Assembly: GCA_964654185.1 (NCBI GenBank)
Contig: CAZZIE010000001.1
Location: 391-64,390 of the forward strand
Direction of reading: 5' to 3'
DNA length: 64,000 nt
Source: an uncultured Spirochaetaceae bacterium
Lineage (GTDB): Bacteria; Spirochaetota; Spirochaetia; DSM-27196; PWMO01
Made by a program: the position numbers and the translations under genes. The notes beneath the pieces were generated by a model. It saw only the letters and a program-made list of their open reading frames with translations. It was not told the DNA's origin and did not search any database. Below are positions 1 to 64,000 of this stretch, piece after piece. Position 1 is the stretch's first letter. Each line of letters starts with the position of its first letter.

Positions 1-61
1 CAGAGCGTCGAGAATGCGGTCCTTCTGGCGATAGACAGGTAAGTCGTGCGGATGCATGCGG

Positions 62-1549
62 TTATTCGGCTCCCCCGGTGGCTTCGGCTTCGGCGACAAT
101 GCGGCGGACGTGCTCGACGGCGGTCTCGACGGAGACGGCATCGAAGCTTTCCCGGGTCGCCAGGTTCTTCACGTTCACGACGTCCTGCGCCGCCTCATCC
201 GGTCCGCAGATGACCGCCGCCGGAATGCCTTTGCGCTCGGCGAACTTGAACTGCGCCGGCAGCTTCCGGGACTCCGGGTAGACCTCGCAGCGCAGGCCGG
301 CGCGGCGAAGCTCCTCGGCAATCGCGTGGTAGCGCCCCAGGAGGGAGTCGTCCATGTAGAGGACGATGACATCGGCCGACGGTACCGCCGCGCGGGTCTC
401 GCTCACGGCGGCGAGGAGCCGGTCCACACCGATGGACGCACCGACCCCCGGCAGCTGCTCCTTTGTGTAGAGGCTCGCCAGGTCGTTGTAGCGCCCCCCG
501 GAGCAGATGCTCCCGATACCCTCTTCCGTGTCCAGAAAGGTCTCGAAGACCATGCCGGTGTAGTAATCGAGTCCCCGGGTGATCGAGGGATCCAGGACGA
601 TCCGGTCGCCGATGCCGATCGCCTCGGCGTGCTCCAGGATCTGCGCCACCCGGAGCGCGTCGTCCGCGGCGCCCCCCGCCAGGGCGGTGAGGTGCTCCAG
701 GACCGCGGCGTTGCGGGCCGCGGGGGTGGCCGCGGACTCGGGCGGCTCCTCGGCGTCGGGGCGGGAGGGCGCCGGGCCGCGGGTCTTGTCGCCGGCGGGG
801 TGGGGAGGCGCTGCGCCGGGTGTTTCTTCGCCGGTGCCCGCACGCGCGTGCGCCTGCGCGTTCGCACTTGCGTCCGCACGAGCCCCCGCCACGAAGGCCA
901 GGATGTCCGCCGCGGCCTCGGCACCTGTCAACTCGGCCAGGGCGTCCCGGGTCTTCTCCTCGCCGATCTTGCGCAGCTTGTCGACGGTGCGGAGGATCTC
1001 TTCGGAGTGTTCCGCCACTCCCAGGTAGTCGAGGAAGCGGTTGAAGATGGCGCGGTTGGAGATGCGTACGTGGAATGCCGAGAGGCCCAGCGCCTCGAGG
1101 GAGCGGATGATCATGAGGATGATCTCCAGGTCCGCCGACGCGGAGTCGGTCCCGACGATGTCGAAGTCGCACTGCATGAACTCGCGATACCGCCCTCGCT
1201 GGGTGTTCTCGCCGCGGAAGACCTTCGCAATGTGGTAGCGCTTGAACGGAAGGGCCAGGTCGTTGCGGTGCTGCGCCATGAAGCGCGCAAAGGGTACGGT
1301 CAGGTCGAAGCGCATGGCGACGTCGCGTCCGCCGTGGTCGTCGAAGCGGTAGACCTGCTTCTCCGTCTCGCCGCCGGCCTTTCCCAGAAGGATCTCCGTG
1401 TATTCGAGAACCGGCGTGTCGATGGGAACGAAGCCGAAACTTCGAAAGCTGCTTTCCAGGATGCCCAGTACGCGTCGGCGCTCCAGTTCCTCCTCCGGGA
1501 GAAAGTCGCGGAAGCCCTTCAGTACGCGCGGATCGATTCGGTCACTCAT
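62..1549 (-). CDS. hisS: histidine--tRNA ligase with an internal Ala/Pro-rich insertion
   Basis: 495-aa ORF. It has class II aaRS / HisRS-like blocks (KGFRDFLPEE, FRGENTQRGRYREFMQCDFD, GGRYNDL, GVGASIGVDRL) and a C-terminal anticodon-binding-like region. The 509-aa ORF on the opposite strand is Arg/Gly-rich with no motifs. Confidence 0.9.
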   Translation of the reverse strand: MSDRIDPRVLKGFRDFLPEEELERRRVLGILESSFRSFGFVPIDTPVLEYTEILLGKAGGETEKQVYRFDDHGGRDVAMRFDLTVPFARFMAQHRNDLALPFKRYHIAKVFRGENTQRGRYREFMQCDFDIVGTDSASADLEIILMIIRSLEALGLSAFHVRISNRAIFNRFLDYLGVAEHSEEILRTVDKLRKIGEEKTRDALAELTGAEAAADILAFVAGARADASANAQAHARAGTGEETPGAAPPHPAGDKTRGPAPSRPDAEEPPESAATPAARNAAVLEHLTALAGGAADDALRVAQILEHAEAIGIGDRIVLDPSITRGLDYYTGMVFETFLDTEEGIGSICSGGRYNDLASLYTKEQLPGVGASIGVDRLLAAVSETRAAVPSADVIVLYMDDSLLGRYHAIAEELRRAGLRCEVYPESRKLPAQFKFAERKGIPAAVICGPDEAAQDVVNVKNLATRESFDAVSVETAVEHVRRIVAEAEATGGAE

Positions 1550-1690
1550 GGTTCAATCTCATTGGTAGTTCAGGTTGCTCATTGATGGCTCAGGGTGGTG
1601 GTTCGAGTCCAATATGCCCGTCCCGGCGCGGCATGTGCAAGGGCCCCTATCTGGTGCCGAAATTGTTGATGGCTTCTACGGCCGGTCCGG

Positions 1691-1732
1691 GCGCCTACAC
1701 CCCACCCTCGGGCGCCTACACCCCACCCTCGG
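1691..1732. repeat. perfect 21-bp tandem duplication spanning the acyltransferase stop codon
   Basis: gcgcctacaccccaccctcgg occurs at 1691-1711 and again at 1712-1732. Each copy contains cta (TAG on the minus strand), and the used stop is 1716-1718. Confidence 0.95.
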
Positions 1733-3176
1733 GCACGCGCATCTCCAGCCCTTCCATGGCGGCGAGGTACTCGAGCGCCATGTACCACTTGTACATGTTC
1801 ACTCGCGGGGAGAGGGGATCGAAGGTGTAGAGGGCTTCCTCAGAGTAGAGCTCGAGCTTGCGCACGAGCTGGATGTTGATGCCGTCGACGCCGGCAAGGT
1901 GGAAGACGTGCTCGGTGCCTCCGGGATCGGAGAAGGTGATCCGGTCCGGAAAGAGTCTGAGGATCCCGGTACCGACGCGGCGAACCCGGGCGGAGCGGAA
2001 GCCCGTGTGCACGACAATGCCGTGCTCCTCGAAGATCGGGTGCTCCGGTAGCGCGGCCGCTCGCTCCCTACCCGGCCGCGCGGCCGCCTCGTCGGTGCCT
2101 GCGGCCGCCCGGGCACTCGCTGCGCCGGCCCGCGTGGCCGCTGCGGCCGGCCGTGCGGCCGCTCCCTCCCTGCCCAGCGGCGCACTCGCGGATTCGCCCG
2201 CTGCGGCCGGCCGCGCGGCCCCGGAGTCTTTCGCGGCACTGCCCGCCGCCTCGCCGGTGCTCGGCGCCGCGTCGACCGCGCCCTGCAGACGGCGCTGCAG
2301 CTCGGCGAGTTGCCATTCATTCCAGTCACGGACGGTGGTGTGAGTGGGGACGCCGCCGTGGGCGTGGAGAAAGCCCTCCGCGGTGTAGTCCCAGGTGGTC
2401 CCGCAGGAAGAGCAGGTGAACATATCCCGATGGGACCGAATGGAGTCGACGGCGCGGCAGACGGGGCAGGAGAAGAGGACGTTCTCAATGTACTCGGCCC
2501 GGCGCGCTCCCCGGTAGGGAATCATGCGCGAGGTCTGGAACTGGTAGTCATCGTGCTCCAGCAGGCTCTGGAGCTTGCGGTAGATCTCCTCCGTGGAGAG
2601 GGCGCGCACCTCGGCGGGATCGAAGGCGTGGTGGAACTCGACCAGGAGCTTGCCCCGGCGGGGCGACCGCGCCCACCGCGGATGGGCGAAGTAGGCACCC
2701 TTGAAGCGTGCGGTGATGACCGGGACCTTCAGGAGCTTCACCAACTTGGCGGTTGCCGGCAGGAGGGGGAGGGTAACCCCGTCCCAGGTGCGCTGCCCTT
2801 CCGGAAAGACTCCGATGACACCGGCGTTCCGGCGGATGCGCAGGATTTCCCGAATGGTCTCGAAGTCCGAAACTCCCTTGGTCTTCGGAATGGCGCCCAC
2901 GAACTGCAGCAGGTACCCCTGGAGGGGCGACCGGAAGGTCTGGTCCGCCGCCACCCAGTGGACCGGATCGTCCGTGAGGATGCTGATAACGAAGGGATCC
3001 CAGTAGCCGACGTGGGTCGCCAGGATCAGGTAGGGAGGGCGTATTCCATTGAAGGCGTTGAGGCTTCTGGGGTGGATATCGAATCGCAGTCGCAGGTATG
3101 CTCCGAGCACCAGCTTGAGCAGCCGGTTGAAACCTCGGAACGTCCGACTCCGGCGTCGATCGATGCGCGCTTTCAC
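1716..3176 (-). CDS. lysophospholipid/glycerol-3-phosphate acyltransferase family protein (PlsC-like) with a C-terminal extension
   Basis: 486-aa ORF with the acyltransferase HX4D motif (HVGYWD) and an FPEGQRT block. It also has a CxxC...CxxC zinc-ribbon-like segment (CPVCRAV...CSSCG) and an ~80-aa Ala-rich insertion (about 2043-2279). Confidence 0.75.
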   Translation of the reverse strand: MKARIDRRRSRTFRGFNRLLKLVLGAYLRLRFDIHPRSLNAFNGIRPPYLILATHVGYWDPFVISILTDDPVHWVAADQTFRSPLQGYLLQFVGAIPKTKGVSDFETIREILRIRRNAGVIGVFPEGQRTWDGVTLPLLPATAKLVKLLKVPVITARFKGAYFAHPRWARSPRRGKLLVEFHHAFDPAEVRALSTEEIYRKLQSLLEHDDYQFQTSRMIPYRGARRAEYIENVLFSCPVCRAVDSIRSHRDMFTCSSCGTTWDYTAEGFLHAHGGVPTHTTVRDWNEWQLAELQRRLQGAVDAAPSTGEAAGSAAKDSGAARPAAAGESASAPLGREGAAARPAAAATRAGAASARAAAGTDEAAARPGRERAAALPEHPIFEEHGIVVHTGFRSARVRRVGTGILRLFPDRITFSDPGGTEHVFHLAGVDGINIQLVRKLELYSEEALYTFDPLSPRVNMYKWYMALEYLAAMEGLEMRVPEGGV

Positions 3177-3219
3177 CGTCTATGGTCCAATCTCTAGAGA
3201 CGCAACCTATCAACCTCTG

Positions 3220-3246
3220 TTGACTACATCAAGTCTTTCATATACA
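3220..3246 (+). promoter_or_regulatory. candidate sigma-70-type promoter for the downstream transporter gene
   Basis: TTGACT (3220-3225), a 15-nt spacer, then TATACA (3241-3246), in an AT-richer divergent intergenic region. The spacer is on the short side. Confidence 0.35.
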
Positions 3247-3310
3247 AGGTGTGAGATTTTCGTTACCACCGGACTGCTTCGCGAGACGAGCTACGTAGAA
3301 GGGGGAACCC

Positions 3311-4729
3311 GTGGATTTCAACTGGACCCTGTTCGTCGACCTGGGAGCCATTTCCGCAGCCCTGCTCCTTGCGACCTTCATTCGCGCCAAAGTTCCGTTC
3401 TTCCAGCGCTTCCTGATTCCCAACGCCCTCACCGCGGGTTTCATTCTCCTGCCCCTGTACAACTTCGTCTTTCCGCACATCGGCATAACCGCCGACGGCC
3501 TCGGAGACCTGGCGTACCACCTCCTGGCGATCTCCTTCGTCGCGGTGGCGCTGCGACGCTCGCCGGAAGGGACCGAGCGCAAGGCCAAACGCCGCTTCTC
3601 CCTGGCAATCGGGATTCTCTCTCAATACGCCATACAGGCCTTCGTCGGGCTCATTCTCACCTTCGTCCTCATGTCGACGATCTTTCCGAAGCTCTACGAG
3701 CCCTTCGGGTTCCTCCTTCCCCTGGGCTTCGTGCTGGGACCCGGCCAGGCCCTCGCAATCGGGCGGGGCTGGACCGCCTTCGGCATTGAGGGCGCCGGCA
3801 GCGTGGGGCTGACCTTTGCCGCCCTCGGCTTCATTCTGGCGACCTTCGGCGGGGTCTACCTGATCAACTACGGGCTGCGCCGCCACTGGGTCACGAAGGA
3901 GCAGCTCTCCGCCATGCAGACCAAGACGGTCACCACCGGCATTGTGCCGCGGACCGCCCAGAAGAAGGTCGGCACGCGCCTCACGACGGAGACCGAAGCG
4001 ATCGACTCCATGACCTTCAATGCGGCGATTGTGCTGATCGTCTACCTGCTGGCCTATCTCTTCCTGAAGCTCCTGAACTGGCTTCTTCCCCTTCTGGCGG
4101 GGGATGCCGGGGCGGACCTGGCGGTGAACCTCTGGGGGATCCACTTCATCTTTGCCGCCATCTTCGGCCTCGGGGTCAAACAGCTTATCGGCCTGGTCGG
4201 CGTCTCCCACGTGGTCGACAACGGTACGCTCACCCGGCTATCCGGATGGGGCGTCGACTTCATGGTGGCAAGCGCCATTGCGGCGATCTCTCTGGTGGTC
4301 GTGCAGCAGTACATCGGTCCCATCCTGATCCTCGCCGGGGCGGGAGCCATCCTCGCCTTCGTGACCCTGCCGTGGATCGCGTCGCGCCTTTACGAGGACC
4401 ATCAGTTCCATCGGATGATTCTGCTCTTCGGCGTCTCGACGGGCACGCTCACCACGGGCCTGGCCCTGCTGCGCGTCCTCGATCCGGAGTTCGAAACGCC
4501 GGTCGCGACGGACTACGCCTACGCGAGCGGTATGGTCTTCGTTCTCGCCATACCATTCATTCTGTCGATAAACCTGCCGGTCCAGGCCTTCGCCAGCGGG
4601 AACAGCTTCTACTTCTGGCTCGCCGTCGCCGTCAGCGCCGCGTACCTGCTCTTCGTCTTCATCAGCTATCTGGTCCTCGCTCGCGGTAAGGCATTCAAGC
4701 GCGCCAGCGAGGTGTGGCTCAAGAAGTAG
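3311..4729 (+). CDS. polytopic membrane transporter, sodium/glutamate symporter (GltS)-like
   Basis: 472-aa ORF with about 10-12 hydrophobic segments. The N-terminus (DLGAISAALLLATFIRAKVPFFQRFLIPNALTAGF) resembles the GltS family. GTG start is preceded by GAAGGGGGAA. Confidence 0.6.
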   Translation: MDFNWTLFVDLGAISAALLLATFIRAKVPFFQRFLIPNALTAGFILLPLYNFVFPHIGITADGLGDLAYHLLAISFVAVALRRSPEGTERKAKRRFSLAIGILSQYAIQAFVGLILTFVLMSTIFPKLYEPFGFLLPLGFVLGPGQALAIGRGWTAFGIEGAGSVGLTFAALGFILATFGGVYLINYGLRRHWVTKEQLSAMQTKTVTTGIVPRTAQKKVGTRLTTETEAIDSMTFNAAIVLIVYLLAYLFLKLLNWLLPLLAGDAGADLAVNLWGIHFIFAAIFGLGVKQLIGLVGVSHVVDNGTLTRLSGWGVDFMVASAIAAISLVVVQQYIGPILILAGAGAILAFVTLPWIASRLYEDHQFHRMILLFGVSTGTLTTGLALLRVLDPEFETPVATDYAYASGMVFVLAIPFILSINLPVQAFASGNSFYFWLAVAVSAAYLLFVFISYLVLARGKAFKRASEVWLKK

Positions 4730-4862
4730 GGCGATCGGCGCGCCGGTTGTCCGGGCCGGCCTCCACGAACGCAGCGGCGCCGCGTCCGCCTCGCGCCGAC
4801 GTCGCGCCGCTGCTGCGCCCTCTGTACACCCATGGCGCTTATCACTACCTTCGTCGAACGAC

Positions 4863-5339
4863 ATGATTGAGCTGCGAAACCCCTTCAACGACATTGACGG
4901 ATACGAGTGCTTCGGCTGCGCTCCTCACAACCCGGCGGGCCTTCAGATGCAATTCTTTGAGGACGATGCTCACGTCCTCTCCATCTGGGAGCCGAAGGAC
5001 CACTTCCAGGGCTACGATCACATTCTCCACGGCGGTATTCAGGCCACCTTGATGGACGAGCTTGCAAGCTGGGTGATTTTCGTGAAGCTCCAGACCGCCG
5101 GGTTCACCCGCGGCATGGAGGTCACCTACCACAGGCAGGTCCGCACGAACGCCGGTGTGGTCACCCTCCGCGGCTACCTGGAGTCCCGGAGCGACCGCGA
5201 GGCGGCCATTCGGTGTCACCTCTTCCAGAACGATGTGCTGTCCTCGGAGGCACTCTGTCATTACGTTGTATTCCCGGAGCACATAGCGCGGAAGCGCCTG
5301 CACTATCCGGGAATCGAGGCGTTTCGAGGTAGCCACTGA
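4863..5339 (+). CDS. hotdog-fold thioesterase (PaaI/4HBT-like)
   Basis: 158-aa ORF with an HGGIQATLMDE signature typical of PaaI-type thioesterases. Confidence 0.7.
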   Translation: MIELRNPFNDIDGYECFGCAPHNPAGLQMQFFEDDAHVLSIWEPKDHFQGYDHILHGGIQATLMDELASWVIFVKLQTAGFTRGMEVTYHRQVRTNAGVVTLRGYLESRSDREAAIRCHLFQNDVLSSEALCHYVVFPEHIARKRLHYPGIEAFRGSH

Positions 5340-5977
5340 TGGATCTGCTTTCCCATTCCTTCGACATGCTCATGGCACCGCTGGAGGCGAGCTCTCTGCG
5401 TCGACGTCGGGAGGCACTCGTCGGTCGCGCTGCAGGGCGCGTGCTCGAGGTAGGTGCCGGAACCGGTGCGAACCTTTCGCACTACCGGGAGTCGAACCTG
5501 GAAGAGGTCACGGTCTCCGACGTGGAGCTGCGGCCGGCCATTCTCACGCGGGGCGCCGGGGGCAACGGGAGCAACGGGAGCAACGGAACCGCTACCATGG
5601 TGCGGTTCCGGCGAACCGCCGTGGAGAATCTGCCCTTCCCGGACGCATACTTCGACACGGTTGTGTCCACTCTGGTCTTCTGTTCCGTTTCCGACCCCCA
5701 CGAGGGGCTCCGGCAGGTTCGGCGCGTGCTCAAGCCGGGGGGCAAGTTCATCTTCATTGAGCACATTCTTCCCGAGCACGGGCTCGGTCGACCGCTCTTC
5801 AATGCGGTGACGCCGGTGTGGAAACACATTGCCGGAGGTTGCCATCTCAACCGGCAGACCGTTCGGTTCATTCGGGAGAGCGGCTTCCTGATCGAGGAGA
5901 TGCGCTACTTCGCAAACGGCGCCTTTGTCCAGGGGATTGCAGAAAAGCCTGCGGACGGCGAGCCCGTCGTGCTCTGA
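5339..5977 (+). CDS. class I SAM-dependent methyltransferase
   Basis: 212-aa ORF with SAM-binding motif I (VLEVGAGTGANL). The start overlaps the upstream stop (TGATG at 5337-5341). It contains a GNGSNGSNG insert encoded by a 9-bp tandem repeat. Confidence 0.8.
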   Translation: MDLLSHSFDMLMAPLEASSLRRRREALVGRAAGRVLEVGAGTGANLSHYRESNLEEVTVSDVELRPAILTRGAGGNGSNGSNGTATMVRFRRTAVENLPFPDAYFDTVVSTLVFCSVSDPHEGLRQVRRVLKPGGKFIFIEHILPEHGLGRPLFNAVTPVWKHIAGGCHLNRQTVRFIRESGFLIEEMRYFANGAFVQGIAEKPADGEPVVL

Positions 5978-6065
5978 CACGTCGCTGCCCAGGTCCTACA
6001 GCGACACCTCATTCTGATCGTTGTTTCACGAAGCCGGCAATTCTGGAAAAGTTTCGATAATGGTG

Positions 6066-6093
6066 TTGACATTTTCCGCCGATGGGGTAGGCT
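6066..6093 (+). promoter_or_regulatory. candidate sigma-70-type promoter
   Basis: TTGACA (6066-6071), a 16-nt spacer, then TAGGCT (6088-6093), preceded by an AT-rich stretch (gaaaagtttcgataatgg). Confidence 0.4.
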
Positions 6094-6135
6094 ACAGCGT
6101 ACCATACAGCAATCGAAAGGATTGAAGAGAGTACC

Positions 6136-6234
6136 ATGTTTCGAATGAACGCCGTTACAGATTATGCGCAGGTTTTTGCGGGACTGGTCTGTCCTGCCGG
6201 CGTTCGGTGCTCTTTCGACGGAGATTGCTCCTGA
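6136..6234 (+). CDS. 32-codon Cys-rich small ORF (possible leader peptide or small secreted peptide)
   Basis: The ATG at 6136 reads MFRMNAVTDYAQVFAGLVCPAGVRCSFDGDCS then stop. It lies between the candidate promoter and two terminators. A purine-rich stretch (gaagagag) sits 4 nt upstream. It is too short for the ORF track and has no homology support. Confidence 0.25.
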   Translation: MFRMNAVTDYAQVFAGLVCPAGVRCSFDGDCS

Positions 6235-6259
6235 GCACGTGAGTTCCGGTAGTTAGCAG

Positions 6260-6289
6260 GGCCAGTCCGAGTCGGGCTGGCCTTTTTTT
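6260..6289 (+). terminator. intrinsic terminator 1
   Basis: 9-bp GC-rich stem (GGCCAGTCC / GGGCTGGCC, one G-U pair) with a 5-nt loop, followed by T7. Confidence 0.7.
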
Positions 6290-6296
6290 GTGGATG

Positions 6297-6344
6297 AAGC
6301 CCGACAGTGCACCTCCCCCCGGAGGTGCCGTCGGGCTTTTTTTT
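6297..6344 (+). terminator. intrinsic terminator 2
   Basis: Long hairpin: AAGCCCGAC ... GTCGGGCTT with an inner stem CACCTCC/GGAGGTG, followed by T8. Confidence 0.8.
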
Positions 6345-6369
6345 CGGCTGATTTCGTGTGAGGGACACC

Positions 6370-8301
6370 ATGGCACACAAGGTAGACAGCGTACGGCAGT
6401 TTCGACGCCTCTGGAGCTTCATGGCGGGCAACCGACGGCGCTACGTTCTCGGCATCGTGGCGATCGGCGTTGCTGCGGCCTTCTCGTACGCGGTTCCACT
6501 GGTGGTTCGGTTCGTCATTGACTTCGTGATCGGGAATGCAGAGACCACCGGCCCGAGCGCCCTCATGGCCGCAGGAACCGTCGAGACGCTTCGCGAGCTT
6601 CTCTCAGGAAGGCTGTGGCTGGCGGGTATCGCCATTCTGGTGCTGACGCTTTTCGGCGGCGTGTTCTCGTTCCTGGCGGGGCGGAGCTCCGCCGTCGCCA
6701 GCGAGGGAACCGCAGCGCGGCTGCGGAACACCGTGTACGACCACCTGCAGCGGGTCCCCTTCTCGTACCACGTGAACGCGGCTACGGGCGACCTGATCCA
6801 GCGGTGCACCTCCGATGTGGACACGGTGCGGAAGTTCATGGCCATCCAGTTCATCGAGATCGGCCGGGCGCTCTTCATGACCGCCCTGGCTCTGCCCCTC
6901 ATGATTTCGCTTCACGGGGGACTGACGGTCGTGGCGGTGGTCATGATTCCGCCGATCTTCATCTTCTCCTTCGCATTTTTCCGGCGCGTTCAGAAGGCCT
7001 TTACCATCTCGGACGCCGCCGAGGGGAAGATGTCTGCGGTTCTGCAGGAGAGTCTGACCGGGGTGCGGGTGGTGCGCGCCTTCGGGCGACAGGCGTACGA
7101 GGTGGAGAAGTTCGATCGCGAGAACGTCCGCTTCCAGCGGCTCACTTACCGATTGATCCTGCTCCTGGCGCGGTACTGGTCGATCTCCGACCTCATGAGC
7201 ATGGCTCAGATGGGCATGCTCCTCGTTGCCGGGACGGTGCTTGCCGTGCAGGGCGCCATCAGCGTCGGAGTTCTGGTGGTCTTCGTGACCGTGGAGGGGA
7301 TGCTCTTGTGGCCCATCCGGCAGATGGGACGCATCCTCACCGACATGGGTAAGGCGAGCGTGTCCTTGCAACGCATCGGTGAGATCCTGGACGCTCCGGT
7401 TGAAGCGGGCTTCGGCGGTGCGAGCGACCGTCCGGACCTCCGGGGTGGACTTGCGTTCAGGGATGTGAGCTTTGCCTACGGGAATGGTGAGCCCGTCCTC
7501 TCGGATATCACCTTCTCAGTGCGTCCGGGTGAGACCGTAGGCGTAATCGGTCCGACAGGATCGGGAAAGTCGACGCTCATGCAGCTTATCCCGCGCCTCT
7601 ACGAGTACTCGTCGGGCTCCATTACCCTGGACGGCACCGAGCTGAAGCGAATCGACAAGGAGTGGCTGCGCAAGAACATAGGCATCGTCCTCCAGGAGCC
7701 CTTTCTCTATGCCAAGACGCTCCGGGAGAACATCGGGATCACCGGAACGGCGCACCCCGGCGGCAACGGCGCCGGGAACGGCCACGGCCGCGCCGGCATG
7801 GATGACGCCGCCATCTTCGAAGCGGCCCGGACCGCCTCGGTTCACGAGGTGATCCAGGGATTCGACCGGGGGTACGAGACCCCGGTAGGTGAACGGGGCG
7901 TCACCCTCTCAGGAGGGCAGAAGCAGCGCGTCGCCATTGCCCGGGCGCTGGTGAGAGACACCCCGATTCTGATCATGGACGACGCCCTGAGTGCGGTGGA
8001 CATGGAAACCGACGCGGCGATCCGGCGGGCACTGCGCCTCCGGGCGCACGCGGCGACGACCTTCATTGTGGCGCACCGCATCTCGAGCGTCTCCCATGCG
8101 GACCTGATTCTCGTGTTGAACAACGGTCGCATCATTCAGGCGGGCCGGCACGAGGAGTTGCTCACGGTGCCGGGCATGTACCGGCGCATCTGGGAGCTCC
8201 AGCAAGCCGGCATTGATCATGCGGCGGATCGCGCCGCATTCGGACAGGAAACAGAGGGTGAAGAGTATGACAGCGTATACGGAGCAAGAGTTCTCCCGTA
8301 G
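6370..8301 (+). CDS. ABC exporter, fused permease/ATPase subunit 1
   Basis: N-terminal 6-TM exporter domain. The NBD has Walker A GPTGSGKST, signature LSGGQKQR, Walker B ILIMDDA and H-loop AHR. ATG at 6370 follows GAGGGA; the ORF track starts at GTG 6358. Confidence 0.9.
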   Translation: MAHKVDSVRQFRRLWSFMAGNRRRYVLGIVAIGVAAAFSYAVPLVVRFVIDFVIGNAETTGPSALMAAGTVETLRELLSGRLWLAGIAILVLTLFGGVFSFLAGRSSAVASEGTAARLRNTVYDHLQRVPFSYHVNAATGDLIQRCTSDVDTVRKFMAIQFIEIGRALFMTALALPLMISLHGGLTVVAVVMIPPIFIFSFAFFRRVQKAFTISDAAEGKMSAVLQESLTGVRVVRAFGRQAYEVEKFDRENVRFQRLTYRLILLLARYWSISDLMSMAQMGMLLVAGTVLAVQGAISVGVLVVFVTVEGMLLWPIRQMGRILTDMGKASVSLQRIGEILDAPVEAGFGGASDRPDLRGGLAFRDVSFAYGNGEPVLSDITFSVRPGETVGVIGPTGSGKSTLMQLIPRLYEYSSGSITLDGTELKRIDKEWLRKNIGIVLQEPFLYAKTLRENIGITGTAHPGGNGAGNGHGRAGMDDAAIFEAARTASVHEVIQGFDRGYETPVGERGVTLSGGQKQRVAIARALVRDTPILIMDDALSAVDMETDAAIRRALRLRAHAATTFIVAHRISSVSHADLILVLNNGRIIQAGRHEELLTVPGMYRRIWELQQAGIDHAADRAAFGQETEGEEYDSVYGARVLP

Positions 8302-10177
8302 GTTCGACTGGAGCTTGTGGCGCAAGCTCCTGCGCTACACCTGGGGATACAAGAAACATATGATCTGGTTGGCGGTTGTCATGGTCGCGGTTGCGGCCAT
8401 TGACGCCGTCTTTCCCCTCTTCTCGAAGTACGCCATCGACAGCTTCATTGTGCCCGGCAGAACCGATGGCATCTGGAAGCTCATTGTCGGCTACGGCGCG
8501 GTGACCCTTGTGCAGGCGCTGAACGTGTGGCTGCTCATTGCGATTGCCGGCAAAATCGAGATGGGTCTGGCCTACGATCTGCGTGAGAAGGGGTTCGAGC
8601 GGCTGCAGGAGCTTTCCTTGTCCTACTACGACCGCACCCCCGTGGGCTGGCTCATGGCGCGGATGACCTCGGACAACCAGAAGCTCTCGGAGATCATCTC
8701 CTGGGGCCTGGTGGACGGGGTGTGGGGCGCGGTATCCATGGCCGCCTTCGCCGGGGTCATGCTCGTGCTGAACTGGAAGCTTGCGCTCATTGTGCTGCTG
8801 GTCCTGCCGCCCCTCGTCATTGCGAGCGGCTACTTCCAGAAGCGCATCCTGGAGAGCCACCGCAAGGTGCGGAAGCTCAACTCGGAGATCTCCGGCGCCT
8901 ACAACGAGGGTATCCTCGGCGCCCGGACGACGAAGGCGCTCTCCCGGGAGGGGGAGAACCTGAACGAGTTCAAGGATCTCACCGGGCGCATGCGCCGCGC
9001 CTCGATTCGCACGGCGATCTTCTCCGCCCTCTATCTGCCGGTCGTGCTCATGCTCGGCAGCATTGGGACGGGCCTGGCCGTGTGGATCGGCGGTGCCGGC
9101 GTCGCCGCCGGTGGAGCCGTCGCTGGTGGGGCCGCGGGCGCGGCGGGCGCCGCCGCCGGAGCCGCAGCGGCCGCCGGTGGGACGAGTGCAGGGGCCTTCG
9201 GCATCGGCCTCTTAGGCCAGTCAATTACCTACGGCACCCTGGTCGCCTTCATCTCGTACACGGTGCAGTTCTTCGAGCCGGTACGGGAGCTGGCACGGAT
9301 CCTGACCGAGTTGCAGTCGGCGCAGGCTGCGGCGGAGCGGGTCATGTCGATGATCGAGACGGAGCCGGAGATCAAGGACTCGCCGGAGGTCGAGGCGCGG
9401 TACGGTACGACCTTCGCGCCGCATCGTGAGGCCTGGGAGGAAATGGGCGGTCGCGTCGATTTCGAGGACGTGACCTTTACCTACCCGGGCGGAGAAACGG
9501 TGCTGGATCGCTTCAGCCTGTCGGTGCGCGCCGGGGAAACGGTGGCGCTGGTCGGCGAGACCGGGAGCGGCAAGACGACCATTGTGAATCTGGCGTGCCG
9601 CTTCTACGAGCCGACGACCGGGCGCATTCTCATTGACGGGCGCGACTACCGGGAGCGGTCGATCCTGTGGCAGTACTCCCATCTGGGCTACGTGCTGCAG
9701 GAGCCGCATCTGTTCAGCGGAACCATTCGCTCGAATATCCGGTACGGTCGTCTGGACGCCACGGACGCGGAGATCCGCGCCGCGGCGACCCTGGTGAACG
9801 CGCACGATCTGATCATGCGCAAGCCCGGCGGCTACGACACGAACGTCGGGGAGGGGGGCAACCTCCTCTCGACCGGCGAGAAGCAGCTCATCTCCTTTGC
9901 CCGGGCGGTGCTGGCGAATCCGCGCATCTTCGTCCTGGACGAGGCGACGAGCTCGATCGACACCGAGAGCGAGATGCGCATCCAGGAGGCGATTCAGCAC
10001 GTCCTGGACGGACGGACGAGCTTCGTCATTGCGCATCGGCTCTCGACGGTCAAGTCCGCCGACCGCATTCTGGTCCTGGACAAGGGCCGTATTGTCGAGG
10101 AAGGTAGCCACGAGGAACTGCTGGAGGCGGGCGGCCGCTACGCCGCCCTCTACGACAGCCAGTTCGCCGTGGCGTAG
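8267..10177 (+). CDS. ABC exporter, fused permease/ATPase subunit 2
   Basis: Walker A GETGSGKTT, signature LSTGEKQL, Walker B IFVLDEAT, H-loop AHR. ATG at 8267 is preceded by GAGGGTG and overlaps subunit 1 by 35 nt. A Gly/Ala-rich insertion is encoded about 9088-9205. Confidence 0.9.
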   Translation: MTAYTEQEFSRRFDWSLWRKLLRYTWGYKKHMIWLAVVMVAVAAIDAVFPLFSKYAIDSFIVPGRTDGIWKLIVGYGAVTLVQALNVWLLIAIAGKIEMGLAYDLREKGFERLQELSLSYYDRTPVGWLMARMTSDNQKLSEIISWGLVDGVWGAVSMAAFAGVMLVLNWKLALIVLLVLPPLVIASGYFQKRILESHRKVRKLNSEISGAYNEGILGARTTKALSREGENLNEFKDLTGRMRRASIRTAIFSALYLPVVLMLGSIGTGLAVWIGGAGVAAGGAVAGGAAGAAGAAAGAAAAAGGTSAGAFGIGLLGQSITYGTLVAFISYTVQFFEPVRELARILTELQSAQAAAERVMSMIETEPEIKDSPEVEARYGTTFAPHREAWEEMGGRVDFEDVTFTYPGGETVLDRFSLSVRAGETVALVGETGSGKTTIVNLACRFYEPTTGRILIDGRDYRERSILWQYSHLGYVLQEPHLFSGTIRSNIRYGRLDATDAEIRAAATLVNAHDLIMRKPGGYDTNVGEGGNLLSTGEKQLISFARAVLANPRIFVLDEATSSIDTESEMRIQEAIQHVLDGRTSFVIAHRLSTVKSADRILVLDKGRIVEEGSHEELLEAGGRYAALYDSQFAVA

Positions 10178-10181
10178 CGCG

Positions 10182-10331
10182 CGGGCCCCCGCGGCGCCGG
10201 GCGAAGAGCCGCCGGGCGCGCGGGCCCCCGCGGCGCCGGGCGAAGGACCACCGCGCAGGGCGGGCCCCCGCGGCGCCGGGCGAAGGACCACCGCGCAGGG
10301 CGGGCCGCCGCGGCGCCAGGCGAAGAGCCGA
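10182..10331. repeat. intergenic GC-rich minisatellite, about 40 bp x 4
   Basis: Copies of the core cgggcccccgcggcgccgggcgaag start at 10182, 10221, 10261 and 10301. Copies 2 and 3 are identical 40-mers. Confidence 0.9.
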
Positions 10332-10350
10332 ACACACCCAAGGAGCACGC

Positions 10351-11655
10351 ATGAACCTGGAAGTACGACACATCACCGACGACGAGCGCGCCGATGAGTT
10401 GCGCCTTCGCTACTACGGCTTTGCCGACTACCCGCCGGCGGAACTCGAGGAGCCCGACCTTCGTCGCATGCTCCCGGAAGAGATCCTCGGCGGCTTCGTG
10501 GATGGGCGCCTCGTTGCGTCCGCCCATCTGTACCGGTTTCACCAGTCCGTCCGGGGCGTCGTGAAGGCCATGGGCGGGATCGGCGGCGTGGCGGCCTACC
10601 CGGAGGTGCGCCGCCGCGGCGTGGTGCGCCGCATCATGCTCGAAACCCTCGCGGAGATGCAGCGCGAGGGCATGCCGGTGAGCATGCTGCACCCCTTCAA
10701 GGTCTCCTTCTATCGCAACTTCGGATACGTCACCGCGGACGACAACGTCGTGGTGGAGTATCCCACCACCGCCTTCGCGGAGTGGCTCCGCGACCCCGCG
10801 GCGGAGGAGGTGCGGATCGAGCGGCACGCGCCCATGGACGCCTGGGAGGAGTACTGCCACCTGGACGCAGAGAGCGCCGCGCCCGCGGGCTCCCCGGCCG
10901 CTCCGGCCGGCGCTCCGTCGCAAAGCTCACGCGGCGGCCCCGCCCCCGCGGGCCCCTTCCACGGTCCGGTCGTCCTCTCCAGCGCCGGCCGGGAGTTCAT
11001 TGAGCGGCGGCTGGACGATCAGGAGATCGTGTTCTTCCGCCGGGGCGGGCGCACCCTCGCCGGCGCCGTCTTCCGCCGGGAAGGCCATGAGCCGGATGGG
11101 ACCCTGCGCATCGCCGGGTACCGTTTCGTCGAGCGCGACGGCCTCGCCGCCCTGCTGCGATTCGTTGCGCTCCACATTGACCAGTGCAACACCGTCGTCA
11201 TGAACGCCGCCCCGGCAAGCCTGCGCGGCCGACTCTTCCCGCACACCGGCGACATCGACGGGGAAGTCCGCGTCCAGGCCATGCGCCGCCCCTGGATGGT
11301 CCGCATTGTCGACGTCGCCGCCGCCCTCCGCGGCATCCCCGCTCCTGCAGCGGGCGACCTGGAGCTCTCCGTCTCCGACGAGCACTGCCCCTGGAACCGC
11401 GGCACCTACCGCCTCTCATCGTCCGGAGAGAGCCTTGAGGTCGATGTCAACGGCCGTCACACCGCGCAGGGCGACCCACCGCAGCCGGATACGCCGTCGG
11501 CCTCCGTGACGATCCACCAGCTCTCGGCACTCCTCTACGGCACCCACCCGCCGGCGGAGATCCTCCGGGACGCTCCCGGCGTGACCCCGGCGGCCCGGAA
11601 CCTCCTGGCGGCGTGGTTTCCCGAGCGCTTCCTCTGGAACGACACGGGCTTCTGA
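10351..11655 (+). CDS. GNAT N-acetyltransferase, Eis-like architecture
   Basis: 434-aa ORF with an N-terminal GNAT-like core (VAAYPEVRRRGVVRRIM). The length and long C-terminal extension fit Eis-type enzymes. AAGGAG RBS. An Ala/Pro-rich insertion lies about 10860-10960. Confidence 0.6.
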   Translation: MNLEVRHITDDERADELRLRYYGFADYPPAELEEPDLRRMLPEEILGGFVDGRLVASAHLYRFHQSVRGVVKAMGGIGGVAAYPEVRRRGVVRRIMLETLAEMQREGMPVSMLHPFKVSFYRNFGYVTADDNVVVEYPTTAFAEWLRDPAAEEVRIERHAPMDAWEEYCHLDAESAAPAGSPAAPAGAPSQSSRGGPAPAGPFHGPVVLSSAGREFIERRLDDQEIVFFRRGGRTLAGAVFRREGHEPDGTLRIAGYRFVERDGLAALLRFVALHIDQCNTVVMNAAPASLRGRLFPHTGDIDGEVRVQAMRRPWMVRIVDVAAALRGIPAPAAGDLELSVSDEHCPWNRGTYRLSSSGESLEVDVNGRHTAQGDPPQPDTPSASVTIHQLSALLYGTHPPAEILRDAPGVTPAARNLLAAWFPERFLWNDTGF

Positions 11656-11712
11656 TCCCGCCGGTTCGCGCGGTTGCACCGTGAGGCCCGGTCCGGTATC
11701 CTCCGGGCATCC

Positions 11713-13074
11713 ATGCAGCACGAACGGCCATCTCACCAGGGGCCCTCCCGGGCCGGACGTCCCGGGCGTCCCGTCGGCATCGTTCTCATTTCTCTCTTCG
11801 CTCTCTCGACCATCCTGAACTGTGCAACGACGGACCCGCACCGGCAGTACCTCGACGCGGCGGCGCTCCCCCTGGATCCGACCGTCGATGAGACGGTGCG
11901 GCCCGTCGCGGCGCACCTCTCGCAGAGCCGCGTGGTCCTCGTCGGAGAGGAGCACGGAGTGGTCGCGAACCAGGAGATCGAGGCGGCGCTCTTCGAGGAG
12001 CTCGTGCGCAACCACGGCGTCTCGGTCTACCTTGCCGAGTCGGCGTACTCCTTTGCCGCCTTCGTTCAGCACTACATAGAGACGGGCGACCGGGACCTCC
12101 TCGATCAGCTGACGGCGCGGCTCGAGGGAACCAACGCCGGTGTCGTGGAGCATCGGGAGTTTCTCGTGAGGCTGCACCAGCTCTACCAGGAGTTGCCGCC
12201 GGAGAAGCGCTTCCGCTACGTCGGTATTGACATTGAGCACATGGATGCGGTCGCCGTGAGCTATCTGCGCTGGAAGCTCCGGCAGGCGCAGGAGCACCTC
12301 ACGGGGAGTGCCGGGGGCTCCGGCGCCAGCGGCGGCTCGTCAGAGCGCGCTGCCCCACCTTCCAACCGCGCCGCCGCGCTCCACGCCCGGCTCGAGGAGG
12401 TGCTGTCGGATGCGAGCTTCGATCACCGCGGCGTCCGCGGTGTCGCCGAGGCGCTCCGCGCCGAGATCGCCCGCGCCGGCGACGCCTTCCCGGCACTCTT
12501 CCCCGGGGACGCGTCGGGCATCCGCATTGTCGTCGACAACATCATCGCCGGACATGAGCGGGATGCCGCCGGGGCGCCGACCGAGCGGAAGCTGCGTCGG
12601 GATGCCGCGATCTACCGGACCTTCCGCCGGGTGGACGCCATGCTCGGCTCCTCCAGGGCGGGGACCGCGGAACCTGCTCGTACCGACCCGGCGCCGCGTT
12701 ACTTCGGCCAGTGGGGTGCCGCCCACGTATTCCAGCGGCCCCTGGAGGGCATCGACTGGTTCGCATCCCGCCTGGCCGCCGACGGAACCTCCGTATCCAG
12801 CACCCTCCTGATCTACATGGACTGTCGCGTTCTCGAGCGCAAGCCCTATCGGGAGGAGACGTTGAATACCTGGGGGCGCCTGGACGTGTCGCGAAGGGCG
12901 CTGCGGCGCCTGAGGCCGACGCCGCTGTTCATTCCCATCCGGGGCGGCGCCTCCCCGTACCACGAAACGCCCTTTCGAAGCGGCGGTAGATCGAGCGAAT
13001 ACTCCCTTGCCGAACTGGTAGATGACCTCATCCTCATCCGCGGCTCCGGGGCGAACACGCCGTATCGCCCCTGA
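11713..13074 (+). CDS. putative lipoprotein, erythromycin-esterase/Tiki/TraB-superfamily-like (GEEHG motif)
   Basis: Hydrophobic N-terminus ending in ...STILNC. The segment VVLVGEEHGVVANQEIEAALFEELVRNHGVSVYLAESAY resembles the N-terminal metal-site block of that superfamily. The start could also be 11674. Confidence 0.4.
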   Translation: MQHERPSHQGPSRAGRPGRPVGIVLISLFALSTILNCATTDPHRQYLDAAALPLDPTVDETVRPVAAHLSQSRVVLVGEEHGVVANQEIEAALFEELVRNHGVSVYLAESAYSFAAFVQHYIETGDRDLLDQLTARLEGTNAGVVEHREFLVRLHQLYQELPPEKRFRYVGIDIEHMDAVAVSYLRWKLRQAQEHLTGSAGGSGASGGSSERAAPPSNRAAALHARLEEVLSDASFDHRGVRGVAEALRAEIARAGDAFPALFPGDASGIRIVVDNIIAGHERDAAGAPTERKLRRDAAIYRTFRRVDAMLGSSRAGTAEPARTDPAPRYFGQWGAAHVFQRPLEGIDWFASRLAADGTSVSSTLLIYMDCRVLERKPYREETLNTWGRLDVSRRALRRLRPTPLFIPIRGGASPYHETPFRSGGRSSEYSLAELVDDLILIRGSGANTPYRP

Positions 13075-13257
13075 GCGTTCATCCCGGAACGTCGCCCCGG
13101 CTGGCCCGCCCGGGATCCCGCGGTCGGTCGCGCCGCCGCCGCCGCCCGGGATCCCGCGCCCGGTGCGCAGCCGCCGCCGCCGGCCGGCCCTTTTTTCTCA
13201 GGGCCGGTGTCGTTACAATTGGACTTCGGTACGCCAAATACACCCGAGGGAGCGCAC

Positions 13258-15576
13258 ATGGAGCTACGGAAAAACCTCTTCACCGAGACCGGCTGGGAGA
13301 TTCGCGAGGGACGGTTCGAAGAAGAGCTCCTTGTTACGAACGGCAGCAACTACATGACCGGCAACGGCTATCTCGGCTATCGCGGCACCTTCCCGGAGTG
13401 GACGAAGGATCAGTACGTCGGGTGCACCGTGGTGGACACCTACGACAACGCCGACGGTAAGTGGACCGAGCTCTGCACGGTGCCGAATGCGCTGTACACC
13501 AGCTTCGAGGTGGATGGCGAAGCGGTCTCCGCCCTCGGTGCGAACCTCGACGACTACAGCCGGGAGCTCAACTACCGCTACGGCTTTCACACCCGCTCCA
13601 TGCAGTGGCTCTCCGCCGCGGACAAGCACGTGACCCTGACGGATGAGCGCTTCGCCAGCTACGGCAACCTCCACCTCATTCCGAGCAGGCACCACTTCAC
13701 CGTGCGCTCCGCCTGCACCGTACGCATGACTACCGGCATCGACGGGTGGGTCTGGAGCCTTAACGGCGAGCACTTTTCAAGGTACGAGCCCTTCGAGGAA
13801 GAAGCGTACCTCTTCATGCGGACCGTGACGCAGGAGCGAGGCGTGGAGATCATGGTCGGTGAGACCATCTCCTTTCTCGAAGGCAAGCCGGCGCGTGCCC
13901 GCATGGAGATCGGTGAGCGGAGCGCCATGCGCATTCTGGAGTTCGATCTGGAGGCGGGAGAGTCGATCGTCTACGAGAAGTACATGGTCGTGTACACGGC
14001 GAACGACGTCCCCCGTCCCCTGGAGTCGACCCGGCGCGATCTGGAACAGTCGGTGGAGCGCGGCTTCGATCCCCTGCTTGCCGAGCACCAGGCCGTGTGG
14101 GACGCCATGTGGGACCGCTCCGGCATCGACATAGAAGGAGACAAGAGGGCCCAGGCGCTTCTTCGGTACAACATCTACCAGAACATAATTGCCACGCCGG
14201 CCCATGCGGATCACTTGCCCGTCGGGGCGCGCGGCCTCTCCTGCCAGGCCTACCAGGGCTCGGCCTTCTGGGATCAGGAGATCTTCAACCTGCCCATGTT
14301 TCTCTACACCCGGCCGGAGGTTGCCCGGAACCTGCTGGTCTATCGCTACAAGACGCTGAATGGCGCGCGGAAGAAGGCGCGGGACCTGGGCTTCTACGGC
14401 GCCTTCTACGCCTGGGTCAGCGCCGACACCGGGGAGGAGGTGTGTCCCTCATACTTCTTCAAAGACGTCCTGACCGGACGCGATATCCATAACCACTTCA
14501 ACAGCTGGCAGATCCACGTCTCACCGGACATTGCCTACACCGTCTGGCGCTACTACTCCGTGACCGGGGACTTCGACTTCCTCCGGGACTACGGGGCGGA
14601 GATCCTCTTCGAGGTGGCGCAGTTCCTGGTCGCCCGGGCGCACTTCAAGAAGGACCGGAACCGCTACGAGTTCATCCGCCTCCTCGGCCCGGACGAGTAC
14701 CACGAGAACGTCGACAACAATTTCTTCACCAACTACCAGGCGCGGTACGCCGTGGACGTTGCGGTGCGGGCCTACGAGTTGCTCCAGGCGGAGGCTCCGG
14801 ACGCCCTCGGGGCACTTGAGAAGAGGATCAGGGTCGATGTCGACGCCTGGCGGGAGATGGCCGATCTCATCTATGTGAAGGAGCCCGGTGAGGCGGCGGA
14901 CGCACCGAACGAGAAGGTCATTGAGCAGTTCGACGGCTTCTTTCAGCTGGAGGACATCTCACCGGAGAAGCTCGCCGAGCGCCTCATCGACCCCGGCGAG
15001 TACTGGGGGTGGCCCAACGGTATTGCCGTGGAGACCCAGGTCTCCAAGCAGGCGGATGTCACCCAGCTCTTCATGCTGCACCCCCGGGCCTACAGCAGGG
15101 AGGTCATGGCCGCCAACGTCGACTACTACGAGCCCCGGACCCAGCACGGCTCCTCCTTGAGCCCGTCGGTCTACGGCATTGTCGGCGCATGGATCGGCCA
15201 CGACGACATCTCCTACGACTACTTCATCCGCAGCTGCGCCGTCGACCTCTTCAATACCAACAAGGCGGTGAGCGGTGGCACCTTCATCGGCGGGATCCAC
15301 ACCGCCGCCTGCGGCGTCGCCTGGCAGATCGTCACGGCGGGCTTCCTGGGGATGGACGTCGACGGCTCGGAGCTCTCCTTCGCGCCGCGCCTTCCCGCCG
15401 GGTGGCAGCGCGTCTCCTTCTATCTGGAGATCCGCGGCGCCGGAATAGATGTCGATGTCACCCGCCACGTCGTCCACTGCACCTCCCGCAGCGACAGCGC
15501 CGCTACGATCACGATCTCCGTCGCCGGTGTCAGCGAGGAATTGCAGCCCGACGCCGCGGTGAGTCTGACCTTCTGA
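13258..15576 (+). CDS. glycoside hydrolase family 65 disaccharide phosphorylase (maltose/kojibiose/trehalose phosphorylase type)
   Basis: 772 aa from ATG 13258 (RBS GAGGGAG). It has GH65-like blocks (WDQEIF, HVSPDIAYTVWRYY, LGPDEYHENVDNNFFTN). The ORF-track start at 13207 is an upstream GTG. Confidence 0.85.
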   Translation: MELRKNLFTETGWEIREGRFEEELLVTNGSNYMTGNGYLGYRGTFPEWTKDQYVGCTVVDTYDNADGKWTELCTVPNALYTSFEVDGEAVSALGANLDDYSRELNYRYGFHTRSMQWLSAADKHVTLTDERFASYGNLHLIPSRHHFTVRSACTVRMTTGIDGWVWSLNGEHFSRYEPFEEEAYLFMRTVTQERGVEIMVGETISFLEGKPARARMEIGERSAMRILEFDLEAGESIVYEKYMVVYTANDVPRPLESTRRDLEQSVERGFDPLLAEHQAVWDAMWDRSGIDIEGDKRAQALLRYNIYQNIIATPAHADHLPVGARGLSCQAYQGSAFWDQEIFNLPMFLYTRPEVARNLLVYRYKTLNGARKKARDLGFYGAFYAWVSADTGEEVCPSYFFKDVLTGRDIHNHFNSWQIHVSPDIAYTVWRYYSVTGDFDFLRDYGAEILFEVAQFLVARAHFKKDRNRYEFIRLLGPDEYHENVDNNFFTNYQARYAVDVAVRAYELLQAEAPDALGALEKRIRVDVDAWREMADLIYVKEPGEAADAPNEKVIEQFDGFFQLEDISPEKLAERLIDPGEYWGWPNGIAVETQVSKQADVTQLFMLHPRAYSREVMAANVDYYEPRTQHGSSLSPSVYGIVGAWIGHDDISYDYFIRSCAVDLFNTNKAVSGGTFIGGIHTAACGVAWQIVTAGFLGMDVDGSELSFAPRLPAGWQRVSFYLEIRGAGIDVDVTRHVVHCTSRSDSAATITISVAGVSEELQPDAAVSLTF

Positions 15577-15627
15577 GCGGTGGGGCAGGTGGCGTCGGGC
15601 ACGTCCGTTATCATCGAACCGTCGCGG

Positions 15628-16656
15628 TCACTCTGATTGATCCCGTTGGGCTGACTGATCCCGTTGGGCTGATGCGAAGAGCACGCGATACACGCGGTCC
15701 CGGTCGCTCTCGGAGATATCCGAGAACTCCGCGTGGCAGAGACTCCCTTCCTCGGAAGTTCGGACGACCTGCGCAGGAAGCGACAGATCGCGACCTTCGG
15801 GTCCAATGCCGGGAAGCACAATGGTCACGGCGGATCCCGGTTGCAGTTTGCCGTTGGGATTCTTGAAGCTCGCTCCACCACCGCCGAGATCGCGCAGACG
15901 AATCCAGGCATCCTCACCGTCCGCTAGAAAGAGACGTGCGTGGATGCGCATGGCGCGCCGGTAGTGTCGCCGCTTCTGGTTGCGGTCCACCCCTTCGCGG
16001 TGGCGAAGGTGGACCGTTCCGTTCTCGAAGCCCTGCGAGAAGGTGGTTGTCCGGAAGACGCCGGCTGTTGTGGTGAGCATGACATCGACGCGCCCGCCCG
16101 AAGGGAACCGCGAGGCTGCTCCCCCGGCATCTACCGCAAAGCCCTCGGGTTGCTGCGCCGTTACCGTTGCGGGGACCGGCTTGTTCCCGTTCCGACGAAT
16201 GGCCACGGTGCTTCCGACGGCAAGATCGGTGGTGGACCGCGGCACCGCACCGTTCCGGCGGGTGATTCCGAGCACTACGCGCAGAGCGCTGACGGTCTCG
16301 GATGTGACGTGACCGTCCCGGGTGGCCTGCCGGGCGGCGCGGTCGAAGATCGGCGCCTCCTGGACAATGCGGTGTTTCTGCTGGGGGCGGTCGAACGCGT
16401 CGGCCATCCGCTCCAACGCGTCACGGCCGGACGGGGCGACGCCGCGCGCCTCCACAATGCGCTCGAACTCCGCCGCGGACCACTCCCGGCGCCGGCGCGC
16501 GGCGCGGCGGCTCTGGATGACCAGGTGTGAGGTCAGACCTATTGTGAGCGCCCCGAAGAGGCCGACCACCAGGGCCACCTCTTCGGGGCTGTTGTGATAT
16601 GCCTGGGCGACCTCCCGCAGGAACTGCTGGGCCGCCGGAGAGTAGGGTGACGCCAT
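15628..16656 (-). CDS. PilZ-domain (YcgR-like) c-di-GMP receptor with an N-terminal TM segment
   Basis: PilZ motifs RRHYRR ... DLGGGGASF in the C-terminal third, and one N-terminal hydrophobic helix. The C-terminus SAQRDQSAQRDQSE is encoded by an 18-bp tandem duplication (15638-15673). Confidence 0.7.
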   Translation of the reverse strand: MASPYSPAAQQFLREVAQAYHNSPEEVALVVGLFGALTIGLTSHLVIQSRRAARRRREWSAAEFERIVEARGVAPSGRDALERMADAFDRPQQKHRIVQEAPIFDRAARQATRDGHVTSETVSALRVVLGITRRNGAVPRSTTDLAVGSTVAIRRNGNKPVPATVTAQQPEGFAVDAGGAASRFPSGGRVDVMLTTTAGVFRTTTFSQGFENGTVHLRHREGVDRNQKRRHYRRAMRIHARLFLADGEDAWIRLRDLGGGGASFKNPNGKLQPGSAVTIVLPGIGPEGRDLSLPAQVVRTSEEGSLCHAEFSDISESDRDRVYRVLFASAQRDQSAQRDQSE

Positions 16657-16671
16657 GTCGGCGCTTCCGGG

Positions 16672-17445
16672 CTACACCGCCTTCCAGGGCGAACGACGGC
16701 CGTAGTGCTGGTAGAGACGCTCCTCGTACTCCGGGGTGACCGGCTCATCCGGGTTGTACTCCGGGGCGTCCTCGATCTTGCTGTTCTCCATGTCGATGTA
16801 CATCTGCTGGCGCTTCCAGCTGATCTCTTTGGTCCACCGCGGCGCAATGAGCACCTGCTTGCCGCCGAAGAAGCGGCCTGTGTTGACTACGAGGTAGCGG
16901 ATGGCCCAGGTGCGGTCGTCGAAAATGAAGTCGGCAACCTTTCCGATCTCGCCGCGATTTGCAAGGACTGAGTACCCCTCGACTCTCGCGCTGCTGCGGA
17001 GGTGTACCTCCCCGGCGCCCTCCTCGGGCTTCTCTACCTTGATTTCCGCCGGGGACTTGTCCTTCGTCCGAATGGAGAGCACGTCCTCAGGATGCATCCC
17101 CGTGCCCCAGAGACCGTATCCCGCCCAGTATCCGGGCGTCTTGTAGTACTTGAAGAACTCTCGCTCCTGCTTTCGCGAGATAGGCTCCTTCATGTTCATG
17201 TCCGGGCTGTGGCGCACCTGTTCCTGGGTCAGGCTTACCGACACGGTCTCTTCCGGCCAGTTCACCGCCGTAATGAAAATGGGAGAAATAAGGACATGCT
17301 TGCGCCGAATCCAGTTCCCGGTCTGGACCACCAGATAGCGGATGGTCCAGTCATCATCGTCAAAGTAGACATGTTCGGCGTGGCCGATAGTGCCGTCCTG
17401 GGCCTCAATGCCGAAGCCCTGCAAATGGTTCACGTTTCTCAGCAT
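16672..17445 (-). CDS. PRC-barrel domain protein (two repeats)
   Basis: 257 aa with two copies of the pattern G..V...DG.IG.V.D..FDD..W.IRYLVV. An AGGAGG RBS overlaps the aceF stop region. Confidence 0.75.
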   Translation of the reverse strand: MLRNVNHLQGFGIEAQDGTIGHAEHVYFDDDDWTIRYLVVQTGNWIRRKHVLISPIFITAVNWPEETVSVSLTQEQVRHSPDMNMKEPISRKQEREFFKYYKTPGYWAGYGLWGTGMHPEDVLSIRTKDKSPAEIKVEKPEEGAGEVHLRSSARVEGYSVLANRGEIGKVADFIFDDRTWAIRYLVVNTGRFFGGKQVLIAPRWTKEISWKRQQMYIDMENSKIEDAPEYNPDEPVTPEYEERLYQHYGRRSPWKAV

Positions 17446-17454
17446 TCATTCCTC

Positions 17455-18900
17455 CTATTCAGGTACGCTCTCCAGATCAATGAAGAGGGGATTCTCGACG
17501 GCCTGGCAGATCCAGCGCAGGAATCGTGCGCCGTCTGCACCATCGATAAGCCGATGGTCGTAGGTTACCGACAACGGCAGGTACGGGCGCGGCTCAAAGG
17601 CGCTTCCGTTCCAGTAGGGCTCGGTCTGCGTGCGGGCGACGCCGAGAATGGCAACCTGGGGCGAGAAGACCACCGGAGTGAAGGCGGTTCCGCCGATTCC
17701 TCCAAGGTTGGAGATGGTGAAGGTTCCGCCCTCCATCTCATCGGGTTTGATCTTCTTCGCCCGGGCGCGCTCCGCCAGGTCCCCGAGCTCTCCAGCCAGC
17801 GTAATGATCGACTTCTTGTCGACATCTCGCACGACCGGTACCAGGAGTCCGCGATCGGTGTCTACCGCCACCGATATGTGCACGTAGTCCTTGTAAACGA
17901 TCTCCTTCTTGGCCATGTCCAGGCTCGCGTTGAAGCGGGGGAAGCGCTTCAGCGCCTGGGATACGACCTTGAGAAGGATCGCCGTAACCGTGAGCTTCAC
18001 ACCCGCCTTGTCGGCGGTCTTTGCGTATTGTCTCCGGAACGCCTCCAGTTGCGACGCATCCGCCTTGTCGAACTGCGTCACCTGCGGCACCCAGGACTGG
18101 GTCAGGTTCTCAGCGGTAATGCGACGGACCTGGGTCATGGCCTCTCGGGACACGGAACCCCACTTCGAGAAGTCGGGAAGCGGGGCATATCCCGCCGGCG
18201 CGCCGGTGGTCCCACCGGCTCCCGCACCTGCAGCCGCTCCGCCGGCCTGCTGGATGGTCCGTTTGGCCGCTGCTTTCACGTCGTCCCGGCTGATCCGCCC
18301 CCCGGGGCCGCTCCCTTCGACGGTGTAGATGTCGACGCCGAGCTCTCTGGCGAGCATGCGCGTCGAGGGCGCCGCCGGGACCGGCTGATTGCGCGGATGC
18401 ACGTCGGCTCCAGCTCCCCATGTGGACGGTTCCGCCGCCGCTGCTGCGCCGGCAGTTCCGGCGCCGCGGTCTTCCGCACCTGTTGCGGGCTTGCCCTCGC
18501 GGGGCTGCTCGTCGGCGGACTCGCCGGATGGTTCTGCTTCCACCTTTGCCGCCGGCGTCTCTTCGGCCTTCTCAGGTTCCTCTGCGGGCGCCTCTTCAGT
18601 CTTCTCGGCCGGGGCGGCCGCGGCGTCTTCTCCTTCGGCCTCGCCGCCGGCCTCTCCGCCCCCTTCGGTTTCCACCCGAATAATGACGGAACCGACCTTG
18701 GCCTCTTCGCCTTCCGCCACCAGAACCTCGACGACCTTGCCGCTCACGGTTGAGGGCACCTCGACGGCGGCCTTTTCAGTCTCGATCTCCAGGACCGGGT
18801 CCTGCTCCTGAATCTGGTCGCCCTCGGAAACCAGCACGCTGACCACGTTTCCCTTGTCTACGTTCTCCGAGATTTCCGGAAGTGTTACGTCTTGTACCAT
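17455..18900 (-). CDS. aceF: dihydrolipoamide acetyltransferase (PDH E2)
   Basis: Lipoyl domain (EIETEKAAVEVPS), an Ala/Glu/Pro linker, a peripheral-subunit-binding domain, and a catalytic domain ending in the DHRLIDGA motif. Confidence 0.9.
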   Translation of the reverse strand: MVQDVTLPEISENVDKGNVVSVLVSEGDQIQEQDPVLEIETEKAAVEVPSTVSGKVVEVLVAEGEEAKVGSVIIRVETEGGGEAGGEAEGEDAAAAPAEKTEEAPAEEPEKAEETPAAKVEAEPSGESADEQPREGKPATGAEDRGAGTAGAAAAAEPSTWGAGADVHPRNQPVPAAPSTRMLARELGVDIYTVEGSGPGGRISRDDVKAAAKRTIQQAGGAAAGAGAGGTTGAPAGYAPLPDFSKWGSVSREAMTQVRRITAENLTQSWVPQVTQFDKADASQLEAFRRQYAKTADKAGVKLTVTAILLKVVSQALKRFPRFNASLDMAKKEIVYKDYVHISVAVDTDRGLLVPVVRDVDKKSIITLAGELGDLAERARAKKIKPDEMEGGTFTISNLGGIGGTAFTPVVFSPQVAILGVARTQTEPYWNGSAFEPRPYLPLSVTYDHRLIDGADGARFLRWICQAVENPLFIDLESVPE

Positions 18901-18912
18901 GCCCTCGTCTCC

Positions 18913-21588
<2,676 letters not shown>

Positions 21589-21864
21589 AATGTGCCTCCT
21601 AACATGTGCGTGTGCCTGTTTGCTTAAAATGCGTCGATACAGGCGCCTATGTCCAGCGACTACCCATTGTAGTCTATTTGTCGGTCCCGGGACGAGAGGC
21701 AGCGCGGTTTGGGCCCCCGTTGTACTGTCTGCGCGTCGCCGGAACCGCACCGATTTCAGCTTTCGGGACGATGGGTCCTGCCCTCGCGCCACGCCTCACC
21801 GCCGGCGGCCTTCGCGCGTCCCTGCGCGTTGATCTTTGGTCCCAAAGCGTGGACAATTTGCGTG

Positions 21865-23004
21865 ATGGCACGGAACACCCCCAACAGTGCGGAAGAGACC
21901 AAGACCCTCGGGGCCGATCCGATCGAGTCGTTCATCACCCCGGAGCAGTTCGTGGAGGAGCAGGCCGGGCGCATGGAGTCCAACGAGGGGCCGCTCCTGA
22001 TCGCCAGCTGTCGCGACGGTAACTACATGGCGCAGCGCGCCGTCAGGAAGTACGAGGAGCTTGTGCACCGCACCGGGAATGACGCGCGGGTGCTCTTTCT
22101 CGAGAACATCGATCGCGACTTCAGCGATACGGAAACCGGTGTGCGCCTCCCGGGACACGTCGGCGGGGCGGATGTCTTCATCTTCCAGGCCCTTCTCTCG
22201 CCCCCGAGCGGTCGGACCGTCAACAACAACTACATGACCCTTCTTCTCGCCGCCCGGGCCTTCCGCGAGCACGGGGCCAATCGCATCACCGCGGTTCTAC
22301 CCTACCTGACCTACGCGCGCCAGGACAAACCCACGAAGTTCCAGCGGGAGCCCACCGCCGCCAAGCTCATGGCGGACCTCTCTCGCGCCGCCGGGATCGA
22401 GCGGGTCATTGCCTGGCATCCCCACTCCAATCAGATTCACGGCTTCTACGCGGATATGCCCGTGAACATGCTCGACCCGCAAACCATGTTTACCGTCGAG
22501 TACGCGGATTTCATGAACCGAAGCGATGTGATTGCCGTCGCGCCGGATGCCGGCGCCACCAAGATGATCCTCCACTTCAGCCGGAAGATGGGAGTGAACT
22601 CAGCCATCGCCTCGAAGTATCGGCCGCAACAGGAAGAGGCGGTCATCACCGACATCATCGGAGACTTCCGGCAGAAGAAGATCGCCATTGTCCTCGACGA
22701 CATGATCTCCAGCGGGAACACCATCTTCGAGCTCGTCCAGAAACTCGTGAACGAGAAAGGAATCGAGCGCGTCTTCATTGGCGCCTCCCACAACCTCTGT
22801 CTTCCCGGCACGCGGGACCGGCTCCAGCAGCTCCACGACGGATACAACCTCGAACGCGTCACCGTGACGAACAGCATCCCCCAGACGAAGGAGTTCGAGG
22901 AGTTGCCCTTCTTCCACGTGCGCTGCCTCTCGGAGATTCTCTGCCGCACCATCAACCGGGTGCACTACAACCGCTCGGTCAGCCACATCTTCCAGACGCG
23001 CTGA
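21865..23004 (+). CDS. prs: ribose-phosphate pyrophosphokinase family protein
   Basis: PRPP synthetase-like blocks (YLTYARQDK, VAPDAGATKM, VLDDMISSGNT). ATG at 21865. The N-terminal extension relative to typical Prs proteins is uncertain. Confidence 0.75.
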   Translation: MARNTPNSAEETKTLGADPIESFITPEQFVEEQAGRMESNEGPLLIASCRDGNYMAQRAVRKYEELVHRTGNDARVLFLENIDRDFSDTETGVRLPGHVGGADVFIFQALLSPPSGRTVNNNYMTLLLAARAFREHGANRITAVLPYLTYARQDKPTKFQREPTAAKLMADLSRAAGIERVIAWHPHSNQIHGFYADMPVNMLDPQTMFTVEYADFMNRSDVIAVAPDAGATKMILHFSRKMGVNSAIASKYRPQQEEAVITDIIGDFRQKKIAIVLDDMISSGNTIFELVQKLVNEKGIERVFIGASHNLCLPGTRDRLQQLHDGYNLERVTVTNSIPQTKEFEELPFFHVRCLSEILCRTINRVHYNRSVSHIFQTR

Positions 23005-23030
23005 GCCGTCTCAACCACAAGAGGTACGCT

Positions 23031-23795
23031 GTGCTACTGGCAATCGACATCGGCAACACCAACATTGTTCTCGGAGTGCACGACGGCGCGAAGTGGCGCG
23101 ACCACTTCCGGATTCAGACCGAGGTCGGCAAGATGCCGGACGAGTACATGCTCACCCTGACCGGTCTCTTCGAGCACGCCGGGGACCATCTCCAGGAGAT
23201 CTCCCGCGTGGTCATTTCCAGCGTGGTTCCCTCCCTCACCTGGACCATGGAGGAAGCGCTCAAGCGGATCATGGACGCGCCGGTGGTCAGGGTCAGTCCG
23301 AAGCTCGATCTTCTGATCACCCTCCGGACCGATCATCCCGAGCAGGTGGGCTCGGATCTCATTGCCAACGCCCAGGGCGCCTACGAGCGGTACCGCGGGG
23401 CGTGCATCATCGTCGATTTCGGTACGGCTCTCACCTTTACCGCGGTATCCGCCGACGGGGAGTTCCGGGGCGCTTCGATCGCGCCGGGGCTCCAGACCGC
23501 AGCCCATGCGTTGAGCCTCAAGACTGCGCAGTTGCCCGAGGTGGACCTCTCCATGCCCGAGGCGGCAATCGGCACCAACACGACACATGCGCTGCAGTCG
23601 GGCGTAGTCATCGGCTACTGTGGCCTTGCTGAGAAGATCATTGCCACCATGAAGAGCGAGCTCGGAGGAGCGGTGAAGGTCATTGCCACCGGAGGGCTTG
23701 CCGACACCATGGCGCGGCATATCGAGGCCATTGACGACGTTGATCCGTGGCTCACTCTTGAAGGACTGAGGAGCATTGCCTACAGCAACACCTGA
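23031..23795 (+). CDS. coaX: type III pantothenate kinase
   Basis: 254 aa with an N-terminal LLAIDIGNTN actin-fold motif and IVDFGTA and ATGG blocks typical of CoaX. Confidence 0.85.
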   Translation: MLLAIDIGNTNIVLGVHDGAKWRDHFRIQTEVGKMPDEYMLTLTGLFEHAGDHLQEISRVVISSVVPSLTWTMEEALKRIMDAPVVRVSPKLDLLITLRTDHPEQVGSDLIANAQGAYERYRGACIIVDFGTALTFTAVSADGEFRGASIAPGLQTAAHALSLKTAQLPEVDLSMPEAAIGTNTTHALQSGVVIGYCGLAEKIIATMKSELGGAVKVIATGGLADTMARHIEAIDDVDPWLTLEGLRSIAYSNT

Positions 23796-23811
23796 ACCGA
23801 TACTATAGGCA

Positions 23812-25206
23812 GTGGAAAAACGTTACATACTGGCGGTGGATGACGATCCCACCCAGATCGAGTTGCTGAACACAATCTGCAGTGACATTGAATACCCCGA
23901 GGTAGAGTTTTCGGCGGCGGAAACCGGCGCTCAGGCGCTCGGGACGGTACGCGAGCGCGCCGTAGACATGGTCTTTCTGGACTATCGGCTTCCGGATATG
24001 ACCGGCCTGGAGGTACTGCGCGCCATGAAGGCGCACAACCCCCTGGTTGCGGTGGTGGTCATGACCGCCTACGAGTCGACCGAGCAGGCCGTTGAGGCGC
24101 TCAAGAGCGGAGCCGACGACTACCTGGTGAAGCCGACCTCGGCGGAACAGATCTCACACGTAATCCTGCGGATCACCGAAAGCCAGGCCCTCGATCGGGA
24201 GACCGCCGAGCTCGAAGATGACATTGAAGAGGACTTCGATGCCGGCTTCATCACCTTCAAGAGCCGGGAGATGGCGCGTGCTCTCAACCTGGCCGCCCGC
24301 AGCGCAAAGAGCGCGGCGTCCGTGCTGCTTCGCGGCGAGAGCGGTACCGGGAAGGAGCTCTTCGCCCGAATCATCCACTCCTCGAGCGAACGCGCCGAGC
24401 AACCCTTCGTGGCCGTGAATGTGGCCGCACTCCCGGAGACCCTGGTTGAGAGTGAACTCTTCGGCCATGTAAAGGGCTCCTTCACCGGAGCGACTCAGGA
24501 TCGGGTCGGGCGCTTCGAGGAGGCCGACGGGGGCACCCTCTTCATTGACGAGATCGGGGATGTCTCCGGCTCGGTTCAGGTCAAGCTCCTCAGGGCAATT
24601 CAGTTTGGCGAGGTGCAGCGTGTTGGGGCCAACCAGCCCATGAAGCTGGACGTTCGGATCATTACCGCCACCAACCGCAACCTGGAAGAGATGATCCGGC
24701 AGGGCACCTTCCGGGAGGACCTCTACTACCGGCTCAACGTCATTCAGATCGACCTGCCGCCTCTCCGGGACCGCAAGACGGACATTCCGCCTCTGGTGGA
24801 CCAGTTCATTGCACGGTACGCCGAGAAGAATCGGAAGCAGGTCGACGGCATCACCTTTGATGGCCTCGATCTCCTCATGAAGTACGACTTCCCGGGAAAC
24901 GTCCGGGAGCTGGAGAACATCATTGAGCGGTCGGTTGTGCTGTGCCGGGGAACCCGTCTCACCTCACGGGATCTTCCCGACGCTCTTCGCAAGGGCACTA
25001 CACCGACCACCGAGGGACGGAGCTCCGGCAAGTCCCTTGATGCCGTGCTCGCCGAGACGGAGACCCAGCTCATCCTGGACGCGCTCTCCCGGACGGAGGG
25101 CAATCAGTCCCGCGCCGCCGCCCTTCTGGACGTATCCGAGCGAAAGCTGCGCTCCCGCATGCAGCGTCTCGGCCTCGAAAACATCTACGCCGACCAGGAC
25201 TCCTGA
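23812..25206 (+). CDS. sigma-54-dependent response regulator (NtrC family enhancer-binding protein)
   Basis: Receiver domain (ILAVDDDP ... FLDYRLPDM). AAA+ domain with GESGTGKE and a GSFTGA (GAFTGA-type) sigma-54 contact loop. C-terminal Fis-type HTH (GNQSRAAALLDVSERKLRSRM). No sensor kinase is adjacent. Confidence 0.85.
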   Translation: MEKRYILAVDDDPTQIELLNTICSDIEYPEVEFSAAETGAQALGTVRERAVDMVFLDYRLPDMTGLEVLRAMKAHNPLVAVVVMTAYESTEQAVEALKSGADDYLVKPTSAEQISHVILRITESQALDRETAELEDDIEEDFDAGFITFKSREMARALNLAARSAKSAASVLLRGESGTGKELFARIIHSSSERAEQPFVAVNVAALPETLVESELFGHVKGSFTGATQDRVGRFEEADGGTLFIDEIGDVSGSVQVKLLRAIQFGEVQRVGANQPMKLDVRIITATNRNLEEMIRQGTFREDLYYRLNVIQIDLPPLRDRKTDIPPLVDQFIARYAEKNRKQVDGITFDGLDLLMKYDFPGNVRELENIIERSVVLCRGTRLTSRDLPDALRKGTTPTTEGRSSGKSLDAVLAETETQLILDALSRTEGNQSRAAALLDVSERKLRSRMQRLGLENIYADQDS

Positions 25207-25415
25207 ACGCCATTTGTTCGACGAAACGGGCGAGTGCTCGACCAGACGGTCGAGCCCAGCAGAATAAACCTGACTATGAGATTCTGAAATAGCGGTATTT
25301 GGTTATAATTGCTTTTATCTCCATTATTATTAGGTAGGCCGGATAAGTTATTGTATTGTAAAGGCTTATGCGGCGCCCTCCTTCGTCTGCGGCGAAGATA
25401 CCTCGATTGGGAGCC

Positions 25416-25431
25416 TGGCACGATTGTTGCT
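25416..25431 (+). promoter_or_regulatory. sigma-54 (-24/-12) promoter
   Basis: TGGCAC-gattg-TTGCT is an exact match to the consensus TGGCAC-N5-TTGCW. It lies about 50 nt upstream of the pilin ATG and downstream of an AT-rich tract. Confidence 0.8.
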
Positions 25432-25479
25432 ACTTAAGGGGTAGAAACGGACGACGAGTCGTCCAGGAGGTAAGAGATT

Positions 25480-25977
25480 ATGAGAAACGTACTTCGAGTT
25501 CTTGCAATGAGCGCTGCGCTCTTCGCTCTGGTGGCAGTTGCGGGGTTCGCGCAGACCGATACAGGGTCCTTGACGCTGACCGGTAATGTGCCGGCGAACG
25601 TGGACGTCACCATCAACGCGGTTCAGACGAGCTTTGCGCTGGACCAGGATGTGAGCAATGTCCAGGTCGCAACGGTGCAAGAGACCAGCAACATCGCTGC
25701 CGGCTACGACGTGACACTGGAGTCGGCCAATGCCGCCGCCGCAGGAGCCGGGACGGCGTTCTTCGAGCACACCAGCGCCGGTGATACTCTCGACTACACG
25801 CTGACCTACGGAGGATCCGCCGTGAACTTCACTTCCGGCGTCGCGACGGTTACCGACTCCACGTCGACGGCCTTTGCATTGAGCAAGTCGCTCAACATCT
25901 CCTTTTCGGGGGCGTCGGCAAACCTGACGAGCGGCAGCTACGACGACACACTGACCTTTACCATCACGGCCAAGTAG
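25480..25977 (+). CDS. secreted fimbrial major subunit, spore-coat-protein-U (SCPU)/Csu-type
   Basis: 165 aa with a signal peptide (LFALVAVAGFAQT) and a beta-rich Thr/Ser/Ala composition. The C-terminal GSYDDTLTFTITAK motif is typical of SCPU-domain pilins. AGGAGG RBS. Confidence 0.7.
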   Translation: MRNVLRVLAMSAALFALVAVAGFAQTDTGSLTLTGNVPANVDVTINAVQTSFALDQDVSNVQVATVQETSNIAAGYDVTLESANAAAAGAGTAFFEHTSAGDTLDYTLTYGGSAVNFTSGVATVTDSTSTAFALSKSLNISFSGASANLTSGSYDDTLTFTITAK

Positions 25978-26111
25978 GTCGAAATTCACAGTGAGAGGGC
26001 TCTCACGCCAGGTGGTATAGACGCCCGGCAGGTGGTCTGAACATCTGCCGGGTGTTCTGAACATCCGGCAGTGAGGAACCTCCCGGTTGATCGTCGATAA
26101 GGAGCGCAGAG

Positions 26112-26852
26112 ATGAGACGGATACTGAGCCTGCTGATCATGGTCGTTGTCACCGTATCCGTTTCCGCCTTCGACTTCAGACCCATCTCCCGTGACTTCGA
26201 TCCGCAGGGTCCGGGCGCGCTCCAGACCTTCCGGGTCACAAACAACAGAGACAGCCGGATTGCCGTTCGCATATCCATGTTCGAACGAGAGATGGAGGCG
26301 GACGGCAGTGAGGAACGAACCCGGGTGGAAGACCGATTCGTGGTCTTCCCGTCGCGCCTCACTCTGGATCCGGGTCAGACCCAGGTGATCCGCGTTCAGT
26401 GGCGGGGAGGCTCCGTTGATACGGAAGAGGCCTACCGCATTGTCGCGGAGCAACTGCCGGTAGACTTCGAGGAGCGCGCAGCGGAGGGGGGAACCCTCAA
26501 CATCCTCTTTCGCTATGTCGGCTCCGTCTACGTAGTGCCACCCGATGCCGAGCCCAATGTCACCGTCGAGGAGGCGCGCGTCGTGGATGCCGGGGAGGCC
26601 GGCGCTACTCTTGAGCTGACCATGCACAACGCCGGAACGGCACACACCATTCTGAAAGACCTCGCCCTGACGGTCACCCAGACCCGGGAGAACAATGCCA
26701 CCCAACGGGCGGCCTTCGCTCCTGAAGAGCTGTCCCCCGTCGCAGGCTCCAATCTCCTTGCCGGGGCGCGTCGCAACCTGACGCTTCAGCTCCCGGGAGA
26801 GTGGCAAGAAGGGCCTGCTGAGGTCTCCCTGGATTTCGATGTCACCCGATAG
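26112..26852 (+). CDS. periplasmic fimbrial chaperone (PapD-like)
   Basis: 246 aa with a signal peptide. It has chaperone-like blocks (FRVTNNRDSRIAV, LDPGQTQVIRVQW, YRIVAEQLP) and a two-domain length. Confidence 0.7.
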   Translation: MRRILSLLIMVVVTVSVSAFDFRPISRDFDPQGPGALQTFRVTNNRDSRIAVRISMFEREMEADGSEERTRVEDRFVVFPSRLTLDPGQTQVIRVQWRGGSVDTEEAYRIVAEQLPVDFEERAAEGGTLNILFRYVGSVYVVPPDAEPNVTVEEARVVDAGEAGATLELTMHNAGTAHTILKDLALTVTQTRENNATQRAAFAPEELSPVAGSNLLAGARRNLTLQLPGEWQEGPAEVSLDFDVTR

Positions 26853-29463
26853 AGCCATACTACCTCGGCTCGCCGCCCTTCTCACCGCGCTGATCCTGGG
26901 CCTTGTGGTCGCCGCACCGGTGCTGCCGCAGGATGGCAGCGGGACTGGCGCTGCGCGTTCCGACGCTCCGGGCGCCGAGACGCCCGCCTCCGACGCGCAG
27001 GAAGACGAGCCGCCGCCAATCGAGCTTTCCGTACCTCTCGTGGTGAACGACCGTGCGCCCGCTTCGGTGGAGGCGCGAGTCGGTCAGGATCAGACGCTGC
27101 GGGCACTCGACCGGACGGCTGTGGCCGAAGCACTTGAGCCCGTCGTGGAAGCTGAGGTGTACCGCGAGCTGGCCGCGGCGGAGGAAGCCTGGGTAAAACC
27201 GGAGGCACTCCGTGAGCTCGGCCTGGAGGTTGACTTCAACCCGGCGGAGCTTGCCGTATTCATCCGGGTTCCTCTGGAGCTCACGGCAATTCGCGAGGTA
27301 CCGGTGCTGACGCCCAGCCGGCAACACGACCTGGAGAGGGCGACACCGGCACAGCTGAGCGCGTCCCTGATCTTGCGCTCCCGCTTCGATCACGTGTTTA
27401 TCGACTCCGCATCCGGCGGGAGCCGAGACGTCTCAGTCGGGGGCGTCCTCTCTCCGGCAGTGGCCCTCTCCATCTTCACCACCGAGGCAGAGATCGAGAT
27501 CGACTCCGGCGAGGAACCGACGGTCTCTCTGGATGCGGTTCGCCTCATCGGCGATCTCCGGGGTCCGGGCATGCGCGCCACCCTCGGTGACCTGCGGTAC
27601 CCCGTGCGCGGACTCCAGGCGTACCGCCCCATGTTCGGATTCTCCATTCACCGGGAGGACGCACTCGTGGCGGATGAGAAACTCAGCGCCCGCGGCGGTG
27701 CGACCATCGAGATATCCGAGCCGACGGAGGCGCGCTTCGTCGTCAACGGGCGCACCATTCGGTCCGAACGGCTCGACCCCGGGCGATACGAGCTCACCGA
27801 CTTCCCGCTCCTGCCGGGCGTCAACGACGTGCGGGTCGAGCTTGTCGACCGAACCGGCGGCATGCGGGTCATCGAGGACGTGCTTCCGTTCTCCCCGAAG
27901 CTCCTGGCTGCCGGGGCTTACGACTACGCCGGCGCCATTGGCTTTCCCCGGTGGAGCCCTGAGGAGACGGCTGTCTCCGGCTACTACTACCGCGGCCTCA
28001 CCTCCAGCCTCACCGCGGGCGTCTACACGCAGGTCGCTGCGGCGCGGCAACTGCTGGGGCTCGGCCGGGTGCTGGCAACGCGCTTCGGCAACTTCGGCCT
28101 CGACCTGGCGTGGTCCCGCAACCCCGCCGGCGATTTCGCCTCGGCCGTCCTGGGAGAGTATCGCGTCGCACTCCTCTCCAGCTCCTGGGCTCCGCGTCTC
28201 GGTCTGATTGCGCAGTATCAGACTCCCGATTTCGGGGGACCGGGTGCCGGCACGGGCGTGTTGGATCCGGAGTGGAGCCTGACCGCCTCCCTGTCACAGA
28301 AGCTGCCCTTCGGGATCGGCGCGAATGTCTCGGTGCGGCGCCGAACCTTCTGGGGAAACCAGCCCGCCACGACGGGGTTCTCTCTCAATGTGAGTCGGGG
28401 CCTGGGAAACAGGGGAACCCTGATCGGGACCGTCACCGCAACCGTCGTCGGCGGTGAGCCTTCCTGGGGAGGGCGCATTCTCTTCTCGTCGTCGGACTCC
28501 CACCCGATCACCACGGTGAATGTGATCCAGAACGTCCGCGAACCCCAGGCGAGTGTCCGGGCATCTCAGACGCGCTCAACGCCAATCGGAGAGTTGACCG
28601 TCGCCGGCTCCGTCGCCGGGCTCCCGCCGTCCGGGGATGCGCCGCAGTCTCTGTCCGGCACCGCCCGGCTGGATAACCATCGCCTGCAGGCTTCCATGAA
28701 CCAGAGTCTCGCCTGGAACGGCGGCGAAGCATCCGGGTCGTCCCCTCTGGATCGAAGCAACACGTCCATTCAGTTCGGCACGGGACTGTACTATGCGGAC
28801 GGCGCCTTCGCCGTCGCGCGGCCCGCTCGTGGCGGCTTTGTCATGGCGCGGATTCCGCCGTCCGTGCCGATCGACCGGATTGAGCTCGGCAGCGGGAGCG
28901 AGCAGACCCGTGCCCGTACCGGAGTGCTCGGTCCGGCGGTCGTGACGGGGCTGATGCCCTACACTCCGCGCACCATCGAGGCGCAAATCGTCGGACTCCC
29001 CATCGACTACTCCCTCGGCCAGACCACCTTTACGGTCGAATCGGGATACCGTCGAGGGACCGTCCTGCCGATCGACGCGGAGCAACTGCTCTACGCGCGG
29101 GGCACGCTGGTAACGCCCTCGGGCGAGCCGGTTGCCCTGCAGCCCATTGCGCTCCTCGATCCGACGGCCGCGCCGGAGGGCGCCGGTGACGCGTCGGCGC
29201 CGGGCGGGGAGCCCGCATCAGGCGGTCAACCGGAGGCCGAAGCTTCCACCGATGTGGCGTTCGGGCTCCCCGTCGTGCAGCGCAGCTTCACGGATGAGGC
29301 TGGCGTCTTTGAAGTCTACGACTTACAGCCGGGACGATATGTCATTGCCGTCGGCGACGGCGCGCGGCGAAGCGGCACCGTAACTATCCGGGCGGGAGCC
29401 GGCGGTGTCATCGATCTCGGCGAGATCACCGTCGAGCGAGCCGGAGCACAACGGGAGCCTTGA
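26839..29463 (+). CDS. outer-membrane fimbrial usher
   Basis: 874 aa with a signal peptide. The N-terminal block resembles usher N-domains (LSVPLVVNDRAPASVEARV ... LRELGLEV), followed by a long beta-rich body and a C-terminal beta-sandwich-like tail (GVFEVYDLQPGRYVIAV). The start overlaps the chaperone gene by 14 nt. Confidence 0.65.
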   Translation: MSPDRAILPRLAALLTALILGLVVAAPVLPQDGSGTGAARSDAPGAETPASDAQEDEPPPIELSVPLVVNDRAPASVEARVGQDQTLRALDRTAVAEALEPVVEAEVYRELAAAEEAWVKPEALRELGLEVDFNPAELAVFIRVPLELTAIREVPVLTPSRQHDLERATPAQLSASLILRSRFDHVFIDSASGGSRDVSVGGVLSPAVALSIFTTEAEIEIDSGEEPTVSLDAVRLIGDLRGPGMRATLGDLRYPVRGLQAYRPMFGFSIHREDALVADEKLSARGGATIEISEPTEARFVVNGRTIRSERLDPGRYELTDFPLLPGVNDVRVELVDRTGGMRVIEDVLPFSPKLLAAGAYDYAGAIGFPRWSPEETAVSGYYYRGLTSSLTAGVYTQVAAARQLLGLGRVLATRFGNFGLDLAWSRNPAGDFASAVLGEYRVALLSSSWAPRLGLIAQYQTPDFGGPGAGTGVLDPEWSLTASLSQKLPFGIGANVSVRRRTFWGNQPATTGFSLNVSRGLGNRGTLIGTVTATVVGGEPSWGGRILFSSSDSHPITTVNVIQNVREPQASVRASQTRSTPIGELTVAGSVAGLPPSGDAPQSLSGTARLDNHRLQASMNQSLAWNGGEASGSSPLDRSNTSIQFGTGLYYADGAFAVARPARGGFVMARIPPSVPIDRIELGSGSEQTRARTGVLGPAVVTGLMPYTPRTIEAQIVGLPIDYSLGQTTFTVESGYRRGTVLPIDAEQLLYARGTLVTPSGEPVALQPIALLDPTAAPEGAGDASAPGGEPASGGQPEAEASTDVAFGLPVVQRSFTDEAGVFEVYDLQPGRYVIAVGDGARRSGTVTIRAGAGGVIDLGEITVERAGAQREP

Positions 29464-29475
29464 GGAGGTGACCAC

Positions 29476-30399
29476 ATGAACACAAAGCGATGGATTGTCC
29501 TTCCGTTTCTGCTCGCAATGACCGCTTTGTCCGCATGGGCTTTCGGTCAGGTGGAGATGCAAGACGTCTCCGGAACCATTACCGGAACCTACGACTACTC
29601 CAACGAGCTCGTCGTGACGGAGCCCTTCACCGTCTCCTACAGCGGCTCGAACGCCGTCGACTACTACATTGCCTTCTCAGCCGGCAGCTCCGGGGACGTG
29701 AACAACCGCACCCTCACGGATGGGTCCGGGAACACCCTGTCCTATCAGGTCATGGACTCTGCAACCTCCCGGAACGTCCTCCTGAACAACGCGAACGCGC
29801 AGACCACCGACGATGTGCTTGCCGGCAGCTTCTCCGGGGCGGGGCAAGAGGCGCAGAGCTTCGACATCGTCACCTTTGCCGGGCAATTCCCCCCGGCAGG
29901 ACAGTACACCGACACCCTTACGCTTACCTCCTACACCGGCTCGGTCGGGTCCGGCAGCCTCTCACGATTCGCCTTCACCACGGTGGATGTGACCGTCCCT
30001 TCGGTTGTGGAACTCTCCCTGGTCGATCCGGGAGCGCCCTTCAACCTGGCGCAGTCGGACTATCTTCTGGATTTCGGTGCCCTGTCGGCGGGAAACACGC
30101 GGCAGGTGGATCTGGTCGTCCGGTCCAATGAGACCTTCGGCGTCTCCATTGAGTCGGCGAACGCCGGCGTCATGGCCATACAACTTGCGGGAGACTCGAG
30201 CACCGTTCCCTACGTGCTCTCCGTGGATGGCTCCGCCGTCGACCTCTCCGGCGGCACGCCGGTGTCCGTGCTCTCCTCGGTGGGACCGACCGCCCTCACG
30301 GGAAGTCGCTATTCGATTTCGGTGCAGATTCAGAGCTTCGGCAACGTAACCGAGGGCGTCTACCAGGACGATCTGACGATTGTCGTGACGGCACAGTAG
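29476..30399 (+). CDS. two-domain SCPU-type fimbrial subunit (candidate tip adhesin)
   Basis: 307 aa with a signal peptide and two SCPU-like modules, each ending in the Y-x-D-x-L-T motif (GQYTDTLTLTSY and GVYQDDLTIVVTAQ). Confidence 0.6.
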   Translation: MNTKRWIVLPFLLAMTALSAWAFGQVEMQDVSGTITGTYDYSNELVVTEPFTVSYSGSNAVDYYIAFSAGSSGDVNNRTLTDGSGNTLSYQVMDSATSRNVLLNNANAQTTDDVLAGSFSGAGQEAQSFDIVTFAGQFPPAGQYTDTLTLTSYTGSVGSGSLSRFAFTTVDVTVPSVVELSLVDPGAPFNLAQSDYLLDFGALSAGNTRQVDLVVRSNETFGVSIESANAGVMAIQLAGDSSTVPYVLSVDGSAVDLSGGTPVSVLSSVGPTALTGSRYSISVQIQSFGNVTEGVYQDDLTIVVTAQ

Positions 30400-30504
30400 C
30401 GCCTTCGGCGCGATGCCAACGGGGTGACCGCCACGGCACCGCGCTCCGCCGCGGCGTCGTCCGCGGGCGGGGCGCGACCGGCGCGATTCGGGCCCTCAGC
30501 GGCC

Positions 30505-30530
30505 CTCATCAGCGGTCCTCATCAGCGGTC
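30505..30530. repeat. perfect 13-bp tandem duplication containing the stop codon of the downstream (minus-strand) gene
   Basis: ctcatcagcggtc occurs at 30505-30517 and 30518-30530, with a degenerate third copy just upstream. The used stop is tca at 30522-30524. Confidence 0.9.
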
Positions 30531-30935
30531 CTTCCGGGCGGCGGCCAACTGCTGCTCGAAGCCGGTCGTATCGATGTATTCGCGGCACCGGACGATCTGG
30601 TCGTTCTCCAGCTCGAACACCACCGCCGCGCTCACCTTGAGGGGAACGTTGTCGAAGCGCTCGCCCTGGAACACGCCGGTGAAGTGACCGGAACCGTCGA
30701 ACTCCACCATGACGGTGTCGTCCTTCGAACAGAGGTGGCGGATCTCGTAGGACCAATCCGGCATGTCCCGATAATCTTCCTGCACCTCCGTCAGGTAGTT
30801 CTCCCGGCCCTGGATCTCCTCACCCAGTCCGACCGTGTAGTACACGACATCCTCGGCGACTTGCTCTTTCCAGCGGTTCCAGTCGCGGTTGTTCTCCGCA
30901 TCCAGGAATTCGCGAACGATCTCTTCACTTTCCAT
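30522..30935 (-). CDS. SnoaL/NTF2-like fold protein
   Basis: 137 aa from ATG 30935 (GAGGGG RBS). The pattern EEIVREFLDAENNRDWNRW ... and the size fit the NTF2-like superfamily. Confidence 0.6.
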   Translation of the reverse strand: MESEEIVREFLDAENNRDWNRWKEQVAEDVVYYTVGLGEEIQGRENYLTEVQEDYRDMPDWSYEIRHLCSKDDTVMVEFDGSGHFTGVFQGERFDNVPLKVSAAVVFELENDQIVRCREYIDTTGFEQQLAAARKDR

Positions 30936-31037
30936 AGGCCCCTCAGTGTACGGCACGTGCGACACCCTTGCAAAGTCGCCGTTTCCTTGAAGCAGTAGAA
31001 GTACTCTCGATGTGAAGCAGGGCAAGGAGGTATCTCC

Positions 31038-31814
31038 ATGCCCGTTACGCTTCCAGGCCAGGATTCGGCCGCACCCGCCGGGGCCGAGCGGTTCCCCGCC
31101 GACCGACGCGATCGCCCCTCTCCATCACGGCGGGGAAGCCGTCTGCCCGGGCTCATGCCCGCCCGGCGGCTGCGGCGTGCCGCACGCCCCCTCGCCCTGC
31201 TGTTTCCGGCCATCCCGGTTCTCACCGGCTGTGCCGCCGGCTTCGACGGCGCCCTCGGCGGCGCATTCGACGCCGCGCCCTTTGTCTATGAAGACCTGGC
31301 CGTCGTGCACGGGGCGGTTCCCGACTGTCACGAGCACCTTGGCCTCTACGTCTCCATCCGGAATACCTCGGCGAAGGCTTTCTCCGCCTTCTCGCACTCC
31401 TTCTATCTCTTCACCGAGGACGGGACGCCCCTCGGCACGGTTCAGACGCGCCGGGTTCGCGGTGAGGTGGAGGCATCCCTCCAACCCGGCGACGCCGAGG
31501 GCTACTGCACCTCCCTGGACTCGGTCTTTCACTTCCTTCCGGCTGAGACCACCGAAGTCCGGCAATACCGGATCGATGAAATTCGCTTCGACGACGGCGG
31601 CCGATGGCGCCCGGTCACCGCCTCCTACGCCTACCCCTACCCGGCGCGCGCGGAACAGGCCGGGGAGGCCGGGGCGGCGGCGCAGCACGCGGATGCCCCG
31701 CGGCCGGACCGGTCCGGCCGCGCAGATCCCCCGAGGCCGCGCCGGCTCGACCGAGCGGCACGCAGCTCAGCAGCCGCCCCGGCGGCCGCTCCCTTCCGGG
31801 AGGCCGCCCCATGA
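31038..31814 (+). CDS. hypothetical lipoprotein (first gene of the RHS operon)
   Basis: Strong AAGGAGG RBS 7 nt before ATG 31038. An Arg-rich n-region (ARRLRRAARP) is followed by LALLFPAIPVLTGC (lipobox). An alternative start is at 31155. The stop overlaps the next start (ATGA). Confidence 0.55.
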   Translation: MPVTLPGQDSAAPAGAERFPADRRDRPSPSRRGSRLPGLMPARRLRRAARPLALLFPAIPVLTGCAAGFDGALGGAFDAAPFVYEDLAVVHGAVPDCHEHLGLYVSIRNTSAKAFSAFSHSFYLFTEDGTPLGTVQTRRVRGEVEASLQPGDAEGYCTSLDSVFHFLPAETTEVRQYRIDEIRFDDGGRWRPVTASYAYPYPARAEQAGEAGAAAQHADAPRPDRSGRADPPRPRRLDRAARSSAAAPAAAPFREAAP

Positions 31815-34225
31815 GCCACCGGCCGCCGCGCAGCCCCGCGATCCCGGCGTCCATCGCCGTCGCCGCCGCTGTCTTTGCCGCCGTTCTCTCGGCCTGCGAC
31901 GCCCCCTTCGCGGCAAGGCTCCAGCCGACCGCGCCCGTCCGCCCACCTGTCACCGTCACCACTCGCGTCGAGCCGGCAAGCGCCGGGACCGTGACCGTAA
32001 CCGGTGCGGCCGCCCCCTACCGTCGCGGAGACCACCTGCAAGTCACCGCCCACCCGGCTGAGGGGTGGCGCCTCCTCGGCTGGACCACGGAGCTGGGTGC
32101 CGCCGGCGCGCAGAGCGCCGGTGCGGCGGATCCCGGCCCTCTGGGGGCCGCCCCCGCCGCGGCGAGCCCTGGCCCCGCCGCCGGGACCAGCCCCGGCCCT
32201 GCGGCCGCCCCCGCCGCGGCGAGCCCTGGCCCTGCGGCCAGCCCCAGTCCCGGCCCTGCTGCCGGCGAGCCCACCGCTGCGGCGGGCGCCGCCCCACGAA
32301 CCGCCGCGGGCAGCGCCGCGGCCGGCCCGGCCTCCCCGCCCGCTAACCCCCTCTCCCTGGTTCTGTCGGAGAGCGTCACCGTCATTGCGCGTTTCGGACC
32401 GGCTGCCTACGCCGTCACGACGGACGTCCTGGGGAACGGCACGGTTCAGGTCTCCGGTGACGGATGGCAGCCCGGGACGCCGGAGGGCAGCGCGGATCCC
32501 GACGGAACCGCCGCTCCCGGGGCTGAGATCACCTTCGAGGCGGTACCTGCCGCCGGAAACGGCTTCTCCCACTGGGAGGGGAGCGCCGCCGGCGCGGCCA
32601 ACCCCGCGACCCTGACGGTCGCCGAGCCCCTTGACCTCACCGCGGTCTTCTCGGCGGAACAGTTTGCCCTCTCGTACGAAGCGGTCGGGGAGGGGAGCAT
32701 TGCCGTCGAGGTTGTCGACGGCGCGGCCGGAGGTGATACCGAGGCCGGGAGCGCCGATCCGACCGAGGGTGTCGTCTATGGAAGCGAGGTCCGTCTCACT
32801 GCCGAACCCGCGCCGGGCTGGCGCTTCCTCCACTGGGGGGACGACCCGGCGGACGCCGCGAACCCGAAAACCCTGACCGTCACGGGCAGTCGGCACATCC
32901 GAGCCGTCTTCGCCGCCAACGAGTGGACCGTTCTCCTCTACATGAACGGCGACAACGAGCTCGAAGCCAATCTCCTGGAAGATGTCAACGAGCTCGAAGC
33001 GGTGGATCTCTCCGGAACCGGCGTCACCGTGGTGGCGCTGGTCGACCGCGCCGACGGGCACGCCACGAGCAACGGTGACTGGCGGGGCACCCGGCTCTAC
33101 CGCATTTCCTTCGATCCCGACGGCACCAATACCGCCCTGGTCTCTCATCGTCTCGCAAGCGCCCGGATGGGCCTGAGCGATACCGGCGACGACGAAGAGC
33201 TCAATCTGGGAAGCGCGGCAACGCTATCGGATTTCCTGGATTTCGCTGCGGCGGAGTTTCCGGCTGAGAACACCGCCCTCATCTTCTGGGGGCACGGCGG
33301 CGGCTACCGGGCTGCATCGGGAGCGCGTACAGCTGCCGGAAGATACGGTCACGGCCACACTGGCGCTGCGACATGGTCGATCCCGGGACCCCGCGGAAAG
33401 GCGCCACTCTCCACCGCAGGACACCGGGCGGTCACCGTCGACGACGGAAGCGGCGGGGACCACCTTCTCACGCCCGAGCTCGGGGGCGCCCTTGCCGGGC
33501 GCGATCTCGATGTCCTGGCCTTCGACCTCTGCTACGGGGCGCTCCTCGAAGTTGCGTATGAGGTGCGCACTTCTGCGGAGCTGTTCATTGCCTCCCAGGA
33601 CGTCGTCGGCGCCGACGGCTGGGAGTATGACCGCTTCCTCGATCGCTTCCTCCAGGGTCCGCGCGACCCGGCGGATTTCGCCGCCGCTGCAACGGACGTC
33701 TTCGAAGCGAGCCACGCCCAGGCGCACCGCGCCACGATCTCCGTCCTGGACCTGGCAGAGATCGATGGTGTCGCCTCCGCGCTGGACGACCTCTCGGTGG
33801 CACTGGTCGAGTGGATAGCTGCAGGCAGCGCCTCACAGCGCCGGGCAACGCTCCGCGACGGGATCTTCTCGCAGGTCGAGGATTTCTATGCGACCCCCGG
33901 AGACCTCAACATCGACCTGCGGGACCTCTCACGGTACGTCGCGTCGGATCTCGGCGCCGCTTCCGCGGAGGCGGCCGCCCTGGATGCGGCGGTGGCGCAG
34001 GCGGTGCTGTACTCCTGGGCCGGTCCGGGGAACCCCCGCGCAGGGGGACTGAGCGTACACTACGTTCCGCTCGACTCCCTGGGATATCCCGTCGTCCATG
34101 CGGACTCCTACTTCGCCGACCAGACCGCCACGCCACCGCTTTCCTTCGTTGGGGCCTCCGAGTGGGTGCCCAACCCGAGTACCGGGACGGGACTCCTCTA
34201 TCGGCTCTGGTACGAGGCGCTCTGA
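31811..34225 (+). CDS. lipoprotein with InlB-B-repeat-like modules and a C-terminal peptidase C11 (clostripain-fold) domain
   Basis: N-terminus AVFAAVLSAC (lipobox). Three repeats of the type V.V...G.G.V ... GW.F.GW are separated by Ala/Pro linkers. The C11-like core is EWTVLLYMNGDNELE, VVALVDRADGH, a His in FWGHGGG and a Cys in AFDLCYGA. GGGAGG RBS. The ORF-track start at 31604 is an overlap artefact. Confidence 0.75.
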   Translation: MSHRPPRSPAIPASIAVAAAVFAAVLSACDAPFAARLQPTAPVRPPVTVTTRVEPASAGTVTVTGAAAPYRRGDHLQVTAHPAEGWRLLGWTTELGAAGAQSAGAADPGPLGAAPAAASPGPAAGTSPGPAAAPAAASPGPAASPSPGPAAGEPTAAAGAAPRTAAGSAAAGPASPPANPLSLVLSESVTVIARFGPAAYAVTTDVLGNGTVQVSGDGWQPGTPEGSADPDGTAAPGAEITFEAVPAAGNGFSHWEGSAAGAANPATLTVAEPLDLTAVFSAEQFALSYEAVGEGSIAVEVVDGAAGGDTEAGSADPTEGVVYGSEVRLTAEPAPGWRFLHWGDDPADAANPKTLTVTGSRHIRAVFAANEWTVLLYMNGDNELEANLLEDVNELEAVDLSGTGVTVVALVDRADGHATSNGDWRGTRLYRISFDPDGTNTALVSHRLASARMGLSDTGDDEELNLGSAATLSDFLDFAAAEFPAENTALIFWGHGGGYRAASGARTAAGRYGHGHTGAATWSIPGPRGKAPLSTAGHRAVTVDDGSGGDHLLTPELGGALAGRDLDVLAFDLCYGALLEVAYEVRTSAELFIASQDVVGADGWEYDRFLDRFLQGPRDPADFAAAATDVFEASHAQAHRATISVLDLAEIDGVASALDDLSVALVEWIAAGSASQRRATLRDGIFSQVEDFYATPGDLNIDLRDLSRYVASDLGAASAEAAALDAAVAQAVLYSWAGPGNPRAGGLSVHYVPLDSLGYPVVHADSYFADQTATPPLSFVGASEWVPNPSTGTGLLYRLWYEAL

Positions 34226-37200
34226 TGGGCCGGCTAGGTCTGGTAACGGCGATCTGGGGCGTCGGGATGTGTGCGATTGTCGCCGTTGAGCGCGCGGATG
34301 CCTCCACCTGCACGAAGCCGGTGGTGTGCTGGGACGGCTCCTGCGTCTACTTCAGCGATCAGTGCCCGCCCGAGCCGCCTCCCGATGATGGCCCCTCGGA
34401 TGGGGATGGAGACGGCATCCCGGATGGTGCCGACAACTGCCCGGGCACGGCAAACGCCGGACAGGCCGACTCGGACGGAGATGGCACCGGTGACGCCTGC
34501 GACTCGACTCCTCATGGCGGATCCGGAGGCGGAGGATCCGGCGGAGGGGGCTCCGGTGGAGGAGCGGGTGGTAGTGACGAGTTCGACGGCGTCGTAAACA
34601 GCCGCGGGGAGATCGACGACGCCCTCGATCACGCCGACGGGAACCTGGACGAGAGCGACGACTACTTCGACATTCCGTCCTCTCTGGACACCGCCGTGCC
34701 GGGTGCCAAAGGTGATCTCGAGGACATAACCGATCCCGCCGACGGCTCCCTCTCCAAAGTTCAGAATGAGGCTGATGATCTCGACAGCGCCGTGACGGCC
34801 GGCGAGAAGGCCCTCGAGGAGTTCGACGATCCGGTGGGTTCAGCGGACAAGCTTTCCGAATCCCACGTTGAGATAACGAGTGTGGACGTCCCGGCTCTCG
34901 AGTCTGCGGCGGGAGAGCTCGCGCTGACGGCGGGCATCGGTGGGGGCGGCGCCGTGGCGAACCACGGAGCCGCGGCGGACTACATTGCGGCAGGCGTTCA
35001 CTATGAGAGCGTCTCCGGCGCTGCCGAGGAGGTCGCAGAGGCCGCCGCCGAATCACGCGAGATTCTGGCGACCATGACGGAGGGTGCGACCGCAGCCACC
35101 GACGCGCTCGTCGATACCGAACGCACCTACGCCGCCGAGCGAGGCGGCGATCCCGTCGCCCTTGCCACGGGCACCTTCTTCACGCAGGAGACCGATCTCG
35201 CCGTGGCAACTCCGGCGCAGGTGCTCCTCCGGTTGCCCGAGGAGCTGCCCGGCCTGGGGGTCCTCGCCGCGCGGACCCCCGGTGCGGACAACTCCCTCGC
35301 GGGTGCTGCGGCGGCCGCTGCGGGGGACGCTACGCTGATCTTCCGCCGATACTACAACAGCTCCGCAGGGTCCGGCCACGCCGGGGGTACGGTCGCCATC
35401 GACGGCGTCACCGGTGCTGCCGGCAGCACCGGAACTCTGGGGCCGGGGTGGCGTCACTCCTTTCAGAGTCGCCTCTTCATTGGATACGACGGTGTCACCG
35501 CCGCCGAGGTGCGGGAGCTCCAGGAGCGCTCCTCCCGGGCGGCGACCCGGGTCCGGGAGGCACGAGACACCCTGGAGGATGCGCGGCGGAGTGCCGCATC
35601 CGCCGTCGAGGGGTACCGGGACTCCCTGGAGCTTGCCGAGGCGCTCGCGGTGGGGTGGCGGGACCTGAGAGATGCAGCTCTCGCCGCCGCCGAGGAAGGG
35701 GCGGAACTGCGGCGCGCCGCCGGGGAAGCGGATGAGCAGGTTGCGCCGTCGCACGCCGCGTCTGCGGAGGAGCTGGTGGCGCGAGCAGACGAGATCGAAG
35801 CGAGCCTTGCGGAGCTGGATGACCGTTTCAGCGGGCTCATCCGGCGCGCCGACAGAGCCGAGCGGAACGCCGAGAGTGCGCGCAGCTCCTACCAGGCGGT
35901 CATCGACTTTGTCGATGGGCTTCTCGTTGAGTGGAACTCCGACCAGGACGCCCGCGCCTCCGCGACCGCCGGAGTGACGACCGCCCTGGATCAGCGCGAC
36001 CGCGCGGCGGAGCATGAGGAGTCGCTGCGGAATCGAGTGAGCTCCATCGCGGACGCCCTGGCGAAGGTAGAGGACCTCGGCACCGACGAGCTTGACCGCG
36101 TCTCGGCCCTGCGCGACCGAACTGAGCACGTCCTCTCGGTAACGGGCGTCTTCCCGGATGATCCCGCCGCCTACGCGCCGTATGTGCGAGCGCAGGCGGG
36201 ATACCGCGAAGCCGTCGAGTTGCGAGACGGCCTCCTGCCGACCGGACTTGCCGCGGCGGAGCAGCGGCTCCGGGCAATCGAGACGGAGGGGCCCGTCATC
36301 ATCGGCACAATGGAGGAGAGCCGGGAGGTCACCGAGGCCGTCGCGGAGGACGCAGGAAACCGCAGCGACTACGCGGTCTCGGCGGCGCGTCGCAACGGTG
36401 CGCTCCCGTCCGGGGCGGACCCCGGCGCAACAGGGATGGGCACCTTCACCGTGATCGGCGCCGACGGTGCGCCCAGGCTCTTCCGGACCGGTGCGGAGCC
36501 CGCCTTTGCCGGGCCGACGAGTATCGGTGACGGCCTCGTCCACTACTACCGGCGCGACGTCACGGCGCACCCCGACGCACCCGGCGATTACGGACGCCTC
36601 ATCGTCCGGCGCGACGGGAGCTACATCCTGGAGGAGCGCAACGGCACCGAGCATCGGTACGATGCCTACGGGCGGCTGACAGGCGTTACCGCCCGGGGCG
36701 GTGCAGCGGTGACCCTGGAGTACGAGGGCCTCGGCGAAGGGGGACGTTTGCGCCGCGTCGTCGACGACGCCGGAAGGACGCTTGCCCTGCAGTACGACCG
36801 CGACCGTCTCGTCGAGGTCGCCGGGCCCGACGGCGCCGCGGTTCGCTACGGGTACGACGGCCAGGGGCGGCTTCACTCCGTAACTGATCCGAGTGGCCGC
36901 ACTCGGCACTATCGCTACCGGGGGCACCTTCTCACCTTCATCGGGACACCGCGACACGTAGCGGCCAGCGCCGAAGCGCCGTCGGGCGGTGGCGCCGCCG
37001 CGCCGGATCATGCCGACGGACCGGGCCGGCGCTACAACTACGAGCGGCGCGACGGGCGCGACGTCGTGACATGGACGGAGGATGAGGCGGGCCACCGTGA
37101 GCTCTTCAGCTACCATCCCGGTGAGAGCCCTTACGGCGCGGGCTACACCAAGCACACGGGCTACCACGACTGGACGGAAGCCGGCGCCGCCGTGACCACG

Positions 37201-40200
37201 AGGACCCACTATGACACCAACCTGCGGACCGTCCGTCGGGAGTGGCTGAACTCCGACGGCGTCGTTGCCGCCTGGGAGTCCTTTGTGCACGACGCGGCTG
37301 GCAACGTCGTTCGGCGCGAAGCGGGTGGCGACGGCGTCCGCCGCGTATGGCGCTTCGCCTACGACGGTGACGGCAATCTCGTGGCCCGGATCGATCCGGA
37401 CGGCGTCGAAGAGAGCTGGGAGTACGATGCCGACGGCAATGTGACCGCCCACACCAATGGCGCAGGCGAAACTACGCGATTGACCTGCGACGCTTCAGGG
37501 AGGCTCACCGGCGCGCACTACCCGACCGGCGCCGCCTTTCGGTACCGCTACGACACCGAGGGAAATCTCACGGAGATTCGGCGTCTCCTGAACGGGCGGT
37601 GGCACGCGACGCGGCTCGTCTATGGTCGCCATGGGTACCCGACCTCCGTGGAGTACCCGGATGGAGCCACGGCCGCACTTCGCCACGACGCGTATGGACG
37701 TCCGGCCGCCCATATCTCGCGCCTCGGACTGGCAACGGAGGACCGTCGGGGGCCGGCGGGGCGACTTCTGGAGCGCTCATACGCAGACGGGAGCGCCGAA
37801 GTCTTTCGGTACGACGCCGCCGGAAACCTGACGGAGACGAAGGATCGCCTCGGCCACGTCACGCGTTACGAGCACGACCCGCGTGGACTCGTCACCAGTG
37901 TGTTTCGGGAACGCATTGTCGATGTGGAGACCGGGGCGAATACCGTGGACGCAAGGACCTACCGATACCGTGCGGACGGCCGCCTGGCCGAACGGCGGGC
38001 GGGCCGCCGGGAAGGGGGCGAGTCGGCGCAGTGGCGGTACGACTACGACTATCGGGGCCGTCTCATCCGGGAGGAGGAAACCACCACGGGAACCCTCACG
38101 CGCTACGCCTACGACGCAGCGGGGAATCTGGTCGAACGCGCAACCGAGCCGACCGGTGTCGCGCCCGCCGGCGCGGGGACGGGTGCGGCGGCGGGTGCGG
38201 GGGCGGGCGCGGCGGGTGTCCCGGCCACGGCCCGGACCTTCGTCACGAAGTACGGCTATTCACCGGCCGGCCGCCTGGAGTGGACCGAAAACGGTGCAGG
38301 CGAGCGGACCCGCTTCGACCGCGACGGAGCCGGGGAGGTGACCGCCGCAATTGATCCGGCAGGACACCGGACACGGATTCGCCGGGACACTGCCGGGCGC
38401 ACCATCCTCACGACCGCGGTGCCCGGGGCGCCGCCGGAGGTGCGGCGCTTCGACGAGGCGGGGCATCTCATCGAGCTCAGCGACCCCGACGGCAGCACCT
38501 GGCGCTACGAGTACGACCCCGCCGGGCGCATCCGCCGCGAGAGCGCCCCGGACGGCGGCGAGACCACCTACACCTACCGCCATCTCACCCCCGGCATGGA
38601 GGTCACTCGCACCGACCCTCTGGGCAACGACTGGGTCCTGCGATTCGACGCCGCCGGTCGCCGCATCGGGGCAGTCGACCCGACCGGCGCCGAGACCAGC
38701 TTCGAGCGGGACGCAGCCGGCAGAATCACTACAGTGATCGATGCTCACGGCAACCGCCGCAGCTACGTCTACGACGCTGTCGGCAACGTCCTTGCCCGGA
38801 TGGATGCGTACGGTAACGGCCGCACCTTCACCTACGACGCGCTGGGCCACCCCGCCTCCGTCACGCTCCCGACTGGTGAGACGACGCGCTTCGGCTACGA
38901 CGCACTGGGCCGGCGCCGCTGGATCGAAGAACCCCTCGGCAACCGCACGCACTTCACCTACGACGTGGCGGGAAACCTCCTGGCCACGGAAACCCCGATG
39001 GGTCTGACCCGGCGCTTCACCTACGACGCTGCCGGACGCGCCGTTGCGCGGATCGAGCCGGACGGTGCGACCTACCGGTACGAGTATGACGCGCGGGGGC
39101 GCACCACGGGTGAGATCGATCCGACCGGAAGCGTTCGTCGGTACGAGTACGAGGAGAACGCCCGCGGCAACCTCATCGCGGAGGTCAACCGCCTGGGCGC
39201 GCGAAGGACCATCTCCTACGGTGCCGCCGGACGCATCGACTCAATGACTGACTTCAACGGCGTTCTCCATGACTTCGACTACGATCCCGCAGGACGGTTG
39301 ATCCGAGAGGTGGCCGAGGGGGAGGTGGTCCGCGCCTTCGAGTACGACGTGCGGGGAGATCTGGTGCGCGCGGCCAGCCCGGCCGCCGCGCTGGAGTTCG
39401 ACTACGACGAGCGGGGGCTTCTGGTCGAGAGCCGGGACCGGGACGCGGAGGTCGCCGTCGCCTACGAGTACGATGCCGCAGGGCGCCGCACCCGCGTCCT
39501 CACCGAGGGCTACGAGATCGCAACCTCCTACGGCGCCATGGGGGAGGTGCGGGAGGTCGCCTTCGACGACGGGTCGGCCTTCGGCGCAGGGGAGGGGCGG
39601 ATCCGCCTGGAGTACGACGAAAGCCTCCGCGAGCGCGTGCGCCGTTTTGCCGGGAGCCTGGTCGCCGAGCGCCACTATGATGAGGCGGGGCGCCTCGCCG
39701 GAGTGGTTCATCGAGGGGGCGGTGGCGTCGCCGGTGAGGTCCTGGACGCGGAGGCCTACGTCTACGATCGGGACGGGCGGCGCATCTACACGGTGGACGA
39801 GGCTGGTGGCCTCACCGCGTACCGGTACGACACCGCGGGTCGTCTGGCTGCGGCGCTCTATCCTCACGAGGATGGTGTGGTGGCGTCTCACCTTCGACAG
39901 CTCAAGGCAGTCGGCATGGTGTCGCCGCCGGCGCAGGCGGACCGGCTTGGTACCATTGGCGCGGCCACCGGTTCGCGCGGCGGCTCGCGCGGCAGCTCCG
40001 TCGCGGTTGCGGGACGGATCACCATTCCCTCTGAAGAGAGGGATCTCATCCGGGAGGTTACGGAGCAGGTCCTCCCTCGGCGCAAGGGCGGCACGTTCCT
40101 CTCTCGGGAGATGTGGGGCGAGAGCTTCACGTACGACGAGCGGGGCAACCTCACCGGGGTGGCCACACCGCTCGGGACGATCGGGTTTGCCTACGACGCT

Positions 40201-41664
40201 GCGGACCGGCAGGTTCGCGCCGGAGCCCTCTCCGTCGCGTACGATGCAGCCGGAAACGTCACGCGTCGCGCCGTTGGAGCGGCCGCTCTGGAGTACGACT
40301 ACGACGCCCGCCACCGGATGACCCGCATCCACGGGCGCACCCCGGAGGGCCGCGATATCGATCTGCGCTACGGCTACGACGCCCTGGACCGCCGGTCGTA
40401 TCGCCTCGATGTGCCTTCCGGTGACCGTACGGAGTCCGCGACGGCGGGGACGGGCGGACCGGCCGCGACGGCGGCGCCCGGGACGGCAACGCTGGAGAGA
40501 GCGGTCTACCAGGGCTTCTCCTTCATGCGTCTGGCTACGCTGGAGGCGCATGGAGTCGGCAGCGTGCAGGGTGATTTTTCCGGCGTGGATGCGCCGAGCC
40601 TTCCCGGCCGGCTCCCGCGACCGAAGCCGCGGCGCGGCGCCGGTCCGCGATCCCGCGTCGACGCAGGGCAGGGCGCCGCAGTGTTGACCCGACTGGAGAT
40701 GGCGGCGGTGGCCGTTTCCGTGCAGCAGGTTCCCGCCGCTGTGGTATCGCCCCGGCAGGTCAGCCACTTCGGGGTGGATGTGCTCGGGAGCGTAACCCTT
40801 CGCGTGACGGCGCACGCGAGTGCCGCAGGCAACCGTGCGGCCGGGTCGACCGGTGCAATCGTGGAGGATCTGGCGTACCGCGCCTTCGGGGCGGTACGGG
40901 CCGGTGACGTTCGCGGTGCCATACCCTTCGGCTACACCGGCAAGGTCGTGGACGTCGCAACGGCGGTCTACGATTACGGCCTGCGAGACTACGCGCCCAG
41001 TACCGGCCGATTCACCACGGTGGACCCTCTACGGGCCGGCACGAACTGGTACGCCTACGTTCACAACGATCCGATCAATCTCATCGACAGGTTCGGCCTG
41101 GAGGCCTCCGTCCCCGGCAACCCGGGTCCCGGCGGCTTTCCCCTCGATCCTTCGGTCCAGGTCTTTCGCAGCGACGGTAACATCGACCAGCTGGCATTCG
41201 ACCAACGCTACGGCTTCGGCACCATCGCCGGCACACAATCCTGTCAGTCCGTCGCGGTCTGCAATCTCTACGCCCAGGAAACCCCCGGCGGCATGACGGT
41301 CGAGCAACTCGACGTCGTGGTTTCGGTCAGCCTCTCCTCCGGCCACCTGGAAGAGGAAGGCGGCTCCGTCACCGACTTTTCCGGCCTGAGCCGAACCATT
41401 GCAACGGAGCTCGATCGCGACGACTATTATGAATACGTGTACCCGGCACCGGACTACGAGCGCCTAACAATGTCTGAACACGACTTCGAACAATCCGACG
41501 CGGCCGCGGGGGTGGTGCAACTCTACAACCCTCAATATGACGTGAATCACTTTGTGACCCGGAGTCGCGATCGCACATACGATCCTCTACCCTCGTCTCG
41601 ACCGACAGCTTCGGGGTATGTCGTAGAAGAGGTTCGTCCACTTCAACTTCTGGATCTTCACTAG
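34225..41664 (+). CDS. RHS/YD-repeat polymorphic toxin with signal peptide, TSP3-like repeats, coiled-coil insertion and an unassigned C-terminal domain
   Basis: ATG at 34225 overlaps the upstream stop (TGATG). The hydrophobic N-terminus ends in ADAS. DGDGDGIPDGADNCPG...DSDGDGTGDACD is a thrombospondin-type-3-like Ca-binding repeat. GDPVALATGTFF is a plug motif. Dozens of YD repeats follow (YxYDxxGRL type). The RHS core end is DPLRAGTNWYAYVHNDPINLIDRFGL, followed by about 187 aa of lower-GC sequence. Confidence 0.9.
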   Translation: MGRLGLVTAIWGVGMCAIVAVERADASTCTKPVVCWDGSCVYFSDQCPPEPPPDDGPSDGDGDGIPDGADNCPGTANAGQADSDGDGTGDACDSTPHGGSGGGGSGGGGSGGGAGGSDEFDGVVNSRGEIDDALDHADGNLDESDDYFDIPSSLDTAVPGAKGDLEDITDPADGSLSKVQNEADDLDSAVTAGEKALEEFDDPVGSADKLSESHVEITSVDVPALESAAGELALTAGIGGGGAVANHGAAADYIAAGVHYESVSGAAEEVAEAAAESREILATMTEGATAATDALVDTERTYAAERGGDPVALATGTFFTQETDLAVATPAQVLLRLPEELPGLGVLAARTPGADNSLAGAAAAAAGDATLIFRRYYNSSAGSGHAGGTVAIDGVTGAAGSTGTLGPGWRHSFQSRLFIGYDGVTAAEVRELQERSSRAATRVREARDTLEDARRSAASAVEGYRDSLELAEALAVGWRDLRDAALAAAEEGAELRRAAGEADEQVAPSHAASAEELVARADEIEASLAELDDRFSGLIRRADRAERNAESARSSYQAVIDFVDGLLVEWNSDQDARASATAGVTTALDQRDRAAEHEESLRNRVSSIADALAKVEDLGTDELDRVSALRDRTEHVLSVTGVFPDDPAAYAPYVRAQAGYREAVELRDGLLPTGLAAAEQRLRAIETEGPVIIGTMEESREVTEAVAEDAGNRSDYAVSAARRNGALPSGADPGATGMGTFTVIGADGAPRLFRTGAEPAFAGPTSIGDGLVHYYRRDVTAHPDAPGDYGRLIVRRDGSYILEERNGTEHRYDAYGRLTGVTARGGAAVTLEYEGLGEGGRLRRVVDDAGRTLALQYDRDRLVEVAGPDGAAVRYGYDGQGRLHSVTDPSGRTRHYRYRGHLLTFIGTPRHVAASAEAPSGGGAAAPDHADGPGRRYNYERRDGRDVVTWTEDEAGHRELFSYHPGESPYGAGYTKHTGYHDWTEAGAAVTTRTHYDTNLRTVRREWLNSDGVVAAWESFVHDAAGNVVRREAGGDGVRRVWRFAYDGDGNLVARIDPDGVEESWEYDADGNVTAHTNGAGETTRLTCDASGRLTGAHYPTGAAFRYRYDTEGNLTEIRRLLNGRWHATRLVYGRHGYPTSVEYPDGATAALRHDAYGRPAAHISRLGLATEDRRGPAGRLLERSYADGSAEVFRYDAAGNLTETKDRLGHVTRYEHDPRGLVTSVFRERIVDVETGANTVDARTYRYRADGRLAERRAGRREGGESAQWRYDYDYRGRLIREEETTTGTLTRYAYDAAGNLVERATEPTGVAPAGAGTGAAAGAGAGAAGVPATARTFVTKYGYSPAGRLEWTENGAGERTRFDRDGAGEVTAAIDPAGHRTRIRRDTAGRTILTTAVPGAPPEVRRFDEAGHLIELSDPDGSTWRYEYDPAGRIRRESAPDGGETTYTYRHLTPGMEVTRTDPLGNDWVLRFDAAGRRIGAVDPTGAETSFERDAAGRITTVIDAHGNRRSYVYDAVGNVLARMDAYGNGRTFTYDALGHPASVTLPTGETTRFGYDALGRRRWIEEPLGNRTHFTYDVAGNLLATETPMGLTRRFTYDAAGRAVARIEPDGATYRYEYDARGRTTGEIDPTGSVRRYEYEENARGNLIAEVNRLGARRTISYGAAGRIDSMTDFNGVLHDFDYDPAGRLIREVAEGEVVRAFEYDVRGDLVRAASPAAALEFDYDERGLLVESRDRDAEVAVAYEYDAAGRRTRVLTEGYEIATSYGAMGEVREVAFDDGSAFGAGEGRIRLEYDESLRERVRRFAGSLVAERHYDEAGRLAGVVHRGGGGVAGEVLDAEAYVYDRDGRRIYTVDEAGGLTAYRYDTAGRLAAALYPHEDGVVASHLRQLKAVGMVSPPAQADRLGTIGAATGSRGGSRGSSVAVAGRITIPSEERDLIREVTEQVLPRRKGGTFLSREMWGESFTYDERGNLTGVATPLGTIGFAYDAADRQVRAGALSVAYDAAGNVTRRAVGAAALEYDYDARHRMTRIHGRTPEGRDIDLRYGYDALDRRSYRLDVPSGDRTESATAGTGGPAATAAPGTATLERAVYQGFSFMRLATLEAHGVGSVQGDFSGVDAPSLPGRLPRPKPRRGAGPRSRVDAGQGAAVLTRLEMAAVAVSVQQVPAAVVSPRQVSHFGVDVLGSVTLRVTAHASAAGNRAAGSTGAIVEDLAYRAFGAVRAGDVRGAIPFGYTGKVVDVATAVYDYGLRDYAPSTGRFTTVDPLRAGTNWYAYVHNDPINLIDRFGLEASVPGNPGPGGFPLDPSVQVFRSDGNIDQLAFDQRYGFGTIAGTQSCQSVAVCNLYAQETPGGMTVEQLDVVVSVSLSSGHLEEEGGSVTDFSGLSRTIATELDRDDYYEYVYPAPDYERLTMSEHDFEQSDAAAGVVQLYNPQYDVNHFVTRSRDRTYDPLPSSRPTASGYVVEEVRPLQLLDLH

Positions 41665-41700
41665 GCATAGCTGTCAACGCGATGGCGGGAGTAAACAGTC

Positions 41701-42603
41701 ATGGATCTGGTAATGCGAATCGTGCTGTTGGGTCTCTTTGCTTCAGTTGTCACGGCAGCAACTGGAGCGAAGGAACTCCATCTTGTGCCTGTCGACGGCG
41801 GGCGCCTCATCATGGGATCTGAGGAGGGAGATGACAACCCACTACACGAAGTTGTTCTTTCAAGCTTCATGATGGCAGAGCGAGAGATCACGGTCGGTGA
41901 GTTTCGAGAGTTCACCGTCGCCGAGGAGATACCGTTTCGATGGACGTCGTATAACTTCACGCAGTACGTGGGCCGACCCGCAGGATATGTGATCCCCGAC
42001 GATCGCGCCATGTATTTCGTTATGTGGTATGAAGCGGTTTGGTATGCGAATTATCGGAGCGAGTTGGAAGGGCTTGAGAAGGCCTACGGGTTCGACGAAC
42101 AAGCTTTGCGCGACTATTTGTACGACTTTCGCGAGGGTCGCGACCCTCCCAGCATAGAGTGGGACCGCAGTGCAAACGGGTACCGTTTGCCAACAGAGGC
42201 AGAATGGGAGTTTGCTGCGACCGACCGAGGGCAAGCTCGTACTGTCACTGATGAGTTGCTCCTACGCAGGTCGTGGGTTCGTGAGAACGCCGACGGTAAG
42301 GTGCATCCTGTGAAGGCGAAGGTACCGACCGAACTGGGGTTGTACGACATGTTGGGTAACGTATCGGAATGGTGCTGGGACTACTACGACTCCAGGTACT
42401 ATGACCGGTCGCCGGTTCGCGACCCCACCGGTCCAGCAACGGGGGAGGAATTGTCGGTCTTTCCTGGGCGCAAAGACATTCGGGTATTCCGCGGTTGTTC
42501 TTGGCGAACTCCGCTCAATTTCTGCGGACCTCACGAAAGAATGGCAACTATTGCACCGAATCGAGGCACCATCGGCATCCGCCTTGTTCGGAATGCGGAA
42601 TGA
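41701..42603 (+). CDS. secreted FGE-sulfatase (SUMF1/C-type-lectin-like) fold protein, in the immunity-gene position
   Basis: 300 aa with an N-terminal signal/TM segment (IVLLGLFASVVTAATGA). FGE-sulfatase family blocks are present (GYRLPTEAEWEFAA, GLYDMLGNVSEWCWDYY, VFRGCSW, GIRLVRN). GC is about 50-55%, clearly below the flanks. Confidence 0.8.
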   Translation: MDLVMRIVLLGLFASVVTAATGAKELHLVPVDGGRLIMGSEEGDDNPLHEVVLSSFMMAEREITVGEFREFTVAEEIPFRWTSYNFTQYVGRPAGYVIPDDRAMYFVMWYEAVWYANYRSELEGLEKAYGFDEQALRDYLYDFREGRDPPSIEWDRSANGYRLPTEAEWEFAATDRGQARTVTDELLLRRSWVRENADGKVHPVKAKVPTELGLYDMLGNVSEWCWDYYDSRYYDRSPVRDPTGPATGEELSVFPGRKDIRVFRGCSWRTPLNFCGPHERMATIAPNRGTIGIRLVRNAE

Positions 42604-42816
42604 ACTCTATGTTCCCTTGATGCAGCACGCACTGCTGAGCGGTCGGGTCTGCTTCTGGGGCAGGATCTGCCGGCGGCTGTGCTGAAGGGCCGGCAAGACT
42701 CTACCGCACCCAGTGGAAACGGCGTACATTCCGGCATTACGTTGGATTCTGGCGAGCGGTAGGGTTCCCGGGTCCAAGAGAGCCAGTACGTCCCGGCGCC
42801 GCACCGGCCGAAGAGG

Positions 42817-43554
42817 ATGGATTGCATGGTAGGCGTTCGAGTCGGGACCTCCGGGTGGAACTATCCGCACTGGGAAGGGCCATTCTATCCGGAGGGACTG
42901 CCGGCGACGAAGTGGTTTGAGCACTATCAGCGGCACTTCGATACCGTCGAGATTAACAACACTTTCTACAATCTGCCGAGCCGCCAGACTGCCGCAGCGT
43001 GGCGGGACCAGGCTGCCGAAGGTTTCCTTTACACCGTGAAGGCGAGCCGGTACATCACGCATATGAAGAAGCTCAAGGATCCGGCCGACACAACGGAGCG
43101 GCTCTTTGATCGCCTCCGGATCCTCGAAGACACGGTCCAGGTCGTGCTCTTCCAGCTTCCGCCCCGGTGGAAACGGAATACGGCGCGGCTCGCCGACTTT
43201 TTGCGCCATCTCCCGGCGCAATGGAGGTACGTCTTCGAGTTTCGTGACTCCTCCTGGTTTCATGACGATGTGTACAATCTTCTGAGGGAGCACAACGCTG
43301 CATTCTGCGTTTTCGAGCTTGGAGAACTGGAATCCCCTTTGACGGTGACTTCCGACACGGCGTACATCCGCCTCCACGGCCCGGCGGGGAAGTACCAGGG
43401 GAGCTACGATCGGAAGACACTGTCCGCGTGGGCGCGCCAATGCCGCTCCTGGGCAGCGGAAGGACTGGATGTCTGGGTGTACTTCGACAACGACGACCGC
43501 GGGTACGCCCCCCGGAATGCCCTGACTCTCAAGGAGATGGTTGCGGAGTTGTGA
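42817..43554 (+). CDS. DUF72 (YecE-like) family protein
   Basis: The N-terminal VRVGTSGWNYPHWEGPFYPEG ... FDTVEINNTFY signature is typical of DUF72. The start may be ATG 42826. Confidence 0.75.
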   Translation: MDCMVGVRVGTSGWNYPHWEGPFYPEGLPATKWFEHYQRHFDTVEINNTFYNLPSRQTAAAWRDQAAEGFLYTVKASRYITHMKKLKDPADTTERLFDRLRILEDTVQVVLFQLPPRWKRNTARLADFLRHLPAQWRYVFEFRDSSWFHDDVYNLLREHNAAFCVFELGELESPLTVTSDTAYIRLHGPAGKYQGSYDRKTLSAWARQCRSWAAEGLDVWVYFDNDDRGYAPRNALTLKEMVAEL

Positions 43555-43643
43555 GCGCCGGCGAGCCCCGGCGCCCCTGTGCATTTCGGCGCCGGGTGCC
43601 GTGATGGTTGGTGCGGACGCGGGGAGTCGCGTAGACTGGGTGC

Positions 43644-44240
43644 ATGGAGTCGATACTGATTGCCGGGGTGCCCCGGTCGGGCAAGTCTACCATTGCGCAG
43701 CGGGTTGCGGAGGCCGGCGGAGCAACCTACTTTCCTGTTGATGCCCTGGTTTCAACCCTGGGCTCGCTCTATCCGGAGCTGGGGATTACTCATTACACGG
43801 AGGAGCCTCGTGGAGTGAGCACCCATCTGGCGCCGGTCGTTGTGGAGCTGCAGCAGCATCTGCAATACGAGGGCATGACGGTGGTGCTGGATGCGTACCA
43901 GTGCTTTCCCCGGGATCTGGCGGCGGCGCTGAAGCACCGGCGGCTTGCCCTGCCGACGGGTGAGGGAGCAGGGGAGGCGCCCTTCGGAGTGGTGTACGTG
44001 GGGTATCCGGAAGCCGACGTGAAGGGCAAGACCAGGGACATAAGGGCTCACGCCCGGGTGGAGGACTGGGCGCAGGCGCTGGACGACGCCGCCCTGGAGA
44101 ACCTGGTTGAGCGGTACATCCGGGAAAGCGGCGAGATCAAGAGCCAGTGCGCCGACCTTGGATGGCACTTCATCGACACAAGCAGGAGTTTCGAGGCAGT
44201 GGTGTCCAAGGCGGTTGAGCAGCTCTCCCCGACGCTGTGA
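43644..44240 (+). CDS. P-loop NTPase/kinase-like protein
   Basis: 198 aa with Walker A at the N-terminus (IAGVPRSGKST). Otherwise unassigned. Confidence 0.5.
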   Translation: MESILIAGVPRSGKSTIAQRVAEAGGATYFPVDALVSTLGSLYPELGITHYTEEPRGVSTHLAPVVVELQQHLQYEGMTVVLDAYQCFPRDLAAALKHRRLALPTGEGAGEAPFGVVYVGYPEADVKGKTRDIRAHARVEDWAQALDDAALENLVERYIRESGEIKSQCADLGWHFIDTSRSFEAVVSKAVEQLSPTL

Positions 44241-44302
44241 CTGCCCGACGAGTGTGACAAACCCGCGTTACCGTTGATATGCTGGGGGTGAGGTGATGCG
44301 TC

Positions 44303-44659
44303 ATGGCGACGGTTCGCGTTAAGCAGGACGAGCTGCGAGTCGAGTTGGACGGCGTTGATACTCTGTTGGCGTTTCAAGGCAGCTTTCGCGTTCCTCTGGA
44401 GCACATTCGGGGAGCAACCACCGAAGCCCCTCCTCTGGAGCGAGTCTATAAGGGCATTCAGAACATCGGCACACACATTCCCGGTCTGGTCGCCGCGGGA
44501 ACCTACTACACCGCGGAGGGTCGGATCTTCTGGGATGCGAGGATCGGTCAGGAGCTCGTACGCATCGATCTTGAAGATGAAAGGTACGATGAGCTCATCC
44601 TCGGCGTGGCGGATGCCCGCGAAGTTGTCCGGGAGATCCATCAGACCTTGAACGCCTGA
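44303..44659 (+). CDS. hypothetical small protein
   Basis: 118-aa ORF with a GGGGTGAGG RBS region and coding-like composition. No motif recognised. Confidence 0.4.
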   Translation: MATVRVKQDELRVELDGVDTLLAFQGSFRVPLEHIRGATTEAPPLERVYKGIQNIGTHIPGLVAAGTYYTAEGRIFWDARIGQELVRIDLEDERYDELILGVADAREVVREIHQTLNA

Positions 44660-44770
44660 GACTACGAACGCGACGGTCTACAATCCGACACGATCTCCAA
44701 TCCAACGTAGTTAACCCATTCGTGGTATTCCCAAACGGCTGGTTTCGGCTATCGTGAGGCAGGACAACAT

Positions 44771-46492
44771 ATGCGAAATCGGCGAATCGAGAAGGCCCCG
44801 GTCGGTATTGAGGGCTTCGACTTCATAACCGGTGGCGGGCTGCCCAGGGGACGCTTGACCCTCGTTACGGGCCCCGCCGGCAGCGGTAAGACGATATTCG
44901 GAGTTCAGTTTCTCGTTCACGGAGTTCGGGATCACGGCGAGCCCGGCGCTTACGTCGGGTTCGAGGAAACCGAAGAGGAGTTGCTCGACAACTTCGGCAG
45001 CTTCGGCTACGGCCTGGAAGAGCTGACCGGTGCGAACAAACTCCTCCTGGATCACATTGAAGCCTTTCCACTCAACACCTCGGAGGCGGGGGACTACGAT
45101 CTGGACGGGCTCTTCGTACGTCTGGATGAGACCTTGAAGAGCGTCGGGGCCAAACGGCTTGTTCTGGATGCATTTCCCGCACTCTTCGCCGGCTTCACGA
45201 ACACTCAGGCGGTGCGCTCGGGACTCATGCGCCTGTTCAGCTTTCTGAAGAGCCGGGGTGTCACCGCAATCGCAACGGCGGAGAGCGCCACCCAGGTCGC
45301 GCGGTACGGACTCGGGCGGTCCCTTTCGGACTGCGTCATCAACTTTGACACGACCCTTCACGGTCGAATTGCCACCAGGCACCTTCGCGTTGCCAAGTAC
45401 CGCGGTTCAATGCATCACGACGATGAGTTTCCCTTCCTGATCTCCAACAACGGCGTCAGGGTGATGCCGGTGACCTCAGTGCACCAGGATTATCCGGTTT
45501 CCCGGGAAAGGATCACCACCGGAATCCCGAGCCTGGACGCAATGCTCGGCGGTGGTGGCTTCTACCGGGGCAGCAGCATTCTCGTGTCCGGTGAGGCCGG
45601 GACAGGCAAGACGAGTATTGCCGCCCATTTCGCACGGTCCGCCTGCTTGCGTAACGAGCGCAGCCTCTACTGCGCCTTCGAAGAGGCCGCGGACGAGGTT
45701 GTTCGCAACATGTCGTCGATAGGTCTGAACTTTCCGGAATGGATTGATCAGGGGCTGCTGAAAGTCTTCGTCTCCCGGGCAACCCGCCACGACCTGGAGG
45801 TTCACCTCGCCAACCTGGAGGAAGCCGTCGTTGAGTTCCGCCCGACGGTCATGGTGATCGACCCGGTATCGAATCTCCTGCGGGCGGGTTCTTTCGGAGA
45901 CGTGGCGTCAATGATTTCGCGGCTGGTTGATTTCCTGAAGTCGCACGGTGTTACCGCCATGTTCACCGTCCTGAGCAAGTGGGGCGGTGGCGAGTACCAG
46001 GAATCCATTGATATCTCCTCGGTCATGGATGCCTGGATTCAGCTGCGAAATCAGGAGGCGAGTGGTGAGCACACCCGGCTTCTGTCGATTGCGAAGGCGC
46101 GGGGAATGCCCCACTCCAATCAGGTTCGGGAGTTCATGATTACGGAGAATGAAATTCAACTGGTCGATGTATACGCCGCCGGAGGCGAAGTTCTGACCGG
46201 CTCGGCGCGGGTTGCCCGACTGGAAGCGGACCGCCGGGACGCGATCCGGCGGCGCCTGGAAGTGGAACGGGCCGAGCGGGAGCTGGCGAGCCGCAGAACG
46301 GCCATTGAGAAGCAGATAGCTGAACTGAAAGGGGAGCTCGAACAGATCGAGGAGGACTACAGGTACAGCCGCCTCTGGCATCAACAGGAGGCGGCATCCC
46401 ACGAGAGTGAGCGGAACCTGGTTGCACGGGAGCGCTGGGCGGAGGGAGCGATGGAGGGGGCGAGTGGCAAAGACGACGGGAAGTCGGAGTGA
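44771..46492 (+). CDS. kaiC: KaiC-family double RecA-like ATPase with a C-terminal coiled-coil extension
   Basis: Two KaiC domains: Walker A GPAGSGKT plus catalytic FEETEEE, and Walker A GEAGTGKT plus FEEAADE. DISSVMD aligns with the cyanobacterial phospho-site segment (ISTITD). The last ~90 aa are heptad-like and charged (RLEADRRDAIRRRLEVERAERELASRRTAIEKQIAELKGELEQIEE). Confidence 0.85.
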   Translation: MRNRRIEKAPVGIEGFDFITGGGLPRGRLTLVTGPAGSGKTIFGVQFLVHGVRDHGEPGAYVGFEETEEELLDNFGSFGYGLEELTGANKLLLDHIEAFPLNTSEAGDYDLDGLFVRLDETLKSVGAKRLVLDAFPALFAGFTNTQAVRSGLMRLFSFLKSRGVTAIATAESATQVARYGLGRSLSDCVINFDTTLHGRIATRHLRVAKYRGSMHHDDEFPFLISNNGVRVMPVTSVHQDYPVSRERITTGIPSLDAMLGGGGFYRGSSILVSGEAGTGKTSIAAHFARSACLRNERSLYCAFEEAADEVVRNMSSIGLNFPEWIDQGLLKVFVSRATRHDLEVHLANLEEAVVEFRPTVMVIDPVSNLLRAGSFGDVASMISRLVDFLKSHGVTAMFTVLSKWGGGEYQESIDISSVMDAWIQLRNQEASGEHTRLLSIAKARGMPHSNQVREFMITENEIQLVDVYAAGGEVLTGSARVARLEADRRDAIRRRLEVERAERELASRRTAIEKQIAELKGELEQIEEDYRYSRLWHQQEAASHESERNLVARERWAEGAMEGASGKDDGKSE

Positions 46493-46778
46493 GCCCTGGC
46501 GGTTCGAGCTGTACGTTGCGGGTACCTCGCCGAAGCAGCAGCTCGCACTCCGAAATCTCACGGACATCTGTGATGCCGCACTCGGTACGGACTACACCAT
46601 CGACGTCATTGATATTCTCGAGCATCCCGGATTGAGCAGGGAACGGCAGATCCTCGCGACACCGACGGTGATCCGGATCACTCCATTGCCGGAGCGACGG
46701 ATTGTCGGAGATCTCACCCAGCGTGATGCGGTGTACCGCGGTCTGGAGCTGCCCCGGCTGCAGGAGGATCGCGTCTAG
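46464..46778 (+). CDS. kaiB: KaiB-like thioredoxin-fold protein
   Basis: About 104 aa from GTG 46464 (GGAGG 6 nt upstream), overlapping the kaiC 3' end. It has the KaiB signature ELYVAG.SP.S..A..NL..IC ... IDVIDILEHP....E.QILATPT. Confidence 0.8.
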   Translation: MAKTTGSRSEPWRFELYVAGTSPKQQLALRNLTDICDAALGTDYTIDVIDILEHPGLSRERQILATPTVIRITPLPERRIVGDLTQRDAVYRGLELPRLQEDRV

Positions 46779-46791
46779 TAAAGCGGATTAC

Positions 46792-47772
46792 ATGAGTATC
46801 ACCCTGAGAAGCGCTCTCGAACAAGCAGAACCCAATCTCAACCGAGTCTTGTACCAACTTGCCGACGGCATTCTCCTGGTGGATAAAGAGGGGATTGTCG
46901 TCTATGCCAATCCGGCGGCGGAGAGCCTCTTCGGCTATGAGAGTGGCAAGATGGAAGGGTGCATGCTTGGCTATCCGGTGATCGCAGGGATGGCCGAGGT
47001 AGAGATTCCTCAGGACGATGGTAACATTGCGGTGGCGGAGTTTCGCTCAGTGGAAATCACCTGGCGCGATCGTCCGGCGTACCTCGCGAGTTTTCGCGAC
47101 ATTACTCAGCGAAAGAACGCGGAGAAGCGGGTTGCTGCCCTGAGCAAGGCGCTGGTAAGCGCGTATGAGCGGGCGCAGCGGGAAATCGGCCATGAGCTCC
47201 ACGACGGCGTCGGACAGATGCTGCTGGGCGTCCGTCTCTCCCTGGACAGCGCCCGCCGGGCCGGAGCGGACGAGATGCCGCAGCGCCTGGAGAAGCTCGG
47301 CACCATGGTGGATGAGATCGTTGCGGAGCTCAGACGCATGTCCCATGAGCTCAAGCCGGCGGTTCTGGACGACTTCAGCTTTCTGGAGGCCCTCCACAGC
47401 CACCTGGAGCGCCTCCGCGACGAGACCGGCCTGGAGGTCGAGTTCACCCACCGCGGCCTTTCGGGGCGCAACACCGACATGGTGGAAACCGTCGCTTTCC
47501 GCATCATTCAGGAGGCGCTGACGAATGTCATCCGCCACGCGGACGTCGCCCGTGCGACCCTCCTGGTGGAGGAGGTGGATGATGTCCTGCGTCTCCGCAT
47601 TGCCGACAGCGGCAAGGGGTTCGAGGTAGCCGACCACTCGGACGCTTCCATCGGCTTGCGCGGCATGGCCGAGCGGGCGGAGCTGATCGGGGGTACCTTC
47701 GAAGTCGCATCCGCCACGGGCCGCGGTACCGCCATCACCGCCGTGCTCCCTCTCACTGATTCGGCACGGTAA
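46792..47772 (+). CDS. PAS-domain sensor histidine kinase (HisKA_3/NarL-partner type)
   Basis: 326 aa from ATG 46792. PAS-like N-terminus (GILLVDKEGIVVYANPAAESLFGY), an H-box HELHDGVGQ, and an HATPase_c domain (ADSGKGF ... GLRGMAERAELIGG). Confidence 0.85.
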   Translation: MSITLRSALEQAEPNLNRVLYQLADGILLVDKEGIVVYANPAAESLFGYESGKMEGCMLGYPVIAGMAEVEIPQDDGNIAVAEFRSVEITWRDRPAYLASFRDITQRKNAEKRVAALSKALVSAYERAQREIGHELHDGVGQMLLGVRLSLDSARRAGADEMPQRLEKLGTMVDEIVAELRRMSHELKPAVLDDFSFLEALHSHLERLRDETGLEVEFTHRGLSGRNTDMVETVAFRIIQEALTNVIRHADVARATLLVEEVDDVLRLRIADSGKGFEVADHSDASIGLRGMAERAELIGGTFEVASATGRGTAITAVLPLTDSAR

Positions 47773-48709
47773 GATTTCCGATCCGCCGCAGCACGGCGAC
47801 GTATCCTTCTCGGTCCACCTCCATGATCGCTGTTACGTGTTCCCCTTCACATCGCACGCTCGCACCGCGCAGCGTCGACTGATTCAGCTCCATGCGAAGG
47901 CCCATGATGCGGCGAGTACGGTGAATGGTCGGGGCCAGGGCGCATGCCATGGCAATTGGATCGGGATGCATGGCGAAGGGCGTTCCGTACACCCGCTCCG
48001 TCCGGCGAAGCACGAACTCCTGAAGCTTCCAGAAGAGATCGGTCCCCGGCCCCGGGGGAAGCCCGAAGGACTTCATCTCCTCGGCGGTGAACCTGAGCGA
48101 GACGCAGGCGTCCCAGGGCACCACCTCCATGGGAATCCCCGCGTTCAGGACGAACTGCACCGCCTCCGGATCGGCGTAGAAATTGAACTCAGCGAATCGA
48201 GTGATGTTGCCCGTCTCGATTGCGCCTCCCATGACGACCAGCCGCCCGATATTCTCCTGCAGGTCGGGATGAAGATTCAGGGCAATGGCGAGATTCGTCA
48301 GCGGCCCCAGGGTCACGAGCGTCGCTCCCGGATGCGCCTCCAGGAGCCGGGCGAGGGCCGTCGGTGCCGGGTCCGGTCGGGCGGACTGCCCGGGGGCGTT
48401 CACAGGCGCCGCCGGAAGCTCTATTTCGCCGAGGCCGTTCTTCCCGTGCACTCCTTCGGCGCGGACCACGCCCTCCAGGAGCGCCTTCGTCGCGCCTCGA
48501 TAGACCGGCACGGCATCGTGGCCGAAGTAGGCGAGGAGGCGGTGTACGTTTTCCGTCACCTGCTCCACCCCGACGTTTCCGTTTACCGTGGTGACACCGA
48601 CGAGCTCCGCCTCCGGTGATGCCAGGAGCATCATGATGGCGACGGCGTCGTCAATGCCGCAGTCCGTGTCGACAATGTAGGGCGTCCGGGCGCCGTCGGG
48701 TCCGTTCAT
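47753..48709 (-). CDS. inosine/uridine-preferring nucleoside hydrolase family protein
   Basis: The N-terminal YIVDTDCGIDDAVAIMMLL (DxDxxxDD) motif and the length (318 aa) fit the IUNH family. Confidence 0.85.
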   Translation of the reverse strand: MNGPDGARTPYIVDTDCGIDDAVAIMMLLASPEAELVGVTTVNGNVGVEQVTENVHRLLAYFGHDAVPVYRGATKALLEGVVRAEGVHGKNGLGEIELPAAPVNAPGQSARPDPAPTALARLLEAHPGATLVTLGPLTNLAIALNLHPDLQENIGRLVVMGGAIETGNITRFAEFNFYADPEAVQFVLNAGIPMEVVPWDACVSLRFTAEEMKSFGLPPGPGTDLFWKLQEFVLRRTERVYGTPFAMHPDPIAMACALAPTIHRTRRIMGLRMELNQSTLRGASVRCEGEHVTAIMEVDREGYVAVLRRIGNLTVPNQ

Positions 48710-48772
48710 GCTCCTGAGCGTACCATGGCGACGGCGGGCGTTGAAGCAGCAGAGCGGATGCGCGTGTAGATC

Positions 48773-51409
48773 ATGACTGCAATGATCTTCCTGTCATACG
48801 TACTCGACATGGATGCCGGCCTTCCTGTGCTGCTCTCCATCTTCACGCGGAGCCTTCCTTTCGGTGCGCTCGTACCGGCGGTGGGGGTGGACGTAGCCGA
48901 GCGGCGTCTCCCGACACCGTGGCTCCGGGCAGCCGCCGGCGCCGCGGTGGTCCACCCGCTGCTCCTGCTCGCTGTGGCCAACGGCGCCGTGGCTCTCCTC
49001 GCTGCCCTCGGCGCAGCCATGGGCGCCGCTCTCGGCGCCGCAACCTGCTACGCCGTGCTTCGCCTTGCCGGCGCCCTTTCCGGCATCGGTCGGGGAGACC
49101 TGCGGCTGGGTACGGTTCTCGGCCTGGGAACGGGCTTCCCCTCCGCGTTCTTCGCCCTCGCCGCGGCCACCGCCGCGTGCGGCGTCTTCATGGCGGCACG
49201 CCGTCGGCGGGTCACGGCGTTCGGCCCCTTTCTGGTCGGCGCCTACGCCGCCGCCGTCGCCTTGGTCGCTCCGGCACCCCTGGCCGCAGCGCCGGGATCC
49301 GCGCCGACGGAGCCTCTCGGCCCGGAGTCGGTCATCCCGGAAATGGAGTTTCGCAATGAAGCGGTGGCGTCCGTTCTCCTGGTCCTCGGGCACGCTGCCG
49401 GCAGGAGCGTTCTGCCCGACGCTACCGTCACCGGCACCGCCTCCTACTACTTCCGGGAGCGCAGCTTCGACGCCGCTCTGGCGGCCTTCGCCGAGGCGCA
49501 GGACCTCTTCGTGGAGGATCGCGACGGGACGCTTCACGTCTCCCGGGTGTACGCGGCGCGACACGCCGACGGCGCGCTGACCGTGCGCGCCCGGGAGGTG
49601 CCTCTGGGCACGCTCCTCGATCGCATTGACCGGGTTACGGGGGTGCCGGTGACCCACGCGGGCGTTGCGGGCATGCGCGGAAGCGTTCATGCAGAGCAGC
49701 TCCCGGTGGAGGCGATTCTGGAGGCGATCGCGGCGCCCCACCCGGACCTGGCGGTGCGTGAGGTCGGGCCGGGCTACGTGGTTGCGCCGCCGGAGCGCCG
49801 CGAGCTGGAAGCGTCGAAAGTGCAGGTCGGTGTGGGACCCGAAGGCCTGGATGTGGTGATCCGCGACGCCGACTTCGCCCGGGTGTTGGAGTCACTCGCG
49901 GAAGCGAGCGGGATGCAGTACTTGAGCCTTCTGCGGCGCTCCCCGGTCATCGCCGATCTTGCGCTTTCCGGGGTCGAGCTTCCGGAGGTGGTGCGGGCAC
50001 TCGCCTTCGCCGCAGAGGCGACTGCGGTGAAGCGGGAAGGGCGCTGGCTCTTTCTTCCGGGTCGTACGGCAACGCCGCAGGATCTTCTGGCCGTGACGCT
50101 GATTGTTCATCTGGAGCACGTGCCGGTGCGGCAGGTTCTGGAGCAGGTGCCCCGGCAGCACGCCGCCTCTGCGAGCCTTGCCGCCGTTCCGGGGGAGAAC
50201 GCCGTCGCAGTGACCGGACTGCCCGACGAGCTGGAACCGGTCCTGGCGTACCTGGCAATCATGGACCGGGAGCCCGCCGGGATTGCGTATCACCGCTTCG
50301 ATCTGAGCTACGCCGATCCCGCGGAGATCCTTGCCGCGCTGCCGGCGGGAATACCCCGGGAGCACGCCGTCGTGCTCGAAGAGACAAATGCCCTCATGCT
50401 CCGGGTGACCGACTCGCAGCGGGAACGGGCCGCGCGGTTCATTGCCGACATGGACGTGAGCCCCCGGGCGGTAGCGGTGAGACTGCAGCACACCGAGGCC
50501 GCCGTAATCATCGACTCAATGCCGGATACGATTCCTCTCCGGTACGTGCACCGCACCGGGGATGCGAAGCTGCTGCTCTTCACCGGGCCTCCTGAGGTCG
50601 AGGCGCGCCTGCGGGAGCTTCTGGCCGCGGTGGATGCGCCGGCGCCGCAGATCCGCTACGACCTCTTCATTGTGCAGTACCAGGAGGGTAAGAGCGTCGA
50701 CTACCGGCTGTCGATCGAGAGCGTCGAGGTGCGCCCCTTCGACACGGCCATCCTGCTCGGCCGCCTGGGCGAGTTGCTCTCCCTCAGCGCCGACGTCATC
50801 TCGCTCTTCGGGCACCGCTTCGCCGTCTCTCTGAGCAGCGCCCTCAGCAACAACGAGGCGCAGGTCCTTGCCGACACGTCGGTGACGACGCTCTCCGGCA
50901 CGCCGGCCTCATTCCGCAACACCGAGACCTATCGCTACCGAGATGTTCCGCCGGCAACCGACGAAGACGCCGGGCCGGTCGGTGTGACGAGGGAGATCAC
51001 CTCAGGACTTTTTATCGATATCGATGGGGACGTTGTCGGCCCCGACGAGGTGGCTCTTTCGATAGCCGCCACGGTCTCCAAGCGCGGCCGCGACGTCGGT
51101 GACACCTCGGGGAACCCGCCGCCGACGGCGGAGCGCGTGGTGACCAGCACGCTCCGGGCGCGGTCCGGGCGGCCCATCGTGGTGGGAAGCTTCCTCCTCC
51201 GCGACCGCACCCGGAGCGTCCGGCGCATCCCGATTCTGGGGCACATCCCGGTCCTGGGCTGGCTCTTTCGCGGCGTGCAGTCATCCAGCGAGGAGTCGGA
51301 GCTGGTGGTCTACCTGGTGCCTCACGTTCTCACACCGCCGGCGCAGCTATCGACGGAGGAGCAGCTCCGGGCGATTCACGCGGCGTGGAAGGCGGGAGCG
51401 CCGCGGTGA
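48773..51409 (+). CDS. single ORF joining an A24 prepilin-peptidase-like membrane domain (about aa 1-170) to a secretin (GspD/PilQ-like)
   Basis: N-terminal part: VGVDVAERRLP (first Asp motif), GIGRGDLRLG (GxGDxK/R-L motif) and AFGPFLVGAY (C-terminal motif). Then come N0/N1-like periplasmic repeats (MEFRNEAVASVLLVLGHAAG...). The C-terminal secretin core is SNNEAQVLADTSVTTLSGTPASF ... RIPILGHIPVLGWLFRG ... ELVVYLVPHVL. There is no in-frame stop between the parts. Confidence 0.75.
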   Translation: MTAMIFLSYVLDMDAGLPVLLSIFTRSLPFGALVPAVGVDVAERRLPTPWLRAAAGAAVVHPLLLLAVANGAVALLAALGAAMGAALGAATCYAVLRLAGALSGIGRGDLRLGTVLGLGTGFPSAFFALAAATAACGVFMAARRRRVTAFGPFLVGAYAAAVALVAPAPLAAAPGSAPTEPLGPESVIPEMEFRNEAVASVLLVLGHAAGRSVLPDATVTGTASYYFRERSFDAALAAFAEAQDLFVEDRDGTLHVSRVYAARHADGALTVRAREVPLGTLLDRIDRVTGVPVTHAGVAGMRGSVHAEQLPVEAILEAIAAPHPDLAVREVGPGYVVAPPERRELEASKVQVGVGPEGLDVVIRDADFARVLESLAEASGMQYLSLLRRSPVIADLALSGVELPEVVRALAFAAEATAVKREGRWLFLPGRTATPQDLLAVTLIVHLEHVPVRQVLEQVPRQHAASASLAAVPGENAVAVTGLPDELEPVLAYLAIMDREPAGIAYHRFDLSYADPAEILAALPAGIPREHAVVLEETNALMLRVTDSQRERAARFIADMDVSPRAVAVRLQHTEAAVIIDSMPDTIPLRYVHRTGDAKLLLFTGPPEVEARLRELLAAVDAPAPQIRYDLFIVQYQEGKSVDYRLSIESVEVRPFDTAILLGRLGELLSLSADVISLFGHRFAVSLSSALSNNEAQVLADTSVTTLSGTPASFRNTETYRYRDVPPATDEDAGPVGVTREITSGLFIDIDGDVVGPDEVALSIAATVSKRGRDVGDTSGNPPPTAERVVTSTLRARSGRPIVVGSFLLRDRTRSVRRIPILGHIPVLGWLFRGVQSSSEESELVVYLVPHVLTPPAQLSTEEQLRAIHAAWKAGAPR

Positions 51410-52959
51410 CCGGCACGGACGACCGGCCGCGGCGTCTCGCTGAGTTCGGCGAGCTTCCCGGTGAGGAGGAGCAGTATCCCCTGAGTTTCTGCGAACGCCA
51501 CCGGGCGGTGCTGCTCCGGGAGGGAACGCCGGGGGCGGACCCGCCGGGGAAGGGCCTGCCGGGGAAGGGCCCGCCGGGGGCGGGCGCGCTGGTCGGCGTG
51601 GCGGCGCCGGTTCCGTCCTACGTGGAGGAGCGGTTGCGACGACTCCACGGCGGGCCGGTAACCGTCGTTCCCCTGGCACCGCAGGATGTCTACCAGTTCC
51701 TGGCGGAGCGGCGGCTTCATCGGGAGGACGCGCGCCGGCAGCGCCGGGTGGCAAGGCGGAGTGCAGCCGTGCGCGACGGTGCGGGCCCGGGTCCGCGCTC
51801 CCTGGGATTGACTGCGAATGATGCGAGAGGCGGAGAAGTCACTGTCGGAGGCGCCGGTGAGGCGTTTCTTCAGGGCATTCTCGACGAGGCGGTGCGTACC
51901 GGAGCTTCGGATGCCCACCTCATGGCCGGTTCCGCCGGCGTCTCTCTTCGCTTTCGCCGGGAGGGCGCTCTCGGAGAGGCGCGGGCGGTGCCCCGGGAGC
52001 TCACGGCGCGTCTCGTCGCTCGGCTGAAGGTGCGGATTCGAGGAAACCCCGGACAGCGCCGTAAGCCCCAGGAAGGGCGCTTTGGCTTCACCGTGCGAGG
52101 CACCGTCTACGAGGTTCGCGCCTCCATTCTGCCTGGCCTCCACGGAGAGAGTGTGTCCCTGCGCTTCCTGCGGACCTTCAAAGGTGGCATCTCCCTGGAC
52201 GGCCTCGGCTTCCCCGGTCGGATCGTCACGCTCCTGAACGGGGTCGCAGAGCGTACCGACGGTCTGTTCCTGGTAACGGGCCCGACAGGAAGCGGGAAGA
52301 CCACCACTCTCCACGCCGTTGCCCGGCTCCTGTGCCGGCGCGACCGTCGCGTCGTCACCATTGAGGATCCCATTGAGTACGAGCTCCCCGAGGCGGTGCA
52401 GCTGCAGACGAACGCGCGATTGCACCTCACCTTTGACCTTCTGCTGACCAAGGCGCTGAGACACGATCCGGACGTGCTCCTTCTCGGCGAGATTCGGGAT
52501 GCCGAGACCGCGGCCCTGGCGGTGCGCAGCGCCCTTACCGGTCATCTGGTCCTTGCAACCATGCACACCGGCACGGTGTTCACCGGCATCCTGCGATTGC
52601 GCAACCTCGGCGCGACATCCGATGAGGTCGCCTCGGCCCTCTGCGGCGTACTCTCTCAGCGCTTGGTTCGTCGTGTGGGGATCTCCCCGGTGGGTGCCTC
52701 CCCGGTGGGTGCCTCCCCGGTAGGTGTTCCCCCGGTGGGTGACACGCGACAGGCGTCCGCCGACGGGCGGATTCCCATCTGTGAGGCCCTCATTGACCCG
52801 ACGGACCCGACGAATTTCGCACCGGCAGGACGATTCGTTGAAGCAGTGGGACGGGATTGGCTGTACCTCGATATGAAGGACGATGCCAGGCGCCTCGTCT
52901 CAGCCGGTGTAACCACCTGGGAAGACGTGGCGCGTGTTGCGCGAATTGGAGGCGTGTGA
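51406..52959 (+). CDS. gspE: type II/IV secretion ATPase (GspE/PilB family)
   Basis: Walker A GPTGSGKTTT, Asp box, Walker B LLLGEIRD, His box ATMHTG. GTG at 51406 overlaps the secretin stop (GTGA); an alternative GTG is at 51385. A (SPVGA)x4 insertion is encoded by 15-bp repeats at 52684-52743. Confidence 0.85.
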   Translation: MTGTDDRPRRLAEFGELPGEEEQYPLSFCERHRAVLLREGTPGADPPGKGLPGKGPPGAGALVGVAAPVPSYVEERLRRLHGGPVTVVPLAPQDVYQFLAERRLHREDARRQRRVARRSAAVRDGAGPGPRSLGLTANDARGGEVTVGGAGEAFLQGILDEAVRTGASDAHLMAGSAGVSLRFRREGALGEARAVPRELTARLVARLKVRIRGNPGQRRKPQEGRFGFTVRGTVYEVRASILPGLHGESVSLRFLRTFKGGISLDGLGFPGRIVTLLNGVAERTDGLFLVTGPTGSGKTTTLHAVARLLCRRDRRVVTIEDPIEYELPEAVQLQTNARLHLTFDLLLTKALRHDPDVLLLGEIRDAETAALAVRSALTGHLVLATMHTGTVFTGILRLRNLGATSDEVASALCGVLSQRLVRRVGISPVGASPVGASPVGVPPVGDTRQASADGRIPICEALIDPTDPTNFAPAGRFVEAVGRDWLYLDMKDDARRLVSAGVTTWEDVARVARIGGV

Positions 52960-54064
52960 TGCGGATGAGAGGGACGTGATGGGCGTGATCGGATCACGGC
53001 TCACGGCACGAGAGCGAGAGAATCTCTACGCCGGACTCGCGGGTGCGGTGCGCCTTGGCGCAACCGTGGAGGCTGCACTGCACGGATGCAGAGCGTCGGG
53101 CGACAGCGCCCTGGCGCGTCGACTTTCCGCCGCACAGCGCCACGCTGAGGAGGGGCTGACTCTCTCCGAAGCACTCTCCGCCGGCTTCGGACCCGCGCTG
53201 CCCGGGTGGGAGATCGCCGTCATTGCTGCCGCCGAAGGCGTCGGGGAGAGCCGCACGCCGGAGGATGGGCCGGGTGAGACCGTTGTGGCGGAGGTGCTGG
53301 AGGGCCTTTCCCGATACGCCGCGGCGGAGAGCTCTGCAACGGGACGGTTGGCGCTTTCCTTCGGCTACGCCTTCGCGGTGTTGCTCCTCCTGGCCGCACT
53401 TTCTGCGGCAACAAGGTGGCTTGTGCTCCCCTCCGTCGAGACGGCGGTCGTTGCCTTCGCCGCCGGGCCCGGAACCTCCCTGGATGGGGCGCGGAGGGCC
53501 GCCCGGACGCTCCCGCTTGTCATTGGAGGCGTCCTGGTGCTTGGAGTTGCCGTGCCGGTCGGTCTACGCGCCGGAGGAAGCTCGTTTCGGTTGCGCCTTC
53601 TCGCCCTTCTTCCTCGGTCGATTGCCGGCACGCTGGCGGGAGTCCTGCCCCGGAGCGCGGCGCTCGTGCGGGTCCTCCGGATCGCGCTCCGGGCCGGTGG
53701 CGACCTCCTGGACGCCGTGGATCTGGCGCTGCGCGTTGCCCTTCCCGGAGCGGATCGCCTGGACCGGGACCTTTCGGGCGCAGCGCAACGCGGAGGGTCC
53801 GTCTCGAAAGTGCTGGCCCTCCACGGCCTACTCCCGCCCGATCTGGCGGAACGGCTCGCTTCCGCGGAGCGCTCCGGCGGGATCGAGACGGCCCTTGCGG
53901 GTGTTGAGGCGGAGCTGGAGCGGCGCAGAGACACGCTCCTGGAGGCGCTGCCCGGCATCGGCGCTGCTGCGGCCACAGCAGTGTGCGGGGTCCTCCTGGG
54001 ATGGTTCGCCCTCGCGGTGGTGGTACCGGCGCTGACCGCCCTGGCAGCGGGTGCTCCGCTATGA
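52934..54064 (+). CDS. gspF: type II secretion system F-family inner-membrane platform protein (GspF/PilC-like)
   Basis: Two T2SSF-like helical repeats and 3 hydrophobic segments. It sits between the ATPase and pseudopilin genes. The start is ambiguous (GTG 52934 or ATG 52979). Confidence 0.65.
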   Translation: MLRELEACDADERDVMGVIGSRLTARERENLYAGLAGAVRLGATVEAALHGCRASGDSALARRLSAAQRHAEEGLTLSEALSAGFGPALPGWEIAVIAAAEGVGESRTPEDGPGETVVAEVLEGLSRYAAAESSATGRLALSFGYAFAVLLLLAALSAATRWLVLPSVETAVVAFAAGPGTSLDGARRAARTLPLVIGGVLVLGVAVPVGLRAGGSSFRLRLLALLPRSIAGTLAGVLPRSAALVRVLRIALRAGGDLLDAVDLALRVALPGADRLDRDLSGAAQRGGSVSKVLALHGLLPPDLAERLASAERSGGIETALAGVEAELERRRDTLLEALPGIGAAAATAVCGVLLGWFALAVVVPALTALAAGAPL

Positions 54065-54642
54065 GGAGCGCGACAGTGAAGCCGCCGCCGCTGCGGGGCG
54101 AGTGGGTGCGCGGAGGAGCCTCGAGTCTCCGAGGTGAACGGGTGCGCGGAGGAACGTCGGGCCTCCGGGGTGAACGGGGCCGCGGAGGAGCACGCCGCCG
54201 CCGACATGCGCGCGCGCCCCGGGATGACGGCGGGTGGACCTTTCTGGAAACCATCGTCGTCATCTCCATCATCCTGCTCCTTTCGGGCACGGTCGGGATC
54301 GTCGCCGTGGGGCAACTCGGGAGGGCGCGTGTGGCCGTGGCTCGGGCGCAACTGGCGGGATTCGCGCTGGCCCTGGAGAGCTACGCCCTGGACTGCGGGA
54401 GCTATCCCACCGAGGTGCAGGGGCTCGAAGCGCTCTGGGCGCGCCCGATGATGGCGCCCGTGCCGGAGGACTGGGCTGGTCCCTACCTCATGCGGGAGGT
54501 TGGAGCGGACCCCTGGGGTAATCCCTACGAGTACCGCGTTCCCGGACCGCACGGGCTGCCCTACGAGATCCGATCTCTCGGCAGTGACGGCCTTCCCGGC
54601 GGGGAGGGAAGGGCCGCGGACATCCTCTCCTGGGAGGCGTAG
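54061..54642 (+). CDS. gspG: GspG-like major pseudopilin with an unusually long repeat-containing leader
   Basis: Prepilin motif G|WTFLETIVVISIILLL, then a GspG-like body (GRARVAVARAQL ... DPWGNPYEYR ... YEIRSLGSDG). The ATG overlaps the gspF stop (ATGA). The leader contains 3 x 12 aa (LRGE.VRGG...). Confidence 0.8.
   Translation: MRSATVKPPPLRGEWVRGGASSLRGERVRGGTSGLRGERGRGGARRRRHARAPRDDGGWTFLETIVVISIILLLSGTVGIVAVGQLGRARVAVARAQLAGFALALESYALDCGSYPTEVQGLEALWARPMMAPVPEDWAGPYLMREVGADPWGNPYEYRVPGPHGLPYEIRSLGSDGLPGGEGRAADILSWEA
54091..54198 (+). repeat. 36-bp x 3 in-frame tandem repeat in the pseudopilin leader
   Basis: Units at 54091-54126, 54127-54162 and 54163-54198 encode LRGEWVRGGASS / LRGERVRGGTSG / LRGERGRGGARR. 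Confidence 0.85.
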
Positions 54643-54693
54643 CGGAGTGACGGCCCGGAACGCAGCCCCGCCGCGACAACCCGCGCCGCAACG

Positions 54694-56382
54694 TTGCGCA
54701 GCCCCGCAACGGCACCCCGCGCCGAAGCGTTGCGCAGCCCCGCCAGGGTACAGCGCCTTGTACCGGCATGCCTTCGCGGAGCGATCGCCGTGAGGTGGCT
54801 GCTGTGCCTGCTTGCCCTGGCACCGGTTCTGGCCCCTGCGCCGTTGGTGTCGGTCCTGGCGGAGGAGGTGGCAGCGTACCGCACGCTCGCGGCGCAGGGT
54901 CTGCGGGTGCAGCAAAGACTGACGATGGAGGAGGTAAGCGTGGGAACGGAGCTACTCATTGCAGAGCGAGAGCACGGCAAGCTCGTGCTCCGGCCGTCTT
55001 CGACTCGACAGCCGGCCGGCGGATCGCCCGGCAAATCGAGCGGCGCGCGAGTAGCGGCAAGGGCTGCGCGGGGAGTTGAGGTGCCGATATGCATGGCGGG
55101 CCCGGACACAGAAGTCTCCATACTGGACGGTCGGCGCCGACGGTACGAGGTGACGACAAGTCCGGTAGAAGCGGACTTCCCCCTTCGTACGTGCCGCGAC
55201 GAGGTGGTTGAATCAACCCGTGAGTGGCGCGGCCGGCGCCGTCGGGTGAGTACCCTGCAAAGCGTTCTCCGGGAGTATCGGGAGCTTGAGCCCGCCGCCG
55301 ACCTCATGAGCGCGGCAACCCTTCTGGAGCTGGTGAACCGCGACCGCCTCGATCAAAGGGCTCATGATGTCGAACCAACCCGACGCCACGCCGTCGCGCT
55401 CGTAGCGGCGACGTGGTTCACCGTTGTGGCCCACCAGGGCAGGCGCGTCCTGGACGTCCGATCCGATTCGATTGTCGCGGAACAGACCGACTTCGATGTC
55501 GATGCCGACGCGCCGGCCCCTGGGTCCACCGCCTCCGACACTGCGATCCTGCTCCGGGAGCAACTCGAGCGCTGCCTGGATCAGATCTATCATGCGGCGT
55601 TCCGGGAGGCGGGACTGGAGCTGCTTGTTACGCAAGAGGCACTGCTTCCGCGCGTAGAGACGGTCTTTCCCGGCGCCGCAATTGCAACTCTCGGAGAGCG
55701 GCTGGCGGCCCGCCCTGACGGTCACAATCCTTCCAGCGTAGACCGGAGGATGCACACGAAGTGGCAGGGGCCGCACCATCGAGGGGCCCGCCCGACGCCG
55801 CAGCGACCGACCTGGGGGATGATCGACTTTCCGTCCCCGCACCGGGCCCGCCGGCGACGTGCGGGAAGGAGTGCTGCCGCCGGAGCGGTGCTGATGCCGG
55901 TTGCGGCATCCCTTGCCGTAACGGGCTTCCCGGGGTTCGGACAGGCCGGCGGCGCCGGGCCGGCAGCCTCGTCTACCCCGGAATGCCACGTCATGGCATC
56001 GACCGGACAGGGGGACCCGACGCATCCCGAGGGGCAAGCGCCGCCGGCATCGCAGATCGCCGATACGCACGAGCGGGCGCTACAACCGCCGGAGAGAGCG
56101 CCCGACGGCGAGGTCGGGGAACCGGTAGAGCAGATGGAGGTATCTGCGCCGGCGGCCGCTGCTGAGCCTGGCGATGTCCCCGGCCCGCCGGGCCCTCCGG
56201 AACCGCGCTTTGCCTTTGCGGGAACGGGCACGACCGGCGAGGGTGAGCGCGTCTGGTACTTCGTTGATGGAGCTACCCGTCGGGTCGTCGCCGTGACGAG
56301 CGACGCAGCGGGGGATGATGAAGGCAGATCCGCCGACGAAGGGACTGGAGACGGAACACATGCGGGCGACGGCGACCTCTAG
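54694..56382 (+). CDS. hypothetical protein (possible assembly-platform component); start uncertain
   Basis: 562-aa ORF. It has a hydrophobic segment near the N-terminus (VRWLLCLLALAPVLAPAP), a second TM-like segment (AVLMPVAASLAVTGFPGF), and an acidic Gly/Pro-rich tail. No motif recognised. Confidence 0.4.
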   Translation: MRSPATAPRAEALRSPARVQRLVPACLRGAIAVRWLLCLLALAPVLAPAPLVSVLAEEVAAYRTLAAQGLRVQQRLTMEEVSVGTELLIAEREHGKLVLRPSSTRQPAGGSPGKSSGARVAARAARGVEVPICMAGPDTEVSILDGRRRRYEVTTSPVEADFPLRTCRDEVVESTREWRGRRRRVSTLQSVLREYRELEPAADLMSAATLLELVNRDRLDQRAHDVEPTRRHAVALVAATWFTVVAHQGRRVLDVRSDSIVAEQTDFDVDADAPAPGSTASDTAILLREQLERCLDQIYHAAFREAGLELLVTQEALLPRVETVFPGAAIATLGERLAARPDGHNPSSVDRRMHTKWQGPHHRGARPTPQRPTWGMIDFPSPHRARRRRAGRSAAAGAVLMPVAASLAVTGFPGFGQAGGAGPAASSTPECHVMASTGQGDPTHPEGQAPPASQIADTHERALQPPERAPDGEVGEPVEQMEVSAPAAAAEPGDVPGPPGPPEPRFAFAGTGTTGEGERVWYFVDGATRRVVAVTSDAAGDDEGRSADEGTGDGTHAGDGDL

Positions 56383-57052
56383 TGCGTCGAGTAGTGCGTC
56401 GAGTGCGTCCTTCCTGAGTAGGTTTTTCCTGGCGGGGCTGATGCTCCTCGTGATCTCGGCGTGCTCTACTCAGCACAGCTACGTCGGGAGCTTCCGGAAG
56501 GCCGACCTCTCCGGGGCCGTGTACGGAGCTACCGCCGACGGGGCGCCCCGGGGAGGACTATCCGGTGCTCGTGTCGCGCTGGACGGCGGAGAGTCGGTCA
56601 TCGCGGACTCACGGGGACGCTTTCTGATCCCGAATGTGCGGATTGGTCGGCACCGCCTCCAGGTCAGTCGTGACGGATACATCCCGGTGGACCGAGAGAT
56701 AGAGTTCCTCAATCGCTCTCAAGTTGTCTACGTGAGGCTGGTCAGGTTGGATGAGGCGGTCGCCGAGATTGTCGCTGATCTTGCATCAGCAGAGAATGGG
56801 CTGTCGTCGGACGGCGCGAGCATTCGCCGCCGCGCCCTCTCCGTGGTGCGGGCCGACCCGCGGAACCCCGTCGCACGATTCGCATTGGCTGCACTAGCTC
56901 TGGAGACGGGTAGGCCGCATGAAGCGGCCTACCACCTCTCCCGGATGTCGCCGAAGTACCGGGCGACCCCGAACGTGCAGGAGATCGAGGATCGAGCCCT
57001 TGCCGCTCGCTTCCTACGGGCGGGGCAGACTACGCGGGAAAGGTCCCCATGA
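56360..57052 (+). CDS. lipoprotein with a carboxypeptidase-regulatory-like beta-sandwich domain and a helical tail
   Basis: Lipobox LMLLVISAC. GRFLIPNVRIGRHRLQVSRDGYIPVDREIEF is typical of CarboxypepD_reg-like domains. An alternative start is at 56315. Confidence 0.55.
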   Translation: MRATATSSASSSASSASFLSRFFLAGLMLLVISACSTQHSYVGSFRKADLSGAVYGATADGAPRGGLSGARVALDGGESVIADSRGRFLIPNVRIGRHRLQVSRDGYIPVDREIEFLNRSQVVYVRLVRLDEAVAEIVADLASAENGLSSDGASIRRRALSVVRADPRNPVARFALAALALETGRPHEAAYHLSRMSPKYRATPNVQEIEDRALAARFLRAGQTTRERSP

Positions 57053-57461
57053 GCTCCGCCTCCGCCAGGACGTGGCCCTGCATGGCCTGATCGAGGTCGC
57101 GGCGACCCGCCCCCTTCGACAGGCCGAGCCTGGTGTCCAGTGCGTAGAGTTTGAAGTAGTAGCGGTGCGTCCCCGAGGGAGGGCAGGGTCCGCCGTACTG
57201 CGCCTTTCCGAAGTCGTTCTTACCCGGTGTGCCCGGTTCGGTCGCTTCCGGAATCTCGGACGTGGCCGGATCAATGTCCCAGGACAGCCAGTGCTGGAAG
57301 GTCTTGCCCGGGGCGTCCGGATCCTCGCAGATCAGAACCAGGCTCTGCGCCGTGGGTGGAACATCCTGGATCCGGAGCGGAGGGCTGAGGTTGCTGCCCT
57401 TGCAACTGTACCTGGCCGGAATCTCGCCTTCATGTGCGAATGCTGTGCTCTGTAGAATCAT
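57030..57461 (-). CDS. YbhB/YbcL (PEBP/Raf-kinase-inhibitor-like) family protein
   Basis: 143 aa from ATG 57461 (AGGAGG RBS). Family blocks are CEDPDAP, HW and GPCPPSGTHRYYFKLYAL. The ORF-track extension to 57830 is not supported. Confidence 0.85.
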   Translation of the reverse strand: MILQSTAFAHEGEIPARYSCKGSNLSPPLRIQDVPPTAQSLVLICEDPDAPGKTFQHWLSWDIDPATSEIPEATEPGTPGKNDFGKAQYGGPCPPSGTHRYYFKLYALDTRLGLSKGAGRRDLDQAMQGHVLAEAELMGTFPA

Positions 57462-57841
57462 GGGTAACCTCCTGAGTCGCGCGATCAGTACCGCGCCTTC
57501 TTTCAGTGTGCCAACAACAAGGGCGCCGGGCAAAGGTTGATAAGTGGCCCGAACCTTGGGGAAACCTGCGACCAGCCGTCGCTGGAACAGCCCCGCAGGC
57601 GAGGGATGCCCCGCAGACGAGGGGTGTCCCGGGGGCGCCGCGCAACGGGTGGGATGCGGGAATGTGGGACGACCCTGTGCGCAGCAGTCTCCGGTGTAAA
57701 CGCAATGGATTATTCCCTGAGCTCGGTAGGGCTCCGTAGCCTTGTATTGCAGGGGCGCGTGCCGAACGGCGTGTGCCGAACGGCGGTGGCCGAGTTGCGT
57801 CGCGCGTCGGCGTCGTCTCTCAAGATGCAAGGGAGGTCCCC

Positions 57842-60808
57842 ATGTTTACCGCGCTCGCGCTTGTATGGATTCTACTCTTCGCCATTCCGCTGATTCGTAC
57901 GCTACGAGCGGTGTCGAAGGAGCGGCTCAGCAATCCCGGTGCAGCCGTCATTCGGTCGTCGGCGATCCTCGGTGGCGGCATTGTCTTACTCATCGTCATA
58001 AATGTGCTCTTCGGGATTGTTACCGAGTACTTCTGGTATCAGAATCTCGGCTTCGCGAGCCGGTACACGACTGAGATCTGGACGAAAATCGGACTGTTTC
58101 TCGGCGCCTTCGTGATCGCGCTGCTCTTTCTGAGCTGGAACTACATTCACGGGCTGCGGAGCGTTCGGCCGCAGGGGAACCGGATTGTGCCCTTTGCGGG
58201 CGCCTTCATTTTCGCCGTCATCATGGGCTCCTGGGCGGCCGGACTGTGGGAGGAGCTGTTGCTCTACCTCAACCAGACCCGGAGCGCCGTGACCGAGCCC
58301 ATCTTCAACCGGCCGACCAACTTCTACCTGTTTTCACTCTCCTTTTATCAGGCGATCGTCGGCTGGTTGATGTTTCTGATCATCGTAGCGGCGATAGGCT
58401 CCTTCGTCTCCGCCTCCGCGGGGATTGCGCAGCGGGCGCGCGAAGGCGCATTTCAGGACGCTCTGCTCCGGCACGCGCCCATCCGTCGGCAGCTGACCGG
58501 TCTCCTGGCGGTATTCTTTCTGGTCCTCGCCTGGAACGCCTACCTTGGCATCTACGAGCTTCTCTTCAGCACAGCCGGTGTGGTCACCGGCGCCGGCTGG
58601 ACCGACATCAACGTCCGGCAGTACGCCTACTACATAACCGTCGGGATCTACCTTGCCGCGGCGATCGTGTCGATTTGGAGCGTCTTTCAGCCCCGGCTCG
58701 GCAGAAGGATCCTCGGTATCCAGCACGCCTCCGACGGAGCGATCGCAGCGACCAGACGGACGATATGGCTGCCCGTTGCCGTCATTGCCGTCCTGTTCAC
58801 CGCCAATACGATCGTGCCGGCGGGCTTCGCCAGCTTCGTGGTTGATCCGAACCAGATCACTCTGGAGGCGCCCTACATTGAGCACAACATCAATTTCACT
58901 CGGCGCGCTTTCAACATAGACGAAGAGATAGTCGATTCCCGGCGCTACCCGGTAGGGAGAGATATCACGCCCGAGGTGGTCGACGCCAACGAGGCGACCC
59001 TGCAGAACGTGCGGCTCTGGGATCCCGGGGCACTCAGGGATAACCTGCAGCAGCAACAGGAGATTCGCCTCTACTACCAGTTTCACGACGTAGACATCGA
59101 CAGATATGAGATCGATGGTGAAGAGACCCAGGTCATGTTGAGCGTCCGGGAACTGGAGAAGTCGCAACTCGCGGCGAGGTCGCAAACCTGGGTGGGGCGT
59201 CATCTTATGTACACCCACGGGTACGGCCTGGTGCTGCTTCCGGCGCACGAGTTCCTCCCGCAGGGCGGTCCGAATCTGCTTATCAGAAGCGTCCCTCCCG
59301 AGTCCTCCATCGACATAACCATCGAGCGTCCCGAGATCTACTACGGGGAGCGGACAAACGACCACGTATACGTGAAGACCGACCAGGAGGAGTTCGACTA
59401 TCCGGCCGGGGATGAGAACGTCTTCACGACGTACCAGGGTGACGGCGGCGTCAACATTGGGTCGCCCCTCCGACGCTTCATGTACGCCTGGAAGTACGAC
59501 GCCCATAAGCAACTCTTTTCGGGGTACTTCAACGACGAGTCGCGGATCATGTTCGACCGGAACATTGTGGACCGTGTCCGCAAGCTCGCACCCTTCCTCA
59601 CCTTCGACCGGGACCCCTATCCGGTTATTACCGAGGACGGCCATGTGAAGTACATCATAGATGCGTACACGACGGCTCGGAACTATCCTTACGCCGAGCG
59701 CTATCAGGGTGAGCTTCGGACCTTCGCGGGTGAAAACTACATTCGCAACTCCGTAAAGGCGGTGGTGGATGCCTACGACGGGACGGTGCAGTTCTACGTC
59801 GTAGACCCGGACGACACGATCATAAGCACCTACCAGGGTGTCTTCCCGGGGCTCTTCCGGCCCTTGGATGCAATGCCGGATGATCTCAAGAACCACATTC
59901 GATACCCCGTCGACTATCTGACCGTGCAGGCGGACGTTTACAACACCTACCACATGACAAACGTCCAGGCCTTCTACCAGCGCGAAGACGTCTGGGAGTT
60001 CGCCACCGAACGCTACCGGGACAATTTCCAACGGGTGGAGCCCTACTACGTCATGTTGCAGCTTCCGGGCTCCGACGAGCCCGAGTTCGTCGCCATGCTT
60101 CCATTCACGCCCAAGGACAAGAACATCATCACTGCCTGGATGGCGGGGCGGAGCGACGTGCCCAACTACGGGAAGCTGCGCGTCTTCACCTTCCCCAAGG
60201 GTGTCGAAGTGCTCGGGCCGCGACAGATCGAAGCGCGCATCGACCAGGATGCGGAGATGTCCCAGCGTCTGAGTCTGTGGGGTCAGCGAGGCTCCGACAT
60301 CATTCGGGGCAATCTGCTGAGCATCCCGCTCTTCGCGGAGGAAGAGCTCTTCATGCTCTTCGTTGAGCCGATCTTCCTTCAGGCCGAGGGCGCCAGTCTT
60401 CCGGAAGTCAAGCGGATCGCCATGGCGGATCAGGATACAGTTATCTGGGCCGAACGGTTCCAGATGGCCCTGGAACGGCTCGTCGGTGAACGCCTGGCCA
60501 CCGGCGTTGAGGGACCTCACCTCCCGGATGATCAGCAACCCGCCGCTGCACCTGCGCCGACTGAGGCCATGAGTCCGGCGTTGCGGCAACTCATCAACGA
60601 CGCCGTCGACGCCTTCTCCAACTACAAGCAGAACATGGCGGACAACAACTTCGCCGAGGCGGGGAACAGCCTGGATGAGCTGAACTCACTCCTCGATCAG
60701 ATTGACGAGGAGACGACGACCGGCACCGGGGCCGGTGCAGGCGCCGGCACCGGCGGCGCCCCGGGCGGCCAGGGTGAGCCTGTCGGCGCCGGAACGAACG
60801 GCCAGTGA
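57842..60808 (+). CDS. UPF0182 family large membrane protein
   Basis: 988 aa from ATG 57842 (GGGAGG RBS). About 7 N-terminal TM segments are followed by a large soluble region with UPF0182-like blocks (NINFTRRAFNID, LWDPGAL, QEIRLYYQFHDVD, YPYAERY). It has a Gly/Ala/Thr-rich tail. Confidence 0.75.
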   Translation: MFTALALVWILLFAIPLIRTLRAVSKERLSNPGAAVIRSSAILGGGIVLLIVINVLFGIVTEYFWYQNLGFASRYTTEIWTKIGLFLGAFVIALLFLSWNYIHGLRSVRPQGNRIVPFAGAFIFAVIMGSWAAGLWEELLLYLNQTRSAVTEPIFNRPTNFYLFSLSFYQAIVGWLMFLIIVAAIGSFVSASAGIAQRAREGAFQDALLRHAPIRRQLTGLLAVFFLVLAWNAYLGIYELLFSTAGVVTGAGWTDINVRQYAYYITVGIYLAAAIVSIWSVFQPRLGRRILGIQHASDGAIAATRRTIWLPVAVIAVLFTANTIVPAGFASFVVDPNQITLEAPYIEHNINFTRRAFNIDEEIVDSRRYPVGRDITPEVVDANEATLQNVRLWDPGALRDNLQQQQEIRLYYQFHDVDIDRYEIDGEETQVMLSVRELEKSQLAARSQTWVGRHLMYTHGYGLVLLPAHEFLPQGGPNLLIRSVPPESSIDITIERPEIYYGERTNDHVYVKTDQEEFDYPAGDENVFTTYQGDGGVNIGSPLRRFMYAWKYDAHKQLFSGYFNDESRIMFDRNIVDRVRKLAPFLTFDRDPYPVITEDGHVKYIIDAYTTARNYPYAERYQGELRTFAGENYIRNSVKAVVDAYDGTVQFYVVDPDDTIISTYQGVFPGLFRPLDAMPDDLKNHIRYPVDYLTVQADVYNTYHMTNVQAFYQREDVWEFATERYRDNFQRVEPYYVMLQLPGSDEPEFVAMLPFTPKDKNIITAWMAGRSDVPNYGKLRVFTFPKGVEVLGPRQIEARIDQDAEMSQRLSLWGQRGSDIIRGNLLSIPLFAEEELFMLFVEPIFLQAEGASLPEVKRIAMADQDTVIWAERFQMALERLVGERLATGVEGPHLPDDQQPAAAPAPTEAMSPALRQLINDAVDAFSNYKQNMADNNFAEAGNSLDELNSLLDQIDEETTTGTGAGAGAGTGGAPGGQGEPVGAGTNGQ

Positions 60809-60869
60809 GGTTTGAAGAGGAACACAGGCGCTCGCGCAGGCGGACAGGCGCAGAATCAGGAGCGATCAA

Positions 60870-63158
60870 ATGAGCACGACAGCAGCCGACCCAGGTACCA
60901 TCACCCTGCAGGTAGCCGGCGCCCGATCCAACGATGTTGGGAAGGGCATCTGCCGGATGCCGCGGGAACAACTGAGAGAGCTCGGAATCGAAGAGGGAGG
61001 CATAATCTCCATTGACGGTAAGCGACAGACTGCGGCCGTTGCCATTCCTCCCTACGACGAAGACGAGGGGCTGGACATCGTTCGGCTTGACGGCCTCCAG
61101 CGGGCGAACGCCAACGTCAGCATTGGTGACAGCGTTCAGATCGCGAAGGCCGACGTGAAGCCGGCGACGCGGATCATTGTCGCCCCGGCGCAGCAGAACG
61201 TACAGCTCGCCGGCAGCGGCGATGCTCTGATGCAGACCCTGTATCACCGTCCGCTGGTGGCCGGTGACGTCATCTCAACCTCCGTCTATCGGCGCGAGCC
61301 CGGCATGCAGGAAGGCGCCTTTCCGAGTGACATCTTCCGCAGCTTCTTCGAGCAGCGCACCTACGGGCTCTTCGAGATGCGACTCATCGTCGTTTCCACG
61401 GCGCCGCAGGGGATTGTGCAGGTGACGGAGGACACGGAGATCGAGATCCGGCCGCGCTACCAGGAACCGGAAGAGCCCCGGAAGATCGATGTGACCTACG
61501 ACGACATCGGCGGCGTCGGCAACACGATCGAGCAGGTCCGTGAGATGATCGAGCTCCCGCTGAAGCATCCCGAGCTATTCCAGCGCCTCGGCATCGATCC
61601 TCCCAAGGGGGTGTTGCTTCACGGGCCGCCGGGCACGGGCAAGACCCTGCTGGCCCGGGCGGTGGCGAACGAGTCCGACGCGAGTTTCTCCATGATCAAC
61701 GGGCCGGAGATCATGGGTAAGTACTACGGTGAGAGCGAGGAGCGCCTGCGAAAGATCTTTGAAGACGCCCAGAAGCAGGCGCCTGCAATCATCTTCATTG
61801 ACGAGCTCGACTCCATTGCACCCAAGCGGGGCAACGTCTCCGGAGAGGTGGAGCGGCGCGTCGTTGCGCAACTCCTGACGCTCCTCGACGGTCTTGAGGC
61901 GCGGGAGAACGTGATCGTCATTGCCGCGACGAACCGCGTCGACGACGTCGACGAGGCGCTGCGTCGTCCCGGCCGCTTCGACAGAGAGATTGTGATCGAT
62001 GTCCCCGACTATCGAGGTCGCCGCGAGATCATGAACATCCACACCCGCGGCATGCCTCTGGCCGAAGACGTCGACCTGGAGCAGTTGTCCCGTACGACCT
62101 TTGGTTTCGTCGGCGCGGACATCGCCTCCCTGAGCAGAGAGGCGGCGATCGAGTCCCTCCGGCGCAATCTTCCGGAGATCAACCTGGACGAGGATCCCAT
62201 TCCTCAGGAGGCGCTCCAGAAGCTGGAGGTGACCCACCACGACTTTCTCAACGCCCTCCGTCGCATCCAGCCGTCGGCGCTGCGGGAGGTGATGATTCAG
62301 GCCCCCGATACATCCTGGGACGACATCGGTGGGCTCGAAGAGGTGAAGCAGTCCCTTCGTGAGGGCATTGAGCTTCCCATCAAGGAGCCCGACTCCTTCC
62401 GGCGACTCGGAATACGTCCGCCCAAGGGCTTCCTCTTCTTCGGCCCGCCGGGAACGGGAAAGACACTCCTTGCCAAGGCCGTTGCCAAGCGCTCGGAGGC
62501 GAACTTCATCTCTGCGAAGTCTTCGAGCCTGCTGTCCAAGTGGTACGGCGAGAGCGAGAAGCAGATCAGTCAGCTCTTCCACCGGGCGCGGCAGGTGGCG
62601 CCGTCGGTCGTCCTGATCGACGAGATCGATTCACTCGCCCCGCAGCGCGGCGCCGGCTACGGCGACGTGAGCGTCACCGAGCGGGTGGTCAACTCCCTCC
62701 TTGCCGAGATGGACGGACTCGAGGAGCTCCAGGGAGTCGTCGTGATCGGTGTGACGAACCGCCCCATGCTCCTCGACCGTGCGCTCCTTCGTCCCGGTCG
62801 CTTTGACGAGCTGGTATACGTACCGATCCCGGACAAGGACGGGCGCCGCCGCATTCTCGAGATTCACACCTCCGAGATGCCTCTGGCCGACGATGTGGAC
62901 CTGGACAGTCTGGCTGAGCGCACGGAGCGCTATACCGGGGCGGATCTTGAGAATCTGGTTCGCCGGGCGGGGCTGCACGGGCTGCGCGCTTCCCTGGACA
63001 CGGAGGAGGTTCCCATGAGCTTCTTCGAGGAGGCGCTCAAGGAGACGCATCCGTCGGTGTCTCAGGAAACCCTCGACTACTACAAGCGCACCGCCGAGGA
63101 GCTCAAGCAGGAGAAACCCGAACGCGGGCGTATCGGCTTCACCGCGCAGCAGCAGTAG
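60870..63158 (+). CDS. CDC48/VCP-type AAA+ ATPase (N-domain plus D1 and D2)
   Basis: 762 aa. It has a CDC48-like N-domain ([27 protein letters not shown] ... [19 protein letters not shown]). Each of two AAA modules has GPPGTGKT, a DE Walker B (IIFIDELD / VVLIDEID) and a second region of homology. Confidence 0.85.
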
Positions 63159-63171
63159 GGGGCCGGTTCCG

Positions 63172-64000
63172 TCAACCAGGCTGGTGCGGGCGTTCGGGCG
63201 CTCCGATATCCCGCCGAAAGTAGACCCCGTCGAAGTGAAGGTTCTCGATGTCGCGGTAGGCGGTCTCTCGCGCCCTCTGCAGGTCCCGGCCCAGGCCCGT
63301 AACCGTCAGGACGCGTCCGCCGCTGGTAATCAGGGCGGAGTCCGCCACCTCCGCACCGGCCACGAACACCGGGCTCTGGATGTCGGCGGGAATCGTGATC
63401 GGGTTTCCCTTCCGGTAGGTGCCGGGGTATCCGCCGGAGGCGGCGACTACCGCGCACGCCGCGCCGTCGCTCCAGCGGGCGTGGGTCCGTATGGCCTCTT
63501 CGAGACCGCCGCGGGCGGTGGCCTCCAGCAACTCGGCGAGGTCCCCCTCCAGTAACGGAAGGAGGGCCTGCGCTTCCGGATCGCCCAGGCGGACGTTGTA
63601 CTCCAGCACCTGCGGGCCCGAGGCGGTCACCATGATGCCGATGAAGAGAAAGCCGCGGTAGTTCCACTTCTCCCGTCGCATACCGACAATGGTCGGCTGG
63701 ATGACCTCGTGGTCGATCCGGTCGGCGAAGGCGGCGTCGACGTTCGGGTGGGGTGCGACCACTCCCATGCCGCCGGTATTCGGGCCGGTATCTCCATCTC
63801 CAATGCGCTTGTGATCCTTCGCGGCGGGGAAGGTGAGGTAGGCGGTGCCGTCGGTAAGGAGGATCACGCTTGCTTCGAAGCCCGTGAGCATTTCTTCGAG
63901 GACGAGGATCGAGCCCGCCTCGCCGAAGCGCCCTTCGATCATGGCCGCGGCGACTGCGCCGCGCGCCTCCGCTACCGATTCAGCCACGACGACGCCCTTG
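63172..64000 (-). CDS. purD: phosphoribosylamine--glycine ligase, C-terminal part (gene runs off the window)
   Basis: PurD-like blocks are present (ILVLEEMLTGFEASV, AKDHKRIGDGDTGPNTGGMG, GVYFRRDIG). The reading frame is open to position 64000. Confidence 0.85.
   Translation of the reverse strand, partial: KGVVVAESVAEARGAVAAAMIEGRFGEAGSILVLEEMLTGFEASVILLTDGTAYLTFPAAKDHKRIGDGDTGPNTGGMGVVAPHPNVDAAFADRIDHEVIQPTIVGMRREKWNYRGFLFIGIMVTASGPQVLEYNVRLGDPEAQALLPLLEGDLAELLEATARGGLEEAIRTHARWSDGAACAVVAASGGYPGTYRKGNPITIPADIQSPVFVAGAEVADSALITSGGRVLTVTGLGRDLQRARETAYRDIENLHFDGVYFRRDIGAPERPHQPG

What the first reader, a model, noticed from the sequence alone, without database searches (positions are those of the whole stretch)
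48773..51409. Complete A24 prepilin-peptidase domain and a secretin encoded in one uninterrupted reading frame
Residues 1-170 carry all three signature blocks of small (CpaA/TadV-size) prepilin peptidases, including both catalytic Asp contexts: VDVAERRLP, GRGDLRLG and AFGPFLVG. The same frame continues without a stop into periplasmic N0/N1-like repeats and a canonical secretin C-domain. The peptidase is an inner-membrane enzyme and the secretin an outer-membrane channel. A covalent fusion would therefore have to span the envelope or be cleaved after synthesis. The alternative is an internal start near MEFRNEAV (about 49342), giving two products from nested frames. Either way, no separate prepilin peptidase gene is present in this cluster.
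Basis: partly seen in the sequence, partly recalled or inferred. Interest (0 to 1): 0.8.

Follow-up and report, generated by a model that had tools for sequence, protein, structure and literature searches.

The report
Prepilin peptidase fused to secretin gene
In a small group of uncultured spirochaetes, a short deletion has joined the gene for an inner-membrane prepilin peptidase to the gene for the outer-membrane secretin pore of the same type II secretion-like machine; the single precursor is probably cut back into two proteins by signal peptidase.

Summary
Window 48773-51409 (+) is one 878-codon ORF. Residues 1-~166 are a six-helix, TadV-size A24 prepilin-peptidase homolog with both catalytic Asp (D40; GRGD109) and the FGPFL block. 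Residues ~188-878 are a secretin.

It is not an assembly error. An independent ENA assembly (L005, 90% identical protein, dS about 0.23) has the same in-frame junction, and both halves are under purifying selection.

The fusion is derived. Three split relatives (L003, L001/L002, L007) have a 169-177-aa peptidase gene ending LHG*, overlapped by 8 nt with the ATG of a secretin that has its own signal peptide. Relative to L003, the fusion equals an 88-nt (3n+1) deletion between GCCGCCGTC and TCCGCCGTC. It removed the stop, the start and the first half of the signal peptide, but kept its second half and cleavage region (PLAA|APGS).

Predicted topology puts the peptidase C-terminus in the periplasm. 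The best model is therefore a polyprotein whose last peptidase helix acts as an internal export signal and is cut by signal peptidase I (inferred, not shown).

An uncleaved, envelope-tethered secretin and initiation at M140 remain possible. No other such fusion was found.

The parts
48773..51409 (+). Fused ORF, 878 aa (A24 peptidase-like domain + secretin). Relatives start at the second ATG, 48782 (MIFLSY).
   Evidence: same fusion in L005
48773..49270 (+). A24 (TadV/CpaA-size) prepilin-peptidase-like domain, residues 1-166, six predicted TM helices, no methyltransferase domain
   Evidence: Pfam PF01478 weak hit; hhalign 98.5% against a PF01478-annotated profile; invariant motifs; AF2 helices 16-25, 48-68, 72-103, 107-120, 124-143, 151-165
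48890..48892 (+). Codon of D40, first putative catalytic Asp (VDVAERRLP)
   Evidence: invariant column in 68 sequences and in all fused and split relatives
49088..49099 (+). G106-R-G-D109, GxGD motif with the second putative catalytic Asp
49190..49192 (+). In-frame ATG (M140). Starting here would give MAARRRRVTAFGPFLVGAYAAAVALVAPAPLAAAPGS..., a conventional-looking pre-secretin. No SD-like sequence upstream; this Met is also present in split relatives.
49199..49291 (+). Hybrid segment, residues 143-173: RRRR + last peptidase helix (AFGPFL...) joined to the second half of the ancestral secretin signal peptide and its c-region (..VALVAPAPLAAA). Proposed internal export signal.
49250..49258 (+). 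GCCGCCGTC, the microhomology at the inferred deletion breakpoint (88 nt missing relative to L003)
   Evidence: codon-level comparison with L003 and L005
49286..49291 (+). Predicted signal peptidase I site, L170-A171-A172 | A173-P174 (L005: L-A-A | S-P). Inferred from the -3/-1 rule and from homology to the c-region of L003 (VAAA.PGS).
   Evidence: inference
49292..49333 (+). Pro/Gly/Ser-rich N-terminal tail of the mature secretin (PGSAPTEPLGPESV)
49334..50098 (+). Conserved mature secretin N-terminal region (starts IPEMEFRNE). No Pfam match; an N0-like identity is not verified.
   Evidence: AF2 model unusable
50099..50650 (+). Three Secretin_N (N1-like) repeats, residues about 443-502, 508-565 and 598-626
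50846..51331 (+). Secretin C-domain (PF00263), residues 692-853
51406..52959 (+). GspE/PilB-family ATPase. The GTG start overlaps the secretin stop (GTGA), with GGGAG 7 nt upstream.
52934..54064 (+). GspF-like platform protein (start uncertain)
53983..54642 (+). GspG major pseudopilin (start uncertain). Class-III leader ...RAPRDDGG|WTFLETIVVISIILLL, with the cleavage-site Gly codon at 54232. Presumed substrate of the A24 domain.
   Evidence: NCBIfam TIGR01710, 124.8 bits against a cutoff of 88.85

Best explanation
This is a real, inherited gene fusion restricted to a small clade of uncultured Spirochaetaceae. In the ancestral arrangement, a 169-177-aa A24 prepilin peptidase gene ends in ...LHG*. 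The secretin gene starts at an ATG that overlaps this stop by 8 nt, in the +1 frame, and encodes its own Sec signal peptide. A deletion of about 88 nt between the near-identical 9-mers GCCGCCGTC (peptidase tail) and TCCGCCGTC (secretin signal peptide) removed four things: the peptidase's periplasmic tail and stop, the secretin's ribosome-binding region and ATG, and the n-region and first half of the h-region of its signal peptide. It also put the two genes in frame. The result is an 878-aa precursor. Its last peptidase helix, preceded by RRRR on the cytoplasmic side and oriented in-to-out, runs directly into the surviving half of the signal peptide and its cleavage region (APAPLAA|APGS). Proposed mechanism, which is inferred: the six-helix domain inserts into the inner membrane with both Asp motifs at the cytoplasmic face; helix 6 acts as an internal export signal that threads the secretin part into the periplasm; signal peptidase I then cuts at the retained c-region. 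This leaves an active peptidase of about 172 aa in the inner membrane. It also releases a 706-aa secretin whose mature sequence from IPEMEF onward matches that of split relatives and which assembles in the outer membrane. The peptidase processes the operon's GspG pseudopilin (DDGG|WTFLE). The main functional consequence is obligatory 1:1 synthesis of the two proteins from one start codon.
For: Fusion is real: the ORF is uninterrupted. The same fusion occurs in the independent assembly L005, at 90% aa identity and dS about 0.23, with a diverged but open junction.

Fusion is derived: L003, L001/L002 and L007 are split and share the LHG*/ATG overlap, and each secretin has its own signal peptide. 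By dS, window and L005 are each other's closest relatives (0.24 against 0.29-0.37 to L003).

Deletion geometry: the gap is 88 nt (3n+1), which matches the +1 offset of the two genes, and 8 of 9 nt are shared at the breakpoints.

Retained cleavage region: window PLAAAPGS, L005 PLAASPGS, L003 VAAAPGS, all at a similar short distance from the conserved IPEMEF.

Topology: six hydrophobic helices. All loop Arg clusters (44-52, 97-111, 143-146) lie on the same side as D40 and D109, no positive charge falls in the opposite loops, and nothing is hydrophobic after residue 215. [quoted passage not shown]

Both halves functional: dN/dS is 0.17-0.18 for the secretin, and 0.45 (bootstrap 0.26-0.81) for the A24 part against 0.28 for the split-split baseline. 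Both Asp, GxGD and FGP are intact in both fused lineages.

A24 homology: hhalign 98.5%, E 1.7e-15.

Substrate and context: GspG with a class-III leader, GspE and GspF lie in the same operon, and the window has no other A24 gene.
Against: Cleavage itself is not shown. No signal-peptide predictor was available, and the site is inferred from homology and the -3/-1 rule. The hydrophobic stretch before the site (about 20 residues plus a 6-residue c-region) is longer than a typical Sec signal h-region, which can reduce signal peptidase I efficiency. Pro sits at +2, and would sit at +1 if the cut were after AAA, which would block cleavage. The junction's dN/dS is about 1, though that rests on only 10 substitutions, so constraint on the site is not demonstrated. 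The A24 part may be somewhat relaxed after the fusion (0.45 against 0.26-0.29, with overlapping intervals). The direction of the event (deletion) relies on outgroup comparison using short contigs, and the window/L005/L003 split is nearly a trichotomy.
Confidence: 0.55

Rival explanations
1. The fusion stays uncleaved. The secretin remains covalently tethered to the inner membrane through the six-helix peptidase domain, so each subunit of the secretin multimer brings a prepilin peptidase to the base of the machine. One polypeptide is then anchored in both membranes.
For: The frame has been maintained across dS of about 0.23 in two lineages. The predicted periplasmic C-terminus of the A24 domain makes the tether topologically possible. 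A Pro-rich segment of about 20 residues (APAPLAAAPGSAPTEPLGPES) could act as a linker. About 500 residues of periplasmic domains precede the secretin C-domain. The long hydrophobic helix and the nearby Pro could disfavour signal peptidase I.
Against: The junction keeps a recognisable signal-peptide c-region inherited from a cleaved precursor, with small residues at -1 and -3 in both fused lineages. No other secretin-length protein appears among the 150 closest of 1,375 A24 relatives, so there is no sign that a tether is a selected architecture. The simplest expectation for an accidental deletion that survives is that it restores the two original products.
Confidence: 0.2
2. Two products come from nested frames through internal initiation at M140 (ATG 49190). 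This start yields a conventional pre-secretin, MAARRRR-VTAFGPFLVGAYAAAVALVAPAPLAA|A..., exported and cleaved like any Sec substrate. Ribosomes starting at 48773/48782 make the peptidase-containing full-length form.
For: M140 is in frame and is followed by a textbook n-region (RRRR), h-region and c-region. About half of the gene starts in these genomes, including the A24 gene's own start, lack an SD, so SD-independent initiation occurs in this organism.
Against: There is no SD-like sequence within 20 nt upstream of M140, whereas gspE, gspF and gspG in the relative L001 have strong AGGAGG sites and the split secretin starts have a G-run 7 nt upstream. M140 predates the fusion, being present in split L003 and L001, so it is not an adaptation to it. 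No promoter-like site was found on the + strand in 48500-49500. This route would still leave the full-length product to be dealt with.
Confidence: 0.15
3. One reading: an internal start at MEFRNEAV (M191, about 49343) gives a separate secretin.
For: There is an in-frame ATG with a GGAG upstream.
Against: The GGAG is 15 nt from the ATG. The product would lack any signal peptide, since there is no hydrophobic segment after residue 215. In all split relatives IPEMEF lies inside the mature protein, downstream of the signal peptide.
Confidence: 0.02
4. Artefact or decay: either a mis-assembly or sequencing error created the open frame, or the locus is a pseudogene on its way to loss.
For: The window probably comes from a metagenome-assembled genome, like all its relatives found here. 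L005 has low coverage (about 6x). Deletions between short repeats can be assembly errors.
Against: Two independent assemblies from different archives, 10% apart in protein sequence, share the same breakpoints. What is missing is a whole 88-nt segment including the start codon, not a single-base frameshift. Both halves show dN/dS well below 1. The downstream operon is intact.
Confidence: 0.03

Closest known systems
TadV / CpaA / FppA-type prepilin peptidases (MEROPS A24, Pfam PF01478) without the N-methyltransferase domain
   Same: About 170 aa, six helices, two conserved Asp with the second in GxGD, a C-terminal FGPFL block, and an operon that encodes a class-III-leader substrate. The review PMC10191384 states that TadV lacks the methylase domain and that two universally conserved Asp are critical.
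   Different: Here the peptidase is translated as the N-terminal part of a secretin precursor and has no stop codon of its own. It sits in a GspD-E-F-G type operon rather than a Tad locus. The sequence is divergent (below Pfam's threshold). The nearest PF01478-annotated relatives are about 39% identical; the closest one examined sits in a Tad-like cluster, and two others are named Ilumatobacteraceae, an actinobacterial family.
GspD/PulD-type secretins of type II secretion systems
   Same: A PF00263 secretin C-domain and three Secretin_N repeats. It is the first gene of an operon with GspE, GspF and GspG.
   Different: It has no N-terminal signal peptide of its own; a polytopic membrane enzyme precedes the mature part. 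It is far below the NCBIfam GspD equivalog cutoff (76.7 against 351 bits). The roughly 250-residue N-terminal region has no Pfam match. No GspC, GspL or GspM was recognised nearby.
The same two genes in the sister lineages (L003, L001/L002, L007): split, translationally coupled peptidase and secretin genes
   Same: Orthologous proteins (the A24 part 63-80% and the secretin 56-80% identical), the same flanking genes (KaiC, KaiB, histidine kinase and nucleoside hydrolase upstream; GspE, GspF and GspG downstream), and the same conserved mature secretin sequence from IPEMEF onward.
   Different: They have two ORFs in different frames with an 8-nt overlap (ATGGCTAG or ATGGCTGA), and each secretin has a complete signal peptide. 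The fused lineages lack 88 nt (relative to L003) or more than 100 nt (relative to L001) at this point.
Bradyrhizobium japonicum FbcH, the cytochrome b-c1 polyprotein split at an internal signal peptide (Thony-Meyer and colleagues, about 1989-1991). Recalled from memory; no citable source was found in the held library.
   Same: As I recall it, a polytopic inner-membrane protein is translated in one frame with a downstream periplasm-facing protein, and an internal signal sequence directs export and cleavage into two functional proteins. This is the closest mechanistic analogy for the proposed processing.
   Different: The proteins are unrelated. In FbcH both products stay in one inner-membrane complex, whereas here the second product would travel to the outer membrane. 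Processing is documented for FbcH but only inferred here.
PilD / GspO (PulO) bifunctional prepilin peptidase-methyltransferases
   Same: The same catalytic module and the same kind of substrate, the pseudopilin leader.
   Different: PilD has two extra helices and a Zn-binding Cys-rich methylase domain. The present domain starts directly with the peptidase module, so the pseudopilin is presumably not N-methylated by it.

Membership tests
Peptidase family A24 (type IV prepilin peptidase, PF01478) | Sequence homology to the family | tested here: met
   A spirochaete-only profile (A7) against a profile of 64 proteins, all with a precomputed PF01478 hit (A8): hhalign probability 98.5%, E 1.7e-15, 128 columns. 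The single-sequence search hit the PF01478 protein P0006 at E 5.9e-4 in a database of 5.8 billion sequences.
Peptidase family A24 (type IV prepilin peptidase, PF01478) | Passes Pfam's curated gathering threshold on its own | tested here: not met
   19.1 bits against a cutoff of 26.5, E 0.0018, with only residues 63-139 aligned. This is a database criterion and not a biochemical feature. The sequence is a divergent member.
Peptidase family A24 (type IV prepilin peptidase, PF01478) | Two universally conserved Asp residues, the second in a GxGD context (PMC10191384) | tested here: met
   D40 and G106-R-G108-D109 lie in invariant columns of the 68-sequence alignment and are conserved in both fused lineages and all split relatives.
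Peptidase family A24 (type IV prepilin peptidase, PF01478) | Polytopic membrane domain with the Asp residues at the cytoplasmic face | tested here: met
   By prediction only. There are six hydrophobic helices, and all Arg-rich loops are on the side of D40 and D109, consistent with the published topology.
Peptidase family A24 (type IV prepilin peptidase, PF01478) | Fold similarity to a solved A24 structure (FlaK) | tested here: inconclusive
Peptidase family A24 (type IV prepilin peptidase, PF01478) | Cleaves class-III leader peptides of pilins or pseudopilins | not testable with these tools
   A candidate substrate is encoded in the operon (GspG, DDGG|WTFLE). Activity was not assayed.
Secretin family (PF00263) | Secretin C-domain and Secretin_N repeats above curated thresholds | tested here: met
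   PF00263 scores 90.7 against 27.5 bits and PF03958 scores 47.1 against 28.2 bits. Positions were mapped.
Secretin family (PF00263) | Own N-terminal Sec signal peptide | tested here: not met
   The n-region, the ATG and half of the h-region present in relatives are deleted. Only the distal h-region and c-region remain, fused to peptidase helix 6.
GspD equivalog (NCBIfam TIGR02517) | Score above the equivalog cutoff | tested here: not met
   76.7 bits against a cutoff of 351.35, with only the C-terminal 115 residues in the best stretch. It is a secretin, but not a canonical GspD.
Type II secretion system (T2SS) gene cluster | Secretin, GspE ATPase, GspF platform, GspG major pseudopilin and prepilin peptidase | tested here: met
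   T2SSE 276 bits, T2SSF 50.9 bits and T2SSG 115 bits. GspG passes the NCBIfam equivalog cutoff at 124.8 against 88.85 bits. GspE and GspF are below their equivalog cutoffs.
Type II secretion system (T2SS) gene cluster | Assembly-platform proteins GspC/L/M and minor pseudopilins GspH-K | tested here: not met
   The downstream ORFs 54694-56382, 56315-57052 and 56919-57455 have no Pfam or NCBIfam match to these families. Only one class-III leader motif was found in the window. The machine is best called T2SS-like.

The most novel reading that the evidence does not exclude
The fusion is not processed. Each secretin subunit stays covalently anchored in the inner membrane by an active six-helix prepilin peptidase. 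A ring of peptidase active sites then sits directly under the outer-membrane pore, and pseudopilin maturation is physically built into a single envelope-spanning polypeptide. This would be the first secretin anchored in both membranes and the first prepilin peptidase that is a structural part of the machine.
Probability: 0.2. Interest if true: 0.8.

Novelty: new variant of a known kind. Interest (0 to 1): 0.5.

Why it matters
All the parts are known: an A24 peptidase, a secretin and a T2SS-like operon. What I found no record of is their union in one reading frame. It was absent from the 150 closest of 1,375 A24 relatives in a 1.84-billion-protein library and from the literature searched.

The case comes with its own natural controls. 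Sister lineages 15-30% diverged at the DNA level keep the two genes split and translationally coupled. The origin (a microhomology deletion) and the rescue (retention of half a signal peptide) can therefore be read directly from the sequences.

If the polyprotein model is right, this is a clear bacterial example of how an accidental gene fusion across compartments is tolerated. The last helix of a membrane enzyme substitutes for the missing half of a signal peptide, and signal peptidase restores the two proteins.

It also forces 1:1 synthesis of an enzyme and a multimeric structural protein, which tests how much prepilin peptidase dosage matters.

If the protein is not cleaved, it would change how people picture the spatial relation between pilin maturation and the secretion machine. 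Either outcome can be tested with one tagged construct.

Tried and rejected

2. AF2 of residues 100-450 (junction plus secretin N-terminus) with a 4-sequence MSA gave pLDDT 35, which is unusable. The N0-like identity of residues 188-440 and the flexibility of the linker therefore remain unverified.

3. More relatives. Two metagenome scans found no further members of this lineage, only distant secretins at 27-28% identity. The genome scan added one split relative, L007.

4. Literature. No report of an A24-secretin fusion was found, and no citable source was held for the FbcH polyprotein precedent. The TadV paper PMC1595517 is not held.

5. Internal start at M191 was rejected.

6. Assembly artefact or pseudogene was rejected.

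7. A second A24 gene in the window was looked for with tblastn and an HMM over all stop-to-stop ORFs; none was found.

8. Promoter scan of 48500-49500. It found only one minus-strand match and nothing that would drive a separate secretin transcript.

9. My first profile searches included the PF01478 protein P0006 in the query and were therefore partly circular as evidence for A24 membership. This was replaced by the clean profile-profile test.
Full report
**1. The observation**

Window 48773-51409 (+) is a single 878-codon ORF with no stop.

The C-terminal part is clearly a secretin. Pfam Secretin scores 90.7 bits (cutoff 27.5) at residues 692-853. Secretin_N scores 47.1 bits (cutoff 28.2), with three repeats at about 443-502, 508-565 and 598-626.

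The N-terminal part gives only a sub-threshold Peptidase_A24 hit on its own (19.1 bits against 26.5, E 0.0018) and no NCBIfam hit. The A24 assignment therefore needed independent support.

**2. Is the N-terminal part an A24 peptidase?**

- A single-sequence search found two close relatives and a 205-aa protein, P0006, that carries a precomputed PF01478 hit (39% identity, E 5.9e-4 against 5.8 billion sequences). P0006 sits in a Tad-like cluster.
- A profile search returned about 200 proteins of 167-291 aa. Nearly all carry PF01478, and many are named prepilin peptidase by their sources.
- That profile contained P0006, so I repeated the test without circularity. A profile of the five spirochaete sequences only (A7) against 64 PF01478-annotated proteins only (A8) gives hhalign probability 98.5%, E 1.7e-15, over 128 columns covering both Asp motifs and FGPFL.
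- In a 68-sequence alignment, D40, R45, P47, G106, G108, D109, F150, G151 and P152 are invariant.
- AF2 on that alignment gives a six-helix bundle (pLDDT 70; 75-89 over residues 50-160).
- Fold searches were uninformative or unavailable.

According to a 2023 review (PMC10191384), the family is defined by a mostly membrane-embedded peptidase domain with two universally conserved Asp at the cytoplasmic face. TadV-type members lack the methylase domain, and PilD has eight TM regions with four cytoplasmic loops.

The present domain matches the six-helix peptidase module. Its Arg clusters (44-52, 97-111, 143-146) and both Asp lie on one side, and the opposite loops carry no positive charge. This gives an N-out, C-out topology. 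The peptidase C-terminus is thus naturally periplasmic, so a C-terminal fusion to an exported protein is topologically allowed.

**3. Context**

The ORF is the first gene of a T2SS-like operon:
- GspE-family ATPase, whose GTG start at 51406 overlaps the secretin stop.
- GspF-like platform protein.
- GspG major pseudopilin, which passes the NCBIfam cutoff (124.8 against 88.85 bits) and has a class-III leader ...RAPRDDGG|WTFLETIVVISIILLL.

The window holds no other A24-like sequence. GspC, GspL, GspM and minor pseudopilins were not recognised. Source names of relatives place the lineage in Spirochaetota/Spirochaetaceae.

**4. Fused or split elsewhere?**

This comparison was decisive.

*(a) Split relatives.*
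- L001/L002 (secretin 80% identical) have a separate 169-aa gene ending ...GLLHG*. Their secretin is mis-called at 706 aa in the source annotation. It really starts at an ATG overlapping that stop by 8 nt, in another frame, giving MARRPSHTR(APHTR)nARRFGALLATVLAVWFVMPRGAAA|EPAAD.
- L003 (A24 part 80% identical) has a 177-aa gene ending ...GVLHG*. Its secretin precursor is MARPTLRAVALLSAVLGVAATVQVAAA.PGSGSPEPVIPEMEF.
- L007 (secretin 56% identical) has the same layout, with ...GGLHG* and MAERCVIQAARRRRVVAAVALLLLAAARLSA|ETIPEMEF.

*(b) A second fused lineage.* The 90%-identity cluster of the window protein contains a second member, P0007 (894 aa), from an independent ENA assembly (L005). It aligns end to end at 90% identity and has the same junction...RRRRLTAFGPFLVGAYAAAVAMVATTPLAAS.PGSAPPEPPGPASVIPEMEF.

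The split, translationally coupled state is therefore ancestral, being present in three lineages including the most distant. The fusion is a shared derived character of window and L005. By dS, those two are each other's closest relatives (0.24 against 0.29-0.37 to L003), although the three are nearly equidistant in overall identity (86.6, 84.8 and 85.5%).

**5. How it arose**

Codon-level comparison shows that, relative to L003, the fused sequence follows the peptidase through TAC GCC GCC GCC GTC. It then continues with what in L003 follows TCC GCC GTC inside the secretin signal peptide. The missing segment is 88 nt (3n+1), which exactly compensates the +1 offset between the two genes.

The deletion removed:
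- the peptidase's short periplasmic tail and stop codon;
- the G-rich putative ribosome-binding stretch and the ATG of the secretin;
- the n-region and the first half of the signal peptide's h-region.

It kept the distal h-region and the c-region.

**6. Is it functional?**

Between window and L005 (NG86 method):

| Region | dN/dS |
|---|---|
| Secretin, N-terminal part | 0.18 |
| Secretin, C-terminal part | 0.17 |
| A24 part, residues 1-160 | 0.43 |
| A24 part, residues 30-115 (both Asp motifs) | 0.25 |
| Junction, residues 161-190 (10 substitutions only) | about 1 |

With bootstrap, the A24 part gives 0.45 (0.26-0.81) for the fused-fused pair, against 0.28 (0.18-0.44) for the split-split baseline. 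Selection is clearly purifying and may be mildly relaxed. All catalytic motifs are intact in both fused lineages. Assembly error and pseudogenisation are therefore very unlikely.

**7. Mechanism**

Shown:
- one frame, inherited by two lineages;
- a complete A24 module whose last helix is preceded by RRRR;
- a retained c-region (window PLAAAPGS, L005 PLAASPGS, L003 VAAAPGS);
- a conserved mature secretin sequence beginning at IPEMEF a few residues beyond it;
- no hydrophobic segment later in the protein.

Inferred:
- Helix 6 (in-to-out) serves as an internal export signal.
- Signal peptidase I cuts most likely at L170-A171-A172|A173-P174. This rests on the -3/-1 rule and the avoidance of Pro at +1, both from established knowledge.
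- The products would be a peptidase of about 172 aa and a secretin of 706 aa, essentially the same proteins as in split relatives.

The closest mechanistic precedent I know is the Bradyrhizobium FbcH cytochrome b-c1 polyprotein with an internal signal peptide. I recall this from memory; no source was available in the library.

I put about 0.55 on this model.

**8. Rivals**

- **Uncleaved tether (0.2).** It is topologically possible, and the hydrophobic stretch is long for a signal peptidase I substrate, but nothing positively supports it.
- **Initiation at M140, ATG 49190 (0.15).** This would give a textbook pre-secretin. However, there is no SD, the Met predates the fusion, and the other operon genes in the relative use strong SDs. 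SD-less starts do exist in these genomes, so it cannot be excluded, and it could coexist with processing.
Rejected, because such a product would have no export signal, and the MEF motif lies inside the mature protein in all relatives.
- **Artefact or pseudogene (0.03).** Rejected for the reasons in sections 4 and 6.

**9. How unusual is it?**

An exhaustive HMMER search of 1.84 billion cluster representatives found 1,375 A24 relatives at E <= 1e-3. The best 150 are 91-462 aa, and none is secretin-length. The 120 best hits of the indexed search are at most 291 aa.

There are caveats. Only the top 150 were visible, and at the 50% clustering level the fused protein is evidently represented by a non-fused sequence, because it does not itself appear among the hits. 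Fusions can therefore hide inside clusters. More distant A24 subfamilies were not inspected.

The literature searches found no description of this architecture.

**10. Verdict**

This is a new variant of a known kind: a lineage-restricted fusion of two known components of a T2SS-like machine. Its origin is readable from the sequences, and the processing hypothesis is plausible and directly testable. Interest is moderate (0.5). It would be high if the protein proved to be uncleaved.

Noticed in passing
L001 5541-5615 (and L002, one repeat unit shorter): The n-region of the relatives' secretin signal peptide is built from a 15-nt tandem repeat (GGGCACCGCACACGC, encoding APHTR, 4-5 copies). Two assemblies whose called secretin protein is identical differ by exactly one copy, so the signal-peptide n-region is length-variable.
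   Followed up: partly
L001 5527-5542; L003 932-947; L007 about 960-976: All split relatives end the peptidase gene with ...LHG*. The secretin ATG overlaps this by 8 nt (ATGGCTAG or ATGGCTGA), and in L001 and L003 a G-run lies 7 nt upstream. The conserved peptidase tail probably reflects the embedded ribosome-binding site and start codon (translational coupling), all of which is deleted in the fused lineages.
   Followed up: partly
window 54104-54191: A 36-nt tandem repeat (2.4 copies, 84% matches) lies between the end of gspF and the GspG leader. In the long GspG frame it encodes Arg/Gly-rich LRGE(R/W)VRGG repeats. The unit contains a GGAGG...CCTCC inverted pair. The true gspG start, and whether this is a regulatory element, are unknown.
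   Followed up: no
window 33811-41664 (+): A giant 2,617-aa ORF encodes an RHS-repeat protein (14 RHS repeats, E 1e-117, plus DUF6531) in the most GC-rich part of the window (about 70%). It may be a polymorphic toxin.
   Followed up: partly
window 44771-48709; L001 1008-5009; L005 5999-9937: A KaiC, KaiB, PAS/HisKA_3 histidine kinase cluster and a divergently transcribed inosine-uridine nucleoside hydrolase lie immediately upstream of the secretion operon, in conserved synteny in all the longer relatives' contigs (L001, L002, L005). Only 63 nt separate the hydrolase start from the fusion ORF start.
   Followed up: no
L007 461-976: The most distant split relative has GRAD instead of GxGD and lacks the RRRR cluster before FGP. 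The Asp is kept, but the motif is degenerate, so peptidase activity there is less certain.
   Followed up: partly
window 54694-57455: The ORFs downstream of gspG (562 aa with no family match; 245 aa with a weak CarboxypepD_reg/TPR match; 178 aa) take the place where GspC/L/M and minor pseudopilins would be expected. Gene calls differ between L001 (223 + 212 aa) and L002 (548 aa) in this region.
   Followed up: no
L001 5673 / L002 5658 (public annotation MFW5785766.1): The public GspD annotation of the relatives starts at an internal Met (MPRGAAAEP, 706 aa), inside the signal peptide. The likely true start is 138 nt (L001) or 123 nt (L002) upstream, at the ATG overlapping the peptidase stop.
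   Followed up: yes
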